This document shows, in pieces, positions 1-64,000 of a DNA stretch of 64,000 bases. Position 1 is the stretch's first letter. Each line of letters opens with the position of its first letter. Origin of the DNA: Bacteroidales bacterium (lineage in GTDB: Bacteria > Bacteroidota > Bacteroidia > Bacteroidales > B18-G4); NCBI GenBank assembly GCA_040775045.1, contig JAXGTH010000001.1, positions 1,117-65,116 of the forward strand. The letters run 5' to 3'. A model generated the notes under the pieces. The model was not told the origin of the DNA. It was given only the letters and a program-made list of their open reading frames with translations, and made no database searches. The position numbers were made by a program, and so were the translations under genes.

Positions 1-1
1 C

Positions 2-760
2 GGTTTTGAAAACCTGGGATACGGGAAATACAGGAACCTTGTCGACCTTATGGAACACCGTGACCTTGGCGAAAAGACCGTTTTATTCCTTGTGGATGGG
101 ATATGGGGAGGTGAACTTCCGGTGACGGAGCCGGTGAAATGGCAGATCGAGCCCTTCAACGACGACTGGCCAAACTCCATCTTCGTTTCGCAGGACCATG
201 TGGCCATCGAGTCGGTAGGATTTGATTTTGTGAAGGCACAGTTCGACGAATACATCGACATGTACGGTGCCGATGATTACCTCCACCAGGCAGCCGACTC
301 GGCAAACTGGGCCGAAGGCATTACCTATGACCCGGAGAATGACGGGCTGATCATCCCGAGCATGGGGGTGCATGAACACTGGAACAACGATATCGAAAAG
401 GAATATACACGGAACCTGGGCACCGGCGACGGCATTGAGCTGGTTAAGTACCTGGTTACCGGTACAGGTCGGGAGCATTTCGCTGCCGGTCTCAGCGTAA
501 AGGCTTATCCCAATCCTTTCGTAGAAACCGTCAGATTCGAATACAAGCTCGGGGGAACCGCTGATGTCAAGCTTGAGATTTTTGATCAACGGGGGTCGAA
601 ATGCTTTTCGTTACTCCGGAAACATTTGCAGCCGGGGACCCATTCATTCACCTGGGACGGACAGGGCTGCAGCGATGGGGTATATCATTATTGCATCTCC
701 GTTTACCGGGATCATTCGCGGGGAACGGGTAACGGTAAGGTCGTCAAGGCTAGCCGCTGA
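2..760 (+). CDS. Secreted protein, 3' part only (5' end outside the window), ending in a T9SS (Por) C-terminal sorting domain
   Basis: The frame is open from nt 2, with no stop before the first ATG at 50. The last ~80 aa 'KAYPNPFVETVRFEYKL..VKLEIFDQRGSK..LQPGTHSFTWDG' fit the Bacteroidota Por secretion tail pattern. Confidence 0.65.
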   Translation, partial: GFENLGYGKYRNLVDLMEHRDLGEKTVLFLVDGIWGGELPVTEPVKWQIEPFNDDWPNSIFVSQDHVAIESVGFDFVKAQFDEYIDMYGADDYLHQAADSANWAEGITYDPENDGLIIPSMGVHEHWNNDIEKEYTRNLGTGDGIELVKYLVTGTGREHFAAGLSVKAYPNPFVETVRFEYKLGGTADVKLEIFDQRGSKCFSLLRKHLQPGTHSFTWDGQGCSDGVYHYCISVYRDHSRGTGNGKVVKASR

Positions 761-768
761 CAGGCTGC

Positions 769-2016
769 TTACTTTCCTTCCCTGAGGATTTTGAGGCGCA
801 GGTTGTTGAGCGCCGTAAGAGAGGCTACGCGGATATTTCGCAGGCGGTCGTTGCCGAACTGGTGTTTTTTTGCAGATACCCCTTCAGGTCCGGCAACGGC
901 TATCCAGGTTGTCCCGACAGGTTTTTCATCGCTTCCTCCGCCGGGTCCGGCAACACCCGAAACGGCAATGGCATAATCGGTGCCAAACTTCTTCCTTACC
1001 CCCAGGGCCATTTCGATGACCGTTTGTTCACTCACCGCCCCGTGATCGATAAGCGTCTGCTCTTTAACGCCCAGCACGGCGGTTTTTATGTTGTTGGAAT
1101 AGGCGACCACTGAGCCCAGGAAATAATCTGAACTTCCGGCAATGCTTGTGAGCAGGTGGGCAATATAACCTCCGGTACAGCTTTCCGCTGTAGAGAGTGT
1201 AAAACCCCTCTCGCGGAGCAGCCTGCCTGTAACCTCTTCAAGCGTCACTTCTCCCGTACCGAACACATGGTCGGGAATCAGCTTGATCAGGGCAGAGATC
1301 CTTGCATCCATCTCCTCCTCCAGTGCCTGCGGGTCCTTGCCGGAGCCGCTCAGCCTCAGCCTGACGATACCCGGCTGGGGAAGGTAGGCAAGTTTCATGT
1401 TAGGTGGCAGGGCATTTTCCCAATCAGCAATGAGTTCCGCCAGGAATGATTCCCCTAAACCCTGGGTGAGCAGCTTTTTATGGATGATATGAAGCCCTCC
1501 TTTTTTTCCTGCCAGCTTTGGCATCACGTAATTAAGCATCATGGGCTTCATCTCGAAAGGCACACCCGGCATGGAAACATATATTATGCCGTCCTTTTCG
1601 AACCACATGCCGGGGGCCGTACCGTGTTCGTTGATGATAGGTGTGCAATTGTCGGGCACCTCAGCCTGGCGGCGGTTGACCTCACGGACCGGGAATCCAC
1701 GGCTGTAAAACATTTTCTCGATATACCTGAAAGAAGGTTCATGGAATACGAGCCCGGATCCGAAGTATTCGCACAGCGTAAGCTTCGTGATATCGTCTTT
1801 GGTGGGGCCCAGGCCGCCGGTGATGAGGATGACTTCGGCTCGTGACGATGCCTCCCTAAGCGAAGAAAGGATGTCGGACCGGTCATCCCCTATGGTGGTA
1901 ACCCTTACCACCCCGATGCCCGTGAGGCTGAGTTGTTCGGCTATCCAGGAGGCATTGGTGTTCACGACCTGGCCGATCAGCAGTTCATCCCCGATGCTGA
2001 TGATCTCTGCTGTCAT
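769..2016 (-). CDS. cinA: CinA-family competence/damage-inducible protein (MoCF-binding domain plus nicotinamide-nucleotide amidase domain)
   Basis: The N-terminus 'MTAEIISIGDELLIGQVVNTNASWIAEQL' and the C-terminal 'TLSTAESCTGG..VSGVAGPGGG' are the classic CinA/PncC signatures. Confidence 0.9.
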   Translation of the reverse strand: MTAEIISIGDELLIGQVVNTNASWIAEQLSLTGIGVVRVTTIGDDRSDILSSLREASSRAEVILITGGLGPTKDDITKLTLCEYFGSGLVFHEPSFRYIEKMFYSRGFPVREVNRRQAEVPDNCTPIINEHGTAPGMWFEKDGIIYVSMPGVPFEMKPMMLNYVMPKLAGKKGGLHIIHKKLLTQGLGESFLAELIADWENALPPNMKLAYLPQPGIVRLRLSGSGKDPQALEEEMDARISALIKLIPDHVFGTGEVTLEEVTGRLLRERGFTLSTAESCTGGYIAHLLTSIAGSSDYFLGSVVAYSNNIKTAVLGVKEQTLIDHGAVSEQTVIEMALGVRKKFGTDYAIAVSGVAGPGGGSDEKPVGTTWIAVAGPEGVSAKKHQFGNDRLRNIRVASLTALNNLRLKILREGK

Positions 2017-2019
2017 GTC

Positions 2020-2916
2020 CTAGTTGATCATATAGGCAAATCCCAGTTCCCTGGGGATGATCGACATCACGGGAACTTCAGCATTGGTAAGGATATACTG
2101 TGCCGAAGAACCCAGGAAAAGGTCGAAGAGCCCGGCTTCGCGCTGGGTCATGATCATGATCAGGTCGATATCCTGCTGCTCCTTTGCATAGTCGAGGATC
2201 ATGGGGGCCAGGATCTTCGGGGTCCCGCTGCGCTCAATGATCTCCCCTGTACATTCAACGCCTGCCTTGGTGATGAAGGTGGTAACCTGTTTCATCTGCC
2301 GTTGCAACTTGGTAAGGATTGACTTGCTTCCCGTCGACCAGTAAATGGAAACTACCTTGATGACAGATCCGAAGAGTTTTGCCATTTCTATGGCATGGCC
2401 TACCTTTTGCCTGGTCTCCTCCGTAAGGTCAAGGGGCAGCAGTATGCTCCTGCAGCCGTTTACCTTATGGGCATTCTTTACCGTGATCACCGGGCATTCG
2501 GCTTTCTTGATCACCCTGAGGGCATTGTTGCCGATGCTGTTGTTCGGCGAGTCGATCTTCTCGCTGTTGATGCCCTGCACAATGAACTTGGAGCTGAGGA
2601 GGTGCGAACCCTTGAGGATCTTGTCGTGTGCCTTGCCGTGTGAGATCACCGCGCTGACCTTGGTACCTGAACGTCTGGCAGCATCCGCCGCGATCTGCTG
2701 CAGCTGGTCGCGAACCTGGTCCTCGTATTCCTTGCGCATGGTCCTTGACCTTTCACCGCCAAAAGCGGCAAAAAGGCTCTGGTTATCCCTGATCACATGG
2801 AAAAGCGTGATCTCAAGGCCAGTCATCCTGGCCAGGTTGAACGATTCCTCAAGTGCCGCCAGAGAACGGTCCCGAAAATCGGTCGGGACAAGGATGGTAT
2901 TGTAGATGTTTTTCAT
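2020..2916 (-). CDS. Universal stress protein, tandem Usp domains
   Basis: Two Usp-like halves are present: 'ILVPTDFRDRS..ITLFHVI' and 'ILLPLDLTEETR..VVSIY'. Confidence 0.8.
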   Translation of the reverse strand: MKNIYNTILVPTDFRDRSLAALEESFNLARMTGLEITLFHVIRDNQSLFAAFGGERSRTMRKEYEDQVRDQLQQIAADAARRSGTKVSAVISHGKAHDKILKGSHLLSSKFIVQGINSEKIDSPNNSIGNNALRVIKKAECPVITVKNAHKVNGCRSILLPLDLTEETRQKVGHAIEMAKLFGSVIKVVSIYWSTGSKSILTKLQRQMKQVTTFITKAGVECTGEIIERSGTPKILAPMILDYAKEQQDIDLIMIMTQREAGLFDLFLGSSAQYILTNAEVPVMSIIPRELGFAYMIN

Positions 2917-2936
2917 GATCGTTTCGTTACGCGTTG

Positions 2937-2953
2937 CAAAAATATTAATTTTG
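2937..2953. promoter_or_regulatory. Back-to-back divergent Bacteroidota -7 boxes (TATTTTTG on minus strand for usp, TAATTTTG on plus strand for the phosphorylase gene)
   Basis: CAAAAATA at 2937-2944 is the reverse complement of TATTTTTG and lies 20 nt from the usp ATG. TAATTTTG at 2946-2953 lies 4 nt from ATG 2958. Both match the TAnnTTTG consensus. Confidence 0.45.
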
Positions 2954-2957
2954 TGTG

Positions 2958-3833
2958 ATGAAGCGCCTGAATGAATCGGAATTGATCATCAACCCCGACG
3001 GGAGCCTTTATCATATCCACCTCCGCCCGGAGCACCTTGCCAGGAAGATCATCCTCGTCGGCGATCCCCAGCGGGTACCCATGGTCTCATCGTATTTCGA
3101 CAAGGTCGAATTCGTCTTCGAGAACCGCGAGATCGTCACACATACGGGATACCTCAACAAAGTAAGGCTTACCGTAATGTCGACCGGCATGGGTACCGAC
3201 AACATCGATATTGTCATGAACGAGCTGGATGCGCTGGTCAATGTCAACCTTATCACCCGTACGGTAAAAGAAAAACACACCAGTCTGGATATTGTTCGGC
3301 TGGGCACTTCAGGGGCCATGCAACAGGATGTGCCGGTCGATTCGTTTGCCGTGGCCACGCATGGCCTTGGCATTGACGGGCTGATCCATTTTTACAGGCA
3401 TCCTTATGTATGCGACAACCGGATGACCAATGCCTTCGTCAGGCAGACCCGCTGGCCGAAGGCCTTATCGATCCCATACGCGGTAAAGGGTTCCCCTGAG
3501 CTGGCCGGACTTTTCAAGGAAGGCTTCCACAGGGGGATCACCATCACGGCCCCGGGGTTTTACGGCCCCCAGGGGCGGCAACTCAGGCTGCAGACAGCTT
3601 TCCCAGACCTTAATCGCAGGATCTCTGCATTTCATTACCACGGCAAAAGGATCATCAATTTCGAGATGGAAACCTCTGCCCTCTATGCGCTGGGAAGGAT
3701 GCTGGGGCATAACACCCTTACGGTTTGCTCTGTCCTTGCCAACAGGATGACGGAAACCTATTCGCGAAATCCCAAGGCTGCCATCAGGAAGCTCACCGGG
3801 ATACTGCTTGAAAAGCTTACGGAAAAGGGTTGA
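2958..3833 (+). CDS. Nucleoside phosphorylase, PNP/UDP family 1 (uridine/purine nucleoside phosphorylase-like)
   Basis: Family-like motifs are 'ILVGDPQRV', 'MSTGMGTDNIDIVMNEL', 'VRLGTSGA' and 'EMETSALY'. The ORF track starts at GTG 2955; ATG 2958 is preferred. Confidence 0.8.
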   Translation: MKRLNESELIINPDGSLYHIHLRPEHLARKIILVGDPQRVPMVSSYFDKVEFVFENREIVTHTGYLNKVRLTVMSTGMGTDNIDIVMNELDALVNVNLITRTVKEKHTSLDIVRLGTSGAMQQDVPVDSFAVATHGLGIDGLIHFYRHPYVCDNRMTNAFVRQTRWPKALSIPYAVKGSPELAGLFKEGFHRGITITAPGFYGPQGRQLRLQTAFPDLNRRISAFHYHGKRIINFEMETSALYALGRMLGHNTLTVCSVLANRMTETYSRNPKAAIRKLTGILLEKLTEKG

Positions 3834-3858
3834 TTTTCAGGAATGACAGATAATCCTG

Positions 3859-4698
3859 CTAAATGCCTTCTTTTATTTTAGTGCCCGTGAGCAACTGGTC
3901 GACATTGTGAGGGATGTAATTTCTGATGATGTTGCCCACCATGTTCACATAATCCTGCCCCTTGACGGAGTACCTGCTCAGGCCTGCAGCCAGGGCGAGC
4001 GGTTCGATGGGTTTCTTTTCCTCCCTGAACTGCAGCCTTGCATCACGGAGGCCGCGATACGCATGCCCTGTATTCAGGATCCAGAGATAATCCTCTATAC
4101 CGGCCATCTCTGTCGGATAGGTCTTTACGTAGAACGCTGCGCTGTCGTTAGCCGCGGGCTTCACGCCGCAGCCTTCTGTATAGCAGTGCACGCCGAAATA
4201 ATTATTGCCTTCCCTGGCAAAATCGGAGCTGCCCCAGCCCGACTCTATGATGGCCTGTGCCATCACCAGGGTGGGAGGGATGATATCTGCCCTCTTGAGC
4301 AGGTGCGTGATGGCTTGTCCGACAGCAGCCGGCTGATAAGTTTCTGCCGGCTGCAGCGGATCCAGGCGGTACTCCTTCAGAAGGGCGTTGAGCTCTCCGA
4401 TCTGGCGCTCACTCAGCCCCTCATGTTCATCCAGGCTGTCGCTCAGGTCGAGAATGCGGTTGCGCTGGACAAGGATCTGGTTGTTTGCCGTGTGGATCTC
4501 GGGCAGGAACCTGGCAAGGAATCGTTTGTGGGATAGGGGGATCTCCCTGATCGTTGTGATCTTTTCTGCATCCACCGGCAAGGGATCGATGATCTCATGA
4601 CGGGGCGAAGGCCTGGCGCAGGAGATCAGCAGGACTGGTAGGATGAACAAAATACCCTGTTTAAATGTCCGTTGATAATGTGCACTGAATTTTTTCAA
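3859..4698 (-). CDS. Lipoprotein with mannosyl-glycoprotein endo-beta-N-acetylglucosaminidase (glucosaminidase/FlgJ-like) domain
   Basis: A lipobox-like 'LLISCARP' is present, along with 'AQAIIESGWGSSDFAREGNNYFGV'. The apparent start codon is TTG. Confidence 0.75.
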   Translation of the reverse strand: MKKFSAHYQRTFKQGILFILPVLLISCARPSPRHEIIDPLPVDAEKITTIREIPLSHKRFLARFLPEIHTANNQILVQRNRILDLSDSLDEHEGLSERQIGELNALLKEYRLDPLQPAETYQPAAVGQAITHLLKRADIIPPTLVMAQAIIESGWGSSDFAREGNNYFGVHCYTEGCGVKPAANDSAAFYVKTYPTEMAGIEDYLWILNTGHAYRGLRDARLQFREEKKPIEPLALAAGLSRYSVKGQDYVNMVGNIIRNYIPHNVDQLLTGTKIKEGI

Positions 4699-4716
4699 AA
4701 TGGCACGATTAAGTAT

Positions 4717-4724
4717 TAATTTTG
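4717..4724 (+). promoter_or_regulatory. Candidate -7 box TAATTTTG
   Basis: It matches TAnnTTTG and lies 64 nt upstream of ATG 4788. Confidence 0.3.
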
Positions 4725-4787
4725 GTTACAATAATAACTAAAATCACATTCGCAATATAACTTCAAAAAGAACGGGAAATTGTTTCC

Positions 4788-5660
4788 ATGTCAACAACTG
4801 ATCAAAATAAGGAGTTGAAGGCGCTTGTAAGCATGCTGGATGAACCGGACAGTTTGGTCTACGATCAGATAAGGTCCAGGATCCATGCCTTTGGCATGGA
4901 TGCCATTCCCGTGCTTGAGGCCAGATGGGAGGATTCGTTTGATCCCCTTTTGCAGGAACGCATCGAAGAGATCATCCACAGGATACATTTCGACGACCTG
5001 CAGGCGGCCCTTTCAAGCTGGGTACAGCTTGGGAACGACGATCTGTTGAAAGGATTCATGATGGTTGCCCGTTACCAGTATCCGGATATAAATGCGGAAA
5101 AGGTTATAAAGCAGGTAGGCCAGCTGGTGCAGGATGTATGGCTGGAGCTCAACAGTAGCCTGACCGCCCTGGAAAAGATCAAGGTCGTTAACCATATCCT
5201 TTTCGATGTGCACAAATACAAGGGCAACAAAAGCAATATCAAGAGCCCCGACAATCTTTACCTGAATACCCTCCTCGAGACCAAAAAGGGGAACCCGCTT
5301 TCGATAGGGATCCTATACATCATCATTGCCCGAAGCCTTAAACTGCCGGTGTATGGTGTCGACCTTCCCAACCATTTTGTGCTGGCCTATCTTGAGGATT
5401 TCCCGGGTAGCGACGAAAGTCCCGACCAGGTCAACGCCCTTTTCTATATCAATCCCTTCAACAGGGGAACATTGTTCACCCATAACGAGATAGAGGCCTA
5501 TATCCGGCAGATGAACCTGCCGCACAACGAGACCTATTTCAATCCATGCACCAACATCACGATCATCAGGCGGGTGTTCGATGAATTGATCGACCTGCAC
5601 GAGATGCTGGGGAATAAGGGTAAAGTCGAGGAGCTGAAGAAACTGGCTGCAGTACTCTAG
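4788..5660 (+). CDS. Transglutaminase-like / SirB1-family protein
   Basis: 'KGNPLSIGILYIIIARSLKLPVYGVDLPNHFVLAY' resembles the Transglut_core2/SirB1 N-terminal region. Confidence 0.6.
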   Translation: MSTTDQNKELKALVSMLDEPDSLVYDQIRSRIHAFGMDAIPVLEARWEDSFDPLLQERIEEIIHRIHFDDLQAALSSWVQLGNDDLLKGFMMVARYQYPDINAEKVIKQVGQLVQDVWLELNSSLTALEKIKVVNHILFDVHKYKGNKSNIKSPDNLYLNTLLETKKGNPLSIGILYIIIARSLKLPVYGVDLPNHFVLAYLEDFPGSDESPDQVNALFYINPFNRGTLFTHNEIEAYIRQMNLPHNETYFNPCTNITIIRRVFDELIDLHEMLGNKGKVEELKKLAAVL

Positions 5661-5664
5661 TTGG

Positions 5665-6264
5665 TCATTTCCTGTTGCCAAAAATGCTGCCGATGGTTCT
5701 CATGATGATGCTGATATCTTTGGCCAGCGATCGTTCCCGTATGTATTTGAGGTTGAGTTCGAGCTTGGCCGGCATGATCTCCCGGACATAGGTGTTTTCC
5801 GGATCCCGGCTGGCTGCAAGCATTTCGGGTTCATCAATATAACGCAGTGAGGCATAGTCGGTCAGGCCGGGCCGTACGCTTAATACCTTTTTTTGTTCTT
5901 CGTCGTAAAGATCCACATACTTCCTCACTTCCGGCCTCGGTCCCACGAAACTCATATGGCCTGCCAGGATGTTGAAAAGCTGGGGCAGTTCATCAAGCTT
6001 GGTTTTCCTGAGCAGCCTGCCTGCGCGTGTTACACGGGGGTCATTGCCACCGAGGGTGAGCAGGCCCCGGGTGTCGGAACCCGGTACCATGGTCCGGAAC
6101 TTGTACATCCTGAAATCGCGGTTACCCCTGCCGACCCTTATCTGGGAATAGACCATCCCGCCCCGCGAACCGGCCCATACCCACAAGCCAATGATCATGA
6201 ACAGGGGCAGGAGCAACAGGATGGCGAACAGCGAAAGGACAATATCGAAGACCCGTTTGATCAT
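5665..6264 (-). CDS. Polyprenyl-phosphate sugar-phosphate transferase (small PglC/WbaP C-terminal type)
   Basis: There is one N-terminal TM helix, and the bacterial sugar transferase motifs 'YKFRTM', '[18 protein letters not shown]' are present. Confidence 0.85.
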
Positions 6265-7475
6265 AGGCCGGTTTCTTCTTCAACCGATGAAACCACGGCA
6301 GAGATCACCTCATCAACCTGGGCATCGGTGAGATCGTAATAGACAGGAAGGGATATGACCCTGCTGAAGCTGTCGTGGCTTACCGGGTAATCACCGATCC
6401 GGTAACCTTCATTCTTATAAAAGCTCAGCAGTGGCAGCGGGATGAAGTGTACATTCACCGAAACCCCCCGCGAAAAGATCCTGCTGATGATGCGGTCGCG
6501 CTGCTCTTCGCCGATGCCTTTCACCCTGAGCAGGTACACATGGTAGGAGGAGTGCCTTGAAGGATCCTCATATGGCGGTACAATGGCCCACGGCTTCCCT
6601 GAAAATGCATGGCTGTAGCGGTCGAAGATGGCCTTGCGGCGAGGGATCATGTCATCGTCATAACGTTCGAGTTCCACGATGCCCATGGCCGCCTGTATGT
6701 CGGTCATATTGTATTTGTATCCCGGTTCGATCACATCGTATTTCCAGTTCCCGGCCTGTGATTTTGCCAGTGCATCCTTGGTTTGTCCGTGAAGGGATTT
6801 TATGCAGAGATAGTTGTAGATATCCTGGTTGCTGAAGGGCGCGGGCAGGTTAAGGCAGATGGCTCCCCCCTCGGCCGTGGTCAGGTTTTTCACGGCGTGG
6901 AAAGAAAATACCGTGATATCCGTCAGCATGCCTGTTTTCTTACCGTTCAATGCCGCTCCGACAGAGTGCGCCGCGTCGGACAGCACCAGGATACGGCCAA
7001 GTTTTTCCTGCTCGGGGCCCGAAGGGACGAACATTTTCCTGATGCCCTCTTCGGCCACCAGGGCATTGATCTTCTCATAGTCGCAGGGCAGGCCGGCAAG
7101 GTCAACGGGGACGATCACCTTGGTTGAAGGGCTGATGGCTTCGCGTATGCGGTTCACATTGATGTTGAAGTCGTCGCCGATGTCGGCCAGCACGGGCCTG
7201 GCACCGCAATGTATCACTACATTTGCCGTTGCGGAATAGGTATAGGCCGGAACGATCACCTCGTCGCCCGGGCCCACACCAAACCAGCGCAGCATGAGTT
7301 CCAGCCCCGACGAGGCTGAATTTACACACAAAGTGGCTTCGTGCCCGCAATAGGCACTGATCATTTTTTCGAACTTCTTGGTGCGCGGGCCTGTAGTGAT
7401 CCAGCCCGACCGAAGGGCGTCGCTGACCTCATCGATGATCTTCTCGTCGATGCGGGGAGGAGAAAAGGGTATCAT
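6261..7475 (-). CDS. DegT/DnrJ/EryC1/StrS-family sugar aminotransferase (PglE-like)
   Basis: Family motifs are 'SGWITTGPRTKKFE', 'DAAHSVGA' and 'FSFHAVKNLTTAEGG' (PLP lysine context). The gene overlaps the downstream transferase by 4 nt. Confidence 0.85.
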   Translation of the reverse strand: MIPFSPPRIDEKIIDEVSDALRSGWITTGPRTKKFEKMISAYCGHEATLCVNSASSGLELMLRWFGVGPGDEVIVPAYTYSATANVVIHCGARPVLADIGDDFNINVNRIREAISPSTKVIVPVDLAGLPCDYEKINALVAEEGIRKMFVPSGPEQEKLGRILVLSDAAHSVGAALNGKKTGMLTDITVFSFHAVKNLTTAEGGAICLNLPAPFSNQDIYNYLCIKSLHGQTKDALAKSQAGNWKYDVIEPGYKYNMTDIQAAMGIVELERYDDDMIPRRKAIFDRYSHAFSGKPWAIVPPYEDPSRHSSYHVYLLRVKGIGEEQRDRIISRIFSRGVSVNVHFIPLPLLSFYKNEGYRIGDYPVSHDSFSRVISLPVYYDLTDAQVDEVISAVVSSVEEETGL

Positions 7476-7484
7476 GTCAGTAAG

Positions 7485-8438
7485 TTATTTCTTGTAGGAT
7501 GAAAGGAAATCATTGATGTTCCTTTCCACACGCCCGACCACATCAGTGACATCCGCCCTGACGAACGTATCGCCGGTGATCTTTTCAAAAAGCTCAATAT
7601 AACGGTCAGAGACAGAGTTCACGAATTCATCAGGCATTTGGGGCATTTCCTGTCCCTTCTGTCCCATGAAGCCTTTCGACATCAGCCATTCCCTGACGAA
7701 TTCCTTGCTGAGTTGTTTCTGTTGTTCACCCCTGGCCTGACGTTCCTCGTAACCGTCGAGGTAAAAATATCTTGATGAGTCGGGGGTGTGGATTTCGTCG
7801 ATCAGGTAAATCCTGTCGCCGATCTTCCCGAACTCGTATTTGGTGTCGACGAGGATCAGCCCCATCTCCCTGGCTATTTCCGAACCCCTGCGGAAAAGTT
7901 CCCTGGTGTATTTATCGAGGAGCAGATAGTCTTCCTCGGTAACAAGCCCCTGCCTGATGATCTCCTCTGCCGAGATGTCTTCATCGTGCGCACCGTCGAC
8001 GGCTTTGGTGGTAGGCGTGACGATGGGTTCGGGGAAGGCCTGGTGTTCCTTCATCCCGTCGGGGATGGGTACGCCGCAGATCTCCCTTGCCCCTTTGCTG
8101 TATGTGCGCCAGGAACTCCCGGTAAGATAGCCGCGAATGATCATTTCCACGGGAAAAGGTTTGCAAAAGCGTCCCACCGTGACCATGGGGTCGGGTACCG
8201 CCAGTTTCCAGTTGGGAACGATATCGGCCGTGGCATCGAGGAAACGGGCTGCGATCTGGTTCAGCACCTGGCCTTTGAAAGGAATGCCCTTTGGCAGCAC
8301 CACGTCGAAGGCCGAGATACGGTCGGTAACGACCATCACCATCAACTCATCGTCGATATTGTAAACATCGCGTACCTTCCCCTTGTAAACGCTCTTTTGT
8401 CCGGGGAAATTGAAATCTGTCCGGGTAATAGTGTTCAT
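7485..8438 (-). CDS. purC: Phosphoribosylaminoimidazole-succinocarboxamide (SAICAR) synthase
   Basis: The product starts '[26 protein letters not shown]...DRISAFD'. I trimmed the start from the 397-aa ORF to ATG 8438 because the longer form overlaps the lipoprotein gene and contains the -7 box. Confidence 0.9.
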
Positions 8439-8459
8439 CTTTGCAGTGTTTTTACCCTG

Positions 8460-8467
8460 CAAAAATA
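8460..8467 (-). promoter_or_regulatory. Candidate -7 box TATTTTTG for purC
   Basis: CAAAAATA on the plus strand is TATTTTTG on the minus strand, 21 nt upstream of ATG 8438. Confidence 0.45.
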
Positions 8468-8508
8468 GCGGAAATAGTTCAATCTGCCAATATGTATTCA
8501 GAAAGGCC

Positions 8509-8913
8509 CTATTCGCCCAGGCCCAGCTTATTGAGCCCCTCTTCAACCTTGTCGGAGATCTCCTCGAACCTTTTCTGGTAGGCTTCCTTCGAAGCGCATT
8601 CCACATAGTTGGTCCAGTCGGCACCCCAGGTCGAAAGCTCTTCTGCCAGTTTGGTGTAGTCCTGTGAAAGTTCGACATTTGTCGGATCCTTGATCCAGGC
8701 CTCCACCACCTTCAGGTAGTCGTCGGTCCACTGGTCGTACTTGTCAAGGAAATCATCGCAGTCCTTGATGGTGGCATCGCCGGCTTCCATGCTTTCTTCC
8801 GTTTGCCCGGTGGCTGCCGTTTCATCGCTGCTTTCGGTTTGTTGTTCGGTACTTCCCCCGCAGGAAAAGAGGAAGAATCCCATCATGAGGAACAGGTAAT
8901 AGTACTTTTTCAT
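8509..8913 (-). CDS. Small acidic lipoprotein, unknown function
   Basis: It has the signal/lipobox '[14 protein letters not shown]'. I recognised no domain. Confidence 0.6.
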
Positions 8914-9005
8914 AAATCAGTTTTGTTTGGGTTAATAAGTCCTGGCAAACGCTTCAGGAAAGTGTAAATATACATTAAAATAAACTGAATATCAAAAATG
9001 CGGGA

Positions 9006-9419
9006 TCATTTGATCCTGCTGATCATTTCCCTCGAAGGGTCGAAAAGGAATATCCTGTGGAATTCACTCTCGAATTGCCAGCTTCCGGTATTCTGGTGGA
9101 TCATCACATCTCCGGGCCCTTCGAGGATGATGATGAGCCAGTATTGATCCATACGTCGTTTCCTGTAAAGCTTCAGTTTGCCGTTCTTCCTGGCAATGCA
9201 TTCATCAATGGCCTCTTTTGTGAGGTAACGGCCATGGGCCTGGTTGATGATGATACTGGTAAGTTCTATTCCCGTGTTTGTTTTCCGGCTGCCGGCAAGG
9301 ATAAAGTCCGGCGACTCGGCCGGGATGATCTTACCGCCGACGTGCTCATCGTACAGGTTGAGAAACCTGTCGAGCCAGGCTCTTTCGGCACGCTTTTTTA
9401 TGTCCTGCTGGTCAGCCAT
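9006..9419 (-). CDS. Hypothetical protein (137 aa)
   Basis: An unassigned ORF on the same strand as phoH, immediately downstream of it. No family recognised. Confidence 0.45.
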   Translation of the reverse strand: MADQQDIKKRAERAWLDRFLNLYDEHVGGKIIPAESPDFILAGSRKTNTGIELTSIIINQAHGRYLTKEAIDECIARKNGKLKLYRKRRMDQYWLIIILEGPGDVMIHQNTGSWQFESEFHRIFLFDPSREMISRIK

Positions 9420-9468
9420 AACGTGTGAACCTTACTTCCCTGTCCGCTTATTCCCTGCCTGTTGCGGC

Positions 9469-10440
9469 TCAGGAATCCTTCTTTTTCTCATCCCGGTCGC
9501 GGCCGTAGGCGGCGATGATCTTGCTCACGAGTTTGTGCCGGATGATATCGCTCTCGTCGAGGTAGATGAATTCAATATCCCTGGTCCCCTTGAGGATCTT
9601 CTGTGAATGCACCAGGCCGGAGATCTGTTTCGGGGGCAGGTCGATCTGGGTAATGTCGCCGGTCACGATGAACTTTGATGATCGCCCCATGCGGGTGAGG
9701 AACATCTTGAGCTGGTTGGGCGTGGTATTCTGTGCTTCGTCGAGGATGGCAAAGGCGTGGTCGAGGGTACGGCCCCGCATGAAGGCCAGGGGAGCCACCT
9801 CAATGGTGCCGTCTTCAAGGTATGCCAGCAGTTTCTGGGTGGGGAGCATATCCCTGAGGGCGTCATACAGCGGCTGGAGGTAAGGGTCCAGTTTGTCCTT
9901 GAGGTCGCCGGGCAGGAATCCCAGGTTTTCGCCGGCCTCCACGGCCGGCCTGGTGAGGATGATCCTCTTCACCTCCTTGTTCTTCAGGGCCCTCACGGCA
10001 AGGGCTACGGCGGTATACGTCTTTCCCGTCCCGGCGGGGCCGATGGCGAAGATCAGGTCGTTATTGTCGCTGCCCGTAACCATCTTCCGCTGGTTGGCCG
10101 TTCGCGCCTTAACCAGCAGTCCCTCGCGGCCGAAAACCAGCACGTCGCCGCTTTTCTCGACGACGGCCTGCTCCGTGGTGCCGTTATCGTCGGAACCCAT
10201 GATCTGCAGCACATCATTCTCGGTGATCTTGCCGAAACGTTCGTAGGAGGTGAGGAGCAGCGAAAAGCGCCGTTCAAACTCATCCATCTCCTTTTCGGTT
10301 CCTGCTATCTTGATCAGGTCGCCCCTGGCAATGATCCTGAGCTGCGGGAACAATTTGATCATAAGGTTGAGATGGCTGTCGTTAACACCGTAGACCTCTA
10401 ACGGGCTGTAGGCTTCAATGGAGATGGTCTTTTCGTTCAT
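9469..10440 (-). CDS. phoH: PhoH-family ATPase
   Basis: Walker A 'GPAGTGKTYTAVALAV', plus 'LDEAQN' and 'TGDITQIDLP'. Confidence 0.9.
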   Translation of the reverse strand: MNEKTISIEAYSPLEVYGVNDSHLNLMIKLFPQLRIIARGDLIKIAGTEKEMDEFERRFSLLLTSYERFGKITENDVLQIMGSDDNGTTEQAVVEKSGDVLVFGREGLLVKARTANQRKMVTGSDNNDLIFAIGPAGTGKTYTAVALAVRALKNKEVKRIILTRPAVEAGENLGFLPGDLKDKLDPYLQPLYDALRDMLPTQKLLAYLEDGTIEVAPLAFMRGRTLDHAFAILDEAQNTTPNQLKMFLTRMGRSSKFIVTGDITQIDLPPKQISGLVHSQKILKGTRDIEFIYLDESDIIRHKLVSKIIAAYGRDRDEKKKDS

Positions 10441-10484
10441 TCAGTTGTGATAAACAGATCTTATTACCGCTTGTGTTCGTATCC

Positions 10485-10532
10485 CAAAAATAATTAAAAA
10501 ACGCATTGGTATATCCTAAATTATTACTTTTG
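10485..10532. promoter_or_regulatory. Divergent -7 boxes: TATTTTTG (minus, phoH) and TACTTTTG (plus, DUF62 gene)
   Basis: CAAAAATA lies at 10485-10492 and TACTTTTG at 10525-10532. The latter sits inside the long ORF-track version of the next gene, which argues for the ATG 10581 start. Confidence 0.4.
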
Positions 10533-10580
10533 ATAGCAGTTTTGAGCGAGAAGACCGAACAGCAGCAACAGAGATCATAC

Positions 10581-11357
10581 ATGCCCGTCATCACACTGAC
10601 CAGCGACTGGGGGATCAAGGACCATTACCTTGCATCTGTGAAGGGTGCCATCATGAAACAGGCTCCCGGTACAGGCATCGTCGACATCTCTCACATGATC
10701 ACCCCGCACGATCTTACCGAGGCCGCATTTGTGATCAGGAATTGTTATCGTGATTTCCCTGCAGGGACCATCCACATCATCGGGGTCAGCACGGAGGAGT
10801 CGGAGCGGTCGCCCCATACGGCTATCCTGGCCGGAGGGCAGTATTTCATCGGGGCCGACAACGGCATTTTTTCGCTCATCTTCGACGAGCCTCCCGAAAA
10901 GATCGTGGAGATCACGCTTATGCAGGATTCGGAGTATTTCACCTTTTCATCCCGTGACCGCTTCGTAAAGGCAGCGGCCCTGCTTGCGCAGGGCGAGGAT
11001 ATTACCGCCCTTGGCCCCGAAAGGGACAGCATCAACGAAAAGATCCTTTTCGCCCCCGTGGCTGAAAAGGATGTGATCAAGGGGCTTGTCATATATGTCG
11101 ACAATTACGGGAACCTGATCACGAACATCCATCGCAACAGGTTCAGGGAGGTTGGAAGGAACAGGGCATTCTCCATCATCGTGCGCACGGAGGAGATCCG
11201 GCGCATCCATGAATCGTACGCCGACGTTCCGGTAGGGGAGCTGCTGGCCCTCTTCGGATCGCACGGCTTCCTGGAGATCGCCATCAACAACGGTACGGCC
11301 GGCGGCCTGCTGGGCCTCAACCCTACCGACACGGTCAGGGTTGAGTTCAGGGATTGA
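10581..11357 (+). CDS. SAM hydrolase / SAM-dependent halogenase-family protein (DUF62)
   Basis: 'MPVITLTSDWGIKDHYLASVKGAI' is the typical DUF62 N-terminus. Confidence 0.75.
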   Translation: MPVITLTSDWGIKDHYLASVKGAIMKQAPGTGIVDISHMITPHDLTEAAFVIRNCYRDFPAGTIHIIGVSTEESERSPHTAILAGGQYFIGADNGIFSLIFDEPPEKIVEITLMQDSEYFTFSSRDRFVKAAALLAQGEDITALGPERDSINEKILFAPVAEKDVIKGLVIYVDNYGNLITNIHRNRFREVGRNRAFSIIVRTEEIRRIHESYADVPVGELLALFGSHGFLEIAINNGTAGGLLGLNPTDTVRVEFRD

Positions 11358-11446
11358 TCTTTTGCCTGATACTATATTCACGTTCTCTGCGTTTCCATAA
11401 AAATCACTATTTTAGCGCCCTGCTAAAGCACATCATCTGGGCACCT

Positions 11447-12178
11447 ATGTTTGCATTATTACGTAAGGAAATATCCGGATTTCTCAGTTCACTCATCGGC
11501 TATGTGGTGATCGTCGTCTTCCTGCTGGTGGTGAGTTTTTTCCTGTGGGTGATCCGCTTCGGGCAGAATATCATTGCCAACGGCTATGCCAGCATCGACG
11601 GGCTTTTTAGCATTGCACCCATGGTTTTCCTGTTCCTCATCCCGGCCATCACCATGCGCATGTTTGCCGAAGAGAAGAAATCAGGGACCATCGAATTGCT
11701 GCTCACGCAGCCGCTTTCCGACACCAGGATCATCCTGGCAAAGTTCTTTGCCGGTTTCTTCCTTGTTGTTTTCGCCCTCTTGCCCACCCTTGTGTATTAT
11801 TACTCCGTATACCAGCTGGGCATGCCCAAGGGCAATATCGATGCAGGGGCCATGTGGGGTTCATATATAGGTCTGCTTTTCCTGGGGGCAGCCTTCGTGG
11901 CCATAGGCCTCTTCGCCTCATCAATCACCGATAACCAGATCGTATCCTTTATCCTGGCAGCGCTGCTGTCGGCATTTTTCTATATCGGCTTTGAATTTCT
12001 CTGGCCGCTCGATATTTTGCAGCATGTAGGTCTGATCATCTCTTCCCTTGGCATTTATGCCCATTATGAGTCCATCAGCCGCGGGGTTGTCGATACGCGC
12101 GACCTATTGTATTTCATCAGCCTTATCGCATTTTTCCTGATGCTGACCAGGTTCTCGCTGGCCAGCAGGAAATGGTAG
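11447..12178 (+). CDS. gldF: Gliding-motility-associated ABC transporter permease GldF (ABC-2 type)
   Basis: 'MFALLRKEISGFLSSLIGYVVI', 'FAEEKKSGTIELLLTQP', multiple TM helices, and synteny with gldG. Confidence 0.75.
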   Translation: MFALLRKEISGFLSSLIGYVVIVVFLLVVSFFLWVIRFGQNIIANGYASIDGLFSIAPMVFLFLIPAITMRMFAEEKKSGTIELLLTQPLSDTRIILAKFFAGFFLVVFALLPTLVYYYSVYQLGMPKGNIDAGAMWGSYIGLLFLGAAFVAIGLFASSITDNQIVSFILAALLSAFFYIGFEFLWPLDILQHVGLIISSLGIYAHYESISRGVVDTRDLLYFISLIAFFLMLTRFSLASRKW

Positions 12179-13956
12179 GATATTTACGAAACAATGAAAC
12201 AGAAGCAATGGGCAAAAAGAAGATAAACCAGAAACGCAGCAGCTGGATAAGGCTTGCACTGGGTATCGTGATCATTGTGTTCGTGAATCTGATCGGCGCC
12301 CAGCTGTTTACCCGTATCGACCTGACGGCCGAGAAAAGGTATACCGTGAGCCCCGAAACCAGGGAGATGCTCCGCAACCTCGACGATATCGTTTATTTCC
12401 AGGTTTACCTCGAAGGCGACCTTACACCAAAGTACAAGAGGCTGCAGCGGGCTGTCAGGGAGATGCTCGACGAGTTCAGGGTGTTTTCCGACAGGGTACA
12501 GTATGATTTCATCAATCCCTCTGCCAGCGATGATCCCAAGGAACGCTTCAACACCCATGAAAACCTGAAGGACCGTGGCCTCATCGCCGCGGAGATCAGG
12601 GAAGATGATGCAGAAGGGGTCAAGTTCCGGGTGATCTTCCCCGGTACCATCGTATCCTATAAAGGCAGGGAAATGGCCGTTCAGCTTCTCCGCCCGGAGC
12701 GGGGTGCCACCGAGGATGAGATGGTCAACCGTTCGGTCGAGAACATGGAATATAACCTCGCCTATGCCATCAATCTGCTTACCAACGACGAAAAACCCCG
12801 GATCGCCTTTGTTGAGGGGCATGGGGAATATGAGCTGGAAAGGGTTGCCGACATCACCAGGGCACTACAGGAAAACTACCTCGTGGAGAGGGTAAGGCTG
12901 GCCGAACGGGTGAACGCGCTCACCGAAAGGGAGGAGACCGACACCGGCAAATACGTGATCAGGAACAAATACCAGGCCGTGGTGATCGCCGGCCCCGACT
13001 CGGTATTCAGCGAAAAGGACAAGTTCATCATCGACCAGTACATCATGCAGGGGGGGAAGGTGCTGTGGCTTGTGGATCCCGTGTTTGCGAGCATGGACAG
13101 CCTGCAGTTCGGCGGGGCCACCATGGGCATCACCAGCAACATCAACCTCGACGATATGCTGTTCAACTACGGGGTAAGGCTGAACACCGACCTCATCATG
13201 GACCTGGTTGCCCTGCCCATCCCGGTGACCACGGGCGAGGTGGCCGGACAGCCGCAGATCGACTTCTTTCCGTGGTTCTTCTTCCCGCTGGTGACGCCCC
13301 AGGTCAGCCACCCGGTGGTGAGCAACCTCAGCGCCGTGATGACCAATTTCGTGAGCAGCATCGACACCATCGGCATCCCCGGCATAACGAAGACCTACCT
13401 GCTGCATTCGTCGCCCTATGCCCGCAGCATGAACGCCCCGGTATACATTAACCTGGAGATCCTGGGACTTGAACCCGACCAGCGGCTTTACAATGAGCAG
13501 TATTTGCCGGTAGCCGTATTGCTCGAAGGACAATTCCCCTCGCTATACCGCAACCGCATACCCCCTTCCCTCTCCGGGGCGAAAGAGATCGGCTATACAG
13601 ATATGAGCCGGCCCACAGCCATGATCGTGGTGTCCGATGCCGATGTGATCAGGAACCAGCTTCATTACTCCAGGGGGTACCCGCTGCCGCTGGGCTTCGA
13701 CCAGTATACGGAACAAAGCTTCGGAAACAAAAAATTCATCCTCAATGCCATCGATTACCTTACAGAAGGGTCGGAGCTGATCACGATCCGGTCGAGAGAC
13801 CTAAAACTCCGCCTGCTCGACAATCAATACCTCAAGAATAACGATCTGAAATGGAAACTGATCAATGTGGCCGTGCCCCCGCTGATGGTCATCATCTTCG
13901 GGTTGATCTATATCCTTTTCAGAAAGCGAAGATTCACCGTAAAAACCAGATCATAG
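12172..13956 (+). CDS. gldG: Gliding-associated ABC transporter accessory protein GldG
   Basis: It has N- and C-terminal TM helices flanking a large ABC_transp_aux-like domain and directly follows gldF. ATG 12172 overlaps the gldF stop; the alternative start ATG 12208 ('MGKKKINQ') is equally plausible. Confidence 0.7.
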   Translation: MVGYLRNNETEAMGKKKINQKRSSWIRLALGIVIIVFVNLIGAQLFTRIDLTAEKRYTVSPETREMLRNLDDIVYFQVYLEGDLTPKYKRLQRAVREMLDEFRVFSDRVQYDFINPSASDDPKERFNTHENLKDRGLIAAEIREDDAEGVKFRVIFPGTIVSYKGREMAVQLLRPERGATEDEMVNRSVENMEYNLAYAINLLTNDEKPRIAFVEGHGEYELERVADITRALQENYLVERVRLAERVNALTEREETDTGKYVIRNKYQAVVIAGPDSVFSEKDKFIIDQYIMQGGKVLWLVDPVFASMDSLQFGGATMGITSNINLDDMLFNYGVRLNTDLIMDLVALPIPVTTGEVAGQPQIDFFPWFFFPLVTPQVSHPVVSNLSAVMTNFVSSIDTIGIPGITKTYLLHSSPYARSMNAPVYINLEILGLEPDQRLYNEQYLPVAVLLEGQFPSLYRNRIPPSLSGAKEIGYTDMSRPTAMIVVSDADVIRNQLHYSRGYPLPLGFDQYTEQSFGNKKFILNAIDYLTEGSELITIRSRDLKLRLLDNQYLKNNDLKWKLINVAVPPLMVIIFGLIYILFRKRRFTVKTRS

Positions 13957-13959
13957 CCC

Positions 13960-15018
13960 ATGAAAAGAAACAGATCCCTGCTCATCATAACCATAGTGAT
14001 CGTGATCATCGGCGTGTTGTTTTACATCAACCGCCGCTACACCACCCTCGATGATTCCGAAAGCGGATTTGCCATTGAAGATACCGCTTCGGTAACCAGG
14101 ATCTTCATGGCCGATATGAACAACCGTACCGTGGAACTCACCAGGGAGGATGTTGGAAAATGGACCCTCAACGGTGAAAAGCCCGCGCACAACTATAATG
14201 TGACCATGCTGTTGCGGACCATGAAGGATCTCACGGTGAGGTATCCGGTACCCCTGGCAGCCAGAGACAATGTGATCAGGAGGATGGCCACCATTTCCCG
14301 CAAGGTGGAGATCTACCAGGAAAAATACCGCATCAACCTTTTCGACCGCATAAAGCTCTTCCCGCACGAAAAGCTGACCAGGACCTATTATGTGGGCGAT
14401 GCCACACAGGACAACATGGGGAACTATATGCTCATGGAAGGCGCCGAACAGCCCTATGTGGTTTTCCTGCCGAGCCTGAGGGGTTATATCTATCCGCGCT
14501 ATTCGACGGATGTGGACGACTGGCGCGACCATACGATATTCCGTACACCGCTCCAGGACTTTCGCTCGGTGAAGATCGAATTCTTTGAAGAGCCCGAAGA
14601 ATCGTTCATCGTTGAATCAGACGATGAAGGCCACTTTTCGTTTACCACCCTTTACGACCAGCAGCAAAAACCTTACGACACGCTGCGCATGCTCCAGTTT
14701 GTTACGGCCTTCAAGGACATCCGCTTTGAATCCATGCTGAACAACAAGCTCGAACCTGAATATATCGATTCGATCGCTTCGGGTCCTGTGGCCCATATCA
14801 TCACCCTCAGGGAAACCGATGGCGATGAGTTTGTGGTAAAGACCTTTCGCAAGGGCGGTATCAGCGAGTTGTACGAGGAGGACGGGGTAGGGCTTGAACC
14901 GTTCGATCTCGACAGGCTGTATGCCTTTATCAACGACGGAAAGGACTTCGTGCTGATACAGTATTTTGTTTTCGACAAGGTGCTTCGCAATGCATCTTAT
15001 CTGCAGAACAGGGAATAG
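13960..15018 (+). CDS. Membrane-anchored protein, probably DUF4340-type partner of GldG
   Basis: It has a single N-terminal TM 'LLIITIVIVIIGVLFY' and lies 3 nt after gldG. The family call rests on remembered synteny only. Confidence 0.55.
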   Translation: MKRNRSLLIITIVIVIIGVLFYINRRYTTLDDSESGFAIEDTASVTRIFMADMNNRTVELTREDVGKWTLNGEKPAHNYNVTMLLRTMKDLTVRYPVPLAARDNVIRRMATISRKVEIYQEKYRINLFDRIKLFPHEKLTRTYYVGDATQDNMGNYMLMEGAEQPYVVFLPSLRGYIYPRYSTDVDDWRDHTIFRTPLQDFRSVKIEFFEEPEESFIVESDDEGHFSFTTLYDQQQKPYDTLRMLQFVTAFKDIRFESMLNNKLEPEYIDSIASGPVAHIITLRETDGDEFVVKTFRKGGISELYEEDGVGLEPFDLDRLYAFINDGKDFVLIQYFVFDKVLRNASYLQNRE

Positions 15019-15036
15019 CGCACCTTCCCCCCGGGG

Positions 15037-16278
15037 ATGAACCTTAAAGCTTTGAAACTCCTCATCGTTACACAGTACTACCCGCCGGAGACCGGTGCAG
15101 CACAAAACCGGCTGCATGAGCTTGCCATCAGGCTAAAGGCTAACGGGGTCGGGGTGAGCGTGCTAACAGCCATGCCCAATTACCCGCAAATGAGGGTTTA
15201 TGACGGTTACCGTGGCAGGTGCCGCATGAAGGAGGAGATCGACGGGATCACGGTTTACCGCTCCTGGATCTTTGCCGGAAGCAGCAGGTCGATCTTCATC
15301 CGGCTGCTCAATTATTTTTCTTTGGTGTTTACATCTTTTTTTGCCGGTTGGTTCCGAACAGGCAAATGTGACCTCATTATGTGCGAATCGCCTCCGCTTT
15401 TTCTGGGTATTTCAGCCTACCTGCTGTCGAAGGTCAAACGGGCCGGATTTGTGTTCAATGTTTCGGACCTCTGGCCCGAAAGTGCCGAAAAACTGGGACT
15501 AATCAGGTCACGCTTCCTGCTGGGCCTCAGCACCCGGCTCGAAGAGTTTTTGTACCGTAAAGCCCTGCTTGTGACCGGCCAGACACGGGGCATTGTCGAT
15601 AACATTTCAGGGCGGTTTCCGGCAAAAAAGGTTTACTGGCTTCCCAACGGGGCCAACCTCCGGCTTTACGAACCCGGGCGGATAAGAGGGAACTGGCGTA
15701 ATGATCATGGTTACAGGGATGAGGATTTCATCATCTTCTATGGCGGTATACTGGGGCATGCCCAGGGACTGGAGGTCATCCTCAGGGCGGCCCACAGGCT
15801 GAGGGAACATAAGGATATCAGCTTCGTGATCATGGGCAATGGACCCCGGAGGGAATGGCTGATCAATGAAAGGGACAGGCTGGCGCTGAAAAATGTAAGT
15901 TTCTTCGATACCGTTATAAAATCGAAGGTCCCGGTCATTTTGAATACCATTGATGTTTCAGTGATCCCCCTCAGGAAACTCGACCTGTTCAGGGGGGCCA
16001 TCCCTTCGAAGATCTTTGAGAGCCTGGCCATGAAGAAGCCCGTATTGCTCGGCGTGGAAGGTGAAGCGAAGCAACTCTTTATCGATGACGGGAAATGCGG
16101 CCTGGCCTTTGAACCTGAAAACGACCTCGATCTATCGGAAAAGATATTACTTTTATACCGCGACAGGCAAATGCTTTTGCAGATGGGTGAAAATGCCAGG
16201 AGCTACGTGGAGGAGAAATTCGACCGCGACGTCATCACCGACGACTTTTATCAGGTACTTACCAATATTGAACGATAA
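15037..16278 (+). CDS. Glycosyltransferase family 4 (WcaI-like)
   Basis: 'LIVTQYYPPETGAAQNRLHELA' is a WcaI-like N-terminus, and there is a C-terminal GT-B 'E..A..KPV' region. Confidence 0.85.
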   Translation: MNLKALKLLIVTQYYPPETGAAQNRLHELAIRLKANGVGVSVLTAMPNYPQMRVYDGYRGRCRMKEEIDGITVYRSWIFAGSSRSIFIRLLNYFSLVFTSFFAGWFRTGKCDLIMCESPPLFLGISAYLLSKVKRAGFVFNVSDLWPESAEKLGLIRSRFLLGLSTRLEEFLYRKALLVTGQTRGIVDNISGRFPAKKVYWLPNGANLRLYEPGRIRGNWRNDHGYRDEDFIIFYGGILGHAQGLEVILRAAHRLREHKDISFVIMGNGPRREWLINERDRLALKNVSFFDTVIKSKVPVILNTIDVSVIPLRKLDLFRGAIPSKIFESLAMKKPVLLGVEGEAKQLFIDDGKCGLAFEPENDLDLSEKILLLYRDRQMLLQMGENARSYVEEKFDRDVITDDFYQVLTNIER

Positions 16279-17542
16279 GATCTTGTTCCTCAGCAATAAA
16301 TATATCGCCCGGCTTTACCAGTACGAACTGATCGCCCTTGCCTTCCTCCTTCCCATTTACAGGAAAGTGATCCCTTATGCCATTGCCCTGATCGTGGTCA
16401 CCTGGTTCCTCGAGGGTGATTTCATGGCAAAGATCAAACGAGTGGTTAATTCAAGGCACAGGCGCTACACTCTGCTTTTCGCCTCCCTTTATGTTGTCTA
16501 TGCCATAGGATTGCTATATACGGAAAACCTGGGTGTCGGGTTTTTTGACCTGGAGGTGAAACTATCGCTGTTTATTTTCCCTGTGGTGTTCAGCAGTTTA
16601 CTGCCGGAAGTGTTCACTCCGGTGAGGGCCCGTGGGGTACTCTGGGCATTTGTTTTCGGTGTCTTTGCTTCGATGCTCCTGTGCTACGGCGTGGCCCTTT
16701 CGGATTACATCAAAAGTGGTTCGCTGACGGCTTTCTATTATAACCGGCTTTCGGTGCTTATCCATCCTTCTTACCTGTCGATGTATACCAGTTTTGCCAT
16801 CGCCATATTATTATATTTTCTATACAGGGGATTTATTATCGGCCGCATCAGACAGGGACTTGCCATATTGCTTGTCATGATGTTCGGGTTTTTTGTGGTC
16901 ATGCTGAGTTCCAAGGCAGGGATACTGGGCCTTGCATTCATCATCGCCCTATTTGCCGCCTACCTGATCCTTGCCGAACGAAAGCCGGTGAAAGGCCTTT
17001 TATCCGGTATGGCAATGACTGCCGGATTCCTCATACTACTGATGCTTTTTCCTGCCTCTTCGGCGCGTTTCGAGCAGACGCGCGACGCCCTGCAGCGGGC
17101 CGATGTCGCTGCTGATGAGATCGCCAACAGCTCAGGCGAACGCATCATGATATGGTGGTATTCCTTCGAGATCACCAACGAACATTTCCTGGGTGGCGTG
17201 GGCACCGGCGACGTGAAAGCCAACATGCTTCAGAAGTACCGTGAAAAGGGAATGGCCAATGCCCTGGCCCTGGAGCTGAATGCCCATAACCAGTACCTGC
17301 AGACCATGATCGCGATCGGCGTCATCGGGCTCATCGTGCTGATGCTCTGCCTGGTGCTGCCATTATTGTACAGCATGGAGCACCGGCATTACCTTTACCT
17401 TGCATTCCTCATCCTTGCCGGGTTCAATTTCCTCTTTGAGTCGATGCTCGAAACACAGGCCGGCGTGGTGTTCTATGCTTTCTTCAACGCTTACCTTTTT
17501 GCCATAATAAAAGATCCCGCCTCTGATGAAGCGGGATCATAA
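16268..17542 (+). CDS. O-antigen ligase-like (Wzy_C) polytopic membrane protein
   Basis: It has more than 10 TM helices and a central periplasmic loop. The ORF-track start (16061) overlaps GT4 by 218 nt. TTG 16268 overlaps the GT4 stop and is my preferred start, but this is uncertain. Confidence 0.55.
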   Translation: MNDKILFLSNKYIARLYQYELIALAFLLPIYRKVIPYAIALIVVTWFLEGDFMAKIKRVVNSRHRRYTLLFASLYVVYAIGLLYTENLGVGFFDLEVKLSLFIFPVVFSSLLPEVFTPVRARGVLWAFVFGVFASMLLCYGVALSDYIKSGSLTAFYYNRLSVLIHPSYLSMYTSFAIAILLYFLYRGFIIGRIRQGLAILLVMMFGFFVVMLSSKAGILGLAFIIALFAAYLILAERKPVKGLLSGMAMTAGFLILLMLFPASSARFEQTRDALQRADVAADEIANSSGERIMIWWYSFEITNEHFLGGVGTGDVKANMLQKYREKGMANALALELNAHNQYLQTMIAIGVIGLIVLMLCLVLPLLYSMEHRHYLYLAFLILAGFNFLFESMLETQAGVVFYAFFNAYLFAIIKDPASDEAGS

Positions 17543-17560
17543 TAAGATTTAAGGGTACCG

Positions 17561-18919
<1,359 letters not shown>

Positions 18920-19087
18920 TTAACGATGTGTTTGGTTGTCGAAAAATTGATTTTTGTGAAAATGATCACAATATTACTTAAAAAAAAACAAGTAAAGCAA
19001 GAAACACATATTATTTTGATTCTAAATAACATTGTACCTTAACACCTTCCATTCACAGGGAATTCGTAACTTTACGACAGGATAAAC

Positions 19088-22000
19088 ATGACCTATCAGA
19101 AGCCCATGGAAGAGCACAGCAAGCAGGATAAAGATCTTAAAAGACTACAGGCCGAAGCCCACGAACGGCTCAAGGAACTGGCCGCCATCAACCAGACCAC
19201 ACAGATCCTAACAGAAGGGAAAAGCATAGAAGAAACTCTTGGCAAACTGGTCGATATCCTTCCTCCTGCATGGCAGTACCCTGAATATACTGCTTCGCGG
19301 ATCACTTTTGGCGACCTGGAATTTACCAGCCGGAATTTTGTACCCACCAGCTGGGTGCAGAAGCAGTCGTTCGAAACCATCGACGGCATCAAGGGGAACA
19401 TCGAGGTCTATTACCTGCGTGAGTTCCCCGAACTTGACGAAGGCCCTTTCATGAAGGAAGAAAGGCACCTGATCAACAACCTGGCGGGGCTGATCACAGG
19501 CTACCTGAACAGCATCAAGGGCAAGAGCCTGCTCAGCAAGGAGCGCGACCGTATCCTCGAGGGCAATACCCGCAAATCGGTAACAACGCCTCTGGTCCAC
19601 AGCAGGCAGCTGCTTCAGAAATTTCTCAACAAGAGTAATTACGACCGTGACATATACCACGACCTGATGCCTTTCAAGGTGAAGGAGATCCTGCTGGTGG
19701 CCACCCTGTACGATGCCTACAGCATCGAAAAGGAAGGCCGGTTCTCCGAACACGTCCTGGGAGAATATCACCAGCTGAACCTGACTTCCGTCCCCAGGAT
19801 CACCGGGGTTTCCAATGAACAGGAAGCCATGGAGCAATTGCGGACAAGGCATTTCGACCTGGTGATCCTCATGATGGGAGCCGACAAGAAATCGCCCATG
19901 GCCCTGAGCTGCCAGATCAAGAACGAATATCCCTATATACCCGTCTTCCTGTTGCTCAACAACAACAGCGACATCGAATACGTGATGAAACGCAAGGCGT
20001 CCACGCAACATATCGATAAGGTCTTCGTCTGGAACGGCGAGTCGAAGGTGTTCTTTGCCATGATCAAGCACGTGGAGGACAAGATCAATGCAGAGAACGA
20101 CACCAGCGTAGGAATGGTCAGGGTGATCCTCCTGGTTGAGGATTCGCCCCAGTACTACTCCCGGTACCTGCCCATGCTCTATAATATCGTGCTCGAACAG
20201 ACCAAAAGGATCATCGACGATGTAAGTACGGACGAACTTTACAAGGTACTGAAACTCAGGGCCAGGCCTAAGATACTGCTGGCTTCAACCTTTGAGGAGG
20301 CCAAAGAGGTGATCGACAATTACAGGGATTACCTGCTCTGTCTTATCACCGACGTTAAGTTCCCGAGGAATGGGGAAGAGGACGAGGATGCTGGCCTCGA
20401 ACTGGTGAAATATGCCCGCAAAGCCATTAAGGACCTTCCCACGATCATACAATCCTCCGATGAGTCGGTGCTCGAGAAAACTTACAAGCTGAAAGCGACT
20501 TTCATCAACAAGAACTCGGAAACCCTGTCGCAGGATTTCAGGAGTTTTATCACGCACTACCTGGGATTCGGGAATTTCGTCTACAGGAACGAGAAGGGCA
20601 AGATCTTCGGGGTGGCCAGGTCGCTGAAGGAATTTGAAAAACAGTTGCAGACCATCCCTGATGAGTCGCTGCTGCATCATGCCAAAAAAGACCATTTTTC
20701 ACTGTGGCTCATGGCAAGGGGTGAAGTGCAGGCTGCAAAGATCCTCAATCCGCATAAGGTAAGTGATTTCAGCAGCCCGCAGAAGGTACGCGAATACATG
20801 CTTGAGATCATCACGAAATTCAGGAACGAGCAGGACAGGGGCAAGATCATTCCTTTCGACAAATCAGCCATCTCCGACGAATCCAATATCGTTTCCCTCA
20901 TGGAAGGATCACTCGGGGGGAAGGGCCGTGGCATCGCTTTTATCAACACGCTGATCTACAATTATGAGTTCAGCCAGTATGTGCCCGATATCCATGTTAA
21001 AGCGCCCAAAACCCTGCTGGTCGGCACGGAGGAGTTTGAATATTTCATGGGGCGCAACAAGCTTTACGATCTGGTGCTCAACGAGATGGATTATACCGTT
21101 GTCAAGAAGGAGTTTCTCAGGGCACCCCTCACCGATACCCTGGTGAAAAGGCTGAAGATCGTTCTGGAAGATATCCGTAAACCCCTGGCGATTCGATCGT
21201 CGGGGTTGTTCGAGGATTCCCTCGTACAACCCTTTGCCGGGATTTTCGAGACCTACATCCTGCCCAACAGTCATCCTGACCCCAGGGTTCGGCTTGAGCA
21301 GGTGATGGACGCGATCAGGCTTGTTTATGCGAGCGTATATTCCGAAACGGCCAGGGGTTATGTCAAGGCCATAAACTATAAGATCGAGGAGGAAAAGATG
21401 GCCGTTGTGATCCAGGAAGTGGTAGGCAATCATTACGGGCGTTATTTTTACCCTCATATCAGCGGGGTGGCCCAATCTTATAATTATTACCCGGTTTCGC
21501 ACATGCAGCCCGAGGAAGGCTTCGTGGTGGCAGCGATAGGCCTTGGCAAATACGTGGTGGAAGGGGAGAAGGCATACCGTTTCTCTCCGAAGTATCCCGA
21601 GATCGATATCAACAGTCCCAAGGACCAGTTCAAGAATTCGCAGGTACAGTTCTTTGCCGTGGATATGGAGAAGACCGAGCCAAACCTGCTCGAAGGCGAT
21701 ACGGCAGGCCTTGCCAGGCTCGACATCGATGATGCCGAGCAACACGGTACCTTGAAACATTGTGCATCGGTATTCAACCCGGACAACAACCAGATCATCC
21801 CGGGGCTGACGCATCAGGGCCCGCGCATCGTTAATTTTGCCAATATCCTCAAGTACGGGTATATCCCGCTGGCAAAGACCATAGAGGTGGTGCTTGATGT
21901 GGTGAAGGAAGCACTCGGGTCACCGGTGGAGATCGAATTTGCCATCGACCTGAACAAGGACAGGAGCGGTCTGGCATCTTTCTATCTGCTGCAAATAAAG

Positions 22001-22564
22001 CCTTTGCTCGGGAGTGCTTCCGATTACAATGTGAACCTCGACAAGATCAAAAAGGACCATATCCTCCTGTTTTCGGAAAAGGGCATGGGCAATGGTATCA
22101 TCGAGGACATCAGTGATGTGGTCTATGTCAATCCCCAGGCCTTCGACAAATCGAAGACGGAACAGATCGCGAAGGAAGTGGATAAGATCAATACAGCCCT
22201 GGTGGCCGAAAACAGGAAATATGTCCTGATCGGTCCCGGGCGTTGGGGTACCCGCGACCGGTGGATCGGCATTCCCGTTGCATGGCCGCAGATCTCCAAT
22301 GCCGGTGTGATCATCGAGACCAGCCTGGAGGATTTCCCGCTCGATGCCTCATCGGGCTCACATTTTTTCCATAACGTGACCTCCATGAATGTGGGATATT
22401 TCACGGTGCAGCCCGAATTCTCGAAAAGTTATATCCGTTATGAAATGCTGGAAAAGCAAGAACTTGTCGGGGAAACTGCATTTGTAAGGCATGTGCGCTT
22501 CCCGAAACCCCTCAAGGTGAGGATGGACGGTAAGAAACGTATTTCGGTGATCACCACGGAATAG
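19088..22564 (+). CDS. 1158-aa multidomain protein: N-terminal coiled-coil/GAF-like region, degenerate receiver, intact-looking receiver, PPDK_N-type ATP-grasp (PEP/pyruvate-binding) domain, conserved C-terminal domain
   Basis: The receiver shows 'VILLVEDS' and 'LLCLITDVKFP'. The ATP-grasp shows 'GSLGGKGRGIAF' and 'PLAIRSSGLFEDS..PFAGIFETY'. The C-terminus shows 'LIGPGRWGTRDRWIGIPVAWPQIS' and 'GSHFFHN'. It is a paralog of 34487-37462. Confidence 0.8.
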   Translation: MTYQKPMEEHSKQDKDLKRLQAEAHERLKELAAINQTTQILTEGKSIEETLGKLVDILPPAWQYPEYTASRITFGDLEFTSRNFVPTSWVQKQSFETIDGIKGNIEVYYLREFPELDEGPFMKEERHLINNLAGLITGYLNSIKGKSLLSKERDRILEGNTRKSVTTPLVHSRQLLQKFLNKSNYDRDIYHDLMPFKVKEILLVATLYDAYSIEKEGRFSEHVLGEYHQLNLTSVPRITGVSNEQEAMEQLRTRHFDLVILMMGADKKSPMALSCQIKNEYPYIPVFLLLNNNSDIEYVMKRKASTQHIDKVFVWNGESKVFFAMIKHVEDKINAENDTSVGMVRVILLVEDSPQYYSRYLPMLYNIVLEQTKRIIDDVSTDELYKVLKLRARPKILLASTFEEAKEVIDNYRDYLLCLITDVKFPRNGEEDEDAGLELVKYARKAIKDLPTIIQSSDESVLEKTYKLKATFINKNSETLSQDFRSFITHYLGFGNFVYRNEKGKIFGVARSLKEFEKQLQTIPDESLLHHAKKDHFSLWLMARGEVQAAKILNPHKVSDFSSPQKVREYMLEIITKFRNEQDRGKIIPFDKSAISDESNIVSLMEGSLGGKGRGIAFINTLIYNYEFSQYVPDIHVKAPKTLLVGTEEFEYFMGRNKLYDLVLNEMDYTVVKKEFLRAPLTDTLVKRLKIVLEDIRKPLAIRSSGLFEDSLVQPFAGIFETYILPNSHPDPRVRLEQVMDAIRLVYASVYSETARGYVKAINYKIEEEKMAVVIQEVVGNHYGRYFYPHISGVAQSYNYYPVSHMQPEEGFVVAAIGLGKYVVEGEKAYRFSPKYPEIDINSPKDQFKNSQVQFFAVDMEKTEPNLLEGDTAGLARLDIDDAEQHGTLKHCASVFNPDNNQIIPGLTHQGPRIVNFANILKYGYIPLAKTIEVVLDVVKEALGSPVEIEFAIDLNKDRSGLASFYLLQIKPLLGSASDYNVNLDKIKKDHILLFSEKGMGNGIIEDISDVVYVNPQAFDKSKTEQIAKEVDKINTALVAENRKYVLIGPGRWGTRDRWIGIPVAWPQISNAGVIIETSLEDFPLDASSGSHFFHNVTSMNVGYFTVQPEFSKSYIRYEMLEKQELVGETAFVRHVRFPKPLKVRMDGKKRISVITTE

Positions 22565-22767
22565 ATGCGTCATTTATTTAAAACAAATTTAAATAGATAA
22601 CCTGGATGTAGGATAATTGTTTGTAACTCAAATCCTAAGATGCCCTATGCCAGGAAAACGCTAAAGTTAGTGCCGAAACCCCGATGAATTTAATAGGTGG
22701 GCTGCGGTAATTTTTTTATCATTGTGTTATAAATTAACGGAACCGTAACAATATTAAAATCAAAAAC

Positions 22768-23631
22768 ATGAGCTACGAACTGATCTCTCTCAAACTTAAA
22801 TGTCCTGTTTGCGGGAAATCGCTGATGGATAGTGAACACCTGGTGGACAACGAACCCAGCATTTACCTGAATGTAAAAATGGCAGGGAAAAGCGGTGAGA
22901 TACGCCTGAGTTCGATCTATGGCAGTTATAATTACACGACCAATATCGAGATGCCGAAGGGTGAGGTGGCAGAATTTTACTGCCCGCACTGCAGCGCAGA
23001 GATTACCTCGGATGTCGAGTGCCTGAGTTGCAGGGCCCCCATGGTACCTTTTTACCTGGATATGGGTGGGAAGGTGACCATCTGCTCGAGGAGCGGATGC
23101 AAGAACCACTTCGTCGAGTTCGAAGATCTCTCCGTGGCCCTCAGGAAATTATACCAGGAATACGGGCTTGCCGGAAAAGACAGTTTCAGGCCCGACAGGG
23201 ACAGGGTCAGGGCGGAACAACCCGTTGATGAGGAAAAGGAGATCCTTGAATCGGGCACTTATCTGAATTCCTATTGCCCGCATTGCCACAAGAGCCTGAT
23301 CGAGGAAAATATGCTGAAGCTGAAAATACACAACGGGGAGGAGGGTTTCCTTTTATTAAGCCCGTACCTCAATGTATTCACCAGCAAGTCGACCATCTTT
23401 CTCGAAGAGGACAAGGCATTAAAGGATGTGCGTTGCTGGCATTGTGGAAAAAGCCTTATCCCTGAACAAAAGTCATGTGGCAAATGTGGTTCCGATGTCG
23501 TCAAGATAGAGGTCAGTGCCCGCACCAAACTGATCGATTTTTATATCTGTACCAAAAAGGGTTGCCGCTGGCACGGGCTCAGCGACGATGATTATTACGA
23601 TATCCGTTTGCAGGACAGCCTTGAATGGTGA
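22768..23631 (+). CDS. Cys-rich protein made of two tandem ~125-aa 8-Cys zinc-ribbon/rubredoxin-like modules
   Basis: Module 1 carries CPVC..CPHC..CLSC..CSRSGC. Module 2 carries CPHC..CWHC..CGKC..CTKKGC. Module 2 aligns by eye with the N-terminus of the NfnB-like protein. Confidence 0.7.
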   Translation: MSYELISLKLKCPVCGKSLMDSEHLVDNEPSIYLNVKMAGKSGEIRLSSIYGSYNYTTNIEMPKGEVAEFYCPHCSAEITSDVECLSCRAPMVPFYLDMGGKVTICSRSGCKNHFVEFEDLSVALRKLYQEYGLAGKDSFRPDRDRVRAEQPVDEEKEILESGTYLNSYCPHCHKSLIEENMLKLKIHNGEEGFLLLSPYLNVFTSKSTIFLEEDKALKDVRCWHCGKSLIPEQKSCGKCGSDVVKIEVSARTKLIDFYICTKKGCRWHGLSDDDYYDIRLQDSLEW

Positions 23632-23657
23632 GCATGGTATAACGAAATCTTGTTCTT

Positions 23658-24482
23658 ATGTTCCAGATCGTCAGAAAACAGGAAATGGCCAGGGGAACGA
23701 TCATACGTTTCGACCTGAGTGCCCCGAAGATCGCCAAAAAGGTCAAAGCCGGGCAATTTATTATCCTGAGGGTGAACGAAACCGGTGAGCGTATTCCCCT
23801 TACTGTTGCGGATAAGGACGAATTTGCCGGCATCATTACCATCATCTTCCAGGTGGTCGGTAAGACTACGGCCTTGATGCGCTCGCTTAACGAGGGCGAC
23901 CTGATCAGGGACGTGGTAGGCCCCCTCGGGAAACCGGCTCATGTCGAAAAGGTGGGAACCGTGGTGATGGTGGGCGGCGGGACAGGTGTAGCCATCCTCC
24001 ACCACGTGGCCAAAGCCTTTAAGGAAGCCGGCAATTTCGTGATCAGCATCGTCGGTGCCCGCGACAGGGAAATGCTTATCCTGGAGAATGAGATGAAGCA
24101 GATCAGCGATGAACTGGTGGTCACGACCGACGACGGCAGCTATGGTGAAAGGGGATTCGTTACGGATCCGCTGAAAAAGTACCTCGACGAACGCTACGAC
24201 ATCAAGCTTGTGTATGCCATCGGGCCCATCATAATGATGCAGAATGTGGTGAAACTGACAAAAAAGTACAAGATGCCCACCATGGTCAGCCTGAACCCCA
24301 TCATGATCGACGGTACGGGAATGTGTGGCGGCTGCAGGGTTAAAGTCGGCGACAAGGCCCAGTTCTGTTGCGTCGATGGCCCCGATTTCAATGGCTTCGA
24401 AGTTGATTTCGAAGAATTGATCAACAGGAATTCACTTTATCTGAAAGAAGAGAAAGACTCACTGCTTTTCTCGATCAGGTAA
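23658..24482 (+). CDS. nfnA: NfnA/SudB-type subunit (FAD/NAD(P)-binding, PyrK-like, 2Fe-2S)
   Basis: 'RIPLTVAD', 'VMVGGGTGVA' and the C-terminal 'GMCGGCRV...FCCVDGP' cluster motif. Confidence 0.85.
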   Translation: MFQIVRKQEMARGTIIRFDLSAPKIAKKVKAGQFIILRVNETGERIPLTVADKDEFAGIITIIFQVVGKTTALMRSLNEGDLIRDVVGPLGKPAHVEKVGTVVMVGGGTGVAILHHVAKAFKEAGNFVISIVGARDREMLILENEMKQISDELVVTTDDGSYGERGFVTDPLKKYLDERYDIKLVYAIGPIIMMQNVVKLTKKYKMPTMVSLNPIMIDGTGMCGGCRVKVGDKAQFCCVDGPDFNGFEVDFEELINRNSLYLKEEKDSLLFSIR

Positions 24483-24500
24483 TATCATAAAGCATTTGCC

Positions 24501-26330
24501 ATGTTAGACCAGGATGTTAAATACCTAAAATTTAAGACCTATCTTAATACTTACTGTCCGCATTGCCACGAGAGTTTCAATGTTGAAAAAAAGGACCGTA
24601 AGCAGATCAATTTTAAAGCGGTATATAAAAACGAAGACATCGACCTGGTCCTCAGTCCCTATCTCGACGTTTTTGAGGTGGAGGCCTCCACTGAGATTAT
24701 CCTGGGTGATACTGTCGATGATATCAAATGCCCGCATTGTGGCAAAAGTTTGATCCATAAGGATATGCCATGTGGAGAATGTGGTTCTCCGGTTGCCGAG
24801 GTGATCGTGTCGGCAGCTTCACGGCTCATCCCGTTTTTCCTCTGTTCCAAATATGGTTGTGAATGGCATGGGCTGAGCAAACGCGACGAGCGGCATATCA
24901 AGCTGAAGATCCCGAGGCAGGAGATGCCTGAGCAGGATCAGACCCTTCGCGTGCACAACTGGCAGGAAGTGCCATACGGTTATACCTCCGAACTGGCCCT
25001 GCTGGAGGCGGGCCGGTGCCTGCAGTGTAAAAAGCCTATGTGTGTTGAGGGTTGCCCGGTAAATGTCGACATCCCTTCGTTCATTGCACTCGTGGCCGAA
25101 GAGAAATTCAATGATGCGGCCAAGAAGATCAAGGAAAGGAATGTTTTTCCCGCCATCTGCGGCCGGGTCTGCCCCCAGGAGAGCCAGTGCGAATCGAAAT
25201 GCGTGCTGGGCCATAAGGACCAGCCTGTGGCTATCGGAAGGCTTGAACGTTTTGTTGCCGATTATGAACGTAAGATGGACCTGGTAAATGTTCCGACCAT
25301 CACAGAGAATACAGGCCAAAAGATCGCAGTGGTGGGTTCGGGCCCGGGAGGTCTCACAGTGGCTGCCGACATGCGGCAACTGGGTTACAGCGTTACGGTT
25401 TATGAGGCCCTTCATGAAACGGGAGGCGTGCTTACCTATGGCATCCCCGAGTTCAGGCTGCCCAAATCCATCGTGCAGTTCGAGATCGAGTACCTGAAGC
25501 AAATGGGTGTTCGCTTCGAGCTCAACCACGTGATCGGCAATATCCTCACCGTTGATGAATTGCTCGAACATTTCGATGCCGTCTTTGTAGGTGTAGGAGC
25601 AGGATTTCCCTTGTTCATGGGACTTGAGGGCGAAAGCCTGGGTAGCGTCTTTTCAGCCAATGAATATCTCACCCGGATGAACCTGATGAAGGCCTACCGC
25701 TTCCCTGAATACGACACTCCCATGCCTAAAGGGCACAAGGTGGTGGTGGTCGGTGGCGGCAATGTGGCCATGGACTGCGCACGTACCGCTGCACGATCGG
25801 GGGCCGATGAAGTGACCATCGTGTACCGCCGCTCACGGCATGAACTTCCCGCCAGGGCAGAGGAGGTACACCATGCTGAAGAGGAAGGGATCAGATTCAA
25901 ACTGCTGACCAACCCTGTCAGGTACATCGGTACCGACAATAACAAGGTAAAGGCGGTTGAATGTATCAGGATGGAACTGGGCGAGCCGGACGCCTCAGGG
26001 CGGAGACGCCCTATCCCCATACAGGATTCGAACTTTACGATTGAATGCGACATGGCCATCGTGGCTATCGGCAATGGCCCCAATCCCATCATCTTCAACT
26101 CAACCCCCGATATGGAACTCAACAAATGGGGCTATATCAAAACAGATCCCGAAAGCAATGAAACTACAAAGGCTTTCGTCTATGCGGGCGGCGATATCGT
26201 TACAGGTTCGGCTACGGTGATCCAGGCCATGGGTGCCGGAAGGATAGCTGCAAATGCCATGCATGAGCGACTGACTGCCATACGTGAAAAAAAGAAAAAA
26301 CCTGCCCCGAAGAAGAAGACCGTTAAATAG
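24501..26330 (+). CDS. nfnB: NfnB/SudA/GltD-type subunit with an N-terminal zinc-ribbon module fusion and a Lys-rich tail
   Basis: Residues 1 to ~140 carry CPHC..CPHC..CGEC..CSKYGC. The GltD core follows: 'CLQCKKPMCVEGCPVNVDIPSFI', 'ICGRVCPQE..CE..C', 'VAVVGSGPGGL', 'VVVVGGGNVAMDCART'. The tail reads 'REKKKKPAPKKKTVK'. Confidence 0.85.
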   Translation: MLDQDVKYLKFKTYLNTYCPHCHESFNVEKKDRKQINFKAVYKNEDIDLVLSPYLDVFEVEASTEIILGDTVDDIKCPHCGKSLIHKDMPCGECGSPVAEVIVSAASRLIPFFLCSKYGCEWHGLSKRDERHIKLKIPRQEMPEQDQTLRVHNWQEVPYGYTSELALLEAGRCLQCKKPMCVEGCPVNVDIPSFIALVAEEKFNDAAKKIKERNVFPAICGRVCPQESQCESKCVLGHKDQPVAIGRLERFVADYERKMDLVNVPTITENTGQKIAVVGSGPGGLTVAADMRQLGYSVTVYEALHETGGVLTYGIPEFRLPKSIVQFEIEYLKQMGVRFELNHVIGNILTVDELLEHFDAVFVGVGAGFPLFMGLEGESLGSVFSANEYLTRMNLMKAYRFPEYDTPMPKGHKVVVVGGGNVAMDCARTAARSGADEVTIVYRRSRHELPARAEEVHHAEEEGIRFKLLTNPVRYIGTDNNKVKAVECIRMELGEPDASGRRRPIPIQDSNFTIECDMAIVAIGNGPNPIIFNSTPDMELNKWGYIKTDPESNETTKAFVYAGGDIVTGSATVIQAMGAGRIAANAMHERLTAIREKKKKPAPKKKTVK

Positions 26331-26478
26331 CAGCCAGGCTTTCAACCAACCTGTAGCAGAGCCAGGTGAGCTCCGGCAATTCTTGTTTGTCGATGTTCAA
26401 GGGTAAATCGCATGGGCGCCTGACCCCCTTCCTGAACATTTTGCCCTTACAACTTGTTTCCTGAAAACAGCTTCAGGC

Positions 26479-27036
26479 ATGAAAATACACCGGGCCATAG
26501 GTATTTTACTTCTCCTGGCGGGAATGGCGTTCGTCATTTCATGCTCCAGTAACGACGACCCTGTCTATACCGAAAAGAAACCCACCGCCCTTGAGGTGAT
26601 CAATGCGCAGGGGGTGAGTGTTCCGGTGTATGATTTTGAGGGCTTCAGCCCCATGCTGGATTATTACAACGATACCCTCTATGTGTTTAACTTCTGGGCT
26701 ACCTGGTGCCAGCCCTGCGTGAAGGAAATGCCTTACTTCAACATGGCAGACTCGGCCTATGCCGGTATGCCGGTACGCATCGTGCTGGTCAGCCTCGATT
26801 TTACCGAAAATGTTGAGGATGTGCTGATCCCCTTCATCCTGGAAAAAGAGCTGCGGCCTGAGGTGATCGTGCTTGATGACCCCGATGCCAACAGCTGGAT
26901 ACCCGAGATCGATCCCTCCTGGGAAGGAGCCATACCGGCAACGCTGTTTTTCAAGATGAAAAAGCGCAAGTTCATGAACCAGGCCTTCACCTATGAGGAA
27001 CTTTCAAATGAAATTGACGAACTATTAAAACCTTGA
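26479..27036 (+). CDS. Lipoprotein, TlpA/ResA-like thiol:disulfide oxidoreductase
   Basis: Lipobox 'FVISCSS' and thioredoxin motif 'FWATWCQPC'. Confidence 0.75.
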   Translation: MKIHRAIGILLLLAGMAFVISCSSNDDPVYTEKKPTALEVINAQGVSVPVYDFEGFSPMLDYYNDTLYVFNFWATWCQPCVKEMPYFNMADSAYAGMPVRIVLVSLDFTENVEDVLIPFILEKELRPEVIVLDDPDANSWIPEIDPSWEGAIPATLFFKMKKRKFMNQAFTYEELSNEIDELLKP

Positions 27037-27040
27037 TAAT

Positions 27041-27646
27041 ATGAAAACTACAGTAATATTTTTCCTTTCCATGATCATCACCTCCTCCATGGCCTTTGCC
27101 GGCGGGTATGAGGTGGGCGACAAGGCCGGCGACTTCACCCTCAAAAATGTCGACGGCAAAATGGTTTCACTGACCGATTATCCCGAGGCCAAAGGTTTCA
27201 TCGTGATCTTTACCTGTAACCACTGTCCTTATTCAAAGCTTTATGAGGACCGCATCATCGCCCTCGACGCTAATTACAGGGACAAGGGGTTCCCGGTCAT
27301 TGCCATCAACCCGAACGACCCGGCCGTACAGCCCGAGGACAGCTACCCGCTGATGCAGGTGAGGGCAAGGGAAAAGGGTTTCACCTTCCCGTATCTTTTT
27401 GATGAGACCCAGGATGTAGCCAGGGCGTACGGGGCCACCCGGACACCGCACGTTTTTATCCTCTCCATGGATGAAGGTGACCTGATCGTAAAATACATCG
27501 GGGCCATCGACAACAACAGCAAGAGTGCTGCCGAAGCCAGCGAGAAATATGTTGAGGATGCCCTGAACGCCCTCCTCAGCGGCAACGATCCCGCAGTGAA
27601 TTATACCCGGGCTGTCGGATGCACGATAAAGTGGAAAGCGGACTGA
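27041..27646 (+). CDS. Exported thioredoxin-fold (redoxin/AhpC-TSA-like) protein
   Basis: A signal peptide is followed by 'IVIFTCNHCPYS' (CxxC). Confidence 0.75.
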   Translation: MKTTVIFFLSMIITSSMAFAGGYEVGDKAGDFTLKNVDGKMVSLTDYPEAKGFIVIFTCNHCPYSKLYEDRIIALDANYRDKGFPVIAINPNDPAVQPEDSYPLMQVRAREKGFTFPYLFDETQDVARAYGATRTPHVFILSMDEGDLIVKYIGAIDNNSKSAAEASEKYVEDALNALLSGNDPAVNYTRAVGCTIKWKAD

Positions 27647-27652
27647 CCTGCC

Positions 27653-27682
27653 GACCTCACAGGTCGCCCGACCTGTGAGGTC
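27653..27682 (+). terminator. Perfect 14-bp-stem hairpin after the thioredoxin genes
   Basis: GACCTCACAGGTCG-CC-CGACCTGTGAGGTC lies 7 nt after the stop codon. There is no T-tract. Each arm is itself a small palindrome. Confidence 0.5.
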
Positions 27683-27860
27683 AGGTCGAAGCCATTTGAC
27701 ATATATCTGACAATATTTTCAATTCCCCTGCCTTCTGTTTTGCAGACCAAGTTTTATATCAATTCATTATCTTCATTATCAGTCACATATATTCCTTATT
27801 CGGGGCAATTTAGACCATATATAAATTATGGGGTTTAAAGGGCTGGCATGAAACATTTTA

Positions 27861-27868
27861 TAAATTTG
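27861..27868 (+). promoter_or_regulatory. Candidate -7 box TAAATTTG for the nuoE-like operon
   Basis: It matches TAnnTTTG and lies 25 nt upstream of ATG 27893. Confidence 0.45.
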
Positions 27869-27892
27869 TCAGCGCCTTAAAACCTTTATAAA

Positions 27893-28411
27893 ATGCGGAT
27901 TGAAAGAATAGATGTGAAGCGGGAAACCGACGAGCAGGCTGCGGTCGATACCGGGTTGCTCAACCCCCTGATCGATAAGTATAAAAACCAGAAAGGAAAT
28001 CTCATTCCCCTGCTCCAGGGGGCGCAGGATATCTACGGTTATATCCCGCGCGAAGCTTTTGAAAAACTTTCGGCCGAAACCGGGATACCCCTCAGCGAGA
28101 TGTACGGGGTAGCCACCTTTTATGCGCAGTTCAGGCTGAAACCTGTTGGAAAGCATATCATAAAGGTTTGCCACGGCACAGCCTGCCATGTCCAGAATGC
28201 CAAATCGATCACAACTTCCCTGAAGGAGGCCCTCAAAGTGGACGACGGCGGAACCACGGAAGACGGGCTCTTCACCCTCGAGTCGGTAGCATGCCTGGGT
28301 TGCTGCTCCCTGGCACCGGTCATGATGATCGGCAACGAAACCTACGGCAAGCTTACAGGTGCCCAGGCTGTGAAGATCGTAAAGAACATCAGGATCAGTG
28401 AAAACAATTGA
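27893..28411 (+). CDS. NuoE/HydC/HndA-like thioredoxin-like [2Fe-2S] subunit
   Basis: 'LIPLLQGAQD', 'KVCHGTACH' and 'VACLGCCSLAPVMM'. Confidence 0.9.
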   Translation: MRIERIDVKRETDEQAAVDTGLLNPLIDKYKNQKGNLIPLLQGAQDIYGYIPREAFEKLSAETGIPLSEMYGVATFYAQFRLKPVGKHIIKVCHGTACHVQNAKSITTSLKEALKVDDGGTTEDGLFTLESVACLGCCSLAPVMMIGNETYGKLTGAQAVKIVKNIRISENN

Positions 28412-28437
28412 TTTGACAACACTTTTGAAACAATAAT

Positions 28438-30213
28438 ATGGAAACAAAAGTAATCGTTGGTCTCGGAAGTTGCGGCATCGCTGCCGGAGCGGGAAAAGTG
28501 TACGACAAGATAGCGGCCATCAAAAAAGCGGAGAACCTCACCTTCGAATTGAAAAAGACCTCGTGTATCGGTATGTGTTACCGGGAGCCGCTGGTCGAGA
28601 TCATCGACGATTCGGGAAGGTACCTTTACGGCGATATCGACGAAGAGCGCATCATTGAGGTGATCGATAAGCATGTCGGGCAGCAGAATCCCGTGAAGGA
28701 ATTCGTGGTGCAGTCGGACCTCTTCGAGACCGTCGACAACGAATATACCAACGACCAGGTGAAGATCGCCCTCCGTAACTGCGGGTATATCGATCCGGAG
28801 AGTATAGAGGAATACGAGGCCAGGGACGGATACCGTGCCATCCGCAAGATCGCGGGACATGGCATGTCGAGGCTCGATGTGATCCAGGAAGTCATCGCTT
28901 CGGGCCTGCGCGGCCGAGGGGGCGGGGGCTTCCCGACAGGGTTGAAATGGAAATTTGCGAACAACAACAAAGCCGATGAAAAATATATCATCTGTAATGC
29001 CGACGAGGGCGATCCCGGTGCTTTCATGGACCGTTCCGTGCTGGAGGGCGATCCCCACTCGGTGCTCGAAGGGATGATCATCGGGGCATACGCCATCGAG
29101 GCTACCGGCGGGGTGATCTATTGCCGTGCCGAGTACCCGCTGGCCATCAAACGCCTTCGCATTGCCATCGGGCAGGCCCGCGAAAAGGGCTACCTGGGGA
29201 AGAACATCCTCGGGATCGAGGGCTTCAACTTCGACATCTATATCAAGGAGGGTGCCGGGGCATTTGTGTGCGGGGAGGAAACCGCACTGATCGCCTCGGT
29301 AGAGGGCCAGCGCGGCATGCCACGCAAGCGTCCGCCCTTCCCGGCTGCTTCAGGATTGTGGAAGAAGCCCACCAACATCAATAACGTGGAAACCTTTGCC
29401 AACATTCCCTGGATCATCCAGCACGGGGCTTCCGAATATGCCAGGTACGGTACGGAGAAGAGCAAGGGCACCAAGGTATTTGCCCTGGCCGGCAAGATAA
29501 AGCGTTCAGGGCTGGTGGAAGTGCCCATGGGCATGAGCATCAGGGATGTGATCTTCAAGCTTGGCGGAGGGATTCAGGATGACAAGGAATTCAAGGCCGT
29601 GCAGATGGGCGGACCCTCGGGGGGCTGCATCCCGGCACACCTGGCCGACACCATCGTCGATTATGACTCGGTGAATGCCACCGGCGCCATCATGGGTTCC
29701 GGCGGGATGGTCGTGATGGACGAAACTACCTGTATGATCGACGTGGCCAAATTCTTCCTCGACTTCACGCAGAAGGAATCCTGCGGGAAATGTACCTTCT
29801 GCCGCATAGGCACCAAACGTATGCTGGAGATCCTTACAAGGATCACTGAAGGGAAAGGTGAAGAGGGCGACATCGAAAGGCTGGAGGAACTGGCTTACCA
29901 GATCAAGGACAACTCGCTTTGCGGCCTTGGGCAGACAGCTCCCAACCCGGTGCTCACCACCATAAAATACTTCAGGGATGAGTATGAGGCCCATATCCGG
30001 GATAAAAAATGCCCGGCCCACGTCTGCACCAACCTGCTCACCTATACCGTCGATGCCGAAAAGTGCACGGGCTGTACCGTATGTGCCAAAAATTGCCCGG
30101 TAGAGGCCATCAGCGGCGAGCGTAAGGAGGTCCACTTCATCGACCAGGAAAAATGCATCAAGTGCGGTGTGTGTTACACCAAATGCAAGTTCGACGCCAT
30201 AATCTTATCATAA
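28438..30213 (+). CDS. NuoF/HydB/HndC-like NADH-binding FMN/FeS subunit (N-terminal 2Fe-2S domain, C-terminal 2x[4Fe-4S])
   Basis: 'GRGGGGFPTGLKWKF' (FMN site), 'ESCGKCTFCR', 'CTGCTVCAKNCP' and 'CIKCGVCYTKC'. Confidence 0.9.
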   Translation: METKVIVGLGSCGIAAGAGKVYDKIAAIKKAENLTFELKKTSCIGMCYREPLVEIIDDSGRYLYGDIDEERIIEVIDKHVGQQNPVKEFVVQSDLFETVDNEYTNDQVKIALRNCGYIDPESIEEYEARDGYRAIRKIAGHGMSRLDVIQEVIASGLRGRGGGGFPTGLKWKFANNNKADEKYIICNADEGDPGAFMDRSVLEGDPHSVLEGMIIGAYAIEATGGVIYCRAEYPLAIKRLRIAIGQAREKGYLGKNILGIEGFNFDIYIKEGAGAFVCGEETALIASVEGQRGMPRKRPPFPAASGLWKKPTNINNVETFANIPWIIQHGASEYARYGTEKSKGTKVFALAGKIKRSGLVEVPMGMSIRDVIFKLGGGIQDDKEFKAVQMGGPSGGCIPAHLADTIVDYDSVNATGAIMGSGGMVVMDETTCMIDVAKFFLDFTQKESCGKCTFCRIGTKRMLEILTRITEGKGEEGDIERLEELAYQIKDNSLCGLGQTAPNPVLTTIKYFRDEYEAHIRDKKCPAHVCTNLLTYTVDAEKCTGCTVCAKNCPVEAISGERKEVHFIDQEKCIKCGVCYTKCKFDAIILS

Positions 30214-30236
30214 ACGAAAATCAAAGGACCAGCATA

Positions 30237-33200
30237 ATGAGTGAAAAGGTAAATGTTATACTGAACGGAAAGATCGTTCCCGGTATCAAGGGGGAAACCA
30301 TCCTCCAACTGGCCAAACGAAACGGGATCGAAATACCTACCCTTTGCAACGACCCCCGGCTTGAACCCTACACCTCGTGTTATGTTTGTGTGGTGGAGGT
30401 GGAAGGTCTCAGGGGCCTCCAGCCTTCATGCTCCACGAAGATATCGGAGGGGATGCGGATCGAAACGCATAACGAAAAGATCGCCGGAGCCAGGAAAACC
30501 GCCCTCGAACTGATCCTGAGCAATCATTATGCCGACTGTATCGGGCCATGCAAGCAAACGTGTCCGGCAGGTGTTGATGTCCAGGGGTATATCTCGCACA
30601 TCGAAAAGGGACAATACCACGATGCCGTGGCACTCATCAAGGAAACGAATCCCCTGCCCGCCATTTGCGGCCGTGTATGTGTGCGCCCGTGCGAGGTGGC
30701 ATGCCGCCGCAACCTGCTTGATGAAACTTCTCCTGTCGGGATCGACTACCTGAAACGCTTCGCGTCGGATTACGACCTGGAATCGGAAAATAAATGGAGA
30801 CCTCAGGTCAAGCCTGAAACTGGCAAAAAGGTTGCCATCATCGGTGCCGGCCCGGGAGGCCTCTCTGCCGCCTTCTTCCTGCGGAAGGAAGGCCACGATA
30901 TCGACATCTTCGAAGCCAGCCCCAAAGCGGGCGGATGGCTGAGGTACGGCATCCCTGAATATCGCCTGCCCAACGATATCCTGCAGAAAGAGGTTGACAA
31001 CATCACGGAAATGGGTGTACGCATCCATTATAAGAAACGCCTGGGTGATAACCTTAAATATGCTGACCTGCAAAAGAAATACGATGCCGTGGTACTTGCC
31101 ATAGGTTCGCAGAAAGGGACCATGATCGGGGTGGAAGGTGATGATGCCGAGCATGTCTTTTCAGGGATCGACTTCCTCAAGGAAATGGAGATGACCGGGA
31201 AACGATACGACTTCACTGGCAAAAGAGTTGCCGTGGTGGGCGGTGGGAATACCGCCATGGACTGCTGCCGTACTTCGATGCGTTGCGGTGCCGAAAAGGT
31301 ATTTGTCATCTACCGGCGTACCGAAAATGAGATGCCTGCCAACCCCATCGAAATCCATGAGTCGAAACTCGAAGGAGTGGAATACATGCTCCTCACCAAT
31401 CCGGTGAAGATCAACAAATCAAAGGACGGCAAGGTAAGGTCGGTCACCTGCCTGAAAATGGAACTGGGCGAACCTGATGCTTCAGGGAGGAGAAGGCCCG
31501 TGCCTATCCAGGGTTCGGAATTCGACCTGGAGGTTGATTTTGTGCTGGCCGCCATCGGGCAAAAGACGGATGTTGATTTCACCGACGACATGAACAAGGC
31601 CGTGAAGAAGGGTGAACTCAAGCTGAATCGCTGGGGCGATATCGATGCCGATCCGAAAACCTTGCAAACCGGTGTCGAGAACGTATTTGCCGCCGGGGAT
31701 AGCGTAACAGGCCCTGCCACACTGATCCAGGCCATCGGGCAGGCCAGGATCGCAGCCCACAGCTGCGACCTCTATCTTCGTGGTGAGGAGGTCAGTCCCT
31801 TCCCTTATGAATTCTTCAGCAGGCGCGACAACTTCAAGACACAGGTTAAGGAAGATTATACCGGGAAATACAGCAAGCAGGAGCGGGAAGAAATGCCCAC
31901 CCTCGACCCAAAGAAAAGAAAGAATTTCAAGGAGGTGGAGCTGGGATATGAAAGTGAGGAGGTGGCTAGACATGAAGCGCTGCGCTGCATGGAATGCGGA
32001 TGTACGGAGCTGTATACCTGCGACCTGAAAAAATATGCCACCGAATACCAGGCCCGCCAGGAAGGAGTGAGGGGCGAATATAAGGAATACGGGGTTGATT
32101 TCCGGCATCCTTTTGTCGAGATCGACAACAACAAATGCGTACTGTGTGCCCGCTGCGTCAGGATATGCCGCGATGTGGTCGGGGCCAATGCGCTTGGCCT
32201 GGTCAACAGGGGCTTCGACACCTTTGTTGCCCCCAGCATGGGCAACACATTGCAGGATACCATGTGTGAAAGCTGTGGCATGTGTATCAGCACCTGTCCG
32301 ACCGGAGCGATAACCGAGAACGTTCCATTCAAACCCGGCCCGGTAAGGCTCGAAAAAGTACAGGGCATCTGCAACTTCTGTTCCATCGGGTGTGAACTCG
32401 ACTATGAACACAAAAGCGGTTTCGTGATGCGTGTCGAAGGTCGCGACGGCCGTGTGAATGCCAACGGCAACCTTTGCAAGTACGGCAAGTTTGGTTATAA
32501 AAACCTGAACGACAAGTCGCGCCTGACAAAACCCATGATGAAGATCAACGGACGGTTCGAGGAGATCGGTTTCGATGAGGCATTCAGCATCATGGCTGAG
32601 AAAATTAAGTCCGTCGCACCCGACGACAATGCCTTCTTTGCCGGTGCACGGCTGAGCAATGAGGAGCTGTACCTGATCCAGAAGCTGGCCCGGGCCGGTG
32701 CCGGGACCAATAATGTAACATCTTTCCATTACCTGAACAGGGGGATGGGTTATGCGGGCAATTCAAGGGCGAACGTCCCCTTTACACAGTTAAAGGACGC
32801 CAGCAGGATATACCTGATCGGGGCGGAATTGAACCGCGATAATCCCGTCCTGGGCTTCATGGTGAACAATGCGAAGGTGATGCATCATGTCCCCGTTGAG
32901 CTCGTTACTGTTCATGACCCGAGCAGCATGGAGCACAAGGCCGGCAAGACGCTGAAAGTTAAGTCATATTACCATTTCATCAAGGCAGTGAACTACTACC
33001 TCGTGGCCAACAATTTCCATAACGGGCTCTTCATCGGCGATCTTTGTGAAGGTTTTGCAGCATACAGGGAAGACCTGCTGAAAGAAAATTTCGTCGATCT
33101 CATCGAAAAGTCAGGGGTGCAGTTCATGGACAGTGTTATCGAGTTTGCCAAGGCATACAACAATGAGCTGAATGCCGTGATCATCTTTTCCGAGAAAGAA

Positions 33201-33935
33201 CTGTGTTCAAATGCCTGCAGCGAGCTGTTTAATCTTGCCATGATCACCGGAAAGCTTGGGAAAACGGCCAACGGGCTGGTGAGCATCAAGGAAAAGAACA
33301 ATGCTCAGGGTATCTTCGATATGGGCATTTGCCCTTTGCTGGGAGTAGGCGGCATTGATATCCTCGACAAGAAACTCCAGGCGGGCATGAAAAAACTCTG
33401 GAAGGTGAAATCACTGCCTTCGGATGTTAATGCCAGCCAGTACGAGAGGCTTGAAAAGGGTAAGCTGAAGAACCTGTTCATCTTTGGTGAAGACCCGCTG
33501 GGGTGTACCAACGACAAGGTCAAGGTGGCCGGCTGGCTTACGGTAGCCGATTTTGTGGTGGTAATGGACTATTTCATGACCGGAACCGCGGCCCAGGCCG
33601 ACCTGGTGCTACCGGCAAGCTTCCCCTTTGAGTCGGGTGGTACCTTCACCAACACACAAAAGGTGATTCAGCACTTTGAGGCCGGTTTCGAGCCGGAAAA
33701 CGGGATGACTACACTGGAACAGCTGGCCATGCTGATGAAACACCTCGACATTCAGCAGGAAAGCACTCCGGATTCCGTGATGGCAGAGATCACAAAACTG
33801 CTTCCCGGGACAGATATCGACGGGAAGTACGCCTTTGCGACCACCAGGGAAACGAACAACTGCCATATGTTCGATCACGGCTGCGATCATATCGTGAAGT
33901 ATTTTGATGATGAATTCAACAACGCCTTTAAATAA
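30237..33935 (+). CDS. 1232-aa fusion subunit: NuoG-type N-terminal [2Fe-2S], inserted GltD/NfnB-like FAD/NAD(P)H module, [4Fe-4S] region, and a truncated molybdopterin-oxidoreductase-like domain without catalytic Cys/Sec
   Basis: The start is set at ATG 30237 ('MSEKVNVILNGK') after the nuoF-like stop. Motifs in order: 'LCNDP..SCYVCVVEV..SC'; 'CIGPCKQTCPAGVDVQGYI', 'ICGRVCVRPCEVAC', 'VAIIGAGPGGL', 'VAVVGGGNTAMDCCRT'; 'CVLCARCVRIC', 'CESCGMCISTCP', 'CNFCSIGC'. The FdhF 'CCARVUHGPSV' position reads 'TSFHYLNRGMGY'. Confidence 0.85.
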   Translation: MSEKVNVILNGKIVPGIKGETILQLAKRNGIEIPTLCNDPRLEPYTSCYVCVVEVEGLRGLQPSCSTKISEGMRIETHNEKIAGARKTALELILSNHYADCIGPCKQTCPAGVDVQGYISHIEKGQYHDAVALIKETNPLPAICGRVCVRPCEVACRRNLLDETSPVGIDYLKRFASDYDLESENKWRPQVKPETGKKVAIIGAGPGGLSAAFFLRKEGHDIDIFEASPKAGGWLRYGIPEYRLPNDILQKEVDNITEMGVRIHYKKRLGDNLKYADLQKKYDAVVLAIGSQKGTMIGVEGDDAEHVFSGIDFLKEMEMTGKRYDFTGKRVAVVGGGNTAMDCCRTSMRCGAEKVFVIYRRTENEMPANPIEIHESKLEGVEYMLLTNPVKINKSKDGKVRSVTCLKMELGEPDASGRRRPVPIQGSEFDLEVDFVLAAIGQKTDVDFTDDMNKAVKKGELKLNRWGDIDADPKTLQTGVENVFAAGDSVTGPATLIQAIGQARIAAHSCDLYLRGEEVSPFPYEFFSRRDNFKTQVKEDYTGKYSKQEREEMPTLDPKKRKNFKEVELGYESEEVARHEALRCMECGCTELYTCDLKKYATEYQARQEGVRGEYKEYGVDFRHPFVEIDNNKCVLCARCVRICRDVVGANALGLVNRGFDTFVAPSMGNTLQDTMCESCGMCISTCPTGAITENVPFKPGPVRLEKVQGICNFCSIGCELDYEHKSGFVMRVEGRDGRVNANGNLCKYGKFGYKNLNDKSRLTKPMMKINGRFEEIGFDEAFSIMAEKIKSVAPDDNAFFAGARLSNEELYLIQKLARAGAGTNNVTSFHYLNRGMGYAGNSRANVPFTQLKDASRIYLIGAELNRDNPVLGFMVNNAKVMHHVPVELVTVHDPSSMEHKAGKTLKVKSYYHFIKAVNYYLVANNFHNGLFIGDLCEGFAAYREDLLKENFVDLIEKSGVQFMDSVIEFAKAYNNELNAVIIFSEKELCSNACSELFNLAMITGKLGKTANGLVSIKEKNNAQGIFDMGICPLLGVGGIDILDKKLQAGMKKLWKVKSLPSDVNASQYERLEKGKLKNLFIFGEDPLGCTNDKVKVAGWLTVADFVVVMDYFMTGTAAQADLVLPASFPFESGGTFTNTQKVIQHFEAGFEPENGMTTLEQLAMLMKHLDIQQESTPDSVMAEITKLLPGTDIDGKYAFATTRETNNCHMFDHGCDHIVKYFDDEFNNAFK

Positions 33936-33945
33936 ATAACAGGAA

Positions 33946-34401
33946 ATGAAAGATCTGACAACATTTGATACCATACTCGATTTTGCCATTGAGGAAGAAC
34001 AGAAAGCGGTGGATTTCTATTCAGAACTTGCCGGACAGGCATCTTCCGACGATATGCGTCTTGTATTCGAGGAATTTGCACAAGAGGAGGTCAGGCATAA
34101 GACGAAACTCATGGAGGTGAAGGAAACAGGCATGACCAACATGCCGCCCGAGAATGTTGCCGACCTTAAGATCGCCGATTATACAGTCAATGTAAAGCCA
34201 ACGCCCGGCATGTCATACCAGGAGGCACTGGTCGTGGCCATGAACAAGGAAAAGGCTGCTTTCAGGCTCTACACTTCATTATCGCAAAGGGCTGATGATC
34301 CGGTGCTTAAAGAGCTTTTTGCCGCTCTTGCCCAGGAGGAATCAAAGCATAAACTGAGGTTCGAGGTGGAATATGATGAGTATGTGCTGAGGGAGAATTA
34401 A
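33946..34401 (+). CDS. Rubrerythrin/ferritin-like di-iron four-helix protein
   Basis: It has two E...ExxH pairs: 'EEEQKA...QEEVRHK' and 'NKEKAA...QEESKHK'. Confidence 0.7.
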   Translation: MKDLTTFDTILDFAIEEEQKAVDFYSELAGQASSDDMRLVFEEFAQEEVRHKTKLMEVKETGMTNMPPENVADLKIADYTVNVKPTPGMSYQEALVVAMNKEKAAFRLYTSLSQRADDPVLKELFAALAQEESKHKLRFEVEYDEYVLREN

Positions 34402-34411
34402 TAAGCTTGCC

Positions 34412-34450
34412 AATTAGGCCGCCAACCTTTTGAAGGTTGACAACCTAATT
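34412..34450 (+). terminator. Two-tier hairpin after the rubrerythrin-like gene
   Basis: AATTAGG-ccgc-CAACCTT-ttg-AAGGTTG-acaa-CCTAATT. Confidence 0.5.
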
Positions 34451-34452
34451 CG

Positions 34453-34460
34453 TACCTTTG
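34453..34460 (+). promoter_or_regulatory. Candidate -7 box TACCTTTG for the second REC/ATP-grasp gene
   Basis: It matches TAnnTTTG and lies 27 nt upstream of ATG 34487. Confidence 0.4.
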
Positions 34461-34486
34461 TCCCGGATAATTCACAATCAGATTAA

Positions 34487-37462
34487 ATGGCCGGGCCCAG
34501 CACCAACCTATCGAAGCATTTTTTTCACGACACTTCATTCGATACGCTGATGAAAAAGCGTATCTACCAAGTCCTGCTCATTTCCAGCGCCTATGATGCA
34601 TTCATCCTCGAAGAGGATGGCCGTATCGATGAGCAGATCTTCAACGAATACGTTTCGCTCAACCTTCGGTACCCGCCTCAATTCATCCAGGTGACCAAGG
34701 AAGAAAAAGCCTTCAGGGAGCTGGAGGAAGAGAATATCGATCTGGTCATCACCATGCTTAGTGCCGAAGACGAGGATACTTTCGGCATCGCCAAGAAGAT
34801 CAAAAAGAAGTATCCCAACATCCCCATTGTGGTGCTTACCCCTTTCTCGCGCAAGGTTTCGGTGAAACTCGACCAGGAAGACCTCGGCGCCATCGATTAC
34901 GTCTTCAGCTGGTTGGGCAATGCCGATCTCCTGCTGGCCATCATCAAGCTGATCGAGGACAAGATGAACGTGGAGCATGATGTGAATGAGGTGGGCGTGC
35001 AAACCATCATCCTGGTTGAGGATTCGGTGAGGTTCTATTCAAGCTACCTGCCGCACATTTACAAGATCATCTTCAAGCAATCGCAGGAGTTCATGACCGA
35101 GGGACTGAACGAGCACCAGCAGATGATGAGGATGCGCGGACGCCCAAAGATACTGCTGGCCAGGACCTATGAGGAAGCGCTTGGTTTTTATGAGAAATAC
35201 AAGAACAACCTGCTCGGGATCATTTCAGATCTCGCCTACTTGCGTAAGGGGGTCCACGACAGGGAAGCCGGTTTCCGTCTTGTAAAAAAGGTCAAGGCAG
35301 AAGACAACCTGATGCCGATCCTGCTGCAATCGTCGGAAGCCGGTGCGGCAGAGGTTGCCAAGGAACTCAGGGTGGGTTTCATCAACAAGCAGTCCAAGAC
35401 CATCTCCATCGAACTTAAAAATTTTATATCGGCATATTTCGCTTTCGGCGATTTTGTTTTTATCGATCCCGATACCATGGAGGAGATCGATCGCGCTCCG
35501 GACCTCAAGACCCTGCAGCGGAAGATCCACAAGATCCCCGACAAATCGCTGGTTTACCATCTTTCGCGGAACCATATCTCGAAATGGCTGAGGGCACGTG
35601 CGCTCTTCCCCCTTGCCGAGCGTTTCAGGGATGTGACCCTCGACGATTTCGATGACCTCAGCGAAGTGAGGAAGTATCTCTTCGATTCCATTGGGAATTA
35701 CCGTATGACCAAGGCCCGGGGCGTGATCGCGGAGTTCCGGCGCGACAGTTTCGATGAATATCTTTCCCTGTCGCGCATTGGGGAAGGATCTCTTGGAGGA
35801 AAGGCCCGCGGACTGGCATTCCTCGATTCCATGATCAAACGAAACCATTTTTACGACCGGTGGGAAGGGGTGAGGATATCAATCCCGAAAACCGTAGTGC
35901 TGGGTACCGACATCTTCGACCAGTTCATGGAAGAGAATGACCTTTACAAGGTGGCCATGTCGAACCTTACCGATGGCGAAATTCTGCAGAAATTCGTTGA
36001 GGCACGCCTGCCGTTCAGGATCAAGGAAGATCTGTATACCCTGATCTCCTTCCTCAAGAACCCACTGGCGGTAAGGTCGTCGAGCCTTCTCGAAGATTCT
36101 TACTACCAGCCCTTTGCAGGGATTTACAACACCTATATGATCCCGAACCTCGAGTCGGACGAGAGAAGAATGATGGAAATGCTTACCGAAGCCATCAAAA
36201 GCGTGTATGCATCCGCATACTATAAGGACAGCAAAGCCTATATGGCCGCCACCTCCAATGTGATCGACGAGGAGAAGATGGCCATCGTGCTGCAGCAGGT
36301 GGTGGGCAGGAGATATGCCAACAGGTTCTACCCTGTGATCTCCGGTGTGGCGCGGTCGATCAACTTCTATCCCATCGAGCCCGAAAGGCCTGAAGACGGT
36401 ATCGTGAATATCGCCCTCGGCCTGGGGAAGTATATCGTGGATGGGGGCATGACCCTGCGGTTCAGTCCCAAATACCCCAAAAAGGTGCTCCAGACCAGTA
36501 CGCCAGAGCTGGCCCTTCGCGAGACCCAGCGCATCTTCTATGCCCTCGACCTGATGGCCGACAGTTTCAAGCCATGTATCGATGATGCTGTTAACCTGCT
36601 TAAGCTGAGAGTGTCAGAAGCAGAGAAGGATAAGTCGATCAGGTATGTCGCCTCCACCTATGACTACCAGAGCAAGATGATCCGTGATGGCACTGCCACC
36701 GAAGGGAAGCGGCTGATCACCTTTTCGGCTATTCTTAACCATGATGTCCTTCCACTGGCCGACATCCTGCGGGTGGTGCTCGAAACCGGGCAGAGGGAGA
36801 TGGGTAAACCCATCGAGATCGAGTTTGCTGTCGATGTGAACCCCGTGAAAGGGGAACCGCATATCTTCCACCTGCTCCAGATCAGGCCAATCGTCGACAG
36901 TGACGAGACCGTGGATGTTGATATTGAAGGGATTGATGCCCGGAATTCACTCATGGTCAGCAATTCGGCCCTTGGAAACGGCTATATCCGGGATATCCGC
37001 GATATCGTTTATATCAAGCCGGAAAGTTTCGATTCGGCGCGCACCCTCGAGATCGCTGAACTGATCGGACAGGTCAATGACCGTTTCCTGGCCGAAGGCA
37101 AAAACTATATCCTCGTAGGTCCTGGCCGCTGGGGCTCTGCTGACCCGCACCTCGGGATCCCCGTTAAATGGCCGCAGATATCCGCTGCCAGGCTGATCGT
37201 GGAATCCGGACTGGAAGACTATCATATCGATCCCAGCCAGGGGACCCACTTTTTCCAGAACCTGACCTCCTTCAGGGTGGGATACTTCACCATCAACCCC
37301 TTCTTCAACGAGGGAAGCTATGATATTGGTTTCCTGGAAGCCCGCGAAGCCATTTATGAAGATGACTTTGTCAGGCATGTCAGATTTGATGATCCATTGC
37401 TGATCGCCATCGACGGTAAGAAGAACAAAGGGATGGTAATGAAGCCGGGGACCACATCCTGA
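34487..37462 (+). CDS. 991-aa paralog of 19088-22564: degenerate receiver, receiver, PPDK_N-type ATP-grasp, conserved C-terminal domain (lacks the ~165-aa N-terminal region)
   Basis: 'IILVEDS', 'LLGIISDLAY', 'GSLGGKARGLAF', 'PLAVRSSSLLEDS..PFAGIYNTY', 'LVGPGRWGSADPHLGIPVKWPQIS' and 'GTHFFQN'. It is colinear with the first copy over its whole length. Confidence 0.8.
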   Translation: MAGPSTNLSKHFFHDTSFDTLMKKRIYQVLLISSAYDAFILEEDGRIDEQIFNEYVSLNLRYPPQFIQVTKEEKAFRELEEENIDLVITMLSAEDEDTFGIAKKIKKKYPNIPIVVLTPFSRKVSVKLDQEDLGAIDYVFSWLGNADLLLAIIKLIEDKMNVEHDVNEVGVQTIILVEDSVRFYSSYLPHIYKIIFKQSQEFMTEGLNEHQQMMRMRGRPKILLARTYEEALGFYEKYKNNLLGIISDLAYLRKGVHDREAGFRLVKKVKAEDNLMPILLQSSEAGAAEVAKELRVGFINKQSKTISIELKNFISAYFAFGDFVFIDPDTMEEIDRAPDLKTLQRKIHKIPDKSLVYHLSRNHISKWLRARALFPLAERFRDVTLDDFDDLSEVRKYLFDSIGNYRMTKARGVIAEFRRDSFDEYLSLSRIGEGSLGGKARGLAFLDSMIKRNHFYDRWEGVRISIPKTVVLGTDIFDQFMEENDLYKVAMSNLTDGEILQKFVEARLPFRIKEDLYTLISFLKNPLAVRSSSLLEDSYYQPFAGIYNTYMIPNLESDERRMMEMLTEAIKSVYASAYYKDSKAYMAATSNVIDEEKMAIVLQQVVGRRYANRFYPVISGVARSINFYPIEPERPEDGIVNIALGLGKYIVDGGMTLRFSPKYPKKVLQTSTPELALRETQRIFYALDLMADSFKPCIDDAVNLLKLRVSEAEKDKSIRYVASTYDYQSKMIRDGTATEGKRLITFSAILNHDVLPLADILRVVLETGQREMGKPIEIEFAVDVNPVKGEPHIFHLLQIRPIVDSDETVDVDIEGIDARNSLMVSNSALGNGYIRDIRDIVYIKPESFDSARTLEIAELIGQVNDRFLAEGKNYILVGPGRWGSADPHLGIPVKWPQISAARLIVESGLEDYHIDPSQGTHFFQNLTSFRVGYFTINPFFNEGSYDIGFLEAREAIYEDDFVRHVRFDDPLLIAIDGKKNKGMVMKPGTTS

Positions 37463-37464
37463 AC

Positions 37465-37498
37465 AACCCACCCCGGCCCTCCCTTCCTGAAGGGAGGG
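37465..37498. repeat. Left inverted repeat plus complete GC-rich hairpin
   Basis: AACCCACCCCGGCCCTCCCTTC lies at 37465-37486. The hairpin is CCCTCCCTTC-ct-GAAGGGAGGG at 37477-37498. Confidence 0.85.
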
Positions 37499-37504
37499 AG
37501 AATT

Positions 37505-37867
37505 TCATCTGAACTCTTCTTTAATTCTTACGAGTACTTTATCAATATCGGCCAATTCCTCATTTTTGATCCTGATAATTTTTAGTCCTTTAGATTTCAA
37601 TATCAGATCACGTTTCTCATCCCTTGATTTTTGTTTTCGATGAATCGGGCCATCCAGTTCAATGACCAGTTTTTCCTCTGCGCAGTAAAAATCAGGGATA
37701 TAAAAGAAGTGGTTATTTCTTTTGGATTCATATATAATTGGGTGCTGTCGAAGAAACTTTTTCCCGCATAATTTCCTTTTTCGTAAAAATGACCAAAGAA
37801 ATTTTTCGTGTATGGTTTGTCGGCTTCTTAGCCGCCGCGATGTATTAATTATTTCATGATATTTCAT
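37505..37867 (-). CDS. DUF559 (Vsr-like endonuclease fold) domain protein
   Basis: 'RQTIHEKFLWSFLRKRKL.GKKFLRQHPI...YIPDFYC...KLVIELDG..H' is the DUF559 pattern. Confidence 0.8.
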   Translation of the reverse strand: MKYHEIINTSRRLRSRQTIHEKFLWSFLRKRKLCGKKFLRQHPIIYESKRNNHFFYIPDFYCAEEKLVIELDGPIHRKQKSRDEKRDLILKSKGLKIIRIKNEELADIDKVLVRIKEEFR

Positions 37868-37885
37868 AGTGCTCTGTGAGGCCCT

Positions 37886-37901
37886 TTATTATATTAATAC
37901 C
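37886..37901 (-). promoter_or_regulatory. Shared 16-nt upstream motif GGTATTAATATAATAA (minus-strand reading)
   Basis: It is identical to 45381-45396 and lies 19 nt upstream of the DUF559 ATG. Confidence 0.4.
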
Positions 37902-37920
37902 ATTTTTTGTGAAATGTCCC

Positions 37921-37954
37921 CCCTCCCTTCTGGAAGGGAGGGCCGGGGTGGGTT
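37921..37954. repeat. Right inverted repeat plus complete GC-rich hairpin
   Basis: The hairpin is CCCTCCCTTC-tg-GAAGGGAGGG at 37921-37942. GAAGGGAGGGCCGGGGTGGGTT lies at 37933-37954. Confidence 0.85.
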
Positions 37955-38043
37955 GGTAATGCACCCGGCTGGCAATTCACCAAACATTCGACCAGGCACA
38001 ATATTTCCTCCGGAATCCTGTTATTTTTTAAATCATAACCGTC

Positions 38044-38583
38044 ATGAAAAATGCAAACCTGATTTTACTGGCGCTCAGCCTTGTCCTTGTCTTTACCATG
38101 TGCAACCAAAAAACTGAAGACAACCGGACCCTGATCACCAAAAAGATCCAGTACGACGTACCCATCGTCAATACCGATGCCTCCTACGACTGGTGGATCG
38201 GCAACATTGCCGGTGCAGACCGCGAGACCCTGCTGAACAATATCTTCGAGCGTGTGCTCTCGGGTGATGTGCAGGCTTACGACTACTTCAACGAACCCCT
38301 GTCGGTGAACCAGGTCAGGAGCCTGCTGGTCGACAGTATCCACCAGACCCTGGTCCGCCCGGTAGATCCGTATCCCGAATACGATACGCTGATCATCAGC
38401 GAGATCACCCCGGCAGATATCAGCATGATCCGGTTCCTCGAAGAATGGAAGTATGACGAAAAGACCCTGAAACTGGATAAGAAGATCTTTGCCATGAGCC
38501 CTGTGATGATGGTAACGATCAACGGTCAGAAGATCACGCGGCCATTGTTCTGGATATACACTGACGAGGCGATCCTGAAATAG
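38044..38583 (+). CDS. Lipoprotein, unknown function
   Basis: Signal/lipobox 'LSLVLVFTMCNQ'. No recognised domain. Confidence 0.6.
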   Translation: MKNANLILLALSLVLVFTMCNQKTEDNRTLITKKIQYDVPIVNTDASYDWWIGNIAGADRETLLNNIFERVLSGDVQAYDYFNEPLSVNQVRSLLVDSIHQTLVRPVDPYPEYDTLIISEITPADISMIRFLEEWKYDEKTLKLDKKIFAMSPVMMVTINGQKITRPLFWIYTDEAILK

Positions 38584-38658
38584 GTAACGCGTGGGGTCAG
38601 TGTTGAATTCTGGGTTTTAAGCCTCGTGCTTTGGGTGTTATTCTGATTGCTGTAGGTT

Positions 38659-38690
38659 CTCAAATCTCACATCTCAATACTCATATCTCA
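38659..38690. repeat. Heptamer array CTCAnAT x4.5
   Basis: ctcaaat ctcacat ctcaata ctcatat ctca. Confidence 0.8.
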
Positions 38691-38710
38691 AAAAGCAAAG
38701 CTTTTAATAC

Positions 38711-38718
38711 TACTTTTG
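38711..38718 (+). promoter_or_regulatory. -7 box TACTTTTG, 4 nt before ATG 38723 (leaderless-type spacing)
   Basis: Exact TAnnTTTG match. Confidence 0.4.
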
Positions 38719-38722
38719 CTTC

Positions 38723-39964
38723 ATGCCCATGAAGCCTGAATATTATACCCTCGCCAACGGCATCCGTCTTGTGCATATCCCCTCCGCAAGCCCTGTGGCC
38801 CACCTTGGTGTGTTCATCAATACAGGGACCCGGGATGAACCCGAGGGGAAGGCCGGCCTGGCACACTTCATTGAGCATATGATCTTCAAGGGCACCAGAA
38901 GGCGTAAGGCCTTCCATGTGCTCAACAGGCTCGAAAGCGTGGGTGGTGAACTCAATGCCTTTACCACCAAGGAATATACCAGCATTTATGCTTCCTTCCT
39001 GAACACATGGTACCCCCGTGCCATGGAATTGATAGCAGACATCATCTTCCATTCGGTATTCCCCGAGCGGGAGATCGGCAAGGAGAAAGATGTGGTGATC
39101 GAGGAGATCAACTCTTACAGGGACAACCCATCGGAGTTGATCTATGATGAATTTGAAAGCGCCCTCTTCCGCGGCCATCCCATGGGAAGGCCGATCCTGG
39201 GCGAACCTGATGATGTAAGGGCATTCACCCGCGATGACATTACCGGTTTTTTCGCCAGGCAGTATGCCAGCGACAATATGGTGATCTGCTCAGTAGGTGC
39301 CATTGGCTTTTCAAGGCTTGTGAAATATCTAGAACATCATTTCGGTGTTTCAAACGGCACCTCAACACTTTCCCTGCGAACAAAAAGTGATGAATACATC
39401 CCTTTCAGGGAAATACAGCAGCGGCAGACCTACCAGAGCCACAGCATCATCGGTAACAGGGCTTATGCACGCAGCGACGGGAGACGGTTAACCTTCGGGC
39501 TGCTCAATAACATCCTGGGCGGACCCGGAATGAATTCAAGGCTCAATATGAGCATACGCGAAAAGTACGGTTATGCCTACAGCATCGATTCCTTTTACTT
39601 CCCATACTCGGATACCGGCGTGTGGGGCATCTATATGGGAACCGACAACGGCTCTACGCAAAAGGCTGTCGACCTGGTGATGAAGGAACTGAACAAACTC
39701 CGGCAGGTCAGGCTCGGAAGCCTGCAACTCTCACAGGCCAGGAAACAATACCGCGGCCAGATTGCCATCGCTTTCGACAACAATGTGAATGTGATGCTCA
39801 GTGGCGGCAGGGGATACCTGCATGACGGGAAGCTGTTGAGTGTTGAAGATATCTTCGACCGCATCGACAGTGTGACGGACTCCCATATCCTGGAGGTTGC
39901 CAATGAAATCTTCAACCCTGAAATGATCAGTACACTTACCTATACGTCAACATGGAATTCATGA
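38723..39964 (+). CDS. M16-family (pitrilysin-like) zinc peptidase
   Basis: Inverted zinc motif 'HFIEHMIFKGT', with 'E' downstream in 'VVIEEI'. Confidence 0.85.
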   Translation: MPMKPEYYTLANGIRLVHIPSASPVAHLGVFINTGTRDEPEGKAGLAHFIEHMIFKGTRRRKAFHVLNRLESVGGELNAFTTKEYTSIYASFLNTWYPRAMELIADIIFHSVFPEREIGKEKDVVIEEINSYRDNPSELIYDEFESALFRGHPMGRPILGEPDDVRAFTRDDITGFFARQYASDNMVICSVGAIGFSRLVKYLEHHFGVSNGTSTLSLRTKSDEYIPFREIQQRQTYQSHSIIGNRAYARSDGRRLTFGLLNNILGGPGMNSRLNMSIREKYGYAYSIDSFYFPYSDTGVWGIYMGTDNGSTQKAVDLVMKELNKLRQVRLGSLQLSQARKQYRGQIAIAFDNNVNVMLSGGRGYLHDGKLLSVEDIFDRIDSVTDSHILEVANEIFNPEMISTLTYTSTWNS

Positions 39965-40602
39965 ACGATGAATTATGGGAGTACCTGGCAGGGCATTGCC
40001 AGCCTGAACCTGAATTGCTAAGGCGGCTTGACAGGGAAACCAATCTTAAGGTGCCCTATCCCAACATGCTGACCGGGCATCTGCAGGGGCGGTTTCTGGC
40101 ATTTATCAGCGGCCTGCTAAAACCGAAGAAGGTCCTGGAAATCGGAACCTATACCGGCTATTCTGCCCTTTGCCTGGCCGAAGGCATTGCCGGTGGCGGG
40201 AGTCTCATCACCATAGATAATAATCCCGAAGTAGAGGATATCGCAATGCGCTACTTCCGCGAAGCGGGATTTGAAAACACCATCAGCAGGCTGCAGGGTA
40301 ACGCCCTTGAAATACTCCCCACGATAAATGAAACCTTCGACCTGATCTATCTCGATGCCGATAAAGAGAACTATCCCCGCTATTTGTCCCTCTGCAAGGA
40401 AAAACTTAATCCGGATGGCTTGCTCATGGCTGATAATACCCTCTGGGGCGGGAAAGTGCTGGAGCCCGGCCATCCGGGCGACCAGGAAACTGCCGGGATT
40501 AAAACCTTTAACCGCATGGTGAAGGACGACCCCGCGATCGATGCTCTGATCCTGCCACTGCGCGACGGGATCACCCTGATCAGGTGGAAAACCGCCAATT
40601 AA
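39961..40602 (+). CDS. Class I SAM-dependent O-methyltransferase (caffeoyl-CoA OMT / Methyltransf_3 family)
   Basis: 'VLEIGTYTGYSALCLAEG' and 'IYLDADKENY'. ATG 39961 overlaps the M16 stop as ATGA; ATG 39952 is an alternative start. Confidence 0.8.
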   Translation: MNDELWEYLAGHCQPEPELLRRLDRETNLKVPYPNMLTGHLQGRFLAFISGLLKPKKVLEIGTYTGYSALCLAEGIAGGGSLITIDNNPEVEDIAMRYFREAGFENTISRLQGNALEILPTINETFDLIYLDADKENYPRYLSLCKEKLNPDGLLMADNTLWGGKVLEPGHPGDQETAGIKTFNRMVKDDPAIDALILPLRDGITLIRWKTAN

Positions 40603-40688
40603 ATCTGAACCGATATCTGAAATCTGAACTATGAACCTGTACTCATATCTCAGGGCTCATATCTCAAATCTCTTGTCTCATTTTCTCA
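40603..40688. repeat. Heptamer-type repeats ATCTGAA x3-4 followed by CTCATATCTCA x2 and CTCA-rich decay, filling the convergent intergenic gap
   Basis: atctgaa..atctgaaatctgaactatgaa..ctcatatctcagggctcatatctcaaatctc..ctca..ctca. Confidence 0.7.
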
Positions 40689-41195
40689 TCAGTTCGTCTT
40701 GAACCTGTATTTTACCTCTTTCAACTCCTCGTTGGCCTTCACGATCTTTTTTTTCAGGTTTTCCTTATAGGCCATGGTCTTTTTCAAGAGTTCGCCGTCG
40801 CCGGAGGCGATGATCTGGGCTGCCAGGATGCCGGCATTCAGCGCCCCGTTGATGCCGACCGTAGCTACCGGGATGCCCGGGGGCATCTGCACGATGGCCA
40901 GCAGCGAGTCCAGCCCGTCAAGACTTGCATTGATGGGCACACCGATCACGGGCAATGGCGTCATGGAAGCGATCACCCCGGGAAGATGGGCTGCCATGCC
41001 GGCACCGGCTATGATTACCTTGATGCCATTGTTCATGGCATTTTTTGCAAACTTTTCCACCTCTTCGGGCGTCCGGTGGGCGGAAAGGGCATTGATCTCA
41101 AACGGGATCTCCATTTCATCCAGAAAGGCAGCGGCCTTCTCCATTACCGGGAGATCGGAGGTGCTGCCCATGATGATGCTAACAAGTGCTTTCAT
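40689..41195 (-). CDS. purE: N5-carboxyaminoimidazole ribonucleotide mutase
   Basis: 'VSIIMGSTSDLPVM', 'SAHRTP' and 'IIAGAGMAAHLPGV'. Confidence 0.9.
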   Translation of the reverse strand: MKALVSIIMGSTSDLPVMEKAAAFLDEMEIPFEINALSAHRTPEEVEKFAKNAMNNGIKVIIAGAGMAAHLPGVIASMTPLPVIGVPINASLDGLDSLLAIVQMPPGIPVATVGINGALNAGILAAQIIASGDGELLKKTMAYKENLKKKIVKANEELKEVKYRFKTN

Positions 41196-41231
41196 ATGAT
41201 TGCTGGTTACTGGTTACTGTTAGCTGGCTAA

Positions 41232-41279
41232 TGGTTTCCGGTTGCCGATATTAAACCAGTGAAATATAGCCGGAAACCA
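41232..41279 (-). other. 10-bp-stem hairpin in the purE 5' leader
   Basis: TGGTTTCCGG at 41232-41241 pairs with CCGGAAACCA at 41270-41279, with a 28-nt loop. It lies between the predicted -7 box and the purE ATG. Confidence 0.3.
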
Positions 41280-41297
41280 AAAGCTAGTCTTACAGTG

Positions 41298-41318
41298 CAA
41301 AAATATCATTTATATTTG
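41298..41318. promoter_or_regulatory. Back-to-back divergent -7 boxes (TATTTTTG minus strand for purE, TATATTTG plus strand for hpt)
   Basis: CAAAAATA at 41298-41305 and TATATTTG at 41311-41318. Confidence 0.45.
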
Positions 41319-41349
41319 TAATACCGTTACCGTGCAAGATACAGCAATC

Positions 41350-41889
41350 ATGAAGAAGATCAGGGTCAGGGACAGAGAATTCTCGCTCTTCCTCTCAAAG
41401 GAGAACATTACAAAAGCCGTCGATCAGGTGGCGGAAATGATCAATGCCGAACTGGCCGGCACCGATCCCATCTTCCTCTGCGTGCTGAACGGGGCCTTTA
41501 TCTTTGCATCCGACCTGCTGAAAAAGATTAATTTCGACTGTGAGGTTTCCTTCGTAAAGTTGTCGTCGTATGTAGGAACCCAGACAACCAGCACGGTTCG
41601 GGAGCTGATCGGTCTCGACAGGGTGTTGACGGGCAGGACCGTGGTGGTGGTTGAAGACATCATCGATACCGGCATCACCATGGATTACACGGTTAACAAA
41701 CTGAAGGAACTGGGTGCGGCGGATGTCAGGATCGCCACGCTCCTGTTAAAGCCTGCGGCATTCAGGATGAAGTACCCGATCGATTATGTTGGCATCGTAA
41801 TACCGAATAAGTTCATCGTGGGCTATGGCCTCGACTATGACGGCCATGGCCGCAACCTGCCGGATATTTACCAGATCGTAGAGCACTAA
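41350..41889 (+). CDS. hpt: Hypoxanthine(-guanine) phosphoribosyltransferase
   Basis: 'VVVVEDIIDTGITM' is the PRPP-binding motif. ATG 41350 is preferred over the GTG 41332 of the ORF track. Confidence 0.85.
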   Translation: MKKIRVRDREFSLFLSKENITKAVDQVAEMINAELAGTDPIFLCVLNGAFIFASDLLKKINFDCEVSFVKLSSYVGTQTTSTVRELIGLDRVLTGRTVVVVEDIIDTGITMDYTVNKLKELGAADVRIATLLLKPAAFRMKYPIDYVGIVIPNKFIVGYGLDYDGHGRNLPDIYQIVEH

Positions 41890-41892
41890 ATA

Positions 41893-42882
41893 ATGGGTAA
41901 CTCTAACTTCGTCGACTATGTAAAGATCAACTGCCGTTCGGGCAGGGGAGGAGCGGGATCAGCCCACCTCCGGAGGGAAAAGTTCGTACCGAAAGGGGGC
42001 CCTGACGGCGGCGACGGTGGCAGGGGAGGGCATATTGTGTTACAGGGCAACGCCCAGCTCTGGACACTCCTTCATATGAAATTTACAAAACATATAAAAG
42101 CGGCGAATGGCGAAGCCGGTGGCAGGCAGATGAGCACGGGCGCCAACGGTCAGGATGAGGTGATCGAGGTGCCACTGGGCACTGTGGCGAAACTGTCAGA
42201 CACAGAACAAATGCTCTGTGAGATCACAGAAGATGGCGAACGCCATATCCTCCTGGAAGGCGGGAAAGGCGGACTCGGCAATGTGCATTTCAAGTCGCCA
42301 ACCAACCAGACACCCCGCTATGCGCAACCGGGCGAAGCCGGACGAGAAGCATGGATCACCCTTGAATTGAAATTACTGGCCGACGTCGGGCTCGTCGGAT
42401 TTCCCAATGCCGGTAAATCAACATTGCTTTCGGTGGTTTCGGCAGCTAAACCCGAAATTGCCGACTATCCCTTCACGACCCTCAGACCCAACCTGGGGAT
42501 CGTTTCCTACCGCGACCACCGTTCTTTTGTGATGGCCGATAGTCCCGGTATCATTGAAGGTGCCCACGAAGGCAAAGGCCTTGGCCTTCGATTCCTTCGG
42601 CATATCGAAAGGAACTCGCTGCTGCTGTTCCTGGTGCCCTGCGATACGGACGACATTTCGAAGGAATACGATGTCCTTTTGAACGAACTGGATAAATATA
42701 ATCCTGAACTGCTCGACAAGGAAAGGATTCTGGCCATCACCAAGACCGATATGATCGATGCGGAATTGCAGGCAGAGATCGAAAAAGAATTGCCGGATAT
42801 TCCTTATGTATTCATCAGCTCCGTGGCCCGTAAAGGGCTCACGGAACTAAAAGACCTGATCTGGAAAAAACTTAATGGCTGA
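41893..42882 (+). CDS. obg: GTPase Obg/CgtA
   Basis: '[38 protein letters not shown]' is the Obg fold, with the G1 motif 'GFPNAGKST'. Confidence 0.92.
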
Positions 42883-43489
42883 TCTGATCGATAACCTTAT
42901 ACTATGGGACCGCAGCCTGTTCCTGGTCCTGAACGAAGCCCGCAGTGATTTCCTCGACTTCGTGATGTGGTGGGCCAGTGACAAATTTATCTGGATCCCT
43001 GTTTATGCCCTGTTCCTCTATCTTCTGTGGAGGCAATACAGGGGCAGGATTTGGATGGTGATCTTTTTTGCCGCCCTGCTCGTTTTTCTCAGCGATCAGA
43101 TTAGCGTACACCTGTTCAAGGATGTGGTACAACGGCTTCGTCCCTGCCATGAACCTGCCCTGGAAGGTATGGTGCAGCTCGTGAACAATAAGTGCGGAGG
43201 CCTGTATGGCTTTTATTCCTCACATGCCTCGAACATCTTCGCGATCAGCATTTTCTTTCTTTTACTTTACCGGAAGCATATGAGGTGGGCCATCCCGCTG
43301 GTCCTGGCCTGGGCATTGCTCATATGCTACAGCAGGATCTACCTTGGGGCCCATTACCCTGCCGACGTCATTGCCGGAGCAATTGCCGGCTCCATCCTGG
43401 GTTGGATGCTTGCAAGGTTCCTCAAAAACCTGATAAAACGGCAAACAATACCTTTGCCGTCGGAGAAAAGAACAAGTCCCGGGCCTTAA
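42875..43489 (+). CDS. PAP2-family phosphatase (undecaprenyl-diphosphatase/PgpB-like)
   Basis: PAP2 motifs 'QRLRP', 'SSHAS' and '[13 protein letters not shown]'. Confidence 0.8.
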
Positions 43490-43830
43490 TCTTCCTCAGG
43501 GTTGATCAGCTTATCAATCTCTTCCTTCAGCCTTTTATTCTCTTCAATTATCGCATCCATCTCTTTTTGAAGACCCTGCATCTCTTTTTTATCTTTTTCA
43601 GCTTCCTTTGCCAGTTTCTGGATGGTACCAGACATTTCCTTCTTTTCGCTGAGATGGGCTTTTATCTCTGCTTCCAGCTTCTGGATCTCCTTGCGGGCAT
43701 TGCCGAGATCTTTTTTATTCTGCTCACATTCCTTCCTTGAGCTGTCGAGATCGCCCTCCAGCCGCCGGATGTCCTGTATGCCTGATGTTAGCCTTTTCCT
43801 GATGATATCGAATTCTGTAATGATTGCCAT
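43486..43830 (-). CDS. Coiled-coil protein (114 aa)
   Basis: The sequence is Lys/Glu-rich with heptad character. I trimmed the start to ATG 43830 to avoid overlap with the upstream LysM gene. Confidence 0.5.
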   Translation of the reverse strand: MAIITEFDIIRKRLTSGIQDIRRLEGDLDSSRKECEQNKKDLGNARKEIQKLEAEIKAHLSEKKEMSGTIQKLAKEAEKDKKEMQGLQKEMDAIIEENKRLKEEIDKLINPEED

Positions 43831-43846
43831 GGCAGTGATTTTTTGA

Positions 43847-44362
43847 TTATTGACGAATAATGAGTTCCCTGCCGGCAACGATGAGGTCGGGATCTGTAAT
43901 TCCATTGTCGGCAGCGATTTCCGGATACCTGTTGCCATCGCCTAAATATTTAGCGGCAATATCGTAAAGGGTTTCCCCGGCCGCAATGATATGTTTGGTC
44001 TCCTTTGGCGTTGCGGCTTCCAGCCGGGCAAGCATCTCGGCCTCTTTCGCTTTCATCTCCGCAACATCTGATTTGAGTTGCTGGTTTTCGGCAGTGAGGG
44101 TCTGTATGGTGGTCTCGTAACCGGCCATCTTTTCCTGGTCCTCTGCAGAGGTGCCGGACGGCCCGGCAAAAAACAGGATCAGCAGGCATGCCACCAGGGC
44201 AATGAAAAACAGTATGATGAAGATCAAACTGGTCGTTTTTTGTCTTCGAAATGCACCTGCTGCTTTGTTCAGCGACCAGTATGCAGTCAGGTCGGTCTTG
44301 CACGAAGGGCAGGCAGACGTTCCGGCCTCCAGCCCTTTGTGGTTACAAATAGGACAGTCCAT
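43847..44362 (-). CDS. Zinc-ribbon / TM / coiled-coil / LysM-domain protein
   Basis: 'CPICNH..CPSC', TM 'LIFIILFFIALVACLLILFF', and the C-terminal LysM 'HIIAAGETLYDIAAKYLGDGNRYPEIAADNGI'. Confidence 0.7.
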   Translation of the reverse strand: MDCPICNHKGLEAGTSACPSCKTDLTAYWSLNKAAGAFRRQKTTSLIFIILFFIALVACLLILFFAGPSGTSAEDQEKMAGYETTIQTLTAENQQLKSDVAEMKAKEAEMLARLEAATPKETKHIIAAGETLYDIAAKYLGDGNRYPEIAADNGITDPDLIVAGRELIIRQ

Positions 44363-44468
44363 AGTTCAGGGTTTGTTTGGGTTAAATCGGAAGGATATAA
44401 ATATACGATATATTCGTGTTGTTTGCAAGTGTATATGATGCGAATGCAAAGTGCTAAGGATGACGATG

Positions 44469-44534
44469 CCTTGCTGCGCAAGGAAACTCTAAATCCTAAG
44501 CCTTGCTGTGCAAGGAAATCCTAAATCCTAAATC
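44469..44534. repeat. Two hairpin+heptamer units (CCTTGC-TGy-GCAAGG followed by CTAAATC-type heptamers)
   Basis: CCTTGCTGCGCAAGG at 44469-44483 and CCTTGCTGTGCAAGG at 44501-44515, each followed by (c)ctaaat(c)ctaa. Confidence 0.8.
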
Positions 44535-44538
44535 ACTA

Positions 44539-44831
44539 CTGTCCGGGATAATTTATTGCGAAACGATATAGTCTTTTATTGGAAGGGCTTTGGTGAGGGT
44601 AGACTGTTTAGAGCCTGCTTTGATGTTTTATTGTCTGCAATGCCTCGACTACCGCTCGGCATGACAAGGCACTGTTTTTTTAGGGAATAAGGGCGCGGCA
44701 CTCAATAACTTGATTTCATTGGTGTGCCGCGCCCGTATTCCTATTTTATTGACTTTGATTTGTCACCGCGAGCGAAGTCGAGCGGTTCTAACAATTACGC
44801 GTTTTTCGCTGCTTAGAAATATCCCGGACAG
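44539..44831. mobile_element. 293-bp non-coding palindromic, MITE-like element with 12-bp terminal inverted repeats
   Basis: TIRs are CTGTCCGGGATA (44539-44550) and TATCCCGGACAG (44820-44831). Internal imperfect IRs lie at 44641-44666 and 44761-44786. The central 18-bp stem is GGAATAAGGGCGCGGCAC (44684-44701) paired with GTGCCGCGCCCGTATTCC (44724-44741), with 1 mismatch. Confidence 0.35.
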
Positions 44832-44836
44832 CAATG

Positions 44837-44926
44837 ATCCTAAATCCTAAATCCTAAATTCTAAGTTCAAAATCATAAGCCTTGCTGCGCAAGGAAACCC
44901 TAAATTCTAAATTCTAATTCCTAAAG
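44837..44926. repeat. Heptamer array (ATCCTAA/ATTCTAA) with embedded hairpin CCTTGCTGCGCAAGG (44880-44894) and 18-nt IR copy (44859-44876)
   Basis: Read directly from the sequence. Confidence 0.8.
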
Positions 44927-44978
44927 AAATTTAAAATACAAAGGTTAAAGGCTAGAAAGTTTTGGGCGAACCTGAATT

Positions 44979-45353
44979 TCATCTGGTCTTGGTAACTATA
45001 GAACCGAATATTTTAGTCAGTTCCATTGCTTCCCTTACCAGAGATGCCCTTTCCATTTCAAGCATTTCATTTTCATACATATCCAGCAGGCGTAAAAAAA
45101 GCACACACTCCTTGGCTTCCTTCCTGCAAATCATGCTTCTGTACACGAAGTCCTTCCTGCTGATTGCCTCCCCAGCTTCAATATAATTGGCCGCGACAGA
45201 TCCTGAAGCCCTGATCAACTGCTTTCCGTCTTCAATGTTTGCCCTGGTCTTCATGATCTTCTTAAGGAATGACCTCACACTGATCGCAAACTTTTGCGTA
45301 CGTGCCTCAAGATCAAGTTTTCTCTCAGTTGTAATAGTATCCTTTTCTTCCAT
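44979..45353 (-). CDS. Four-helix-bundle protein (23S rRNA intervening-sequence protein family)
   Basis: 'LEARTQKFAISVRSFLKKI', 'QLIRASGSVAANYIEA' and 'F..R..ICRKEAKE' are typical of this family. Confidence 0.75.
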   Translation of the reverse strand: MEEKDTITTERKLDLEARTQKFAISVRSFLKKIMKTRANIEDGKQLIRASGSVAANYIEAGEAISRKDFVYRSMICRKEAKECVLFLRLLDMYENEMLEMERASLVREAMELTKIFGSIVTKTR

Positions 45354-45380
45354 GATTTATTAGTTTTGTTATTACCCCGC

Positions 45381-45396
45381 TTATTATATTAATACC
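45381..45396 (-). promoter_or_regulatory. Shared 16-nt upstream motif GGTATTAATATAATAA (minus-strand reading)
   Basis: It is identical to 37886-37901 and lies 28 nt upstream of the four-helix-bundle ATG. Confidence 0.4.
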
Positions 45397-45469
45397 CAAA
45401 AATTGAAAAAGTCACACCCTAAACGAGATTTTTTTTGAACTTAAAGCCTTTGGCCATTTGATTTTTATA

Positions 45470-45576
45470 ATGATTTTGAACTTAGAATTTTGAATTTATT
45501 TAGGATTTAGAATTTAGAGTTTGGGATTTCTTTTGGATTTTGGATTTAGGATTTAGAGCTTCCTTGCGAAGCAAGG
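45470..45576. repeat. Inverted copy of the heptamer array (TTTAGGA/TTTAGAA) with 18-nt IR copy (45470-45487) and hairpin CCTTGCGAAGCAAGG (45562-45576)
   Basis: 45470-45487 is the exact reverse complement of 44859-44876. Confidence 0.8.
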
Positions 45577-45602
45577 CCCATGCTTCAGAATTCCTAAAAT
45601 AC

Positions 45603-45610
45603 TATCTTTG
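45603..45610 (+). promoter_or_regulatory. -7 box TATCTTTG, 4 nt before ATG 45615 (leaderless-type spacing)
   Basis: Exact TAnnTTTG match. It lies inside the longer ORF-track version of the CDF gene. Confidence 0.4.
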
Positions 45611-45614
45611 CGTT

Positions 45615-46532
45615 ATGGAACCACGGCATCGCCAGATCATCACTGCATCATGGGTGAGCATTGCAGGAAATGCGCTGCTTTCGATCATGAAAATCACCGT
45701 TGGATTACTGGCGGGCAGTATGGCGGTAGTGGCCGACGGGGTGGACTCCGCCGGCGATATCCTCACTTCGGTGATCACGCTCATTACGGCGCACATCATG
45801 AGCCGGCCCCCTGATATCAAATACCCATATGGGTATGAGCGTGCCGATACCGTGGCATCCAAAGCCCTTTCCTTCGTGATTTTCTTTGCCGGTGCGCAGC
45901 TTGCCATTGCCACAGTGGATAAACTTCTCGAAGGGGGTCATGAAAAGGTGCCTGATATCTTTGCCATATGGGTGATCGTTGCTTCGATCCTCGGGAAGCT
46001 TCTGCTTGCGCTGTATCAGTTCCGGGTAGGGAAGAAGACCGGCTCCTCCATGCTGGTGGCCAACGCCCGCAATATGCAAAGTGATATGCTGATCTCCATG
46101 GCTGTGCTCATTGGATTGTTGTTCACTTTTATCTTAAATCTGCCCTTGATCGACAGCATTACGGCCCTGGCAGTTTCATTCTGGATCATGGCCACCGGTA
46201 TCCGCATCTTCTTCCAGACCAACCGTGATCTTATGGATGGCATGGACAACCCGGAATTATACAAGGAAGTATTCAGGCTGGCCTCAGAGGTTGAGGGCGC
46301 ATTTAATCCCCACGGGGCAAGGATCCGAAAGTCGGGCAATAAACTGGTGATCGAGATCCATATTGAGGTGTCCGGCTCCATAAGCGTTACGGAGGCACAT
46401 GATATCTCGCACCGCGTGGAAGCAAACATCAGGAAAAGCGTAAAGGATGTATACGATGTGATCATCCATGTTGAGCCATACGGTAATGTCGAAGCCGACG
46501 AGAAATTCGGCGTGTCGAACAAGGACGTATAA
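45615..46532 (+). CDS. Cation diffusion facilitator (CDF) family metal efflux transporter
   Basis: 'SIAGNALLSIMKITVGLLAGSMAVVADGVDSAGD' and a C-terminal cytoplasmic domain ending 'VIIHVEP'. Confidence 0.85.
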   Translation: MEPRHRQIITASWVSIAGNALLSIMKITVGLLAGSMAVVADGVDSAGDILTSVITLITAHIMSRPPDIKYPYGYERADTVASKALSFVIFFAGAQLAIATVDKLLEGGHEKVPDIFAIWVIVASILGKLLLALYQFRVGKKTGSSMLVANARNMQSDMLISMAVLIGLLFTFILNLPLIDSITALAVSFWIMATGIRIFFQTNRDLMDGMDNPELYKEVFRLASEVEGAFNPHGARIRKSGNKLVIEIHIEVSGSISVTEAHDISHRVEANIRKSVKDVYDVIIHVEPYGNVEADEKFGVSNKDV

Positions 46533-46746
46533 GGTTAACACCGGCCCTTAGGAAAATACTGGCTTCCCGCAAATGCCATGATCAAATTCATTGATGTGCC
46601 TGAAGCCCAATGCCTGCGGCATTCCGGCGGGCGATGATGTTAATAATTCCCTTAAAAACTCGGAAGTGCAAGATACCCCAACCGGAGAATTATATATAAT
46701 TTTACGCCTGATTTGTTTGAGTTATTGACCCAAAACCAACCCGGAC

Positions 46747-49700
46747 ATGATCATTTTTTACCAGGTAACTCCCAGAAAGTTTTATGCGCTCAAGGTGAAA
46801 TCGGCCTTGTCCAGGACCGACAAGGAAAAACTTTCATGGTTGTTTGAAGAGTGTGAGCCCGTTCCCGGGGAAAAACTGTCCGGCACTTTTATCGGTCCGC
46901 GTAAAGAGATGATCACCCCATGGAGCACCAATGCAGTGGAGATCACCAGGAACATGGGTGTACACGGCATCGAGCGGATCGAAGAGTTTTTTCTCACCGA
47001 CGATGCCGACCCGGCTTACGACCGGATGTTGCAGGCCAGGTATACGGGCCTTGACCAGGATATCTTCACGATAAACCGTAAACCCGAACCTGTGACCTTC
47101 CTGCACGATATCAGGGCCTATAACGAAAGCGAAGGGCTTGCGCTCAGCGATGAAGAGATCGAATACCTCGACGGGATCAGTGAGAAGATAGGCAGGAAGC
47201 TCACCGACAGCGAGGTTTATGGTTTTGCACAGGTAAACTCGGAACACTGCCGGCATAAGATCTTCAATGGTACCTTCATCATCGACGGAAAGGAGAAAAA
47301 AGAATCCCTGTTCGCACTCATCAAGAAAACTTCAAAAGTAAATCCCAATAAGCTGGTTTCAGCTTATAAGGATAACGTTGCGTTTGTCCTGGGCCCTCCG
47401 GCCGAGCAATTTGCGCCTGCAAACCAGGATAAGGCCGACTATTTTGAGATTACCGATATCGATACGGTGCTGTCGCTCAAGGCCGAAACACATAACTTCC
47501 CTACAACGGTCGAACCTTTTAACGGTGCATCAACGGGAACCGGCGGCGAGATCCGCGACCGGCTGGCAGGCGGAAAAGCCAGCATACCACTGATCGGCAC
47601 TGCCGTATATATGACCTCTTATCCCCGCCTGGAAGGGCAAAGGAGGTGGGAATCATTCAGCAAGGCAAGGCCGTGGCTCTACCAGACTCCGGCAGAGATC
47701 CTGATCAAGGCCTCCAACGGAGCAAGCGATTTCGGGAATAAGTTCGGCCAGCCACTGGTTTGTGGCAGCCTGCTCACTTTTGAGCATGAAAGCAACGACA
47801 AGACCTTCGGCTATGATAAAGTGGTCATGCTGGCTGGAGGAGTCGGCTTTGCAAGGAAAGAAGACAGCGAAAAGGAAGCCCCGGAAGCCGGCGACATCAT
47901 CGTTGTGCTTGGTGGCGATAACTACCGCATCGGGATGGGCGGGGGAGCCGTATCATCGGTTGATACCGGTGAATACGGCAATGCCATCGAACTGAATGCG
48001 GTTCAGCGTGCCAACCCCGAAATGCAGAAAAGAGTGGCCAACGTCATCAGGGCCATGGCCGAGCAACAGCGCAACCCGATCATCTCCATCCACGACCATG
48101 GTGCGGGTGGGCACCTTAATTCCCTGTCGGAACTGGTAGAAGCTTCCGGCGGAAGGATCAACATCAGGAAACTACCCGTCGGTGATCCCACACTGTCGGC
48201 CAGGGAGATCATCGGAAATGAATCACAGGAAAGGATGGGACTGGTCATCAAGCCGGAGAATATTGAATTGCTGGAAGAGATCGCCGACCGTGAAAGGGCT
48301 CCTATATTCAAGGTGGGTAAAGTTACCGGCGACATGAAACTTGTCTTCGAAGATGAAGCGAAAAATCCCATCGACCTCAAGATCGAATATCTTTTCGGCA
48401 ATCCGCCCCGGACAACCCTGAACGACAATACTGCAGGTAATGCTTTCAGCGCTCCCGAATATGCGACTGAAAAGCTCGGGGATTACCTGGAAGACCTGTT
48501 GCAGATGGAAGCCGTGGCCTGCAAGGACTGGCTCACCAACAAGGTCGACAGGTCGGTTACCGGTCGTGTGGGCCTGCAGCAGTGCACGGGCCCCATCCAA
48601 TTGCCACTCAACAACCTGGGTATCGCTGCCCTCGATTACCGTGGCATCAAAGGCATTGCAACGGCCATCGGCCACGCCCCCGTGGCCGGACTGGTATCGG
48701 CCGAAAATGGTTCAGTGCTGGCGGTGGCCGAAGCACTCACCAACATTGTATGGGCGCCCATAACCGATGGGATCAAAGGGATCTCCCTCAGTGCCAACTG
48801 GATGTGGCCTGCCAGGAATGCGGGTGAAGATGCACGTCTGTACCATGCCGTCAAGGCAGTGAGCGATTTTGCCATTAAACTGGGGATCAACATCCCGACA
48901 GGCAAGGACAGTCTCTCGATGACACAGAAATACCCTGACGGGAAAAAGGTATTTTCACCAGGAACGGTGATCATCTCGGCCATGGGCGAGTGCACTGATA
49001 TTAAAAAAGCCGTCAGCCCTTACCTTGCCCTGCATTACGATGCCCCGGTCATATATGTTGATTTCTCGGGCGACAGCCACTGCCTTGGCGGAAGCAGCTT
49101 TGCCCAGATGGTGAACGGATTGGGCCCAACAACGCCGACAGTTAAGGATCCTGACAGATTCATAAAGGCTTTCACTGCCCTGCAGGAATGTATCAAGGCC
49201 GGGCTCATCCTCGCCGGACATGATATTTCGGCCGGAGGACTGATCACAAGCCTCCTGGAGATGACTTTCCCGGTCAACGATATGGGCCTTGACCTCAGCC
49301 TCGACAGTACAGGTGAAAAAGATATCATTAAACTGCTCTTCAGTGAAAATCCGGGGGTGATCATGCAGGTAAAGGATAGCGGGAAGGTGCTCGAGCTGTT
49401 TCAAAAGCAGGGTATCGCTGCCCACCTGCTTGGCAAGACCATCAGGGAACTCAGGGTGGATATTGCCCATGAAGGAATGAAATATTCCTTCGACATCAAC
49501 AGGTACAGAAAGATCTGGTATAAGACCTCCTACCTCTTCGATTCCCTGCAGACCGGGTCAGGCCTGGCCGTTGCGAGATATGAGAATTATTGCAGGCAGG
49601 ATCTCAGGTTCAATTTTCCGAAAACATTCGGGGGAGGGTTAACTGAATACAGGATCAGTCATGAGCGCAGGGACAAAAGTGGTGTCAGGGCTGCCATCAT

Positions 49701-50433
49701 CAGGGAGAAGGGTGTGAACGGCGACCGTGAGATGGCTTACTCCATGTACCTGGCTGGATTTGACGTTAAGGACGTGCATATGACCGATCTCATTTCCGGC
49801 CAGGAAACCCTCGAGGATATCAACTTCATCGTGTTTGTTGGGGGCTTCTCCAATTCCGACGTTCTGGGTTCGGCAAAAGGCTGGGCAGGCGCATTCCTGT
49901 TCAATCCCAGGGCAAAGGAAACCCTGGACATGTTCTATTCGAGGAATGATACCCTGAGCCTGGGCATATGTAACGGTTGCCAGCTCATGGTCGAACTGGG
50001 CCTCATTTATCCCGATCATCCCGAACAGCCAAAAATGAAACCGAATAAATCGGGTAAATTCGAGTCAGCCTTCCTGAATGTGAGCATCGAAGAGAACGAG
50101 AGCGTGATGCTCGGGAGCCTTTCGGGTTCCAGGCTGGGTATCTGGGTTGCCCACGGTGAGGGAAGGTTTTGTTTTCCTTACTACAACGATAAGTATATTA
50201 TCCCTGTAACATACACTTACGAGGCTTATCCGGGAAATCCGAATGGTTCTGATTTCAATGCGGCAGCCATTTGCTCGAACGATGGCCGCCACCTGGCCAT
50301 GATGCCGCACCTGGAAAGGGCTGTATTCCCGTGGCAATGGGCTTACTATCCTGAAGACCGTACTTCTGATGAGGTTTCGCCATGGATAGAAGCTTTTGTG
50401 AATGCACGGAAATGGATCGAGAAAAATACCTGA
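46747..50433 (+). CDS. purL: Phosphoribosylformylglycinamidine synthase, single-chain large form
   Basis: 1228 aa, with 'SEHCRHKIF', 'ETHNFPT.VEPFNGA.TG.GG.IRD' and the C-terminal glutaminase 'LGICNGCQ' and 'MMPH.ER'. Confidence 0.95.
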   Translation: MIIFYQVTPRKFYALKVKSALSRTDKEKLSWLFEECEPVPGEKLSGTFIGPRKEMITPWSTNAVEITRNMGVHGIERIEEFFLTDDADPAYDRMLQARYTGLDQDIFTINRKPEPVTFLHDIRAYNESEGLALSDEEIEYLDGISEKIGRKLTDSEVYGFAQVNSEHCRHKIFNGTFIIDGKEKKESLFALIKKTSKVNPNKLVSAYKDNVAFVLGPPAEQFAPANQDKADYFEITDIDTVLSLKAETHNFPTTVEPFNGASTGTGGEIRDRLAGGKASIPLIGTAVYMTSYPRLEGQRRWESFSKARPWLYQTPAEILIKASNGASDFGNKFGQPLVCGSLLTFEHESNDKTFGYDKVVMLAGGVGFARKEDSEKEAPEAGDIIVVLGGDNYRIGMGGGAVSSVDTGEYGNAIELNAVQRANPEMQKRVANVIRAMAEQQRNPIISIHDHGAGGHLNSLSELVEASGGRINIRKLPVGDPTLSAREIIGNESQERMGLVIKPENIELLEEIADRERAPIFKVGKVTGDMKLVFEDEAKNPIDLKIEYLFGNPPRTTLNDNTAGNAFSAPEYATEKLGDYLEDLLQMEAVACKDWLTNKVDRSVTGRVGLQQCTGPIQLPLNNLGIAALDYRGIKGIATAIGHAPVAGLVSAENGSVLAVAEALTNIVWAPITDGIKGISLSANWMWPARNAGEDARLYHAVKAVSDFAIKLGINIPTGKDSLSMTQKYPDGKKVFSPGTVIISAMGECTDIKKAVSPYLALHYDAPVIYVDFSGDSHCLGGSSFAQMVNGLGPTTPTVKDPDRFIKAFTALQECIKAGLILAGHDISAGGLITSLLEMTFPVNDMGLDLSLDSTGEKDIIKLLFSENPGVIMQVKDSGKVLELFQKQGIAAHLLGKTIRELRVDIAHEGMKYSFDINRYRKIWYKTSYLFDSLQTGSGLAVARYENYCRQDLRFNFPKTFGGGLTEYRISHERRDKSGVRAAIIREKGVNGDREMAYSMYLAGFDVKDVHMTDLISGQETLEDINFIVFVGGFSNSDVLGSAKGWAGAFLFNPRAKETLDMFYSRNDTLSLGICNGCQLMVELGLIYPDHPEQPKMKPNKSGKFESAFLNVSIEENESVMLGSLSGSRLGIWVAHGEGRFCFPYYNDKYIIPVTYTYEAYPGNPNGSDFNAAAICSNDGRHLAMMPHLERAVFPWQWAYYPEDRTSDEVSPWIEAFVNARKWIEKNT

Positions 50434-50439
50434 GCTGAA

Positions 50440-51201
50440 ATGAGAAAGACAGTTTTCATTACCGGTGCCACAGCCGGGATAGGAGAGGCATGTGCAAAGA
50501 AATTTGCCTCGATGGGATATCAGATCATTATCACGGGAAGGAGGAAAAAGCGCCTGGACAAACTGGCTGCCATGCTGGAAAAAGACTTTAGGACAGCCGC
50601 TCTTCCCTTGGTTCTTGATGTCAGGGACAAGGCCAGGGTGAAAGCCATGATAGGTTCGTTGCCCGATGACTGGAACAGTATCGATGTGCTCATCAATAAC
50701 GCCGGCCTGGCATTGGGCCTGGATCACTTCCATGAAGGGTCGGAGGATGACTGGGATGTCATGATCGACACCAATATCAAAGGATTGCTTTATGTCGGGA
50801 GGGCGGTCGCACAGCTGATGGTCTCACAGGGATACGGGCACATCATCAATATCGGTTCCATCGCCGGTAAGGAGGTATATCCCAAAGGCAATGTATACAG
50901 TGCGACGAAACATGCTGTTGATGCCATTACCAAAGGCATGAGGCTCGACTTGCTCGGCAAGGGCATCAGGGTGTCCCAGCTGGCCCCCGGAGCTGTTGAG
51001 ACAGAATTCAGCATGGTGCGTTTCAAGGGGGATGAAGAGAGGGCAGCCAGGGTGTACAGGGATTATATACCGCTTAAGGCTGAAGATATTGCTGAAGTGG
51101 CTTACTTTGTAACAACACTTCCGCCACACGTCAATATTAATGATGTAGTGATCATGCCTGCCGACCAGGCGAATGCCGTCACGTTCGATAAAAAAAAATA
51201 A
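50440..51201 (+). CDS. SDR-family NAD(P)-dependent oxidoreductase (YdfG-like)
   Basis: 'ITGATAGIGEA', 'NNAG' and 'YSATKHAV'. Confidence 0.85.
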   Translation: MRKTVFITGATAGIGEACAKKFASMGYQIIITGRRKKRLDKLAAMLEKDFRTAALPLVLDVRDKARVKAMIGSLPDDWNSIDVLINNAGLALGLDHFHEGSEDDWDVMIDTNIKGLLYVGRAVAQLMVSQGYGHIINIGSIAGKEVYPKGNVYSATKHAVDAITKGMRLDLLGKGIRVSQLAPGAVETEFSMVRFKGDEERAARVYRDYIPLKAEDIAEVAYFVTTLPPHVNINDVVIMPADQANAVTFDKKK

Positions 51202-51255
51202 GATTTTAAGGTTTTTTTCTAATATTGTATCCCGAATCCATGTTGAATTAATCTG

Positions 51256-53025
51256 ATGAGGATGGAAATCAAGCGGATCTTCGATCTCTTACCCTACTAC
51301 AAAAGCAACTTTGAACCCAAAGACGATGTCCTTGCCGGAAAGGAAGACGGCATCTGGGTAAAATACAGTATCGACCAGTATATCGAAATCGTTGACCATA
51401 TCAGTTACGGTCTGATCAGCTTAGGCATCATGCCCGGCGACCGCGTAGCCACCATATCCAATAACAGGCCTGAATGGAATTTTCTTGATATGGCCATTTC
51501 GCGTATCGGCGCTATCCACGTGCCTGTATACCCCACCATCAGCGAAGCTGACTATACCTATATCCTGAACCATTCGGGAGTCAAGCTGGTATTTGTGGCA
51601 GGTAAGGAACTGCTGAGAAAGATACAGCACATCCTGCCGGAGGTAAAAAGCCTTGAAGGGCTATACACCTTCAAGCACATTGACGATGTAAAACACCTGG
51701 ACGAACTCATTAATCTGGGAAAGGAAAATCCCGTCCCGGAGGAAGTACATAAGCGAAGTGAAGCGATCAACGAGCACGACGTGGTTACGATCATCTATAC
51801 TTCGGGGACTACAGGTATCCCAAAAGGGGTGATGCTGTCGCACCATAACCTGCTCAGCAATGCCATGGCGGTGTACCACATATTCCCGATCGACCAGTAT
51901 TCGCGCGGCCTGAGCTACCTGCCGCTATGCCATGTCTATGAGCGGATGAACATCTATACCTACCATTATCTCGGCACCTCGATCTATTATGCCGAGAATA
52001 TGGGGACGATAGGCGACAATATCAGGGAGATCAGCCCCCACATCCTTACCACGGTACCCCGTTTGCTCGAAAAAGTATATGACAAGATCATGGCAAAGGG
52101 GCACAAGCTCTCGGGGATCAAAAAGAAGTTGTTCTTCTGGGCAGTAGGCCTGGGCCTGAACTATGAGGTGAGCGGGAAAAGCATGTTTTACAGGATACAG
52201 CTTGCCATTGCCAACAAGCTTATCTTCAGTAAATGGCGTGAAGCCCTCGGCGGACAGATGCGGGTGATCGTGTCGGGTGGTGCTGCCCTTCAGCCGAGGC
52301 TTGCAAAGGTCTTTACTGCCGCCCGCATTCCTGTGCTCGAAGGTTATGGCCTTACCGAAACCTCACCTGTTGTCGCAGTGAATACTTTCGACAAGGGCGG
52401 GACGGCGTTCGGAACCGTAGGGAAGCCCCTTGCCAATGTAGAGGTGAAAATCGCCGACGATGGTGAGATCCTCGTTAAGGGTCCCAATGTGATGAAAGGT
52501 TATTACATGGAGCCCGATCAGACTGCCGCAGTCATCGATACCGATAACTGGTTCCATACCGGTGATATCGGAAGGCTTGAGCCTGAAGGACACCTGCGCA
52601 TCACCGGAAGGAAAAAAGAGATCTTTAAAACCTCCCTGGGCAAATACATCAGCCCCGCCCAGATCGAAAATAAATTCACCGAATCACCAATGATCGACGC
52701 CCTCATGGTGGTAGGGGAGAACCAGAAATACGCGGCAGCGCTCATCGTCCCTGATTTCACCTACCTGCGCACCTGGTGCCAGGAAAACCAGGTCAAATAC
52801 AGCACCAACGAGGAAATGGTGGGGCAAAAACCCGTCAGGGACCTTTTCAAGCGGGAAGTCGATCACTTCAATACCTTCCTTGGAAATACCGAAAAGATCA
52901 TGAACTTTGACATCATGGGGAAGGAATGGTCGGTTGAGAACGGAGAACTTACCGCCAGCCTCAAGCTGAGGCGTAATTTCATCATGGAAAAATATGCCGG
53001 AGAAGTGGAAGGACTTTTTAAATAA
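51256..53025 (+). CDS. Long-chain-fatty-acid--CoA ligase (AMP-forming)
   Basis: 'IIYTSGTTGIPKGVMLSHHN', 'GYGLTETS' and 'WFHTGDIG'. The alternative start is ATG 51262. Confidence 0.85.
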   Translation: MRMEIKRIFDLLPYYKSNFEPKDDVLAGKEDGIWVKYSIDQYIEIVDHISYGLISLGIMPGDRVATISNNRPEWNFLDMAISRIGAIHVPVYPTISEADYTYILNHSGVKLVFVAGKELLRKIQHILPEVKSLEGLYTFKHIDDVKHLDELINLGKENPVPEEVHKRSEAINEHDVVTIIYTSGTTGIPKGVMLSHHNLLSNAMAVYHIFPIDQYSRGLSYLPLCHVYERMNIYTYHYLGTSIYYAENMGTIGDNIREISPHILTTVPRLLEKVYDKIMAKGHKLSGIKKKLFFWAVGLGLNYEVSGKSMFYRIQLAIANKLIFSKWREALGGQMRVIVSGGAALQPRLAKVFTAARIPVLEGYGLTETSPVVAVNTFDKGGTAFGTVGKPLANVEVKIADDGEILVKGPNVMKGYYMEPDQTAAVIDTDNWFHTGDIGRLEPEGHLRITGRKKEIFKTSLGKYISPAQIENKFTESPMIDALMVVGENQKYAAALIVPDFTYLRTWCQENQVKYSTNEEMVGQKPVRDLFKREVDHFNTFLGNTEKIMNFDIMGKEWSVENGELTASLKLRRNFIMEKYAGEVEGLFK

Positions 53026-53036
53026 TGGTACTGAAC

Positions 53037-54038
53037 TCAGTGCATGATCCTGAAAACCATTTCCCTCAGAAGTTCTCCTTCTGAAGCCGATACATTGTTC
53101 AGCCCTTTTGATTTCAGGTCATACTCCCTCAACATCTTTATGGCACGAAGGCTTCTTTCGAGCGTAAAAAACCTTGCCGCATTCCGGTAATCACCCACGA
53201 AGAATGGACTGACCGAAAGCTCGGCAGCCACCTTCTTGTTATCGCTTTTATCTTTCAGGGAATGGAAGATCATGATCTTGGCGAAAAACTGATACAAGAG
53301 TGTCGTGGTGAGCACAAGCGGATTACTCCTGGGATTGGCTGCAAAATGCTTGCATATGAGGTTTACCCGGTAATGATCATTTTCGCCCATGGCCTTTTGC
53401 AGTTCGAACACGTTAAAGTCCTTACTGATGCCTATGTTTTCCTCAATCACGGCCTCATCGATCCTTTCGCCGGGTTTCAGGCTTATGGAAAGCTTACCCA
53501 GTTCCATGCTGATCCTGGTGAGGTCGTTGCCAAGATGCGCCGTCAAAAGGCGCGCGGCACCAGGGGTGATCGTCATGTTACTGCTCTTCAGATAGCTTTC
53601 GATCCATGCCGGGACCTGGTTGTCGTACAGCCGGTCGGACCTGAACCAGACCCCTGTTTTCTGGATGCTTTTGGCCAGCGTTTTCCGTGAATCGTAGGCC
53701 TGGTGCTTATGGCATATCACCAGGATGGTGGACGGTACCGGGGCATCTGCATAACGCACGAGTTCATCCAGCTTGTCGATCACCTGTGCTTCCCTGACGA
53801 TCACCACCTGGTAGTTGGCCATCATGGGGTAACGCCTGGCAGTGTCGATGATCGTCCCTACGTTGGTATCCTTGCCGTAAAGGATGGTCTGGTTAAATTC
53901 CCTGTCGGCCTCTGAAAGCACATGGTCGGCAATATAATCGGTGATGATGTCGATGAAATACTCTTCTTCGCCATGCAGGAAATATACGGGTTTGTATATT
54001 TTGTTCTTCAGGTCGTTAAGGATCTCGTGGAATTTCAT
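53037..54038 (-). CDS. holA: DNA polymerase III delta subunit
   Basis: 'PVYFLHGEEEYFID' at the N-terminus, plus size and layout typical of Bacteroidota HolA. It has a 4-nt overlap with amn. Confidence 0.8.
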   Translation of the reverse strand: MKFHEILNDLKNKIYKPVYFLHGEEEYFIDIITDYIADHVLSEADREFNQTILYGKDTNVGTIIDTARRYPMMANYQVVIVREAQVIDKLDELVRYADAPVPSTILVICHKHQAYDSRKTLAKSIQKTGVWFRSDRLYDNQVPAWIESYLKSSNMTITPGAARLLTAHLGNDLTRISMELGKLSISLKPGERIDEAVIEENIGISKDFNVFELQKAMGENDHYRVNLICKHFAANPRSNPLVLTTTLLYQFFAKIMIFHSLKDKSDNKKVAAELSVSPFFVGDYRNAARFFTLERSLRAIKMLREYDLKSKGLNNVSASEGELLREMVFRIMH

Positions 54039-54832
54039 ATGCCGTCCTGGTCGTCCTTATAGTCGAAATAGAGATGTTTTACCGTCAGGCCCTTATTGAT
54101 GAGCATTTTGAGGGCATCGATGCCGATCCGGAGATGATTTTCCGTGAATTTTTCGCTCACTTCATTATCGCTTTGCTGTGTCTTCACCCCGCTGGAGATC
54201 ATGGGCTGGTCGGAAACGAGCAATAGCGCTCCCGAAGGGATCTCGTTATGGAAACCAACGATGAATATGGTTGCCGTTTCCATGTCGATGGCCATGCTGC
54301 GCGTGCGCCGGAGGTGTTCCTTGAAATTGTCGTCGTACTCCCACACCCTGCGGTTGGTGGTGTAAACGGTACCGGTCCAGTAGTCGAGCCCGGAATCGCG
54401 TATGGTTGTCGAAACGGCTTTCTGAAGGTTAAAGGCCGGCAGGGCAGGCACCGACTTGTGCATGTAATCGTCTGAAGTACCCTCACCCCTGATGGCCGCG
54501 ATGGGGAGGATGAGGTCGCCTACCTCATTTTTTCGCTTGAGGCCGCCGCATTTGCCGAGGAAAAGTGCGGCCTTGGGTTGGATGGCGCTCAGCAGGTCCA
54601 TGATGGTGGCAGCATTTGCACTGCCAATGCCAAAATTGATGATGGTGATGTTATTGGCCGTGGCACAGGGCATGGGCCTGTTCATGCCCCTGATCTCCAC
54701 ATTGTTCCATGCGGCAAAAAGCTCGACATATTTCGTGAAGTTTGTCAGGAGAATATATTTGCCGAAATTCTCGAGCTTTTCTCCCGTATACCTCGGGAGC
54801 CAGTTTTGTACGATCTCTTCCTTTGTTTTCAT
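54035..54832 (-). CDS. amn: AMP nucleosidase (short Bacteroidota form, PNP_UDP_1 fold)
   Basis: 'WLPRYTG', 'FLGKCGGL' and 'AIDMETATIF'. Confidence 0.75.
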   Translation of the reverse strand: MKTKEEIVQNWLPRYTGEKLENFGKYILLTNFTKYVELFAAWNNVEIRGMNRPMPCATANNITIINFGIGSANAATIMDLLSAIQPKAALFLGKCGGLKRKNEVGDLILPIAAIRGEGTSDDYMHKSVPALPAFNLQKAVSTTIRDSGLDYWTGTVYTTNRRVWEYDDNFKEHLRRTRSMAIDMETATIFIVGFHNEIPSGALLLVSDQPMISSGVKTQQSDNEVSEKFTENHLRIGIDALKMLINKGLTVKHLYFDYKDDQDGI

Positions 54833-54849
54833 GCCGGCACGATTTTTAA

Positions 54850-54857
54850 CAAAAATA
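54850..54857 (-). promoter_or_regulatory. -7 box TATTTTTG for amn-holA
   Basis: CAAAAATA on the plus strand, 17 nt from the amn ATG. Confidence 0.45.
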
Positions 54858-54915
54858 AGGCTTTTATGACATTAGCCTCCCTGCAGGATGACCGAAAAAC
54901 CTTCCTTCCGAAAAT

Positions 54916-54929
54916 TTTTTTGCAAAAAA
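54916..54929. promoter_or_regulatory. Perfect 14-nt palindrome TTTTTTGCAAAAAA in the amn/lanC divergent region
   Basis: Read directly. It is centred about 42 nt upstream of the lanC ATG. Confidence 0.3.
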
Positions 54930-54951
54930 GGTGCGACATTTTTGCATTTTC

Positions 54952-54961
54952 GGTATTAATA
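54952..54961 (+). promoter_or_regulatory. GGTATTAATA core of the shared cassette motif, 3 nt before the lanC ATG
   Basis: It has the same 10-mer and the same sense orientation as upstream of the DUF559 and four-helix-bundle genes. Confidence 0.3.
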
Positions 54962-54964
54962 GAT

Positions 54965-56194
54965 ATGGGGTGGAAGGTTTTTCTTCCTGAAAGGTTCTTC
55001 GAACCTGTGGAAAACAAGATCCATGAAATAGCTGGATCGGTCGGGGACTGTGTCCCGGAAGGGCCGGGATTGATGGGTGGAAAGGCAGGTTTGGCTTGTT
55101 TCTATGCCTGCTATGCCGACTGGACAGGGGACCGGGCCGCCGACGGGCTGGCAGCAGACCTGATTGGGCAGGCGCTCAATCCTGCTGCCGGCCGTTTTCC
55201 TTCCTTCAGCCATTCCGATGGACTGGCAGGCATAGCCTGGCTCATCCATGTCCTGGCAAAAGAGGGGATCCTAACACACGACGCTTCTTCCGTGTTTGAT
55301 TACCTTGATGGCCCGCTCTATGAGGCCATGATGGCCGAGATCAGGGCGGGGAATTATGATTTCCTGCACGGGGCTTTAGGCATTTCCCTCTATTTCCTGA
55401 GGCAAACGAACAACCGGAAATACCGGCTGTACCTTGCGGAAATGGTCAGTGTACTCGGGAATAATGCGGAACAGGATGACGCAGGCGGCCTGAAGTGGAT
55501 GTCTGTACTTGAGCCAGAATCCGGAAAAACAGGCTATAACCTGAGTTTGTCTCATGGCATGGCCTCGATCGTGATCATGCTCGCCAGGTTTATCCATGCC
55601 GGCATTTCTGTTACCGATTGCAGCGTGTTGCTTGCGGCTTTAATGAAGTACTTCGACCGCCAATGGCTTGACCCCGAAGAGCATCAGTCTTGTTTTCCGG
55701 CCTGGGCCATCGAAAGCATGGACGAACTTCATGCAAGCCGCCTGGCCTGGTGCTATGGTGATCCGGGGATTGGCCTGGCGTATTATGAAGCAGGAAAATG
55801 CCTGCAGGGAACCTCATATATGAGCCGTGGACTGGATATCCTGATGCGTTCTGCGGAAAGAAGGGATCCTGCCGACAATGGGGTGAGGGATGCAGGGATC
55901 TGCCACGGCGCTGCCGGTCTGGCGTTATTTTACAACATCCTTTATCAGAAAACCGGGTACACGGTCTTCGCTGAAGCTTCATTGCACTGGCTTGACGTTT
56001 GCCTGAACATGGCCGTGCACGATACCGGTATTGCCGGATATAAGAGTTGGTACCTGCCGGAGTATGGAGGTTGGAAGAACAATGCCGGATTACTCGAAGG
56101 CGCCGCAGGTATCGGGCTTGTGCTCTTGTCATTCATTCACCAGCGAAAGCCTGCATGGGCCGGTGGGCTGTTATTATCCGTTGAAAATGCATAA
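54965..56194 (+). CDS. lanC: LanC-like lanthionine cyclase
   Basis: 'LSLSHGMASI' (active-site His), 'AWCYGDPGIG' and 'GICHGAAGLALF' (Zn ligands Cys/Cys-His), and Gly-rich repeats 'GLMGGKAGL' and 'LLEGAAGIGL'. The start is set to ATG 54965 because the ORF-track 5' extension overlaps amn; ATG 54866 is not excluded. Confidence 0.85.
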   Translation: MGWKVFLPERFFEPVENKIHEIAGSVGDCVPEGPGLMGGKAGLACFYACYADWTGDRAADGLAADLIGQALNPAAGRFPSFSHSDGLAGIAWLIHVLAKEGILTHDASSVFDYLDGPLYEAMMAEIRAGNYDFLHGALGISLYFLRQTNNRKYRLYLAEMVSVLGNNAEQDDAGGLKWMSVLEPESGKTGYNLSLSHGMASIVIMLARFIHAGISVTDCSVLLAALMKYFDRQWLDPEEHQSCFPAWAIESMDELHASRLAWCYGDPGIGLAYYEAGKCLQGTSYMSRGLDILMRSAERRDPADNGVRDAGICHGAAGLALFYNILYQKTGYTVFAEASLHWLDVCLNMAVHDTGIAGYKSWYLPEYGGWKNNAGLLEGAAGIGLVLLSFIHQRKPAWAGGLLLSVENA

Positions 56195-58424
56195 ATCCAA
56201 AGACAGGGCATTATCAGTCGATGAAACCTTCATGCTGAGGGTGCCTTTCCTGCCCCTGAGCATACTGGGAGAAATATCGGATACGGCTGATATCGAAACA
56301 CTGCTCAGGAAATATTATTCCCTGCCCATGGTTGCCCGGGCCCTCTACCTGGCTTCACCGGATCTTTATGACCGGGCAAGGGAATGGCTTGGCAGCAAGG
56401 GATCATGCAGTGCGGACAATTCCAGGATCAGGAATTCGCTGCTGAAATATCTTATCAGGATGTCGTCGAGGTGCACCCCTTTCGGCATGTTTGCCGGCAT
56501 ATGTTCGGGGAGTCTTTCCGATGAGACGCGGATTGAAATTGCAGCCCCTGAAACCCATAGCATATTTACCAGGCCCGACATGCATTTTCTGTGCGGCCTT
56601 GCGTCGGCAATAAGCGGAACGGAAAAGATCCGCAGGCAGCTGTTTTATACCGTCAATACAAGCCTTTACAGGGTCGGTGACGAGTACAGGTATGTAGAAT
56701 ATTTCGTGGATGAAAACGGCCTGCGAAGTTACCGGCTCCAGAGCACTCCGCATACCCCGTATCTCGAACAGGTGTTCGGCAGGGCATCGAGGCCTGCCGG
56801 CATTGCTGAACTGGTGGATTCGCTTGGGATTTTCGGGCCCGACCATACCGAGGCTGAAACCTATGTGAGGATGCTGATCGATAACCAGGTACTTGTTTCG
56901 GACCTTGAACCCAATGTAAGTGGCACAGGGTTTTTTGAAAAGATCCTGGAAAAGACGCAGGAAGCCGGGGATGACAGCCTTATGCTGTTATCCAGTAAAC
57001 TGAATGAAATCCATGACCACGCCAAGGGGTGTGATCCTGAAGCAGGCATTGCCGGCTTTCGATCCCTGGAACGGGAAATCGAAAGAATGAATATCCCCTT
57101 TTCCCGCGGGACACTGCTGCAGGCCGACATGTGCATTTCCCACCATCATTGTTCCCTGTCGAAAGATATCAGTGATTCTTTGCTTGATGCCATGCCGCTG
57201 ATGATGCGGCTTGCTTCTTCACCCGGGCACAGCTTACTGAAAAATTTCAGGGAGAACTTCGTCAGGCGGTATGATGATGCGGAGGTTCCCCTGGCGCTTG
57301 CTCTTGACGCAGAAGCAGGCCCGGGTTATTTGCCGGAAGATATCATTGCAGGCGATTCCTCGCTGCTGCACGGATTAAGGCTGCCGGCCATGGGTAAGGG
57401 GGAAAAGACCATTCACTGGAATGATGCCGACCGAATGTTGTTGAGAAAGATGCAGGGATGCCTGCTTAACGGTGATCTGGAAATGGAACTTACCGAAAAG
57501 GATTTGCTTTCATTGCCCGGGCATCAACATCCTTTGCCTGATAGTTTTTCACTGATGGCACGTATCACGGGAAGAACGACCCCTGACAGCGGTAAACCGA
57601 TCATTCAAATCGTTTCCATGGGCGGAACAAGCTGTTCAAACCTGGCAGGAAGATTCTGCAATTATGATGACAGACTCAGGAAAGCCATTGAAAGGATACA
57701 CCGGGCCGAACAATCCCTTTACAGCGATTCCATACTTGCGGAGATCGTACACCTCCCCCAGCAAAGAACGGGCAATATTTTGATGCGGCCCGTGCTGAGA
57801 CCGTACGAGATCCCCTATCTGGCAAGCCCGGGCGTAAGACACGATCACACCATACCGGTTACCGACCTGATGGTATCGGTCAGCAGGGACAGGGTATTGC
57901 TGAGGTCGAAACGGCTTGATAAGTTCATCATCCCGAGGATGTCGAATGCCCACAACTTTTCGGTAGGATCACTGGCCGTATACCGTTTCCTGTGCGACCT
58001 TCAGGCGCAGGATGTATGCACCATGCCTGGATTCTCCTGGAATATCCTGGCGCAGGATGCGGTTTTCCTGCCCAGGGTCACGTTCAGGGAATTCATCCTG
58101 TGTCCGGCATGCTGGAACCTGGATCAGGACGAAGTCCGTGCTTTCAGGGATGCACGGACCGAAACTGAGAGGGCTGTGACCATGCGTACTATTCGCAGCG
58201 CATACAGTATCCCGAGATATGTACTTCTGTCGCATGGCGACAATGAACTCTGGCTCGACCTTGAAAATGAAGCATGTGTCGCAGTATTACAGGCAGAGAT
58301 GAAAGGCAGGCGGGATTTGCGCCTGCAGGAATGGCTTTATGAAGAGGACATGAAAGTTGTCCGCAGCCGGGATGGCGGCTACGCCAACGAATTTGTTCTC
58401 TTTTTTTATCAACAGGAGGTGTGA
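56187..58424 (+). CDS. lanB: Lantibiotic dehydratase, N-terminal (glutamylation) part of a split LanB
   Basis: The N-terminus 'ETFMLRVPFLPLSIL', its size (745 aa), and its position between lanC and the LanB C-terminal gene. ATG 56187 overlaps the lanC stop (ATGCATAA). Confidence 0.8.
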   Translation: MHKSKDRALSVDETFMLRVPFLPLSILGEISDTADIETLLRKYYSLPMVARALYLASPDLYDRAREWLGSKGSCSADNSRIRNSLLKYLIRMSSRCTPFGMFAGICSGSLSDETRIEIAAPETHSIFTRPDMHFLCGLASAISGTEKIRRQLFYTVNTSLYRVGDEYRYVEYFVDENGLRSYRLQSTPHTPYLEQVFGRASRPAGIAELVDSLGIFGPDHTEAETYVRMLIDNQVLVSDLEPNVSGTGFFEKILEKTQEAGDDSLMLLSSKLNEIHDHAKGCDPEAGIAGFRSLEREIERMNIPFSRGTLLQADMCISHHHCSLSKDISDSLLDAMPLMMRLASSPGHSLLKNFRENFVRRYDDAEVPLALALDAEAGPGYLPEDIIAGDSSLLHGLRLPAMGKGEKTIHWNDADRMLLRKMQGCLLNGDLEMELTEKDLLSLPGHQHPLPDSFSLMARITGRTTPDSGKPIIQIVSMGGTSCSNLAGRFCNYDDRLRKAIERIHRAEQSLYSDSILAEIVHLPQQRTGNILMRPVLRPYEIPYLASPGVRHDHTIPVTDLMVSVSRDRVLLRSKRLDKFIIPRMSNAHNFSVGSLAVYRFLCDLQAQDVCTMPGFSWNILAQDAVFLPRVTFREFILCPACWNLDQDEVRAFRDARTETERAVTMRTIRSAYSIPRYVLLSHGDNELWLDLENEACVAVLQAEMKGRRDLRLQEWLYEEDMKVVRSRDGGYANEFVLFFYQQEV

Positions 58425-59294
58425 ATGGAAACACGCAATCATTTTCCCGGGGGTGAATGGCTTTACCTGAAAATATACGGAGGCCATAAAACGCTGGAGA
58501 GGGCGCTTGTGGAAAAGTTGTGGCCGTTAAATGCGGAGTTCTTGGATAAAGGGCTTGCCAGACTATGGTTTTTCGTACGATATACAGACCCTGATCTACA
58601 CCTTCGATACCGCTTAAGGTTAAATGAAAATGCCTGCGATGAAGGATTGATCCGGGCAGTCAGGGAAGCACTGGAACCTTTTTTATCGCAGGGGCTGATA
58701 TGGCGCGTAGAGGTGGCAACCTACCGGAGGGAGATGGAACGCTATGGATGCCATACCATGGAATTTGCCGAGCAGCTGTTCTTTCATGACAGCCGGGCCT
58801 GCCTGGATTTTCTCCGGGGTGAAGCGGATCCGGTCGGTGATACCCGCTGGCTCTATGCCCTGGCATCTGCTGATGCCTGCCTTTGTGATTTCGGTTATGA
58901 CCTGCAGGCCAGGAAGGAGATCATGATGAGGCTTAACCGTGGTTATGGGACCGAATTTGGAAAGGATGGCACGCTGGCAGGACAAATATCTGAACGTTTC
59001 CGCTCCTATCGGGACATGATACAGGAAACCCTTGACCGGACATCGCATCATCCAATAAGCGCGATCCTGTCAAAACGCTCAGAGGCAAATGCAGATCCGG
59101 TAGAATCGATTAGAAAGACTTACACCTCCGGTGCTAAGGTGCCCGATATGGACGATCTGGTCAGCAGCATCATCCATATGTCGATGAACAGGATCTTCCC
59201 GTTCAACAACCGGCTGCATGAAATGGTCATCTACGACCTGCTATTCAGGTACTACAAATCGGCCCTCGCCAGGACCGGGAATATTGCGGGTTGA
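58425..59294 (+). CDS. LanB C-terminal (glutamate-elimination, SpaB_C / thiopeptide-type bacteriocin biosynthesis) domain protein
   Basis: 'GEWLYLKIYGG', 'WFFVRYTDPDLHLRYR' and 'Y.RE.ERYG'. Its ATG abuts the previous stop (TGAATG). Confidence 0.85.
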   Translation: METRNHFPGGEWLYLKIYGGHKTLERALVEKLWPLNAEFLDKGLARLWFFVRYTDPDLHLRYRLRLNENACDEGLIRAVREALEPFLSQGLIWRVEVATYRREMERYGCHTMEFAEQLFFHDSRACLDFLRGEADPVGDTRWLYALASADACLCDFGYDLQARKEIMMRLNRGYGTEFGKDGTLAGQISERFRSYRDMIQETLDRTSHHPISAILSKRSEANADPVESIRKTYTSGAKVPDMDDLVSSIIHMSMNRIFPFNNRLHEMVIYDLLFRYYKSALARTGNIAG

Positions 59295-59325
59295 GCCCAT
59301 TGCTACCGCCCTCCCGTCCATACTT

Positions 59326-59388
59326 CTCAGTACTCATATCTCAATACTCATATCTCAATACTCATATCTCAATACTCATTTCTCATGT
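59326..59388. repeat. Nine tandem heptamers (CTCAnnT), i.e. 14-bp unit ACTCATATCTCAAT x3 plus degenerate ends
   Basis: ctcagta ctcatat ctcaata ctcatat ctcaata ctcatat ctcaata ctcattt ctcatgt. The array lies inside the lan operon gap. Confidence 0.9.
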
Positions 59389-59434
59389 AACCATAATCCG
59401 CCTGATCGAGTATAAGGATAATTGCAGTATTATT

Positions 59435-61624
59435 ATGGCAAAGTTTCCATTTTATAAGCAGCTTGATGCAATGGATTGCGGTCCCAGTTGCCTTCGCATG
59501 ATCGCGAAGTACCACGGGCGCAATTACAGCGTGCAGACCCTGCGTGAGCGAAGCCATATCACACGTGAAGGCGTGTCGCTGCTGGGCACCAGCGATGCTG
59601 CCGAATCCATTGGCTTTCGGACCATGGGTGTGCGTGTCGGCTTGGATCAGCTTGCGAAAGAGTCGCCTCTGCCATGCATTGCCCACTGGAAACAAAACCA
59701 TTTTGTGGTGATTTACCGCATCACCCGGAAACATGTGCACGTAGCCGATCCCGCCCATGGCCTGATCCGGTATACCCGGCAGGAGTTCCTGGCCCAGTGG
59801 GCCAGCACGAAGTCGGAGGGCGAACCACAGGGGATCTGCCTGCTGCTGGAGCCAACACCTGATTTTTTCAGGCAGGAGGGAGAGGTCAGGGACAAGCGCA
59901 CTTTCCGCTTCCTGTTCTCCTATCTCAAGCCCTACGGGCGTTTTATTACCCAGCTGGTGCTGGGGATGGTCCTTGGTGCGTTGCTGCAGCTCATCTTCCC
60001 CTTCCTCACCCAGGCCATCGTCGATATTGGTATTGCCAACCAGGACCTTGGCTTCATCACCCTCATCCTGATCGCCCAGCTGGTACTTTTCATCAGCCAG
60101 GCCTCGGTCGAATTTATCCGGAGCTGGATATTGCTGCATATCAGCACCAGGGTGAATATTTCACTGATCTCCGATTTCCTGATCAAGCTCATGAAATTGC
60201 CGATAGGCTTTTTCGACAGCAAGATGATCGGCGACCTCATGCAGCGTATCGGTGACCATACGAGGATCGAGAACTTCCTCACGGTTTCCTCGCTCAATAT
60301 CCTGTTCTCCATGGTCACCCTGCTGATCTTCGGCATAGTGCTGGCCATATACAGCCTGGATATCTTCCTGATCTTCGTCATCGGCAGCGGTCTGTATATT
60401 GCCTGGGTGTTGCTCTTCATGAAAAAGAGGCGCGATGTCGACTTCAAGCGCTTCGCACAGATGGCCGACAACCAGAGCAACCTGATCCAGCTCATCACGG
60501 GCATGCAGGAGATCAAACTCAACAACTGCGAGAAACAGAAGCGCTGGGACTGGGAAAAGATCCAGGCCCGCCTTTTCAAGATAAACATCCGGGGCCTTGC
60601 CCTCAACCAGTACCAGCAGGCAGGGGCCGTGTTCTTCAACCAGACCAAGAACATCCTGATCATTTTCGTGGCTGCCGATTCGGTGGTGAGGGGCGACATG
60701 ACCCTAGGTATGATGATGGCCGTGCAGTATATCATTGGCCAGCTCAACAGCCCCATCGACCAGATGATCACATTCTTCCGCTCGGCGCAGGATGCCAAGA
60801 TCAGCCTTGAACGTCTTGGAGAGATCCACCAGCAGGATGAAGAGGAAAAGGCCGACGAGCCCAAGGTGGCCTCCCTGCCTGCCAGGAAAAGCATCAGCCT
60901 TCACGATTTGAGTTTCAGGTACGCAGGTCCGCAATCCCCGCCGGTATTAAAAAACCTGAACTTCGAAATCCCGGAGAAGAAACTAACTGCCATCGTGGGG
61001 CCCAGCGGGAGCGGCAAGACAACCCTGGTAAAGCTGTTGCTCGGTTTTTACCCTCCGGAGAGAGGAGAAGTCAAGGTGGGTGAACTCAATATCAGGAACA
61101 TTAATGGCCGCTACTGGCGCCAGCAGTGCGGGGCCGTCATGCAGGACGGTTTCATATTCTCCGATACCATCGCCCGCAACATTGCCGTAAGCGATGAATA
61201 TATCGACCGTGAGAATCTGCTTCATGCCGTAAATGTTGCCAACATCCAGGATTTTATCGAATCGCTTCCCCTTGCATACAATACAAAAATTGGCCAGGAA
61301 GGTATCGGACTGAGCCAGGGTCAGAAGCAACGTATCCTCATAGCGAGGGCAGTTTACAAGAATCCTGAGTACCTTTTCTTCGACGAAGCCACGAACGCCC
61401 TCGATGCAAATAACGAAAAGTTGATCATGTCGAAACTCAATGAGTTCTTCGAGGGGAAAACGGCCGTGGTGGTGGCCCACCGGCTCAGCACGGTGACCAA
61501 TGCCGACCAGATCATCGTGCTTGACAAGGGTGAAGTGGTGGAAAAGGGGACGCATGAAGAATTGACCCGCCTGAAGGGAGCTTATTACGAACTGGTGAAA
61601 AACCAACTTGAATTAGGCAATTAG
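59435..61624 (+). CDS. lanT: Peptidase-C39-domain ABC exporter (double-glycine leader-cleaving bacteriocin/lanthipeptide transporter)
   Basis: 'QLDAMDCGPSCLRMI' (catalytic Cys), 'HFVV', six TM helices, Walker A 'GPSGSGKTT', the signature 'LSQGQKQR' and 'LFFDEATNALD'. Confidence 0.9.
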   Translation: MAKFPFYKQLDAMDCGPSCLRMIAKYHGRNYSVQTLRERSHITREGVSLLGTSDAAESIGFRTMGVRVGLDQLAKESPLPCIAHWKQNHFVVIYRITRKHVHVADPAHGLIRYTRQEFLAQWASTKSEGEPQGICLLLEPTPDFFRQEGEVRDKRTFRFLFSYLKPYGRFITQLVLGMVLGALLQLIFPFLTQAIVDIGIANQDLGFITLILIAQLVLFISQASVEFIRSWILLHISTRVNISLISDFLIKLMKLPIGFFDSKMIGDLMQRIGDHTRIENFLTVSSLNILFSMVTLLIFGIVLAIYSLDIFLIFVIGSGLYIAWVLLFMKKRRDVDFKRFAQMADNQSNLIQLITGMQEIKLNNCEKQKRWDWEKIQARLFKINIRGLALNQYQQAGAVFFNQTKNILIIFVAADSVVRGDMTLGMMMAVQYIIGQLNSPIDQMITFFRSAQDAKISLERLGEIHQQDEEEKADEPKVASLPARKSISLHDLSFRYAGPQSPPVLKNLNFEIPEKKLTAIVGPSGSGKTTLVKLLLGFYPPERGEVKVGELNIRNINGRYWRQQCGAVMQDGFIFSDTIARNIAVSDEYIDRENLLHAVNVANIQDFIESLPLAYNTKIGQEGIGLSQGQKQRILIARAVYKNPEYLFFDEATNALDANNEKLIMSKLNEFFEGKTAVVVAHRLSTVTNADQIIVLDKGEVVEKGTHEELTRLKGAYYELVKNQLELGN

Positions 61625-61634
61625 TCAGAATAAT

Positions 61635-62969
61635 ATGGCAGAAGATACCCGGCATAAGACCATTGAATTCCGCAGTGAACCTGTTCAGGAGATACTGGGC
61701 TCGGTACCGTCGTGGATCATCAGGTGGGGAACCACCCTGTTCTTCGTAGTCGTGGCGCTGCTCATCATGGGGAGCTGGTTATTCAAATACCCCGAAGTGG
61801 TTCCCAACCTGGATATAGAAGTAGTGACCACACAACCACCCGCCTTTGTCGTGGCAAGGTCGACGGGAAAGATCAATGAGTTTTTCATCACCGATAAGCA
61901 AAAAGTGATGCAGGGCGACAGCATTGCCGTGATCGAGAATCCTGCTGATCATCATGACATGTTTTTCCTGAGGGATGAGATGCGCAGGTTTGGCAGGCTT
62001 CTGGATGAAAATGATGTCAGGGCGATTACCGGGTTCGATTTCATGAATAACCTGCAGCTGGGCGATGCCCAGGATGAATATGCCGATTTCCTCAAGGATT
62101 TCCTTGACCTGAAGAACTTTGTCGAACTTAATTACTACAACAAAAAGATAGCCACGATCGAGCAGCAGATCAGCGATTACAACCTCTACTACAATTACAT
62201 GTATACGCAGAAGCAGACCCTCGAAGAGGACTACAAGCTGGAGGCAGGCGATTACCAGCGTTACGAGGCACTTTACGACAGTAACGCCATTTCCCGCTCT
62301 GAACTCGACAACCTGAAAAGTGAGCTTCTGCAAAAGCAGCATGCCTATGAGGGTGCACGTACCAACCTGGCAAATACACAAATAAAGATCGAAGAATTGA
62401 GAAGTGATATTCTCGACCTGGGACTGCAATACGAAAAGGAAAAGAATGAGCTTGAACTGGCCATCAGGCGGTCGTTCAACAACCTCCAGGGGGCCATCAG
62501 CAAATGGCAGCAGGACTTCCTGATCGTTGCCCCGATAGAGGGAAGCGCAACCTTCAATAAATTCTGGTCGGAGAACCAGAACATTACGGCAGGTGAAAAG
62601 ATCATCAGCATTGTACCGGCCGATTCATCCAACATCATTGGTAAACTAACCATGCCCATCTACCGTTCGGGTAAGGTCCGCGTGGGACAAAAGGTAAATA
62701 TCCGGTTCGATAATTACCCTTATATGGAATTCGGGATGGTGACCGGGTACGTGGAGAAGATCTCGATCGTTCCGGCCGACAATACGTATGCCGTCGATGT
62801 TGCCTTTCCTGAAGGATTGCGGACCAACTACAATGTTGACCTGCCCTTCAACCAAAAGATGACCGGCAAGGCGGAGATCGTCACCCAGGACATCAGGTTG
62901 CTGACCCGGATCATCCGGCCGATCAGATCGCTGATACAGAACCGCTCAATGAGGTCGGTACAGGAATAA
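61635..62969 (+). CDS. HlyD-family membrane fusion/secretion protein
   Basis: An N-terminal TM helix, a long coiled-coil and a C-terminal beta-barrel-like region, directly after the ABC exporter. Confidence 0.8.
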   Translation: MAEDTRHKTIEFRSEPVQEILGSVPSWIIRWGTTLFFVVVALLIMGSWLFKYPEVVPNLDIEVVTTQPPAFVVARSTGKINEFFITDKQKVMQGDSIAVIENPADHHDMFFLRDEMRRFGRLLDENDVRAITGFDFMNNLQLGDAQDEYADFLKDFLDLKNFVELNYYNKKIATIEQQISDYNLYYNYMYTQKQTLEEDYKLEAGDYQRYEALYDSNAISRSELDNLKSELLQKQHAYEGARTNLANTQIKIEELRSDILDLGLQYEKEKNELELAIRRSFNNLQGAISKWQQDFLIVAPIEGSATFNKFWSENQNITAGEKIISIVPADSSNIIGKLTMPIYRSGKVRVGQKVNIRFDNYPYMEFGMVTGYVEKISIVPADNTYAVDVAFPEGLRTNYNVDLPFNQKMTGKAEIVTQDIRLLTRIIRPIRSLIQNRSMRSVQE

Positions 62970-62978
62970 GGTTGTCAC

Positions 62979-63446
62979 ATGATGCATGAACTCAATCTCC
63001 CATCGTATGATTTTCGTGTTCGAACGGAAGGCGGGAAGCCCAGGATCTTCGACGAGGTTCGGAAGAAATTCGTCGCCCTGACCCCCGAAGAATGGGTCAG
63101 GCAGCATTTTATCATGTTCCTCATTCATCACAGGTCTACACCCGCGGGACTCATCATCATGGAGAAGATCCTCACCATGAATACCATGACACGCCGACCG
63201 GATATCCTGGTCCACGACAGGCGCGGAAGGCCCCTGATGATCATTGAATGCAAAGCTCCCGGCGTGAAAGTAACACAGGAAACCTTCGACCAGGTAGCCA
63301 GGTATAATGCTGTGCTGCATGTGCCCTACCTGGTGGTGACAAATGGCATGGTGCATTATTGTTGCCGGATGGATTACCGGGATAATACCTTCCATTTCCT
63401 TCAGGACATCCCTGACTATAACGAGATCGCCTCCGTGGCCGATTAA
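62979..63446 (+). CDS. HsdR_N-type (PD-(D/E)xK fold) small protein
   Basis: 'TPEEWVRQ', 'RPDILV' and 'MIIECKAP' are typical of the stand-alone 'type I restriction enzyme HsdR N-terminal domain' proteins of Bacteroidota. Confidence 0.7.
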   Translation: MMHELNLPSYDFRVRTEGGKPRIFDEVRKKFVALTPEEWVRQHFIMFLIHHRSTPAGLIIMEKILTMNTMTRRPDILVHDRRGRPLMIIECKAPGVKVTQETFDQVARYNAVLHVPYLVVTNGMVHYCCRMDYRDNTFHFLQDIPDYNEIASVAD

Positions 63447-63739
63447 ATTTCCTTGATCAACTCAAGGAATTCCTTGTACGGGATTGCCGGCAGGCTCTCA
63501 GCCTGCAGGGCGCCGTTGGCCTGGCTGATCATCGACACCTTGGCGGCCGTTTCGATATCAGGGGCTTCGTAGATATCAAGAAAGTCATATTGCCCAAGCA
63601 GGGCATAGTGGGCAATGAACCTGATCTCGGGGCATTTTTCCTTAACGAGTTCAAGCCAGGTGCCACCGATGGCGGAGCGGTCTTTCATGCGCTTGGTCAG
63701 TTCCGGGCTAAGTTTTGTAAGCAGGATATACGTTTGCAT
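63443..63739 (-). CDS. GYD-domain protein
   Basis: 'MQTYILLTKLSPE', 'LLGQYDFLDIYEAPD'. The start is trimmed to ATG 63739. Confidence 0.7.
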   Translation of the reverse strand: MQTYILLTKLSPELTKRMKDRSAIGGTWLELVKEKCPEIRFIAHYALLGQYDFLDIYEAPDIETAAKVSMISQANGALQAESLPAIPYKEFLELIKEI

Positions 63740-63893
63740 GGTGCATTTTTTTAAATTCCCCTTAAGATAGTAAAATTTTCTAAAGATGTCAACAAGCGGC
63801 ATATAATTCATGCAGAATTGCAAAACACTAATTCACAGGCTTTAATTTTTTGCAAATAATTAGGCCCCGGCACTCTTGCTAAATAAAAATTTT

Positions 63894-63901
63894 TAACTTT
63901 G
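63894..63901 (+). promoter_or_regulatory. -7 box TAACTTTG
   Basis: It matches TAnnTTTG and lies 23 nt upstream of ATG 63925. Confidence 0.35.
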
Positions 63902-63924
63902 CGTGTATTCAAAAACCTCCTGCA

Positions 63925-64000
63925 ATGAAAAGAATCATCATCCAGATCTTACTCCTGCTCGTGATCCTTGCCCTGATCTACTTTGTTTATGAGAGCGTTA
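63925..64000 (+). CDS. Start of a membrane protein gene (truncated by window end)
   Basis: ATG followed by the hydrophobic stretch 'MKRIIIQILLLLVILALIYFVYESV'. Only 25 codons are visible. Confidence 0.35.
   Translation, partial: MKRIIIQILLLLVILALIYFVYESV

Follow-up and report, generated by a model that had tools for sequence, protein, structure and literature searches.

The 64,000-nt stretch of DNA that was analysed (the window) comes from an uncultured Bacteroidales bacterium and carries three co-directional ORFs. The product of the first resembles NuoE, that of the second is NuoF-like with additional FeS domains, and that of the third is a giant subunit of 1232 aa. With their neighbours, these genes are arranged as follows:

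23658-24482, + strand: NfnS, 274 aa (PDB 5jca_S, P. furiosus NfnI-S, 2.6e-92; 4ylf_A, 1e-78)
24501-26330, + strand: NfnL, 609 aa (PDB 4ylf_B, T. maritima NfnB, 6.8e-169; 5jca_L, 5.9e-148)
26479-27646, + strand: Trx-like gene (185 aa) and peroxiredoxin AhpC/TSA gene (201 aa), assigned by Pfam
27647-27892, + strand: intergenic region of 246 nt upstream of bfuC
27893-28411, + strand: bfuC (= stnA / nfnC), 172 aa, NuoE/HydC-like
28438-30213, + strand: bfuB (= stnB / nfnB), 591 aa, NuoF/HydB-like FMN/NAD(H) subunit
30237-33935, + strand: bfuA (= stnC / nfnA), 1232 aa, predicted NADPH-oxidising subunit
33946-34401, + strand: rubrerythrin-like gene, 151 aa (Pfam Rubrerythrin, E = 2e-15)

The genes from bfuC onwards are tightly spaced (26 nt between bfuC and bfuB, 23 nt between bfuB and bfuA), and the rubrerythrin-like gene, which begins 10 nt past the bfuA stop, is probably the fourth gene of the unit. 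The start of bfuA was set at the ATG at 30237, 23 nt past the bfuB stop, giving 1232 aa; the mechanical ORF begins at 30153. BfuA has more than 8000 homologues, the best 120 of which are Bacteroidales-type proteins with 66-88% identity, and 118 of these 120 are full length (1200-1260 aa). As the solved StnC (1172 aa) and NfnA (1178 aa) chains share the layout as well, a frameshift or assembly artefact that fused separate GltD-like and NuoG-like genes is ruled out. The gene order C-B-A is kept in 28/34 related loci, and the remaining 6 showed no complete C-B-A set. Upstream of bfuC, a perfect 13-bp hairpin (27653-27665 / 27670-27682) directly follows the peroxiredoxin stop, and TAAATTTG at 27861-27868 is similar to the -7 element of Bacteroides promoters. 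Both were read from the sequence and tentatively point to 27647-27892 as a likely operon boundary and promoter; a sigma-70 and terminator scan upstream of bfuC gave nothing above shuffled expectation.

BfuC matches Pfam 2Fe-2S_thioredx (E = 9e-51), is 54% identical to Csac NfnC and finds its best PDB matches in 9bov_C (2e-55), 9n5u_C (6e-52) and 8oh5_A (1.5e-47). Its cluster C1 is a thioredoxin-like [2Fe-2S] with C93, C98, C134 and C137/138 as candidate ligands, and an 11-residue linker, YAQFRLKPVGK, lies at 77-87. The assignment of BfuB is supported by Pfam and NCBIfam matches and by identities of 66% to StnB and 64% to Csac NfnB. Its best PDB matches are 8oh5_B (5e-263), 9bov_B (1.3e-257) and 9n5u_B (2e-256), so that all three Stn/Nfn chains outrank every NiFe and FeFe HydB chain in the search. 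BfuB contains an N-terminal thioredoxin-like domain with the B5 site (C12, C43, C47), the B1 [4Fe-4S] (C449, C452, C455, C495), the B2/Zn site (H519, C525) and a C-terminal 2x[4Fe-4S] B3/B4 (C543-C553 and C573-C583), together with the Bfu signature motifs AFM (195-197), GAGAFVCGEE (272-281) and GGPSG (391-395) as defined previously (PMC12018979, PMC9304861). AFM, the Phe in GAGAFVCGEE, GGPSG and the B2-site His are reported to occur in Bfu and to be absent from non-bifurcating homologues (PMC12018979, PMC9304861). All published Bfu-specific features are present in BfuB, including His519...Cys525 and the extra metal domains at both termini.

The giant subunit BfuA runs from a 2Fe-2S domain through an inserted GltD/NfnL-like FAD/NADPH module and NuoG-type FeS clusters to a MopB domain (Pfam ranges in residues):

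30237-30539, + strand: residues 1-101, N-terminal [2Fe-2S] domain (Fer2_4 3-79, NADH-G_4Fe-4S_3 86-101)
30540-31985, + strand: residues 102-583, inserted GltD/NfnL-like FAD and NADPH module (Fer4_20 103-183, Pyr_redox_2 197-503)
31986-32315, + strand: residues 584-693, C-x2-C-x-C-x5-C followed by a ferredoxin-like 2x[4Fe-4S] (Fer4_Nqo3 625-693)
32355-33695, + strand: residues 707-1153, degenerate MopB domains I-III (Molybdop_Fe4S4 707-758, Molybdopterin 762-1153)
32736-32741, + strand: codons of Asn834-Arg835, aligned with Sec140 (Mo ligand) and His141 of FdhH

The N-terminal [2Fe-2S] is ligated by C37, C48, C51 and C65, and H97-x3-C101 would be the first half of a NuoG-type His-ligated cluster motif, H-x3-C-x2-C-x5-C. 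The GltD-like module, with CIGPCKQTCPAGVD at 101-114 and ICGRVCVRPCEVAC at 143-156, was aligned to StnC, NfnA, Tsi NfnA, T. maritima NfnB and P. furiosus NfnL. The ligands of its A7 [4Fe-4S] are C109, C148, C152 and Lys173, the same set of three Cys and one Lys as C108/C147/C151/K170 in Csac NfnA (PMC11829005); the A6 cluster Cys are C105 and C156. The Rossmann motifs GAGPGG (203-208) and GGGNTA (335-340) and the YRR NADPH motif (359-361) are kept, R243 corresponds to StnC R239, and Val115 replaces StnC C114, as in the active T. sibiricus enzyme (Tsi NfnA). C584, C587, C589 and C595 close the GltD and His-cluster motifs. They are followed by the ferredoxin-like clusters C634/637/640/644 (CVLCARCVRIC, 634-644) and C677/680/683/687 (CESCGMCISTCP, 677-688), and the Cys of residues 584-693 are kept when BfuA is aligned to NfnA and StnC. 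All FeS ligands of BfuA and His97 are invariant in 119 homologues.

BfuA itself matches 9bov_A best (1.3e-241, residues 6-1031 and 1072-1174), then 8oh5_C (4.3e-231) and 9n5u_A (6.5e-197), and its identity to Csac NfnA is 48% in residues 6-703 and 29% in 703-897. Each of the three proteins thus has its best matches among solved structures in subunits of the same complexes, namely 8OH5 (S. ovata StnABC), 9BOV (C. saccharolyticus NfnABC) and 9N5U (T. sibiricus Nfn-Bfu). These enzymes are characterised, solved by cryo-EM and balance NADH, NADPH and ferredoxin. The bfuCBA locus very probably encodes an Nfn-type BfuABC (synonyms StnABC, 'Sporomusa-type Nfn', NfnABC). The preliminary description, accurate in every ORF, quoted motif and domain order that was checked, had proposed a HydBC/NuoEF-type bifurcating module joined to a GltD-in-NuoG/FdhA giant subunit, with Sporomusa-type Nfn (Stn) as closest relative; the Pfam and PDB matches bear out the former and the PDB matches of the three proteins the latter.

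We infer the activity, direction, cofactor content and ferredoxin partner of this BfuABC from the conservation of every cofactor site, by which the mechanism of the solved homologues can be transferred. The non-bifurcating FAD of BfuA, bound in the GltD/NfnL-like module, would accept a hydride from NADPH, and from it electrons would travel singly over the Lys-ligated [4Fe-4S] A7 to A6, A3, A2 and A1. From A1 they would enter the B1-FMN-C1 'flavobicluster' of BfuB and BfuC and bifurcate there, the high-potential electrons reducing NAD+ at the FMN and the low-potential electrons reaching ferredoxin through the mobile C1 domain and B3/B4 at the BfuB C-terminus. The overall reaction would be 2 NADPH + NAD+ + 2 Fd(ox) <-> 2 NADP+ + NADH + 2 Fd(red) + H+, and in a fermentative anaerobe it would most likely run in reverse, with NADH and reduced ferredoxin yielding NADPH.

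Besides the better preserved MopB-like domain described below, three observations count against a plain Nfn reading. The first is the canonical NfnS/NfnL pair at 23658-26330, about 1.5 kb upstream of bfuC with the two thioredoxin-fold genes in between, which confirms the earlier suggestion that another system linking NADH, NADPH and ferredoxin lies within 12 kb. The two systems would be redundant if both catalyse the same reaction, and elsewhere canonical NfnSL and NfnABC have been reported as almost mutually exclusive. An NfnSL orthologue lies upstream of bfuCBA in 9/21 loci; NfnL in the window has an extra Cys-rich N-terminal extension of 135 aa, 42% identical to a 287-aa zinc-ribbon protein at 22768-23631. 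The second is the conserved Cys144 of BfuA (PAICGRVC), absent in all three solved homologues, together with Val115, although the latter is shared with the active T. sibiricus enzyme. The third is the tight linkage of the rubrerythrin-like gene, a hint that electrons may have a further or a different sink. Its product is a predicted rubrerythrin/ferritin-like diiron four-helix bundle (ligand motifs E17...E48xxH51 and E102...E132xxH135) that has neither a rubredoxin domain nor Cys, and matches TM1526 weakly in the PDB.

In one alternative, an oxidative-stress sink would take some or most of the electrons from the Nfn-Bfu core, and the enzyme would act as a reductase of peroxide or oxygen driven by NAD(P)H/ferredoxin. 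The diiron protein would receive the electrons, possibly via the otherwise dead-end A4-A5 branch of the FDH-like domain. Besides its start 10 nt past bfuA, the rubrerythrin-like gene lies directly 3' of bfuA in 15/27 genome loci; the bfuA 3' end is directly upstream in 27/30 relatives at least 55% identical to its product but in 0/15 below 45%, and the diiron ligand motifs are kept, by eye, in the translated relatives. The Trx-like and peroxiredoxin genes, both kept in related loci L001, L008 and L020, are adjacent, SOD adjoins in locus L002, the adjoining NfnSL could take the plain transhydrogenase role, and the MopB-like domain is better kept than in StnC. Precedents are the rubrerythrin-coupled 'Rub-Bfu' enzymes predicted by Schut et al. 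2022 and T. litoralis NsoABC, first described as an NADPH:S0/O2 oxidoreductase. However, gene linkage alone does not amount to a physical or electron-transfer link, and the gene is missing in 12/27 loci while BfuA length and ligands show no visible change. In locus L086 it follows NfnSL instead, so that a looser link, such as NADPH supply for stress defence, fits better than a docking subunit. Rub-Bfu is itself a prediction, moreover, and NsoABC relatives later proved to be Nfn enzymes (PMC9304861, PMC12018979). An oxidative-stress sink is improbable, if less so than the other alternatives.

Even less probable is a non-bifurcating NADPH-linked oxidoreductase, whether a simple NADPH:ferredoxin or NADPH:NAD+ enzyme or an SfrAB-like NADPH:metal/ferredoxin reductase with the NuoEF-like subunits as mere diaphorase. 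The N-terminal 647 residues of BfuA do match the SfrB-like NCBIfam PRK12814 end to end (E = 3.7e-199), and the characterised Stn enzyme also shows uncoupled side reactions (PMC7483475). Yet SfrAB has no NuoE/NuoF partners, BfuB carries the B2-site His, B3/B4, the N-terminal domain and AFM/Phe/GGPSG (PMC9304861, PMC12018979), and the nearest three characterised enzymes all bifurcate.

A genuine NAD+/ferredoxin-linked (bifurcating) formate dehydrogenase, suggested by MopB domains I-III, by strong FDH matches and by the name 'formate dehydrogenase major subunit', which automated pipelines assign and which many homologues bear in JGI annotation, is effectively refuted by the sequence of the MopB-like domain, as the preliminary description had anticipated. 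The domain keeps its [4Fe-4S] ligands (C712, C715, C719 and C747; CNFCSIGC, 712-719), and an AF2 model has pLDDT >90 across most of it, with FDHs, 9bov_A and 8oh5_C as top Foldseek matches. In a MAFFT alignment with E. coli FdhH, however, the Mo ligand Sec140 becomes Asn834 (within TSFHYLNRGMGY, 828-839), the catalytic His141 Arg835 and the catalytic Arg333 Lys, and the placement of Asn834-Arg835 recurs in HMMER alignments with the Cys-type FDHs 8rqz_C and 7qv7_S. Of 119 homologues, 97 have N at position 834, 9 have K and 5 have G, and Cys falls outside these three commonest residues. The active-site loop has a 6-residue deletion, and BfuA, which has DLVLPASFPFESGG at 1122-1135, stops at about residue 578 of the 715 in FdhH; the pterin-capping domain IV is absent, the last 79 residues forming a short helical tail, and the Pfam scan of BfuA yielded neither Molydop_binding nor a hydrogenase H-cluster domain. 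StnC likewise has no formate:MV activity (PMC7483475) and Csac NfnA no pterin density (PMC11829005). The MopB/FDH-like domain is an evolutionary remnant that has lost catalysis; in the homologues it bears the dead-end A4-A5 branch of clusters and mediates assembly of the tetramer. The domain has degenerated less far here than in the characterised enzymes, as genuine FDHs score 179 and 172 bits against it whereas StnC scores 157 and NfnA 134, and as it keeps a segment of ~36 residues that StnC and NfnA lack.

The Pfam order of BfuA matches the published order of StnC, with 2Fe-2S at 1-101, GltD at 102-565, NuoG FeS and an inactive FdhF-like part at 683-1172 (PMC10482914). Both the inserted GltD module and the FDH-like domain, inactive and free of pterin, have already been described for StnC/NfnA (PMC10482914, PMC11829005). 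The degenerate MopB scaffold, taken in the preliminary description as special to this version, is thus already published for StnC and NfnA themselves and verified in their structures, which makes the locus a member of the Stn/NfnABC family and not a mere relative of it; the functional call was right and the novelty overstated. What is shown here comprises gene structure, domain order, homology and the conservation of ligands and motifs. The giant subunit looks odd, but its architecture is the usual one of a known family and not new, and Bacteroidetes were already among the phyla with the Nfn-associated BfuB clade 53 (Schut et al. 2022).

Three genes read in the same direction, with spacers of 26 and 23 nt, fill 27893-33935 and encode a NuoE-like, a NuoF-like and a giant subunit, named here BfuC, BfuB and BfuA (StnA/NfnC, StnB/NfnB and StnC/NfnA in the synonymous StnABC and NfnABC nomenclatures).

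27893-28411, + strand: bfuC, 172 aa, Pfam 2Fe-2S_thioredx
28438-30213, + strand: bfuB, 591 aa, Pfam Complex1_51K, SLBB and NADH_4Fe-4S
30237-33935, + strand: bfuA, 1232 aa, six Pfam domains in series

The mechanical open reading frame of bfuA opens at 30153, within bfuB, and the ATG at 30237, 23 nt past the bfuB stop, gives the 1232-aa protein. Its Pfam domains follow the order Fer2_4 (3-79), Fer4_20 (103-183), Pyr_redox_2 (197-503), Fer4_Nqo3 (625-693), Molybdop_Fe4S4 (707-758) and Molybdopterin (762-1153), and the SfrB-like NCBIfam model PRK12814 spans residues 4-647. BfuB carries in addition a partial N-terminal 2Fe-2S_thioredx match (29-78) and two C-terminal Fer4 motifs within 536-589. 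BfuA thus has the family layout of an N-terminal [2Fe-2S] domain, an inserted GltD/NfnL-like FAD/NADPH module, NuoG-type clusters and a formate dehydrogenase (FDH)-like, or MopB, domain. Judged from its motifs, the GltD module appears to interrupt the NuoG His-cluster motif exactly after its first Cys and before its second (H97-x3-C101 ... C589-x5-C595), and the 'RCxxC' that starts such a module (C584, C587) appears displaced to its C-terminal end; a partial NADH-G_4Fe-4S_3 match at residues 86-101 agrees with this putative insertion point. The three-gene arrangement in the preliminary description is borne out by the ORFs, the Pfam order, the alignment with the formate dehydrogenase FdhH and the homologues, and every motif it quoted lies in BfuA at or near the residue named there. 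That a frameshift or assembly error had merely joined separate GltD-like and NuoG-like genes can be rejected, as 118 of the 120 homologues listed (about 1227-1260 aa) and the solved structures have the protein in full length.

Among solved structures, BfuA, BfuB and BfuC all find their top matches in one set of three-subunit complexes, each protein matching its own subunit: NfnABC of Caldicellulosiruptor saccharolyticus (Csac; 9BOV), StnABC of Sporomusa ovata (8OH5) and Nfn-Bfu of Thermococcus sibiricus (Tsi; 9N5U).

Matches of the window proteins to chains of solved complexes (E-values)
Giant subunit: 9bov_A (1178 aa) 1.3e-241; 8oh5_C (1172 aa) 4.3e-231; 9n5u_A 6.5e-197
NuoF-like subunit: 9bov_B 1.3e-257; 8oh5_B 5e-263; 9n5u_B 2e-256
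NuoE-like subunit: 9bov_C 2e-55; 8oh5_A 1.5e-47; 9n5u_C 6e-52

BfuA aligns end to end with 9bov_A and 8oh5_C. Counted from the printed alignments, BfuB has 66% identity with StnB and 64% with Csac NfnB, and BfuC 54% with Csac NfnC, while BfuA shares 48% identity with Csac NfnA over residues 6-703 and about 29% over the initial stretch of the FDH-like domain. In a score ranking, which is a proxy for a placement in the Nfn clade (clade 53) of the BfuB tree and not a tree, Nfn-type BfuB chains reach 877, 859 and 855 bits versus at most 764 for every NiFe or FeFe HydB. BfuABC has the architecture of a family already known and solved structurally, the bifurcating NADPH/NADH/ferredoxin transhydrogenases. 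The layout of the giant subunit, treated as unusual in the preliminary description, had already been published for StnC and NfnA: StnC consists of a hydrogenase-like [2Fe-2S] N-terminus (1-101), a GltD-like NADPH/FAD part (102-565), NuoG-type clusters and a 'catalytically inactive' FdhF-like part (683-1172) (Kumar et al. 2023, PMC10482914).

Conservation of cofactor ligands and motifs, together with the structural matches, supports the proposal that the enzyme is Stn-like and not an FDH. In 119 homologues, 27 Cys and His97 of BfuA are invariant (C37/48/51/65, C101/105/109, C144/148/152/156, C584/587/589/595, C634/637/640/644, C677/680/683/687 and C712/715/719/747), and these residues together with Lys173 lie in the motifs expected for one [2Fe-2S] and six [4Fe-4S] clusters (sites A1-A7), although which ligand belongs to which cluster we infer in part from sequence. 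The A7 set C109, C148, C152 and K173, whose three Cys are among the invariant residues, aligns with C108/C147/C151/K170 of Csac NfnA, an unusual combination in which a Lys joins three Cys (Li et al. 2025, PMC11829005), and BfuA R243 aligns with StnC R239. StnC C114, which is not strictly conserved (Kumar et al., PMC10482914), corresponds to Val115 (30579-30581), as in the active T. sibiricus enzyme. Cys144 (30666-30668, PAICGRVC) is invariant in the Bacteroidales clade and absent from the three solved NfnA/StnC chains, and is shared with NfnL and GltD. Lying near A7, Cys144 and Val115 may tune the first cluster after the FAD differently.

In BfuB, the FMN/NAD signature residues (the AFM motif, the Phe-281 equivalent, the GGPSG loop and the Glu for NADH selectivity, as defined in PMC12018979) are all present, with AFM at 195-197 (GAFMD 194-198), GAGAFVCGEE with its Phe at 272-281 and GGPSG at 391-395. 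The additional metal sites are found as well, namely B5 in the N-terminal domain (C12/C43/C47), the His/Cys site B2 (H519...C525) and the C-terminal B3 and B4 (C543-553 and C573-583), all of them reported absent from non-bifurcating NuoF homologues, from which the motifs at 195-197, 272-281 and 391-395 are likewise said to set Bfu enzymes apart. BfuC has the [2Fe-2S] Cys of its C-terminal domain in VCHGTACH (92-99) and VACLGCC (132-138), and the flexible linker YAQFRLKPVGK has 11 residues, the length of Tsi Y58-K68.

With these sites in place, NADPH would reduce the non-bifurcating FAD of BfuA, and electrons would run through A7-A6-A3-A2-A1 to a flavobicluster of B1, FMN and C1. Bifurcation would occur there, with NAD+ reduced at the FMN and ferredoxin served by the mobile C1 domain and B3/B4. 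This scheme is taken from the homologues, and we infer it for the enzyme of the window. In a fermenter the reaction would probably run from NADH and reduced ferredoxin to NADPH. Genes for Rnf, PFOR or a hydrogenase, which would help to fix the physiological direction, are absent from the window. The rest of the window contains genes for purine synthesis, a glycosyltransferase, an ABC transporter and, 9 kb upstream (17561-18916, - strand), a Glu/Leu/Phe/Val dehydrogenase family member, probably an NADP-type glutamate dehydrogenase, which is a plausible consumer of NADPH.

One alternative is a Mo/W formate dehydrogenase of the FdhF/FdsA type. The FDH-like domain of BfuA indeed obtains better scores with true FDHs (179 and 172 bits) than with StnC (157) or NfnA (134), and it keeps a segment of about 36 residues that both of these have lost. 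When aligned (MAFFT) with E. coli FdhH (from NC_000913), however, Asn834 and Arg835 stand opposite the catalytic Sec140 and His141, a 6-residue deletion follows directly, a Lys stands opposite Arg333, and BfuA ends at about residue 578 of 715. The Cys-type FDHs 8rqz_C and 7qv7_S, aligned by HMMER, give a concordant picture. Position 834 was tallied over 119 full-length homologues: 97 have Asn, 9 Lys and 5 Gly, and Cys is not among the three most frequent residues. The Pfam search found no match in BfuA to Molydop_binding (PF01568), the domain IV of FDHs. Pfam, the FdhH and FDH alignments and the tally at position 834 therefore confirm the earlier observation that a Mo ligand, Cys or Sec, is missing, and BfuA is not a true FDH. 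Read from its sequence, the FDH-like domain is catalytically dead, with no Mo/W ligand and an incomplete pterin site; Cys144, the 36-residue segment and the FDH-leaning scores are variation within the family and bring back none of the catalytic residues of FDHs. An AF2 model of residues 575-1232 from a 36-sequence alignment was confident in the MopB-like part alone (pLDDT <50 for the FeS part), and a Foldseek search of the PDB with it returned FDHs, NfnA and StnC alike at TM-scores of about 0.6, which adds only that this is a MopB fold without domain IV. Biochemistry and structures of relatives point the same way, as Stn showed no formate:methyl viologen activity (Kremp et al. 2020, PMC7483475) and Csac NfnA has an incomplete and empty pterin site and an A2-A4-A5 cluster branch regarded as a dead-end remnant (Li et al. 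2025, PMC11829005). An [FeFe] hydrogenase of the HydABC type is rejected because the Pfam search of BfuA gave no H-cluster domain (Fe_hyd_lg_C), similarity to HydA being confined to the N-terminal FeS part. A glutamate synthase small subunit is rejected because GltB is not encoded nearby and NuoEF partners are present.

More than 8000 BfuA homologues were scored, many of them mislabelled 'formate dehydrogenase major subunit'. The closest genomic relatives, at 61-88% identity, are MAGs of uncultured Bacteroidales, Lentimicrobiaceae and Marinilabiliales. Of 34 related loci, 28 have the genes in C-B-A order and six showed no complete C-B-A set. Bacteroidetes have been named among the phyla with Nfn-associated BfuB (Schut et al. 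2022); literature searches for Stn/NfnABC in Bacteroidetes returned this one passing sentence and no study of a Bacteroidota enzyme. The result is mainly a correction of annotation: under the name 'formate dehydrogenase major subunit' or 'FAD-dependent oxidoreductase', thousands of Bacteroidales entries hide the NADPH-binding subunit of a bifurcating transhydrogenase of the NfnABC/Stn type. In metabolic models, these anaerobes of digesters, sediments and guts should gain a ferredoxin/NADH-to-NADPH link and lose a formate dehydrogenase.

A second system linking NADH, NADPH and ferredoxin was proposed to lie nearby, and PDB matches identify it as the canonical two-subunit NfnSL.

23658-24482, + strand: NfnS, best described by 5jca_S (E = 2.6e-92)
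24501-26330, + strand: NfnL, best described by 4ylf_B (E = 6.8e-169)

The gap of about 1.5 kb between NfnSL and bfuC holds just one thioredoxin-like and one peroxiredoxin gene (26479-27646, + strand). Finding NfnSL beside a Stn/NfnABC-type operon is mildly unexpected, as Stn and Nfn are 'almost mutually exclusive' in acetogens (Kremp et al. 2020, PMC7483475) and members of the Thermococcales mostly carry just one of the two (Xiao et al.). Even so, 9 of the 21 related loci with enough flank (L001, L004, L009, L013, L016, L020, L024, L029 and L035) have an NfnL orthologue upstream of bfuCBA, and one may ask whether the systems are truly redundant. NfnL itself has a Cys-rich N-terminal extension of 135 aa (24501-24905, + strand) with four CxxC-type pairs that T. 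maritima and P. furiosus NfnL lack. The adjacent gene encodes a zinc-ribbon protein of 287 aa (22768-23631, + strand) that seems to be made of two copies of the module, and its C-terminal half shares 42% identity with the NfnL extension (E = 2e-36). The whole redox cluster is flanked by two paralogues of 1158 aa (19088-22564, + strand) and 991 aa (34487-37462, + strand), 37% identical over 976 aa, each with a receiver-like region and a PPDK_N (PEP-utilising, ATP-grasp) domain; this bracketing is seen again in several relatives (L001, L008, L012 and L035).

Between the peroxiredoxin stop and bfuC (27647-27892) lie a 13-bp perfect hairpin (27653-27665/27670-27682) and, 25 nt ahead of the bfuC ATG, TAAATTTG at 27861-27868, which resembles the Bacteroides -7 element TAnnTTTG. 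This interval is tentatively read as the likely operon boundary and promoter. A scan of 22500-38200 for sigma-70 promoters and intrinsic terminators gave counts equal to shuffled expectation and is uninformative for a Bacteroidota genome, so the operon limits rest on spacing and the one hairpin read by eye.

At its 3' end the operon may extend beyond bfuA.

33946-34401, + strand: rubrerythrin/ferritin-like diiron protein, 151 aa, without a rubredoxin domain, starting 10 nt past bfuA

A rubrerythrin-like gene follows bfuA directly in 15 of 27 genome loci. Among metagenomic relatives with enough upstream flank, a bfuA 3' end lies 7-114 nt upstream in 27 of 30 at 55% identity or more, in 3 of 17 at 45-55% and in none of 15 below 45% (loci L037-L109). 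In two of the three exceptions in the first group bfuA is slightly further upstream, with zinc-ribbon and/or NfnSL genes between, and one locus (L054) reads bfuA, zinc-ribbon, nfnS, nfnL, rbr-like. The linkage suggests that the rubrerythrin-like gene is a conserved fourth gene of the operon. Oxidative-stress genes recur around bfuCBA, and a more distant relative has a superoxide dismutase gene just upstream of bfuC (L002, 6137-6754). It is conceivable, if rather improbable, that many Bacteroidales have a four-gene unit of bfuC-bfuB-bfuA and the diiron protein, in which the well-kept though ligand-free FDH-like domain and its A4-A5 branch would be the docking and electron-exit site of the latter and would couple NADPH, or NADH and ferredoxin, to the reduction of peroxide or oxygen. 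Such a unit would explain the NfnSL pair and peroxiredoxin genes alongside, and the A4-A5 'evolutionary remnant' would gain a function. The linkage is a lead on what the dead-end branch does, or at least on a tie between NADPH supply and defence against oxidative stress. A literature search for rubrerythrin with Bfu found only Schut et al. 2022, and the sole published parallel is the predicted 'Rub-Bfu'.

Among named systems, the NAD+-dependent and bifurcating formate dehydrogenases (FdsABG, 6TG9, and Fdh-Bfu) and FdhH of E. coli share the NuoE/NuoF/NuoG-like framework and MopB domains I-III with the transhydrogenase of the window, whereas BfuA lacks their Cys/Sec ligand, catalytic His and Arg and domain IV and has the GltD module inserted. 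NfnSL, or NfnAB (T. maritima 4YLF, P. furiosus 5JCA), performs the same overall reaction and its NfnL is homologous to the GltD-like module of BfuA, but its bifurcation takes place at one FAD and follows an unrelated mechanism. In BfuA the FAD does not bifurcate, and A7 has a Lys ligand in place of Glu. The preliminary description had named the Sporomusa-type Nfn and the Geobacter SfrAB pair as the closest architectures. The former matches; the latter does not, although GltD-like SfrB and FdhA-like SfrA of G. sulfurreducens resemble the giant subunit split in two, because these parts are fused in the window protein and occur with BfuB and BfuC, and SfrAB has no NuoE/NuoF-type bifurcating module. 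In the predicted Rub-Bfu (Schut et al. 2022, BfuB clade 57) a rubrerythrin-family gene also directly follows the Bfu genes, but BfuA is missing altogether, whereas the window gene follows a complete Nfn-type BfuA.

T. sibiricus Nfn-BfuABC (9N5U/9N5V) and T. litoralis NsoABC belong to the same family as the window enzyme. The T. sibiricus BfuA is the best match around A6/A7, with a common CIGPC...DV, a Val at the StnC C114 position and the Lys ligand. The archaeal BfuA, at 963 aa, is about 270 residues shorter and without the Cys of one side-branch cluster, whereas the window protein keeps all of them, and the archaeal enzyme is monomeric, not tetrameric. Csac NfnABC (9BOV/9BP5; Li et al. 2025) is the best overall match to the giant subunit, with the same A7 ligands and an incomplete pterin site; its B5 metal is Zn, as opposed to [2Fe-2S] in S. 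ovata, and the window sequence is compatible with either. S. ovata StnABC (8OH5/8OH9) has the same subunits, gene order, giant-subunit domain order, cluster Cys, A7 Lys and R239 equivalent, with BfuB 66% identical. Against it, the window enzyme shows Val115 for C114, the extra Cys144, the additional FDH-like segment of about 36 residues and a score nearer to real FDHs. Its host is a Bacteroidales bacterium and not an acetogen, and it lies alongside NfnSL, which S. ovata lacks, with a rubrerythrin-like gene linked to the operon.

Follow-up and report, generated by a model that had tools for sequence, protein, structure and literature searches.

A Bacteroidales class I lanthipeptide locus with no adjacent precursor gene and a substrate probably encoded in trans

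Introduction

A 64-kb stretch of Bacteroidales DNA (64,000 nucleotides, the whole of which is called here the window) carries five genes that resemble a class I lanthipeptide synthetase and its exporter. What do these enzymes modify, and where is their substrate encoded? The original prediction regarded the set as an orphan machinery, inserted between housekeeping genes, whose precursor would be encoded in trans, lie just past the 3' edge of the window or be unconventional.

Results

Synthetase and exporter genes

The genes and intergenic features of the locus are as follows.

54965..56194, plus strand: lanC, lanthionine cyclase, 409 aa (Pfam LANC_like, E 4.7e-35)
56187..58424, plus strand: lanB1, N-terminal part of lanB, glutamylation domain, 745 aa (Pfam Lant_dehydr_N, E 3.6e-145)
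58425..59294, plus strand: lanB2, C-terminal part of lanB, glutamate-elimination domain, 289 aa (Pfam Lant_dehydr_C, E 2.4e-61)
59325..59385, lanB2-lanT gap: tandem repeat of a 14-bp unit, TCTCAATACTCATA, 4.4 copies (TRF score 108, 95% matches)
59387..59416, plus strand: second promoter-like element, GTAACC-N17-GTATAAG, 5' of lanT
59435..61624, plus strand: lanT, C39-peptidase ABC exporter, 729 aa (Pfam Peptidase_C39, E 2.6e-37; ABC_membrane; ABC_tran)
61635..62969, plus strand: hlyD, HlyD-type periplasmic adaptor, 444 aa (Pfam HlyD_3, E 1.8e-9)
62979..63446, plus strand: HSDR_N_2 (PD-(D/E)xK-like) protein (Pfam HSDR_N_2, E 7e-38), 9 nt 3' of hlyD

The Pfam domains and the alignments of catalytic motifs bear out both the class I lanthipeptide assignment and the division of LanB into two proteins. 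A HMMER alignment matched the LanC motifs SHG (at 196), WCYGDPG (at 262) and CHG (at 313) to motifs of NisC, whose corresponding residues we take to be His212, Cys284 and Cys330/His331; the three zinc ligands (Cys, Cys and His) and the catalytic His all align. When compared to NisB, MibB and 9g04, LanB1 keeps the glutamylation motifs R..R.TPFG, RPD, QAD and GRF, LanB2 keeps the elimination motifs FFVRYTDP..HLR, ERYG and HM..NR, and 97 columns of LanB1 are invariant among 17 clade sequences. The profile check for lost LanC zinc ligands or LanB catalytic residues thus found all of them retained. The Cys/His peptidase residues of the exporter are likewise intact, as first described: LanT contains QLDAMDCG and HFVV (C39) in addition to GPSGSGKT (Walker A). 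The exporter in the window thus has the Cys, His and Gln motifs of C39, whereas a GG leader is known only from the trans precursors of relatives. The HlyD adaptor scored 86 bits with NCBIfam type_I_hlyD, which is under the family cut-off.

LanB consists of two proteins here and in most of its homologues. The reading frames of lanC and lanB1 share 8 nt (overlap sequence ATGCATAA), and the stop of lanB1 abuts the start of lanB2 in a TGAATG junction at 58422-58427, both as first described. The repeats of the internal gap, by contrast, had been read as heptamers and have a 14-bp unit, and a contig of the same species (99.3% identity) contains two units fewer. Differences within the species are too few for dN/dS, and the GC content of the window is not atypical. 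Judged from their domains and motifs, the five genes look like a working class I lanthipeptide synthetase with a leader-cleaving exporter, and LanB and LanC are predicted to give a class I product with dehydro-residues, formed via Glu-tRNA, and (methyl)lanthionine rings.

A fixed chromosomal site

The same site was found in 14 distinct related loci (L006, L012-L019, L022, L101, L108, L160 and L197) of uncultured Bacteroidales or Bacteroidota, represented by nine GTDB MAGs plus metagenome contigs; L209, which seems to be the L015 contig, and L008-L011, which duplicate L014 and L016, were left out. Their common gene order is purL, (SDR or AMP-ligase), holA, PNP, lanC lanB1 lanB2, ..., lanT hlyD HSDR_N. 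Because synteny is kept over the clade with LanB merely 41-60% identical, the locus is, by this measure, an old resident at a fixed chromosomal site and vertically inherited, and the view of an inserted accessory module does not hold against these constant housekeeping flanks.

Nor do the five genes form one tightly coupled operon as had been assumed. The lanCBB' and lanT-hlyD blocks of relatives lie up to 5 kb apart, with unrelated genes between them and some on the opposite strand, and each block has its own conserved promoter-like element; the upstream regions of lanT in nine clade loci are unalignable except for the blocks GGTAAC and AGTATAAG. In every clade case hlyD is paired with lanT, and the HSDR_N_2 gene follows hlyD in all clade loci long enough to show it. 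LanT identity is 88-89% over eight clade loci and 57-68% when distant lan clusters that share this gene order are compared.

Search for a precursor gene around the locus

The absence of a precursor gene from the window, as originally stated, was confirmed by every search. Scanning all ORFs of 25-110 codons for a GG, GA or GS leader end plus Cys gave no candidate in the 64 kb, including none with the GG/GA leader and Cys-rich core that had been proposed as the signature to look for, and the intergenic ORFs of at least 20 codons, all of which were listed, are only shadows of real genes. Two HMMs, one for Bacteroidota leaders in general and one specific to the family, gave best E values of 0.58 and 10 on the window, compared to 1e-30 for positive controls, and had no hits in the clade loci either. 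Strict and relaxed six-frame searches for LxLxKx5L...GG in the window and the clade loci found nothing, while their positive controls worked. A search for conserved small-ORF families in the window, L002 and ten clade loci (12 sequences) turned up nothing but shadows antisense to GYD, to DUF2795 and to the promoter region.

The original prediction had reported only ORFs of 11 codons or fewer in the gap upstream of lanC. This gap does contain an ORF of 23 codons at 54888-54959 (MTEKPSFRKFFCKKGATFLHFRY) with Cys, Ser and Thr. It was rejected as a precursor: it overlies the promoter element described below, has no GG site or leader, and its start codon is unconserved in relatives, in which no conserved ORF family corresponds to it. 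The small genes that relatives carry in their variable insert (83, 68, 145 and 218 aa) were also discarded, as they encode an antitoxin-like protein, membrane proteins and a lipoprotein.

Beyond the window, same-strain contigs extend the sequence by 4.7 kb past nt 64000, and this extension holds housekeeping genes only (DUF3822, RsmD-like, DUF2795, Cob_adeno_trans and an ABC ATPase), which excludes a precursor just past the 3' edge for that distance. Within 10 kb of the lan genes, the nine GTDB loci of the clade and L006 hold no precursor, and all 14 distinct syntenic loci are without a nearby one. By contrast, 44 of 70 more distant LanB loci have one to six canonical precursors adjoining the enzymes.

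A long promoter-like element before lanC

Two features overlap the start of lanC.

54925..54964, plus strand: promoter-like element AAAAAGGTGCGACATTTTTGCATTTTCGGTATTAATAGAT, about 40 nt, ending at the lanC ATG
54894..54983: 12-nt perfect inverted repeat flanking the promoter, with arms GAAAAACCTTCC (54894-54905) and GGAAGGTTTTTC (54972-54983)

The consensus of the long element is aaGTGyGACATTTT-N4-TTTTsGGTATTAATAgaTA. It is near-invariant in all loci of the syntenic clade, though their LanC proteins are only 51-73% identical. With a PWM built from 111 metagenome instances, the lanC element scores 58.7 bits and shuffled windows give no matches; the window contains three instances per 64 kb, or about 50 genes. 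The element matches neither the published Bacteroidetes primary-sigma consensus nor a typical ECF consensus, and readings of it as a sigma-70, sigma-54 or Bacteroidetes TTTG/TAnnTTTG promoter were set aside, as none fits well. Transcription is predicted to start on the ATG itself, at its A (54965), so that the lanC mRNA is probably leaderless.

An RNA-structure reading of this region was rejected. Variation in relatives does not support the inner hairpin. The outer 12-nt pairing shows one compensatory variant (a paired change CCTCC/GGAGG in L013 and L014), its upstream arm is missing in L101, L108 and L197, and it would fall outside a transcript starting at the ATG; its right arm, GGAAGGTTTTTC, lies in lanC codons 3-7. 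Rfam returned nothing at threshold, whether for the lanC upstream region, for 16 motif loci or for the window as a whole.

A scan of metagenomes for the element gave 115 distinct instances, 16 of which are lan genes (10 stand-alone precursors and six lanC). Over all records, the element was found before lanC (16 locus records), before lanA (at least 16 instances) and before a sigma gene (three independent loci), so that, at the level of sequence, lan units and a sigma gene share a motif, as autoregulation would predict. Its spacing is fixed for each orthologue: 3 nt for lanC (6/6), 25-34 for precursors, 13-15 for radC and 23-26 for comM. On metagenome contigs it also precedes comEC, comEA, comM, radC and ssb (Pfam Competence+DUF4131, HHH_3, Mg_chelatase, RadC and SSB), a promoter common to DNA-uptake genes as in a competence regulon. 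At least 10 unrelated gene types have it as well, among them small four-helix-bundle (32/115), GIY-YIG, DUF559 and RAYT-type genes. Sharing the element indicates co-regulation at most, and not that an enzyme and a substrate belong together.

The four-helix-bundle, GIY-YIG, DUF559 and RAYT-type genes with the element behave like scattered cassettes.

A trans precursor and its sigma module in relatives

In one syntenic relative, precursor and synthetase are found far apart on one contig. Contig_3984 (1,228,958 bp) bears the syntenic lan locus, with lanC at about 62.6-63.7 kb, and the precursor P0131 at 815,585-815,794, a separation of about 750 kb; the promoters of lanC and P0131 differ at 1/38 positions. 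The term orphan is therefore not apt, since this relative has a matching precursor behind the same promoter. The same-contig link comes from one MAG contig only, so misassembly is possible.

P0131 belongs to a precursor family, family-A2, of which six tested members score 29-43 bits on NCBIfam NF038153 ('class I lanthipeptide', cut-off 22); Pfam PF28317 Lant_leader_dom was detected in 46/52 homologues. Six precursors identified from protein homology alone (L211-L215 and L218; the L219 peptide is identical to one of them) have the element 25-34 nt upstream. The leader, MKxKKxxRKLEFKKETIARLGEGxMxGxYGG, is of type lant_leader_L1a with a Gly-Gly end, and the core of about 35-45 residues contains three Cys (..ANQCT..KT.G...TCNAVLCKT..).

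The precursor always lies beside a module in the order S41 <- TPR-CHAT <- ~270 aa <- sigma. The module thus combines an ECF-like sigma factor and a putative anti-sigma membrane protein with a TPR-CHAT lipoprotein and a peptidase of the S41/PDZ type. In the three independent loci mentioned above, the element stands before the sigma gene itself. No family-A2 precursor was seen adjoining lanBC and no clade lan locus adjoining a precursor among the loci inspected: the distributions of family-A2 precursors and of clade lan loci are complementary. Homologues of the precursor or of the sigma/CHAT/S41 module are absent from the 64-kb window, and among the precursor-family contigs P0135, P0149, P0144, P0124 and P0133 and the listed cluster members, none comes from a sample known to hold the window organism.

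Discussion

The explanation that we consider probable is that the locus encodes an intact, vertically inherited class I synthetase and exporter acting on a trans-encoded, co-regulated GG-leader precursor of the NF038153 type. Among the sources of substrate that had been envisaged, encoding in trans, with co-regulation with lanC, is thus the most likely, and a position at the 3' edge is not favoured. The cyclase LanC and the two-piece tRNA-Glu-dependent dehydratase LanB would modify the precursor, and the C39-ABC exporter with its HlyD adaptor would cleave the leader and export the peptide. The precursor gene would lie elsewhere in the chromosome, beside the sigma/anti-sigma/TPR-CHAT/S41 operon. 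The long promoter is common to lanC, the precursor gene and the sigma gene, so these dispersed parts may be switched on together, probably by the ECF-like sigma factor. Extending this to the window, we infer from its relatives that the organism has such a precursor, that its sigma factor would read the long element and that its LanB and LanC would act on a family-A2 peptide. The fast divergence of LanB and LanC set against a fairly conserved precursor core speaks against this proposal, since tight co-evolution would be expected to give another pattern.

An unlikely alternative is that the element is a common or mobile promoter cassette, its presence before both lanC and the precursors being coincidental, and that another lan locus serves the precursors. 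The many unrelated gene types behind the element, mostly of the four-helix-bundle, GIY-YIG, DUF559 and RAYT-type kinds, would suit this reading, and so would second lan loci in the same MAGs, which are possible given that inspection covered the best 80 of the 414 LanB loci. However, three instances among some 50 genes are too few for a general promoter, its position is kept at orthologous genes across species (lanC, precursors, radC and comM), lan genes make up 16 of the 115 instances, and no family-A2 precursor was seen beside any lanBC.

Somewhat less credible still is a true orphan, a set of enzymes that has outlived its precursor and is now either in decay or put to an unconventional use, for instance on a larger protein or on a leaderless-looking peptide. 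The lack of a precursor within 10 kb in the clade loci examined is compatible with this reading, as are the identities of LanB and LanC (41-62% outside L022, versus 66-89% for the flanking genes) and the frame breaks in lanB and lanT of L022, the closest relative. Against this stand the retention of all catalytic motifs and of the invariant LanB columns, the maintenance of the genes at one site over deep divergence behind an almost invariant promoter, and the same-promoter precursor on the contig of the syntenic relative; moreover, a LanT that diverges slowly in relation to a fast LanB is equally seen in distant clusters that have nearby precursors. That the precursor is nearby after all, outside the window or in an overlooked or unusual small ORF, is highly improbable: the window does stop 1 kb past the locus and the upstream gap does hold a Cys-, Ser- and Thr-containing ORF, but neither the 4.7-kb extension nor the 54 kb upstream holds a candidate, and this ORF coincides with the promoter element.

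The trans-encoded arrangement that we favour can be compared with known systems. Clusters with split LanB and C39-LanT are known in Bacteroidota, such as pinensin PinB1/B2, Pedobacter Ped15, Chryseobacterium and Runella (PMC7268733, PMC9680876), and resemble the present locus in their split glutamylation and elimination proteins, LanC, C39-ABC with HlyD, and GG leaders with L.(L/F).K.....L (PMC7268733, PMC9680876). The order lanC-lanB1-lanB2-lanT-hlyD is found also in Dokdonia, Maribacter and other loci. They differ in that precursors adjoin the enzymes there, at none of the clade loci here, and in their patchy distribution, in contrast to the fixed, vertically inherited chromosomal site of the clade. 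In the prochlorosin system of marine cyanobacteria (ProcM and many distant ProcA), enzyme and precursor genes are also far apart, and distant precursors escape mining that is limited to a neighbourhood of seven genes on each side (PMC7268733). Prochlorosins, however, depend on a single class II LanM, Nif11-type leaders and dozens of diverse cores, whereas the present enzymes are class I LanB/LanC, with one precursor per locus so far, a fairly conserved core and leaders of lant_leader_L1a type. Without a class II LanM and Nif11/NHLP leaders, the locus is prochlorosin-like in its working and is not a member of that group.

With respect to regulation, microbisporicin reportedly has a sigma/anti-sigma pair, MibX/MibW, linked to its precursor, and a common motif before several lan units and the sigma gene. 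Such ECF-sigma lantibiotic clusters share with the present system the pair beside the precursor and the common promoter motif, but MibX/MibW is actinobacterial and lies in one cluster, whereas here about 750 kb separates the units, lipoproteins of the TPR-CHAT and S41 kinds belong to the sensing module, and the putative regulon extends far past the lan genes. In Myxococcus, the ECF sigma factor DdvS is paired with a TPR-CHAT anti-sigma, DdvA, thought to trigger regulated proteolysis (PMC11506125). There, too, an ECF-type sigma factor comes together with a membrane protein and an extracytoplasmic TPR-CHAT module. DdvA has TPR-CHAT fused to its anti-sigma domain, whereas in the present module TPR-CHAT forms a lipoprotein of its own, with the S41/PDZ peptidase after it, and the target genes differ from the CBASS and CRISPR targets of DdvS/DdvA.

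Streptococcal competence combines a GG-leader peptide, the C39 exporter ComAB and the alternative sigma factor ComX with its box, and bacteriocins are co-induced. By analogy with this coupling, the lan operon might be one arm of a competence-like Bacteroidales regulon under a dedicated ECF-like sigma factor, with the exported lanthipeptide acting as a pheromone or a kin-killing toxin, a tentative reading that we hold to be possible and rather doubtful. The sigma factor would be freed by the extracytoplasmic TPR-CHAT/S41/anti-sigma module and would read the long promoter, often giving leaderless transcripts; comEA, comEC, comM, radC, ssb, small nuclease and four-helix-bundle genes, the precursor and the synthetase would be co-induced; and the peptide would either be sensed by the module (autoinduction) or supply DNA by killing kin. 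Both circuits combine a GG peptide with a C39-ABC exporter, and both have a sigma factor of their own and a single promoter type for ssb, radC, DNA-uptake and peptide-toxin genes. They differ in phylum, in their unrelated sigma factors and in that the peptide here would be a lanthipeptide, and the link to transformation is drawn by analogy.

For genome mining, these results mean that tools looking a few genes around LanB/LanC (seven in PMC7268733) would score the whole lineage as having no precursor. A conserved promoter, in place of gene proximity, appears to tie a class I synthetase to its substrate, which would offer a way to pair dispersed RiPP genes, and a defined peptide family is now available for testing with these enzymes. 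No description of competence regulation in Bacteroidales was found in the literature searched, and through the element the DNA-uptake genes of this order may have a first candidate for their regulon and for their sigma factor. Should the link to competence genes prove real, the export of peptides would be coupled to the uptake of DNA outside Firmicutes.

An ordinary split-LanB machinery at an old site

The original prediction of five co-directional lan genes was borne out by the Pfam domains of all five:

54965-56194, lanC: LANC_like
56187-58424, lanB1, the glutamylation part of LanB: Lant_dehydr_N
58425-59294, lanB2, the elimination part of LanB: Lant_dehydr_C
59435-61624, lanT, the C39-ABC exporter: Peptidase_C39, ABC_membrane and ABC_tran
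61635-62969, hlyD: HlyD_3

Inspection of the sequence confirmed that lanC and lanB1 overlap by 8 nt (ATGCATAA) and that lanB1 and lanB2 abut at a TGA/ATG junction. HMMER alignments showed that LanC has kept its catalytic motifs (SHG, WCYGDPG and CHG, aligned with those of NisC) and that the LanB glutamylation and elimination motifs align with those of NisB, MibB and the LanB structure 9g04, a structure of the 2020s; the C39 domain of LanT is intact, with its Gln, Cys and His motifs. As enzymes, the window proteins are typical of the split-LanB class of Bacteroidota.

The locus, of unremarkable GC content, has holA and PNP_UDP_1 genes as neighbours at one end and HSDR_N_2 and GYD genes at the other (Pfam), and had been taken for an inserted accessory module. 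Its best LanB homologues are merely 46-47% identical, yet the neighbourhood on their contigs is the same (purL, SDR and/or AMP-ligase, holA, PNP, lanC, lanB1, lanB2, then lanT, hlyD, HSDR_N, GYD, a 198-aa gene and DUF3822), which argues for an old resident rather than a recent insertion. Nine syntenic loci were found among the best 80 of 414 LanB loci (one genome per GTDB species), the closest of them, L022, at 60% LanB identity; their MAGs, each of an uncultured member of the Bacteroidales or Bacteroidota, are JBDLIJ01, JAIOSQ01, JABMQZ01, JAOZTN01, CAWCAB01, JAZBOU01, JAVVEM01, CAZASJ01 and CAZHYA01; a metagenome scan added at least four further distinct loci to this clade. Leaving L022 aside, identities within the clade are 88-89% for LanT, 73-78% for HlyD, 78-86% for purL, 82-88% for PNP and 66-71% for holA, and 51-62% for LanC, 41-46% for LanB1 and 43-45% for LanB2. 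Since slow LanT and fast LanB are also found in distant clusters (LanT 57-68% identical where LanB is 33-36%), we read this as a property of the proteins and not as a sign of decay. In L022, tblastn matches to lanB1 and lanT (3979-6209 and 7214-8037) are each divided over two reading frames, which could mean either that the genes are true pseudogenes or that the co-assembled MAG contains errors.

In several relatives, 0.7-5 kb separate lanC-lanB1-lanB2 from lanT-hlyD, with inserts that include a toxin-antitoxin pair, an M1 peptidase and an opposite-strand methyltransferase; the two blocks are therefore considered separate transcription units, merely adjacent in the window. lanT has its own conserved GTAAC-N17-GTATAAG element: the sole conserved blocks upstream of this gene in the window (59387-59416) and in L006, L012, L015-L019 and L022 are GGTAAC(A/C) and AGTATAAG, 16-17 nt apart, and by their appearance they may form a second ECF-type promoter. 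Just 5' of it, strains of the species differ in the number of units of a 14-bp tandem repeat (59325-59385): the window has four, and L001, a contig of the same species, has two (3148-3259), a 28-bp difference. Intergenic DNA of the clade is rich in such short heptamer-based repeats, of GTGTTGA, CAACCAA and GAGTATT types (seen upstream of lanC and lanT in L012, L015-L017, L019 and L006, and at 59325-59385 in the window), which differ between species at the same site. A small HSDR_N_2 (PD-(D/E)xK-like) gene (62979-63446, +) starts 9 nt 3' of hlyD, as in every clade locus reaching that far, and may be co-transcribed with the exporter.

No precursor gene adjoins the enzymes

Every ORF of 25-110 codons was screened for a tail that contains Cys and is rich in Ser/Thr, located after a GG/GA/GS site, and all intergenic ORFs of at least 20 codons in the 64 kb were listed. 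Further searches used the Bacteroidota leader motif LxLxKx5L...GG (Walker et al., PMC7268733) and, on six-frame translations, two HMMs (positive controls, 1e-4 to 1e-34). None of these approaches gave a credible precursor in the 64-kb window, in agreement with the absence originally claimed. The accompanying statement that the gap upstream of lanC has only ORFs of 11 codons or fewer was slightly wrong, as a 23-codon ORF lies at 54888-54959; it was rejected as a gene because it overlaps a conserved non-coding element and is not kept as an ORF in relatives. The 4.7 kb past the window edge, read on same-strain contigs (99.3-99.9% identity), have no precursor either and encode only DUF3822, an RsmD-like methyltransferase, DUF2795, Cob_adeno_trans and an ABC ATPase. 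Samples or assemblies in which the window organism is present are SRR27584544, SRR27584553, SRR27558887, JGI 3300010350, ERZ27257475 and ERZ795048, its sources being digesters or sediments.

The leader-plus-core search found one to six obvious precursors adjoining the enzymes in 44 of 70 more distant LanB loci (among the best 80 of 414), including those of Aquimarina, Dokdonia, Maribacter and Prolixibacteraceae, many with the order lanC-lanB1-lanB2-lanT-hlyD. The same search gave none in the nine GTDB clade loci and L006, where an all-against-all search gave no conserved small-ORF candidates.

A promoter-like element links lanC to stand-alone precursors

Directly 5' of lanC, AAAAAAGTGCGACATTTTT-N4-TTTYGGTATTAATAGATATG is nearly invariant in every clade locus, the remaining intergenic DNA being unalignable. 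When JGI metagenome contigs were scanned once for GNGACNNTTTNNNNNTTTNGGTANTAATA, at least 120 matches were obtained, and the matches listed comprise 115 distinct instances. Conservation extends to positions that this pattern leaves unspecified: the consensus reads aaGTGtGACATTTT-N4-TTTTgGGTATTAATAgaTA, with a conserved TA at +31/+32. Among the matches listed, the ATG starts exactly at the A of this TA for six of six lanC genes and for many others, the appearance expected of a promoter for leaderless mRNAs, and we infer such a function from these sequences. The element is not the general promoter, since shuffled sequence has no copy and the 64-kb window just three:

54925-54964 (+), the copy abutting the lanC ATG
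45386-45417 (-), a second copy (43.4 bits; zero expected by chance in the window), 33 nt upstream of 44979-45353 (-), which encodes a 124-aa four-helix-bundle protein (TIGR02436 / 23S_rRNA_IVP); relatives, L006 among them, lack this gene at the corresponding intergenic position
37888-37926 (-), a weaker third copy (9.1 bits) with spacer A's instead of T's, upstream of 37505-37867 (-), a 120-aa DUF559 endonuclease-like gene

The lanC copy lies between the arms of a perfect 12-nt inverted repeat (54894-54905 / 54972-54983), the second of which covers codons 3-7; a matching double change is seen in L013 and L014, and the upstream arm is missing in several relatives.

Ten of the 115 instances among the matches listed precede small ORFs such as MKSKDTNKKLEFKKETIARLGEQQLNSIHGG-TEGTGPSVQIANQCTLTYETKGPKFTCNVVICKQPTKS. 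NCBIfam NF038153 'class I lanthipeptide' (cut-off 22) matched the six family members that were scanned at 29-43 bits. A profile of the ten ORFs retrieved 52 homologues, and the Pfam domain PF28317 Lant_leader_dom is present in 46. Conversely, at six precursor loci found by protein homology and not by the motif, the element lies 25-34 nt before the ATG. For stand-alone precursors whose contigs offer sufficient flanking sequence, neither lanB nor lanC was found at distances of up to 10 kb. One homologue, P0131, lies at 815,585-815,794 of contig_3984 (CAWCAB010000002.1; 1,228,958 bp), a contig of one MAG on which lanC of a syntenic lan locus is found some 750 kb away, at about 62.6-63.7 kb; the upstream elements of the two genes differ at 1 of 38 positions. 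A substrate encoded in trans, one of the options originally put forward, is supported by this syntenic relative, on one MAG contig, and is likely for the window organism, whose own precursor was not seen. From sequence, we infer that the LanB and LanC enzymes act on the stand-alone precursor family.

A sigma factor module accompanies the precursors

On all contigs of sufficient length, a convergent operon comes after the precursor; the outer flanks vary between loci.

Genes of the convergent operon
Gene 1: sigma-70-family protein, ~190 aa (Sigma70_r2, 26 bits)
Gene 2: ~270-aa protein with one membrane helix
Gene 3: ~980-aa TPR-CHAT protein with a lipoprotein-type signal peptide at its start
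Gene 4: ~555-aa S41/PDZ peptidase with a lipoprotein-type signal peptide at its start

At three independent loci the element precedes the sigma gene, and one of these copies has spacer A's instead of T's. As ECF-type sigma factors are typically autoregulated, this position suggests that the module sigma factor reads the element. Precedents exist for an ECF sigma factor with a TPR-CHAT anti-sigma (PMC11506125) and for a class I lantibiotic under ECF control (PMC4973701). No homologue of the module was found in the window. In L211, one of the precursor loci found by protein homology, a RAYT (Y1_Tnp) gene adjoining the precursor also bears the element.

Other genes bearing the element

Among the matches listed, the element lies 5' of four-helix-bundle (TIGR02436) genes in 32 of 115 instances, and also of GIY-YIG, DUF559, PDDEXK_3, ORF6N and RAYT genes. 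It further precedes, with Pfam confirmation, radC (at least five), comM (Mg_chelatase/YifB; at least four), ssb (at least three), comEC and a comEA-like gene (HHH_3), at a distance conserved within each gene type (examples among L091-L210: L191, L185, L092, L146 and L099). In other phyla, competence regulons are built around such genes, and, judged by its promoter-like sequences, the set resembles a competence-type regulon that has a sigma factor of its own. None of these competence-type genes occurs in the window. A competence-like reading of the lan-linked regulon is doubtful, the com genes having been read on metagenome contigs not tied to lan-locus genomes.

Between the element and the GIY-YIG genes, about 100 nt are conserved and untranslated (L093, L100, L134, L143, L150, L184 and L190); this stretch holds GGGAGGTCCTTCGTC...GTCCTCAGGATGACCGGT palindromes, REP-like in appearance, and has no Rfam match.

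A model for dispersed lanthipeptide production

In the most likely mechanism, an envelope signal would act through the module (TPR-CHAT protein, S41 peptidase and membrane protein), and the sigma factor thereby released would direct transcription of lanC-lanB1-lanB2 and the precursor gene as well as of the module operon itself. LanB1 would glutamylate core Ser/Thr in a Glu-tRNA-dependent manner, LanB2 would eliminate the glutamate and LanC would close up to three thioether rings onto three Cys, before LanT cleaved after Gly-Gly and exported the peptide with HlyD. What is new relative to the known split-LanB class is that the genes are dispersed and linked by a promoter-like element, together with a module of sigma factor, TPR-CHAT protein and S41 peptidase. 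None of the lipid II-binding motifs quoted in PMC7268733 occurs in the precursor core, which is also rather conserved between species; this would fit a signalling role of the product at least as well as an antibiotic one.
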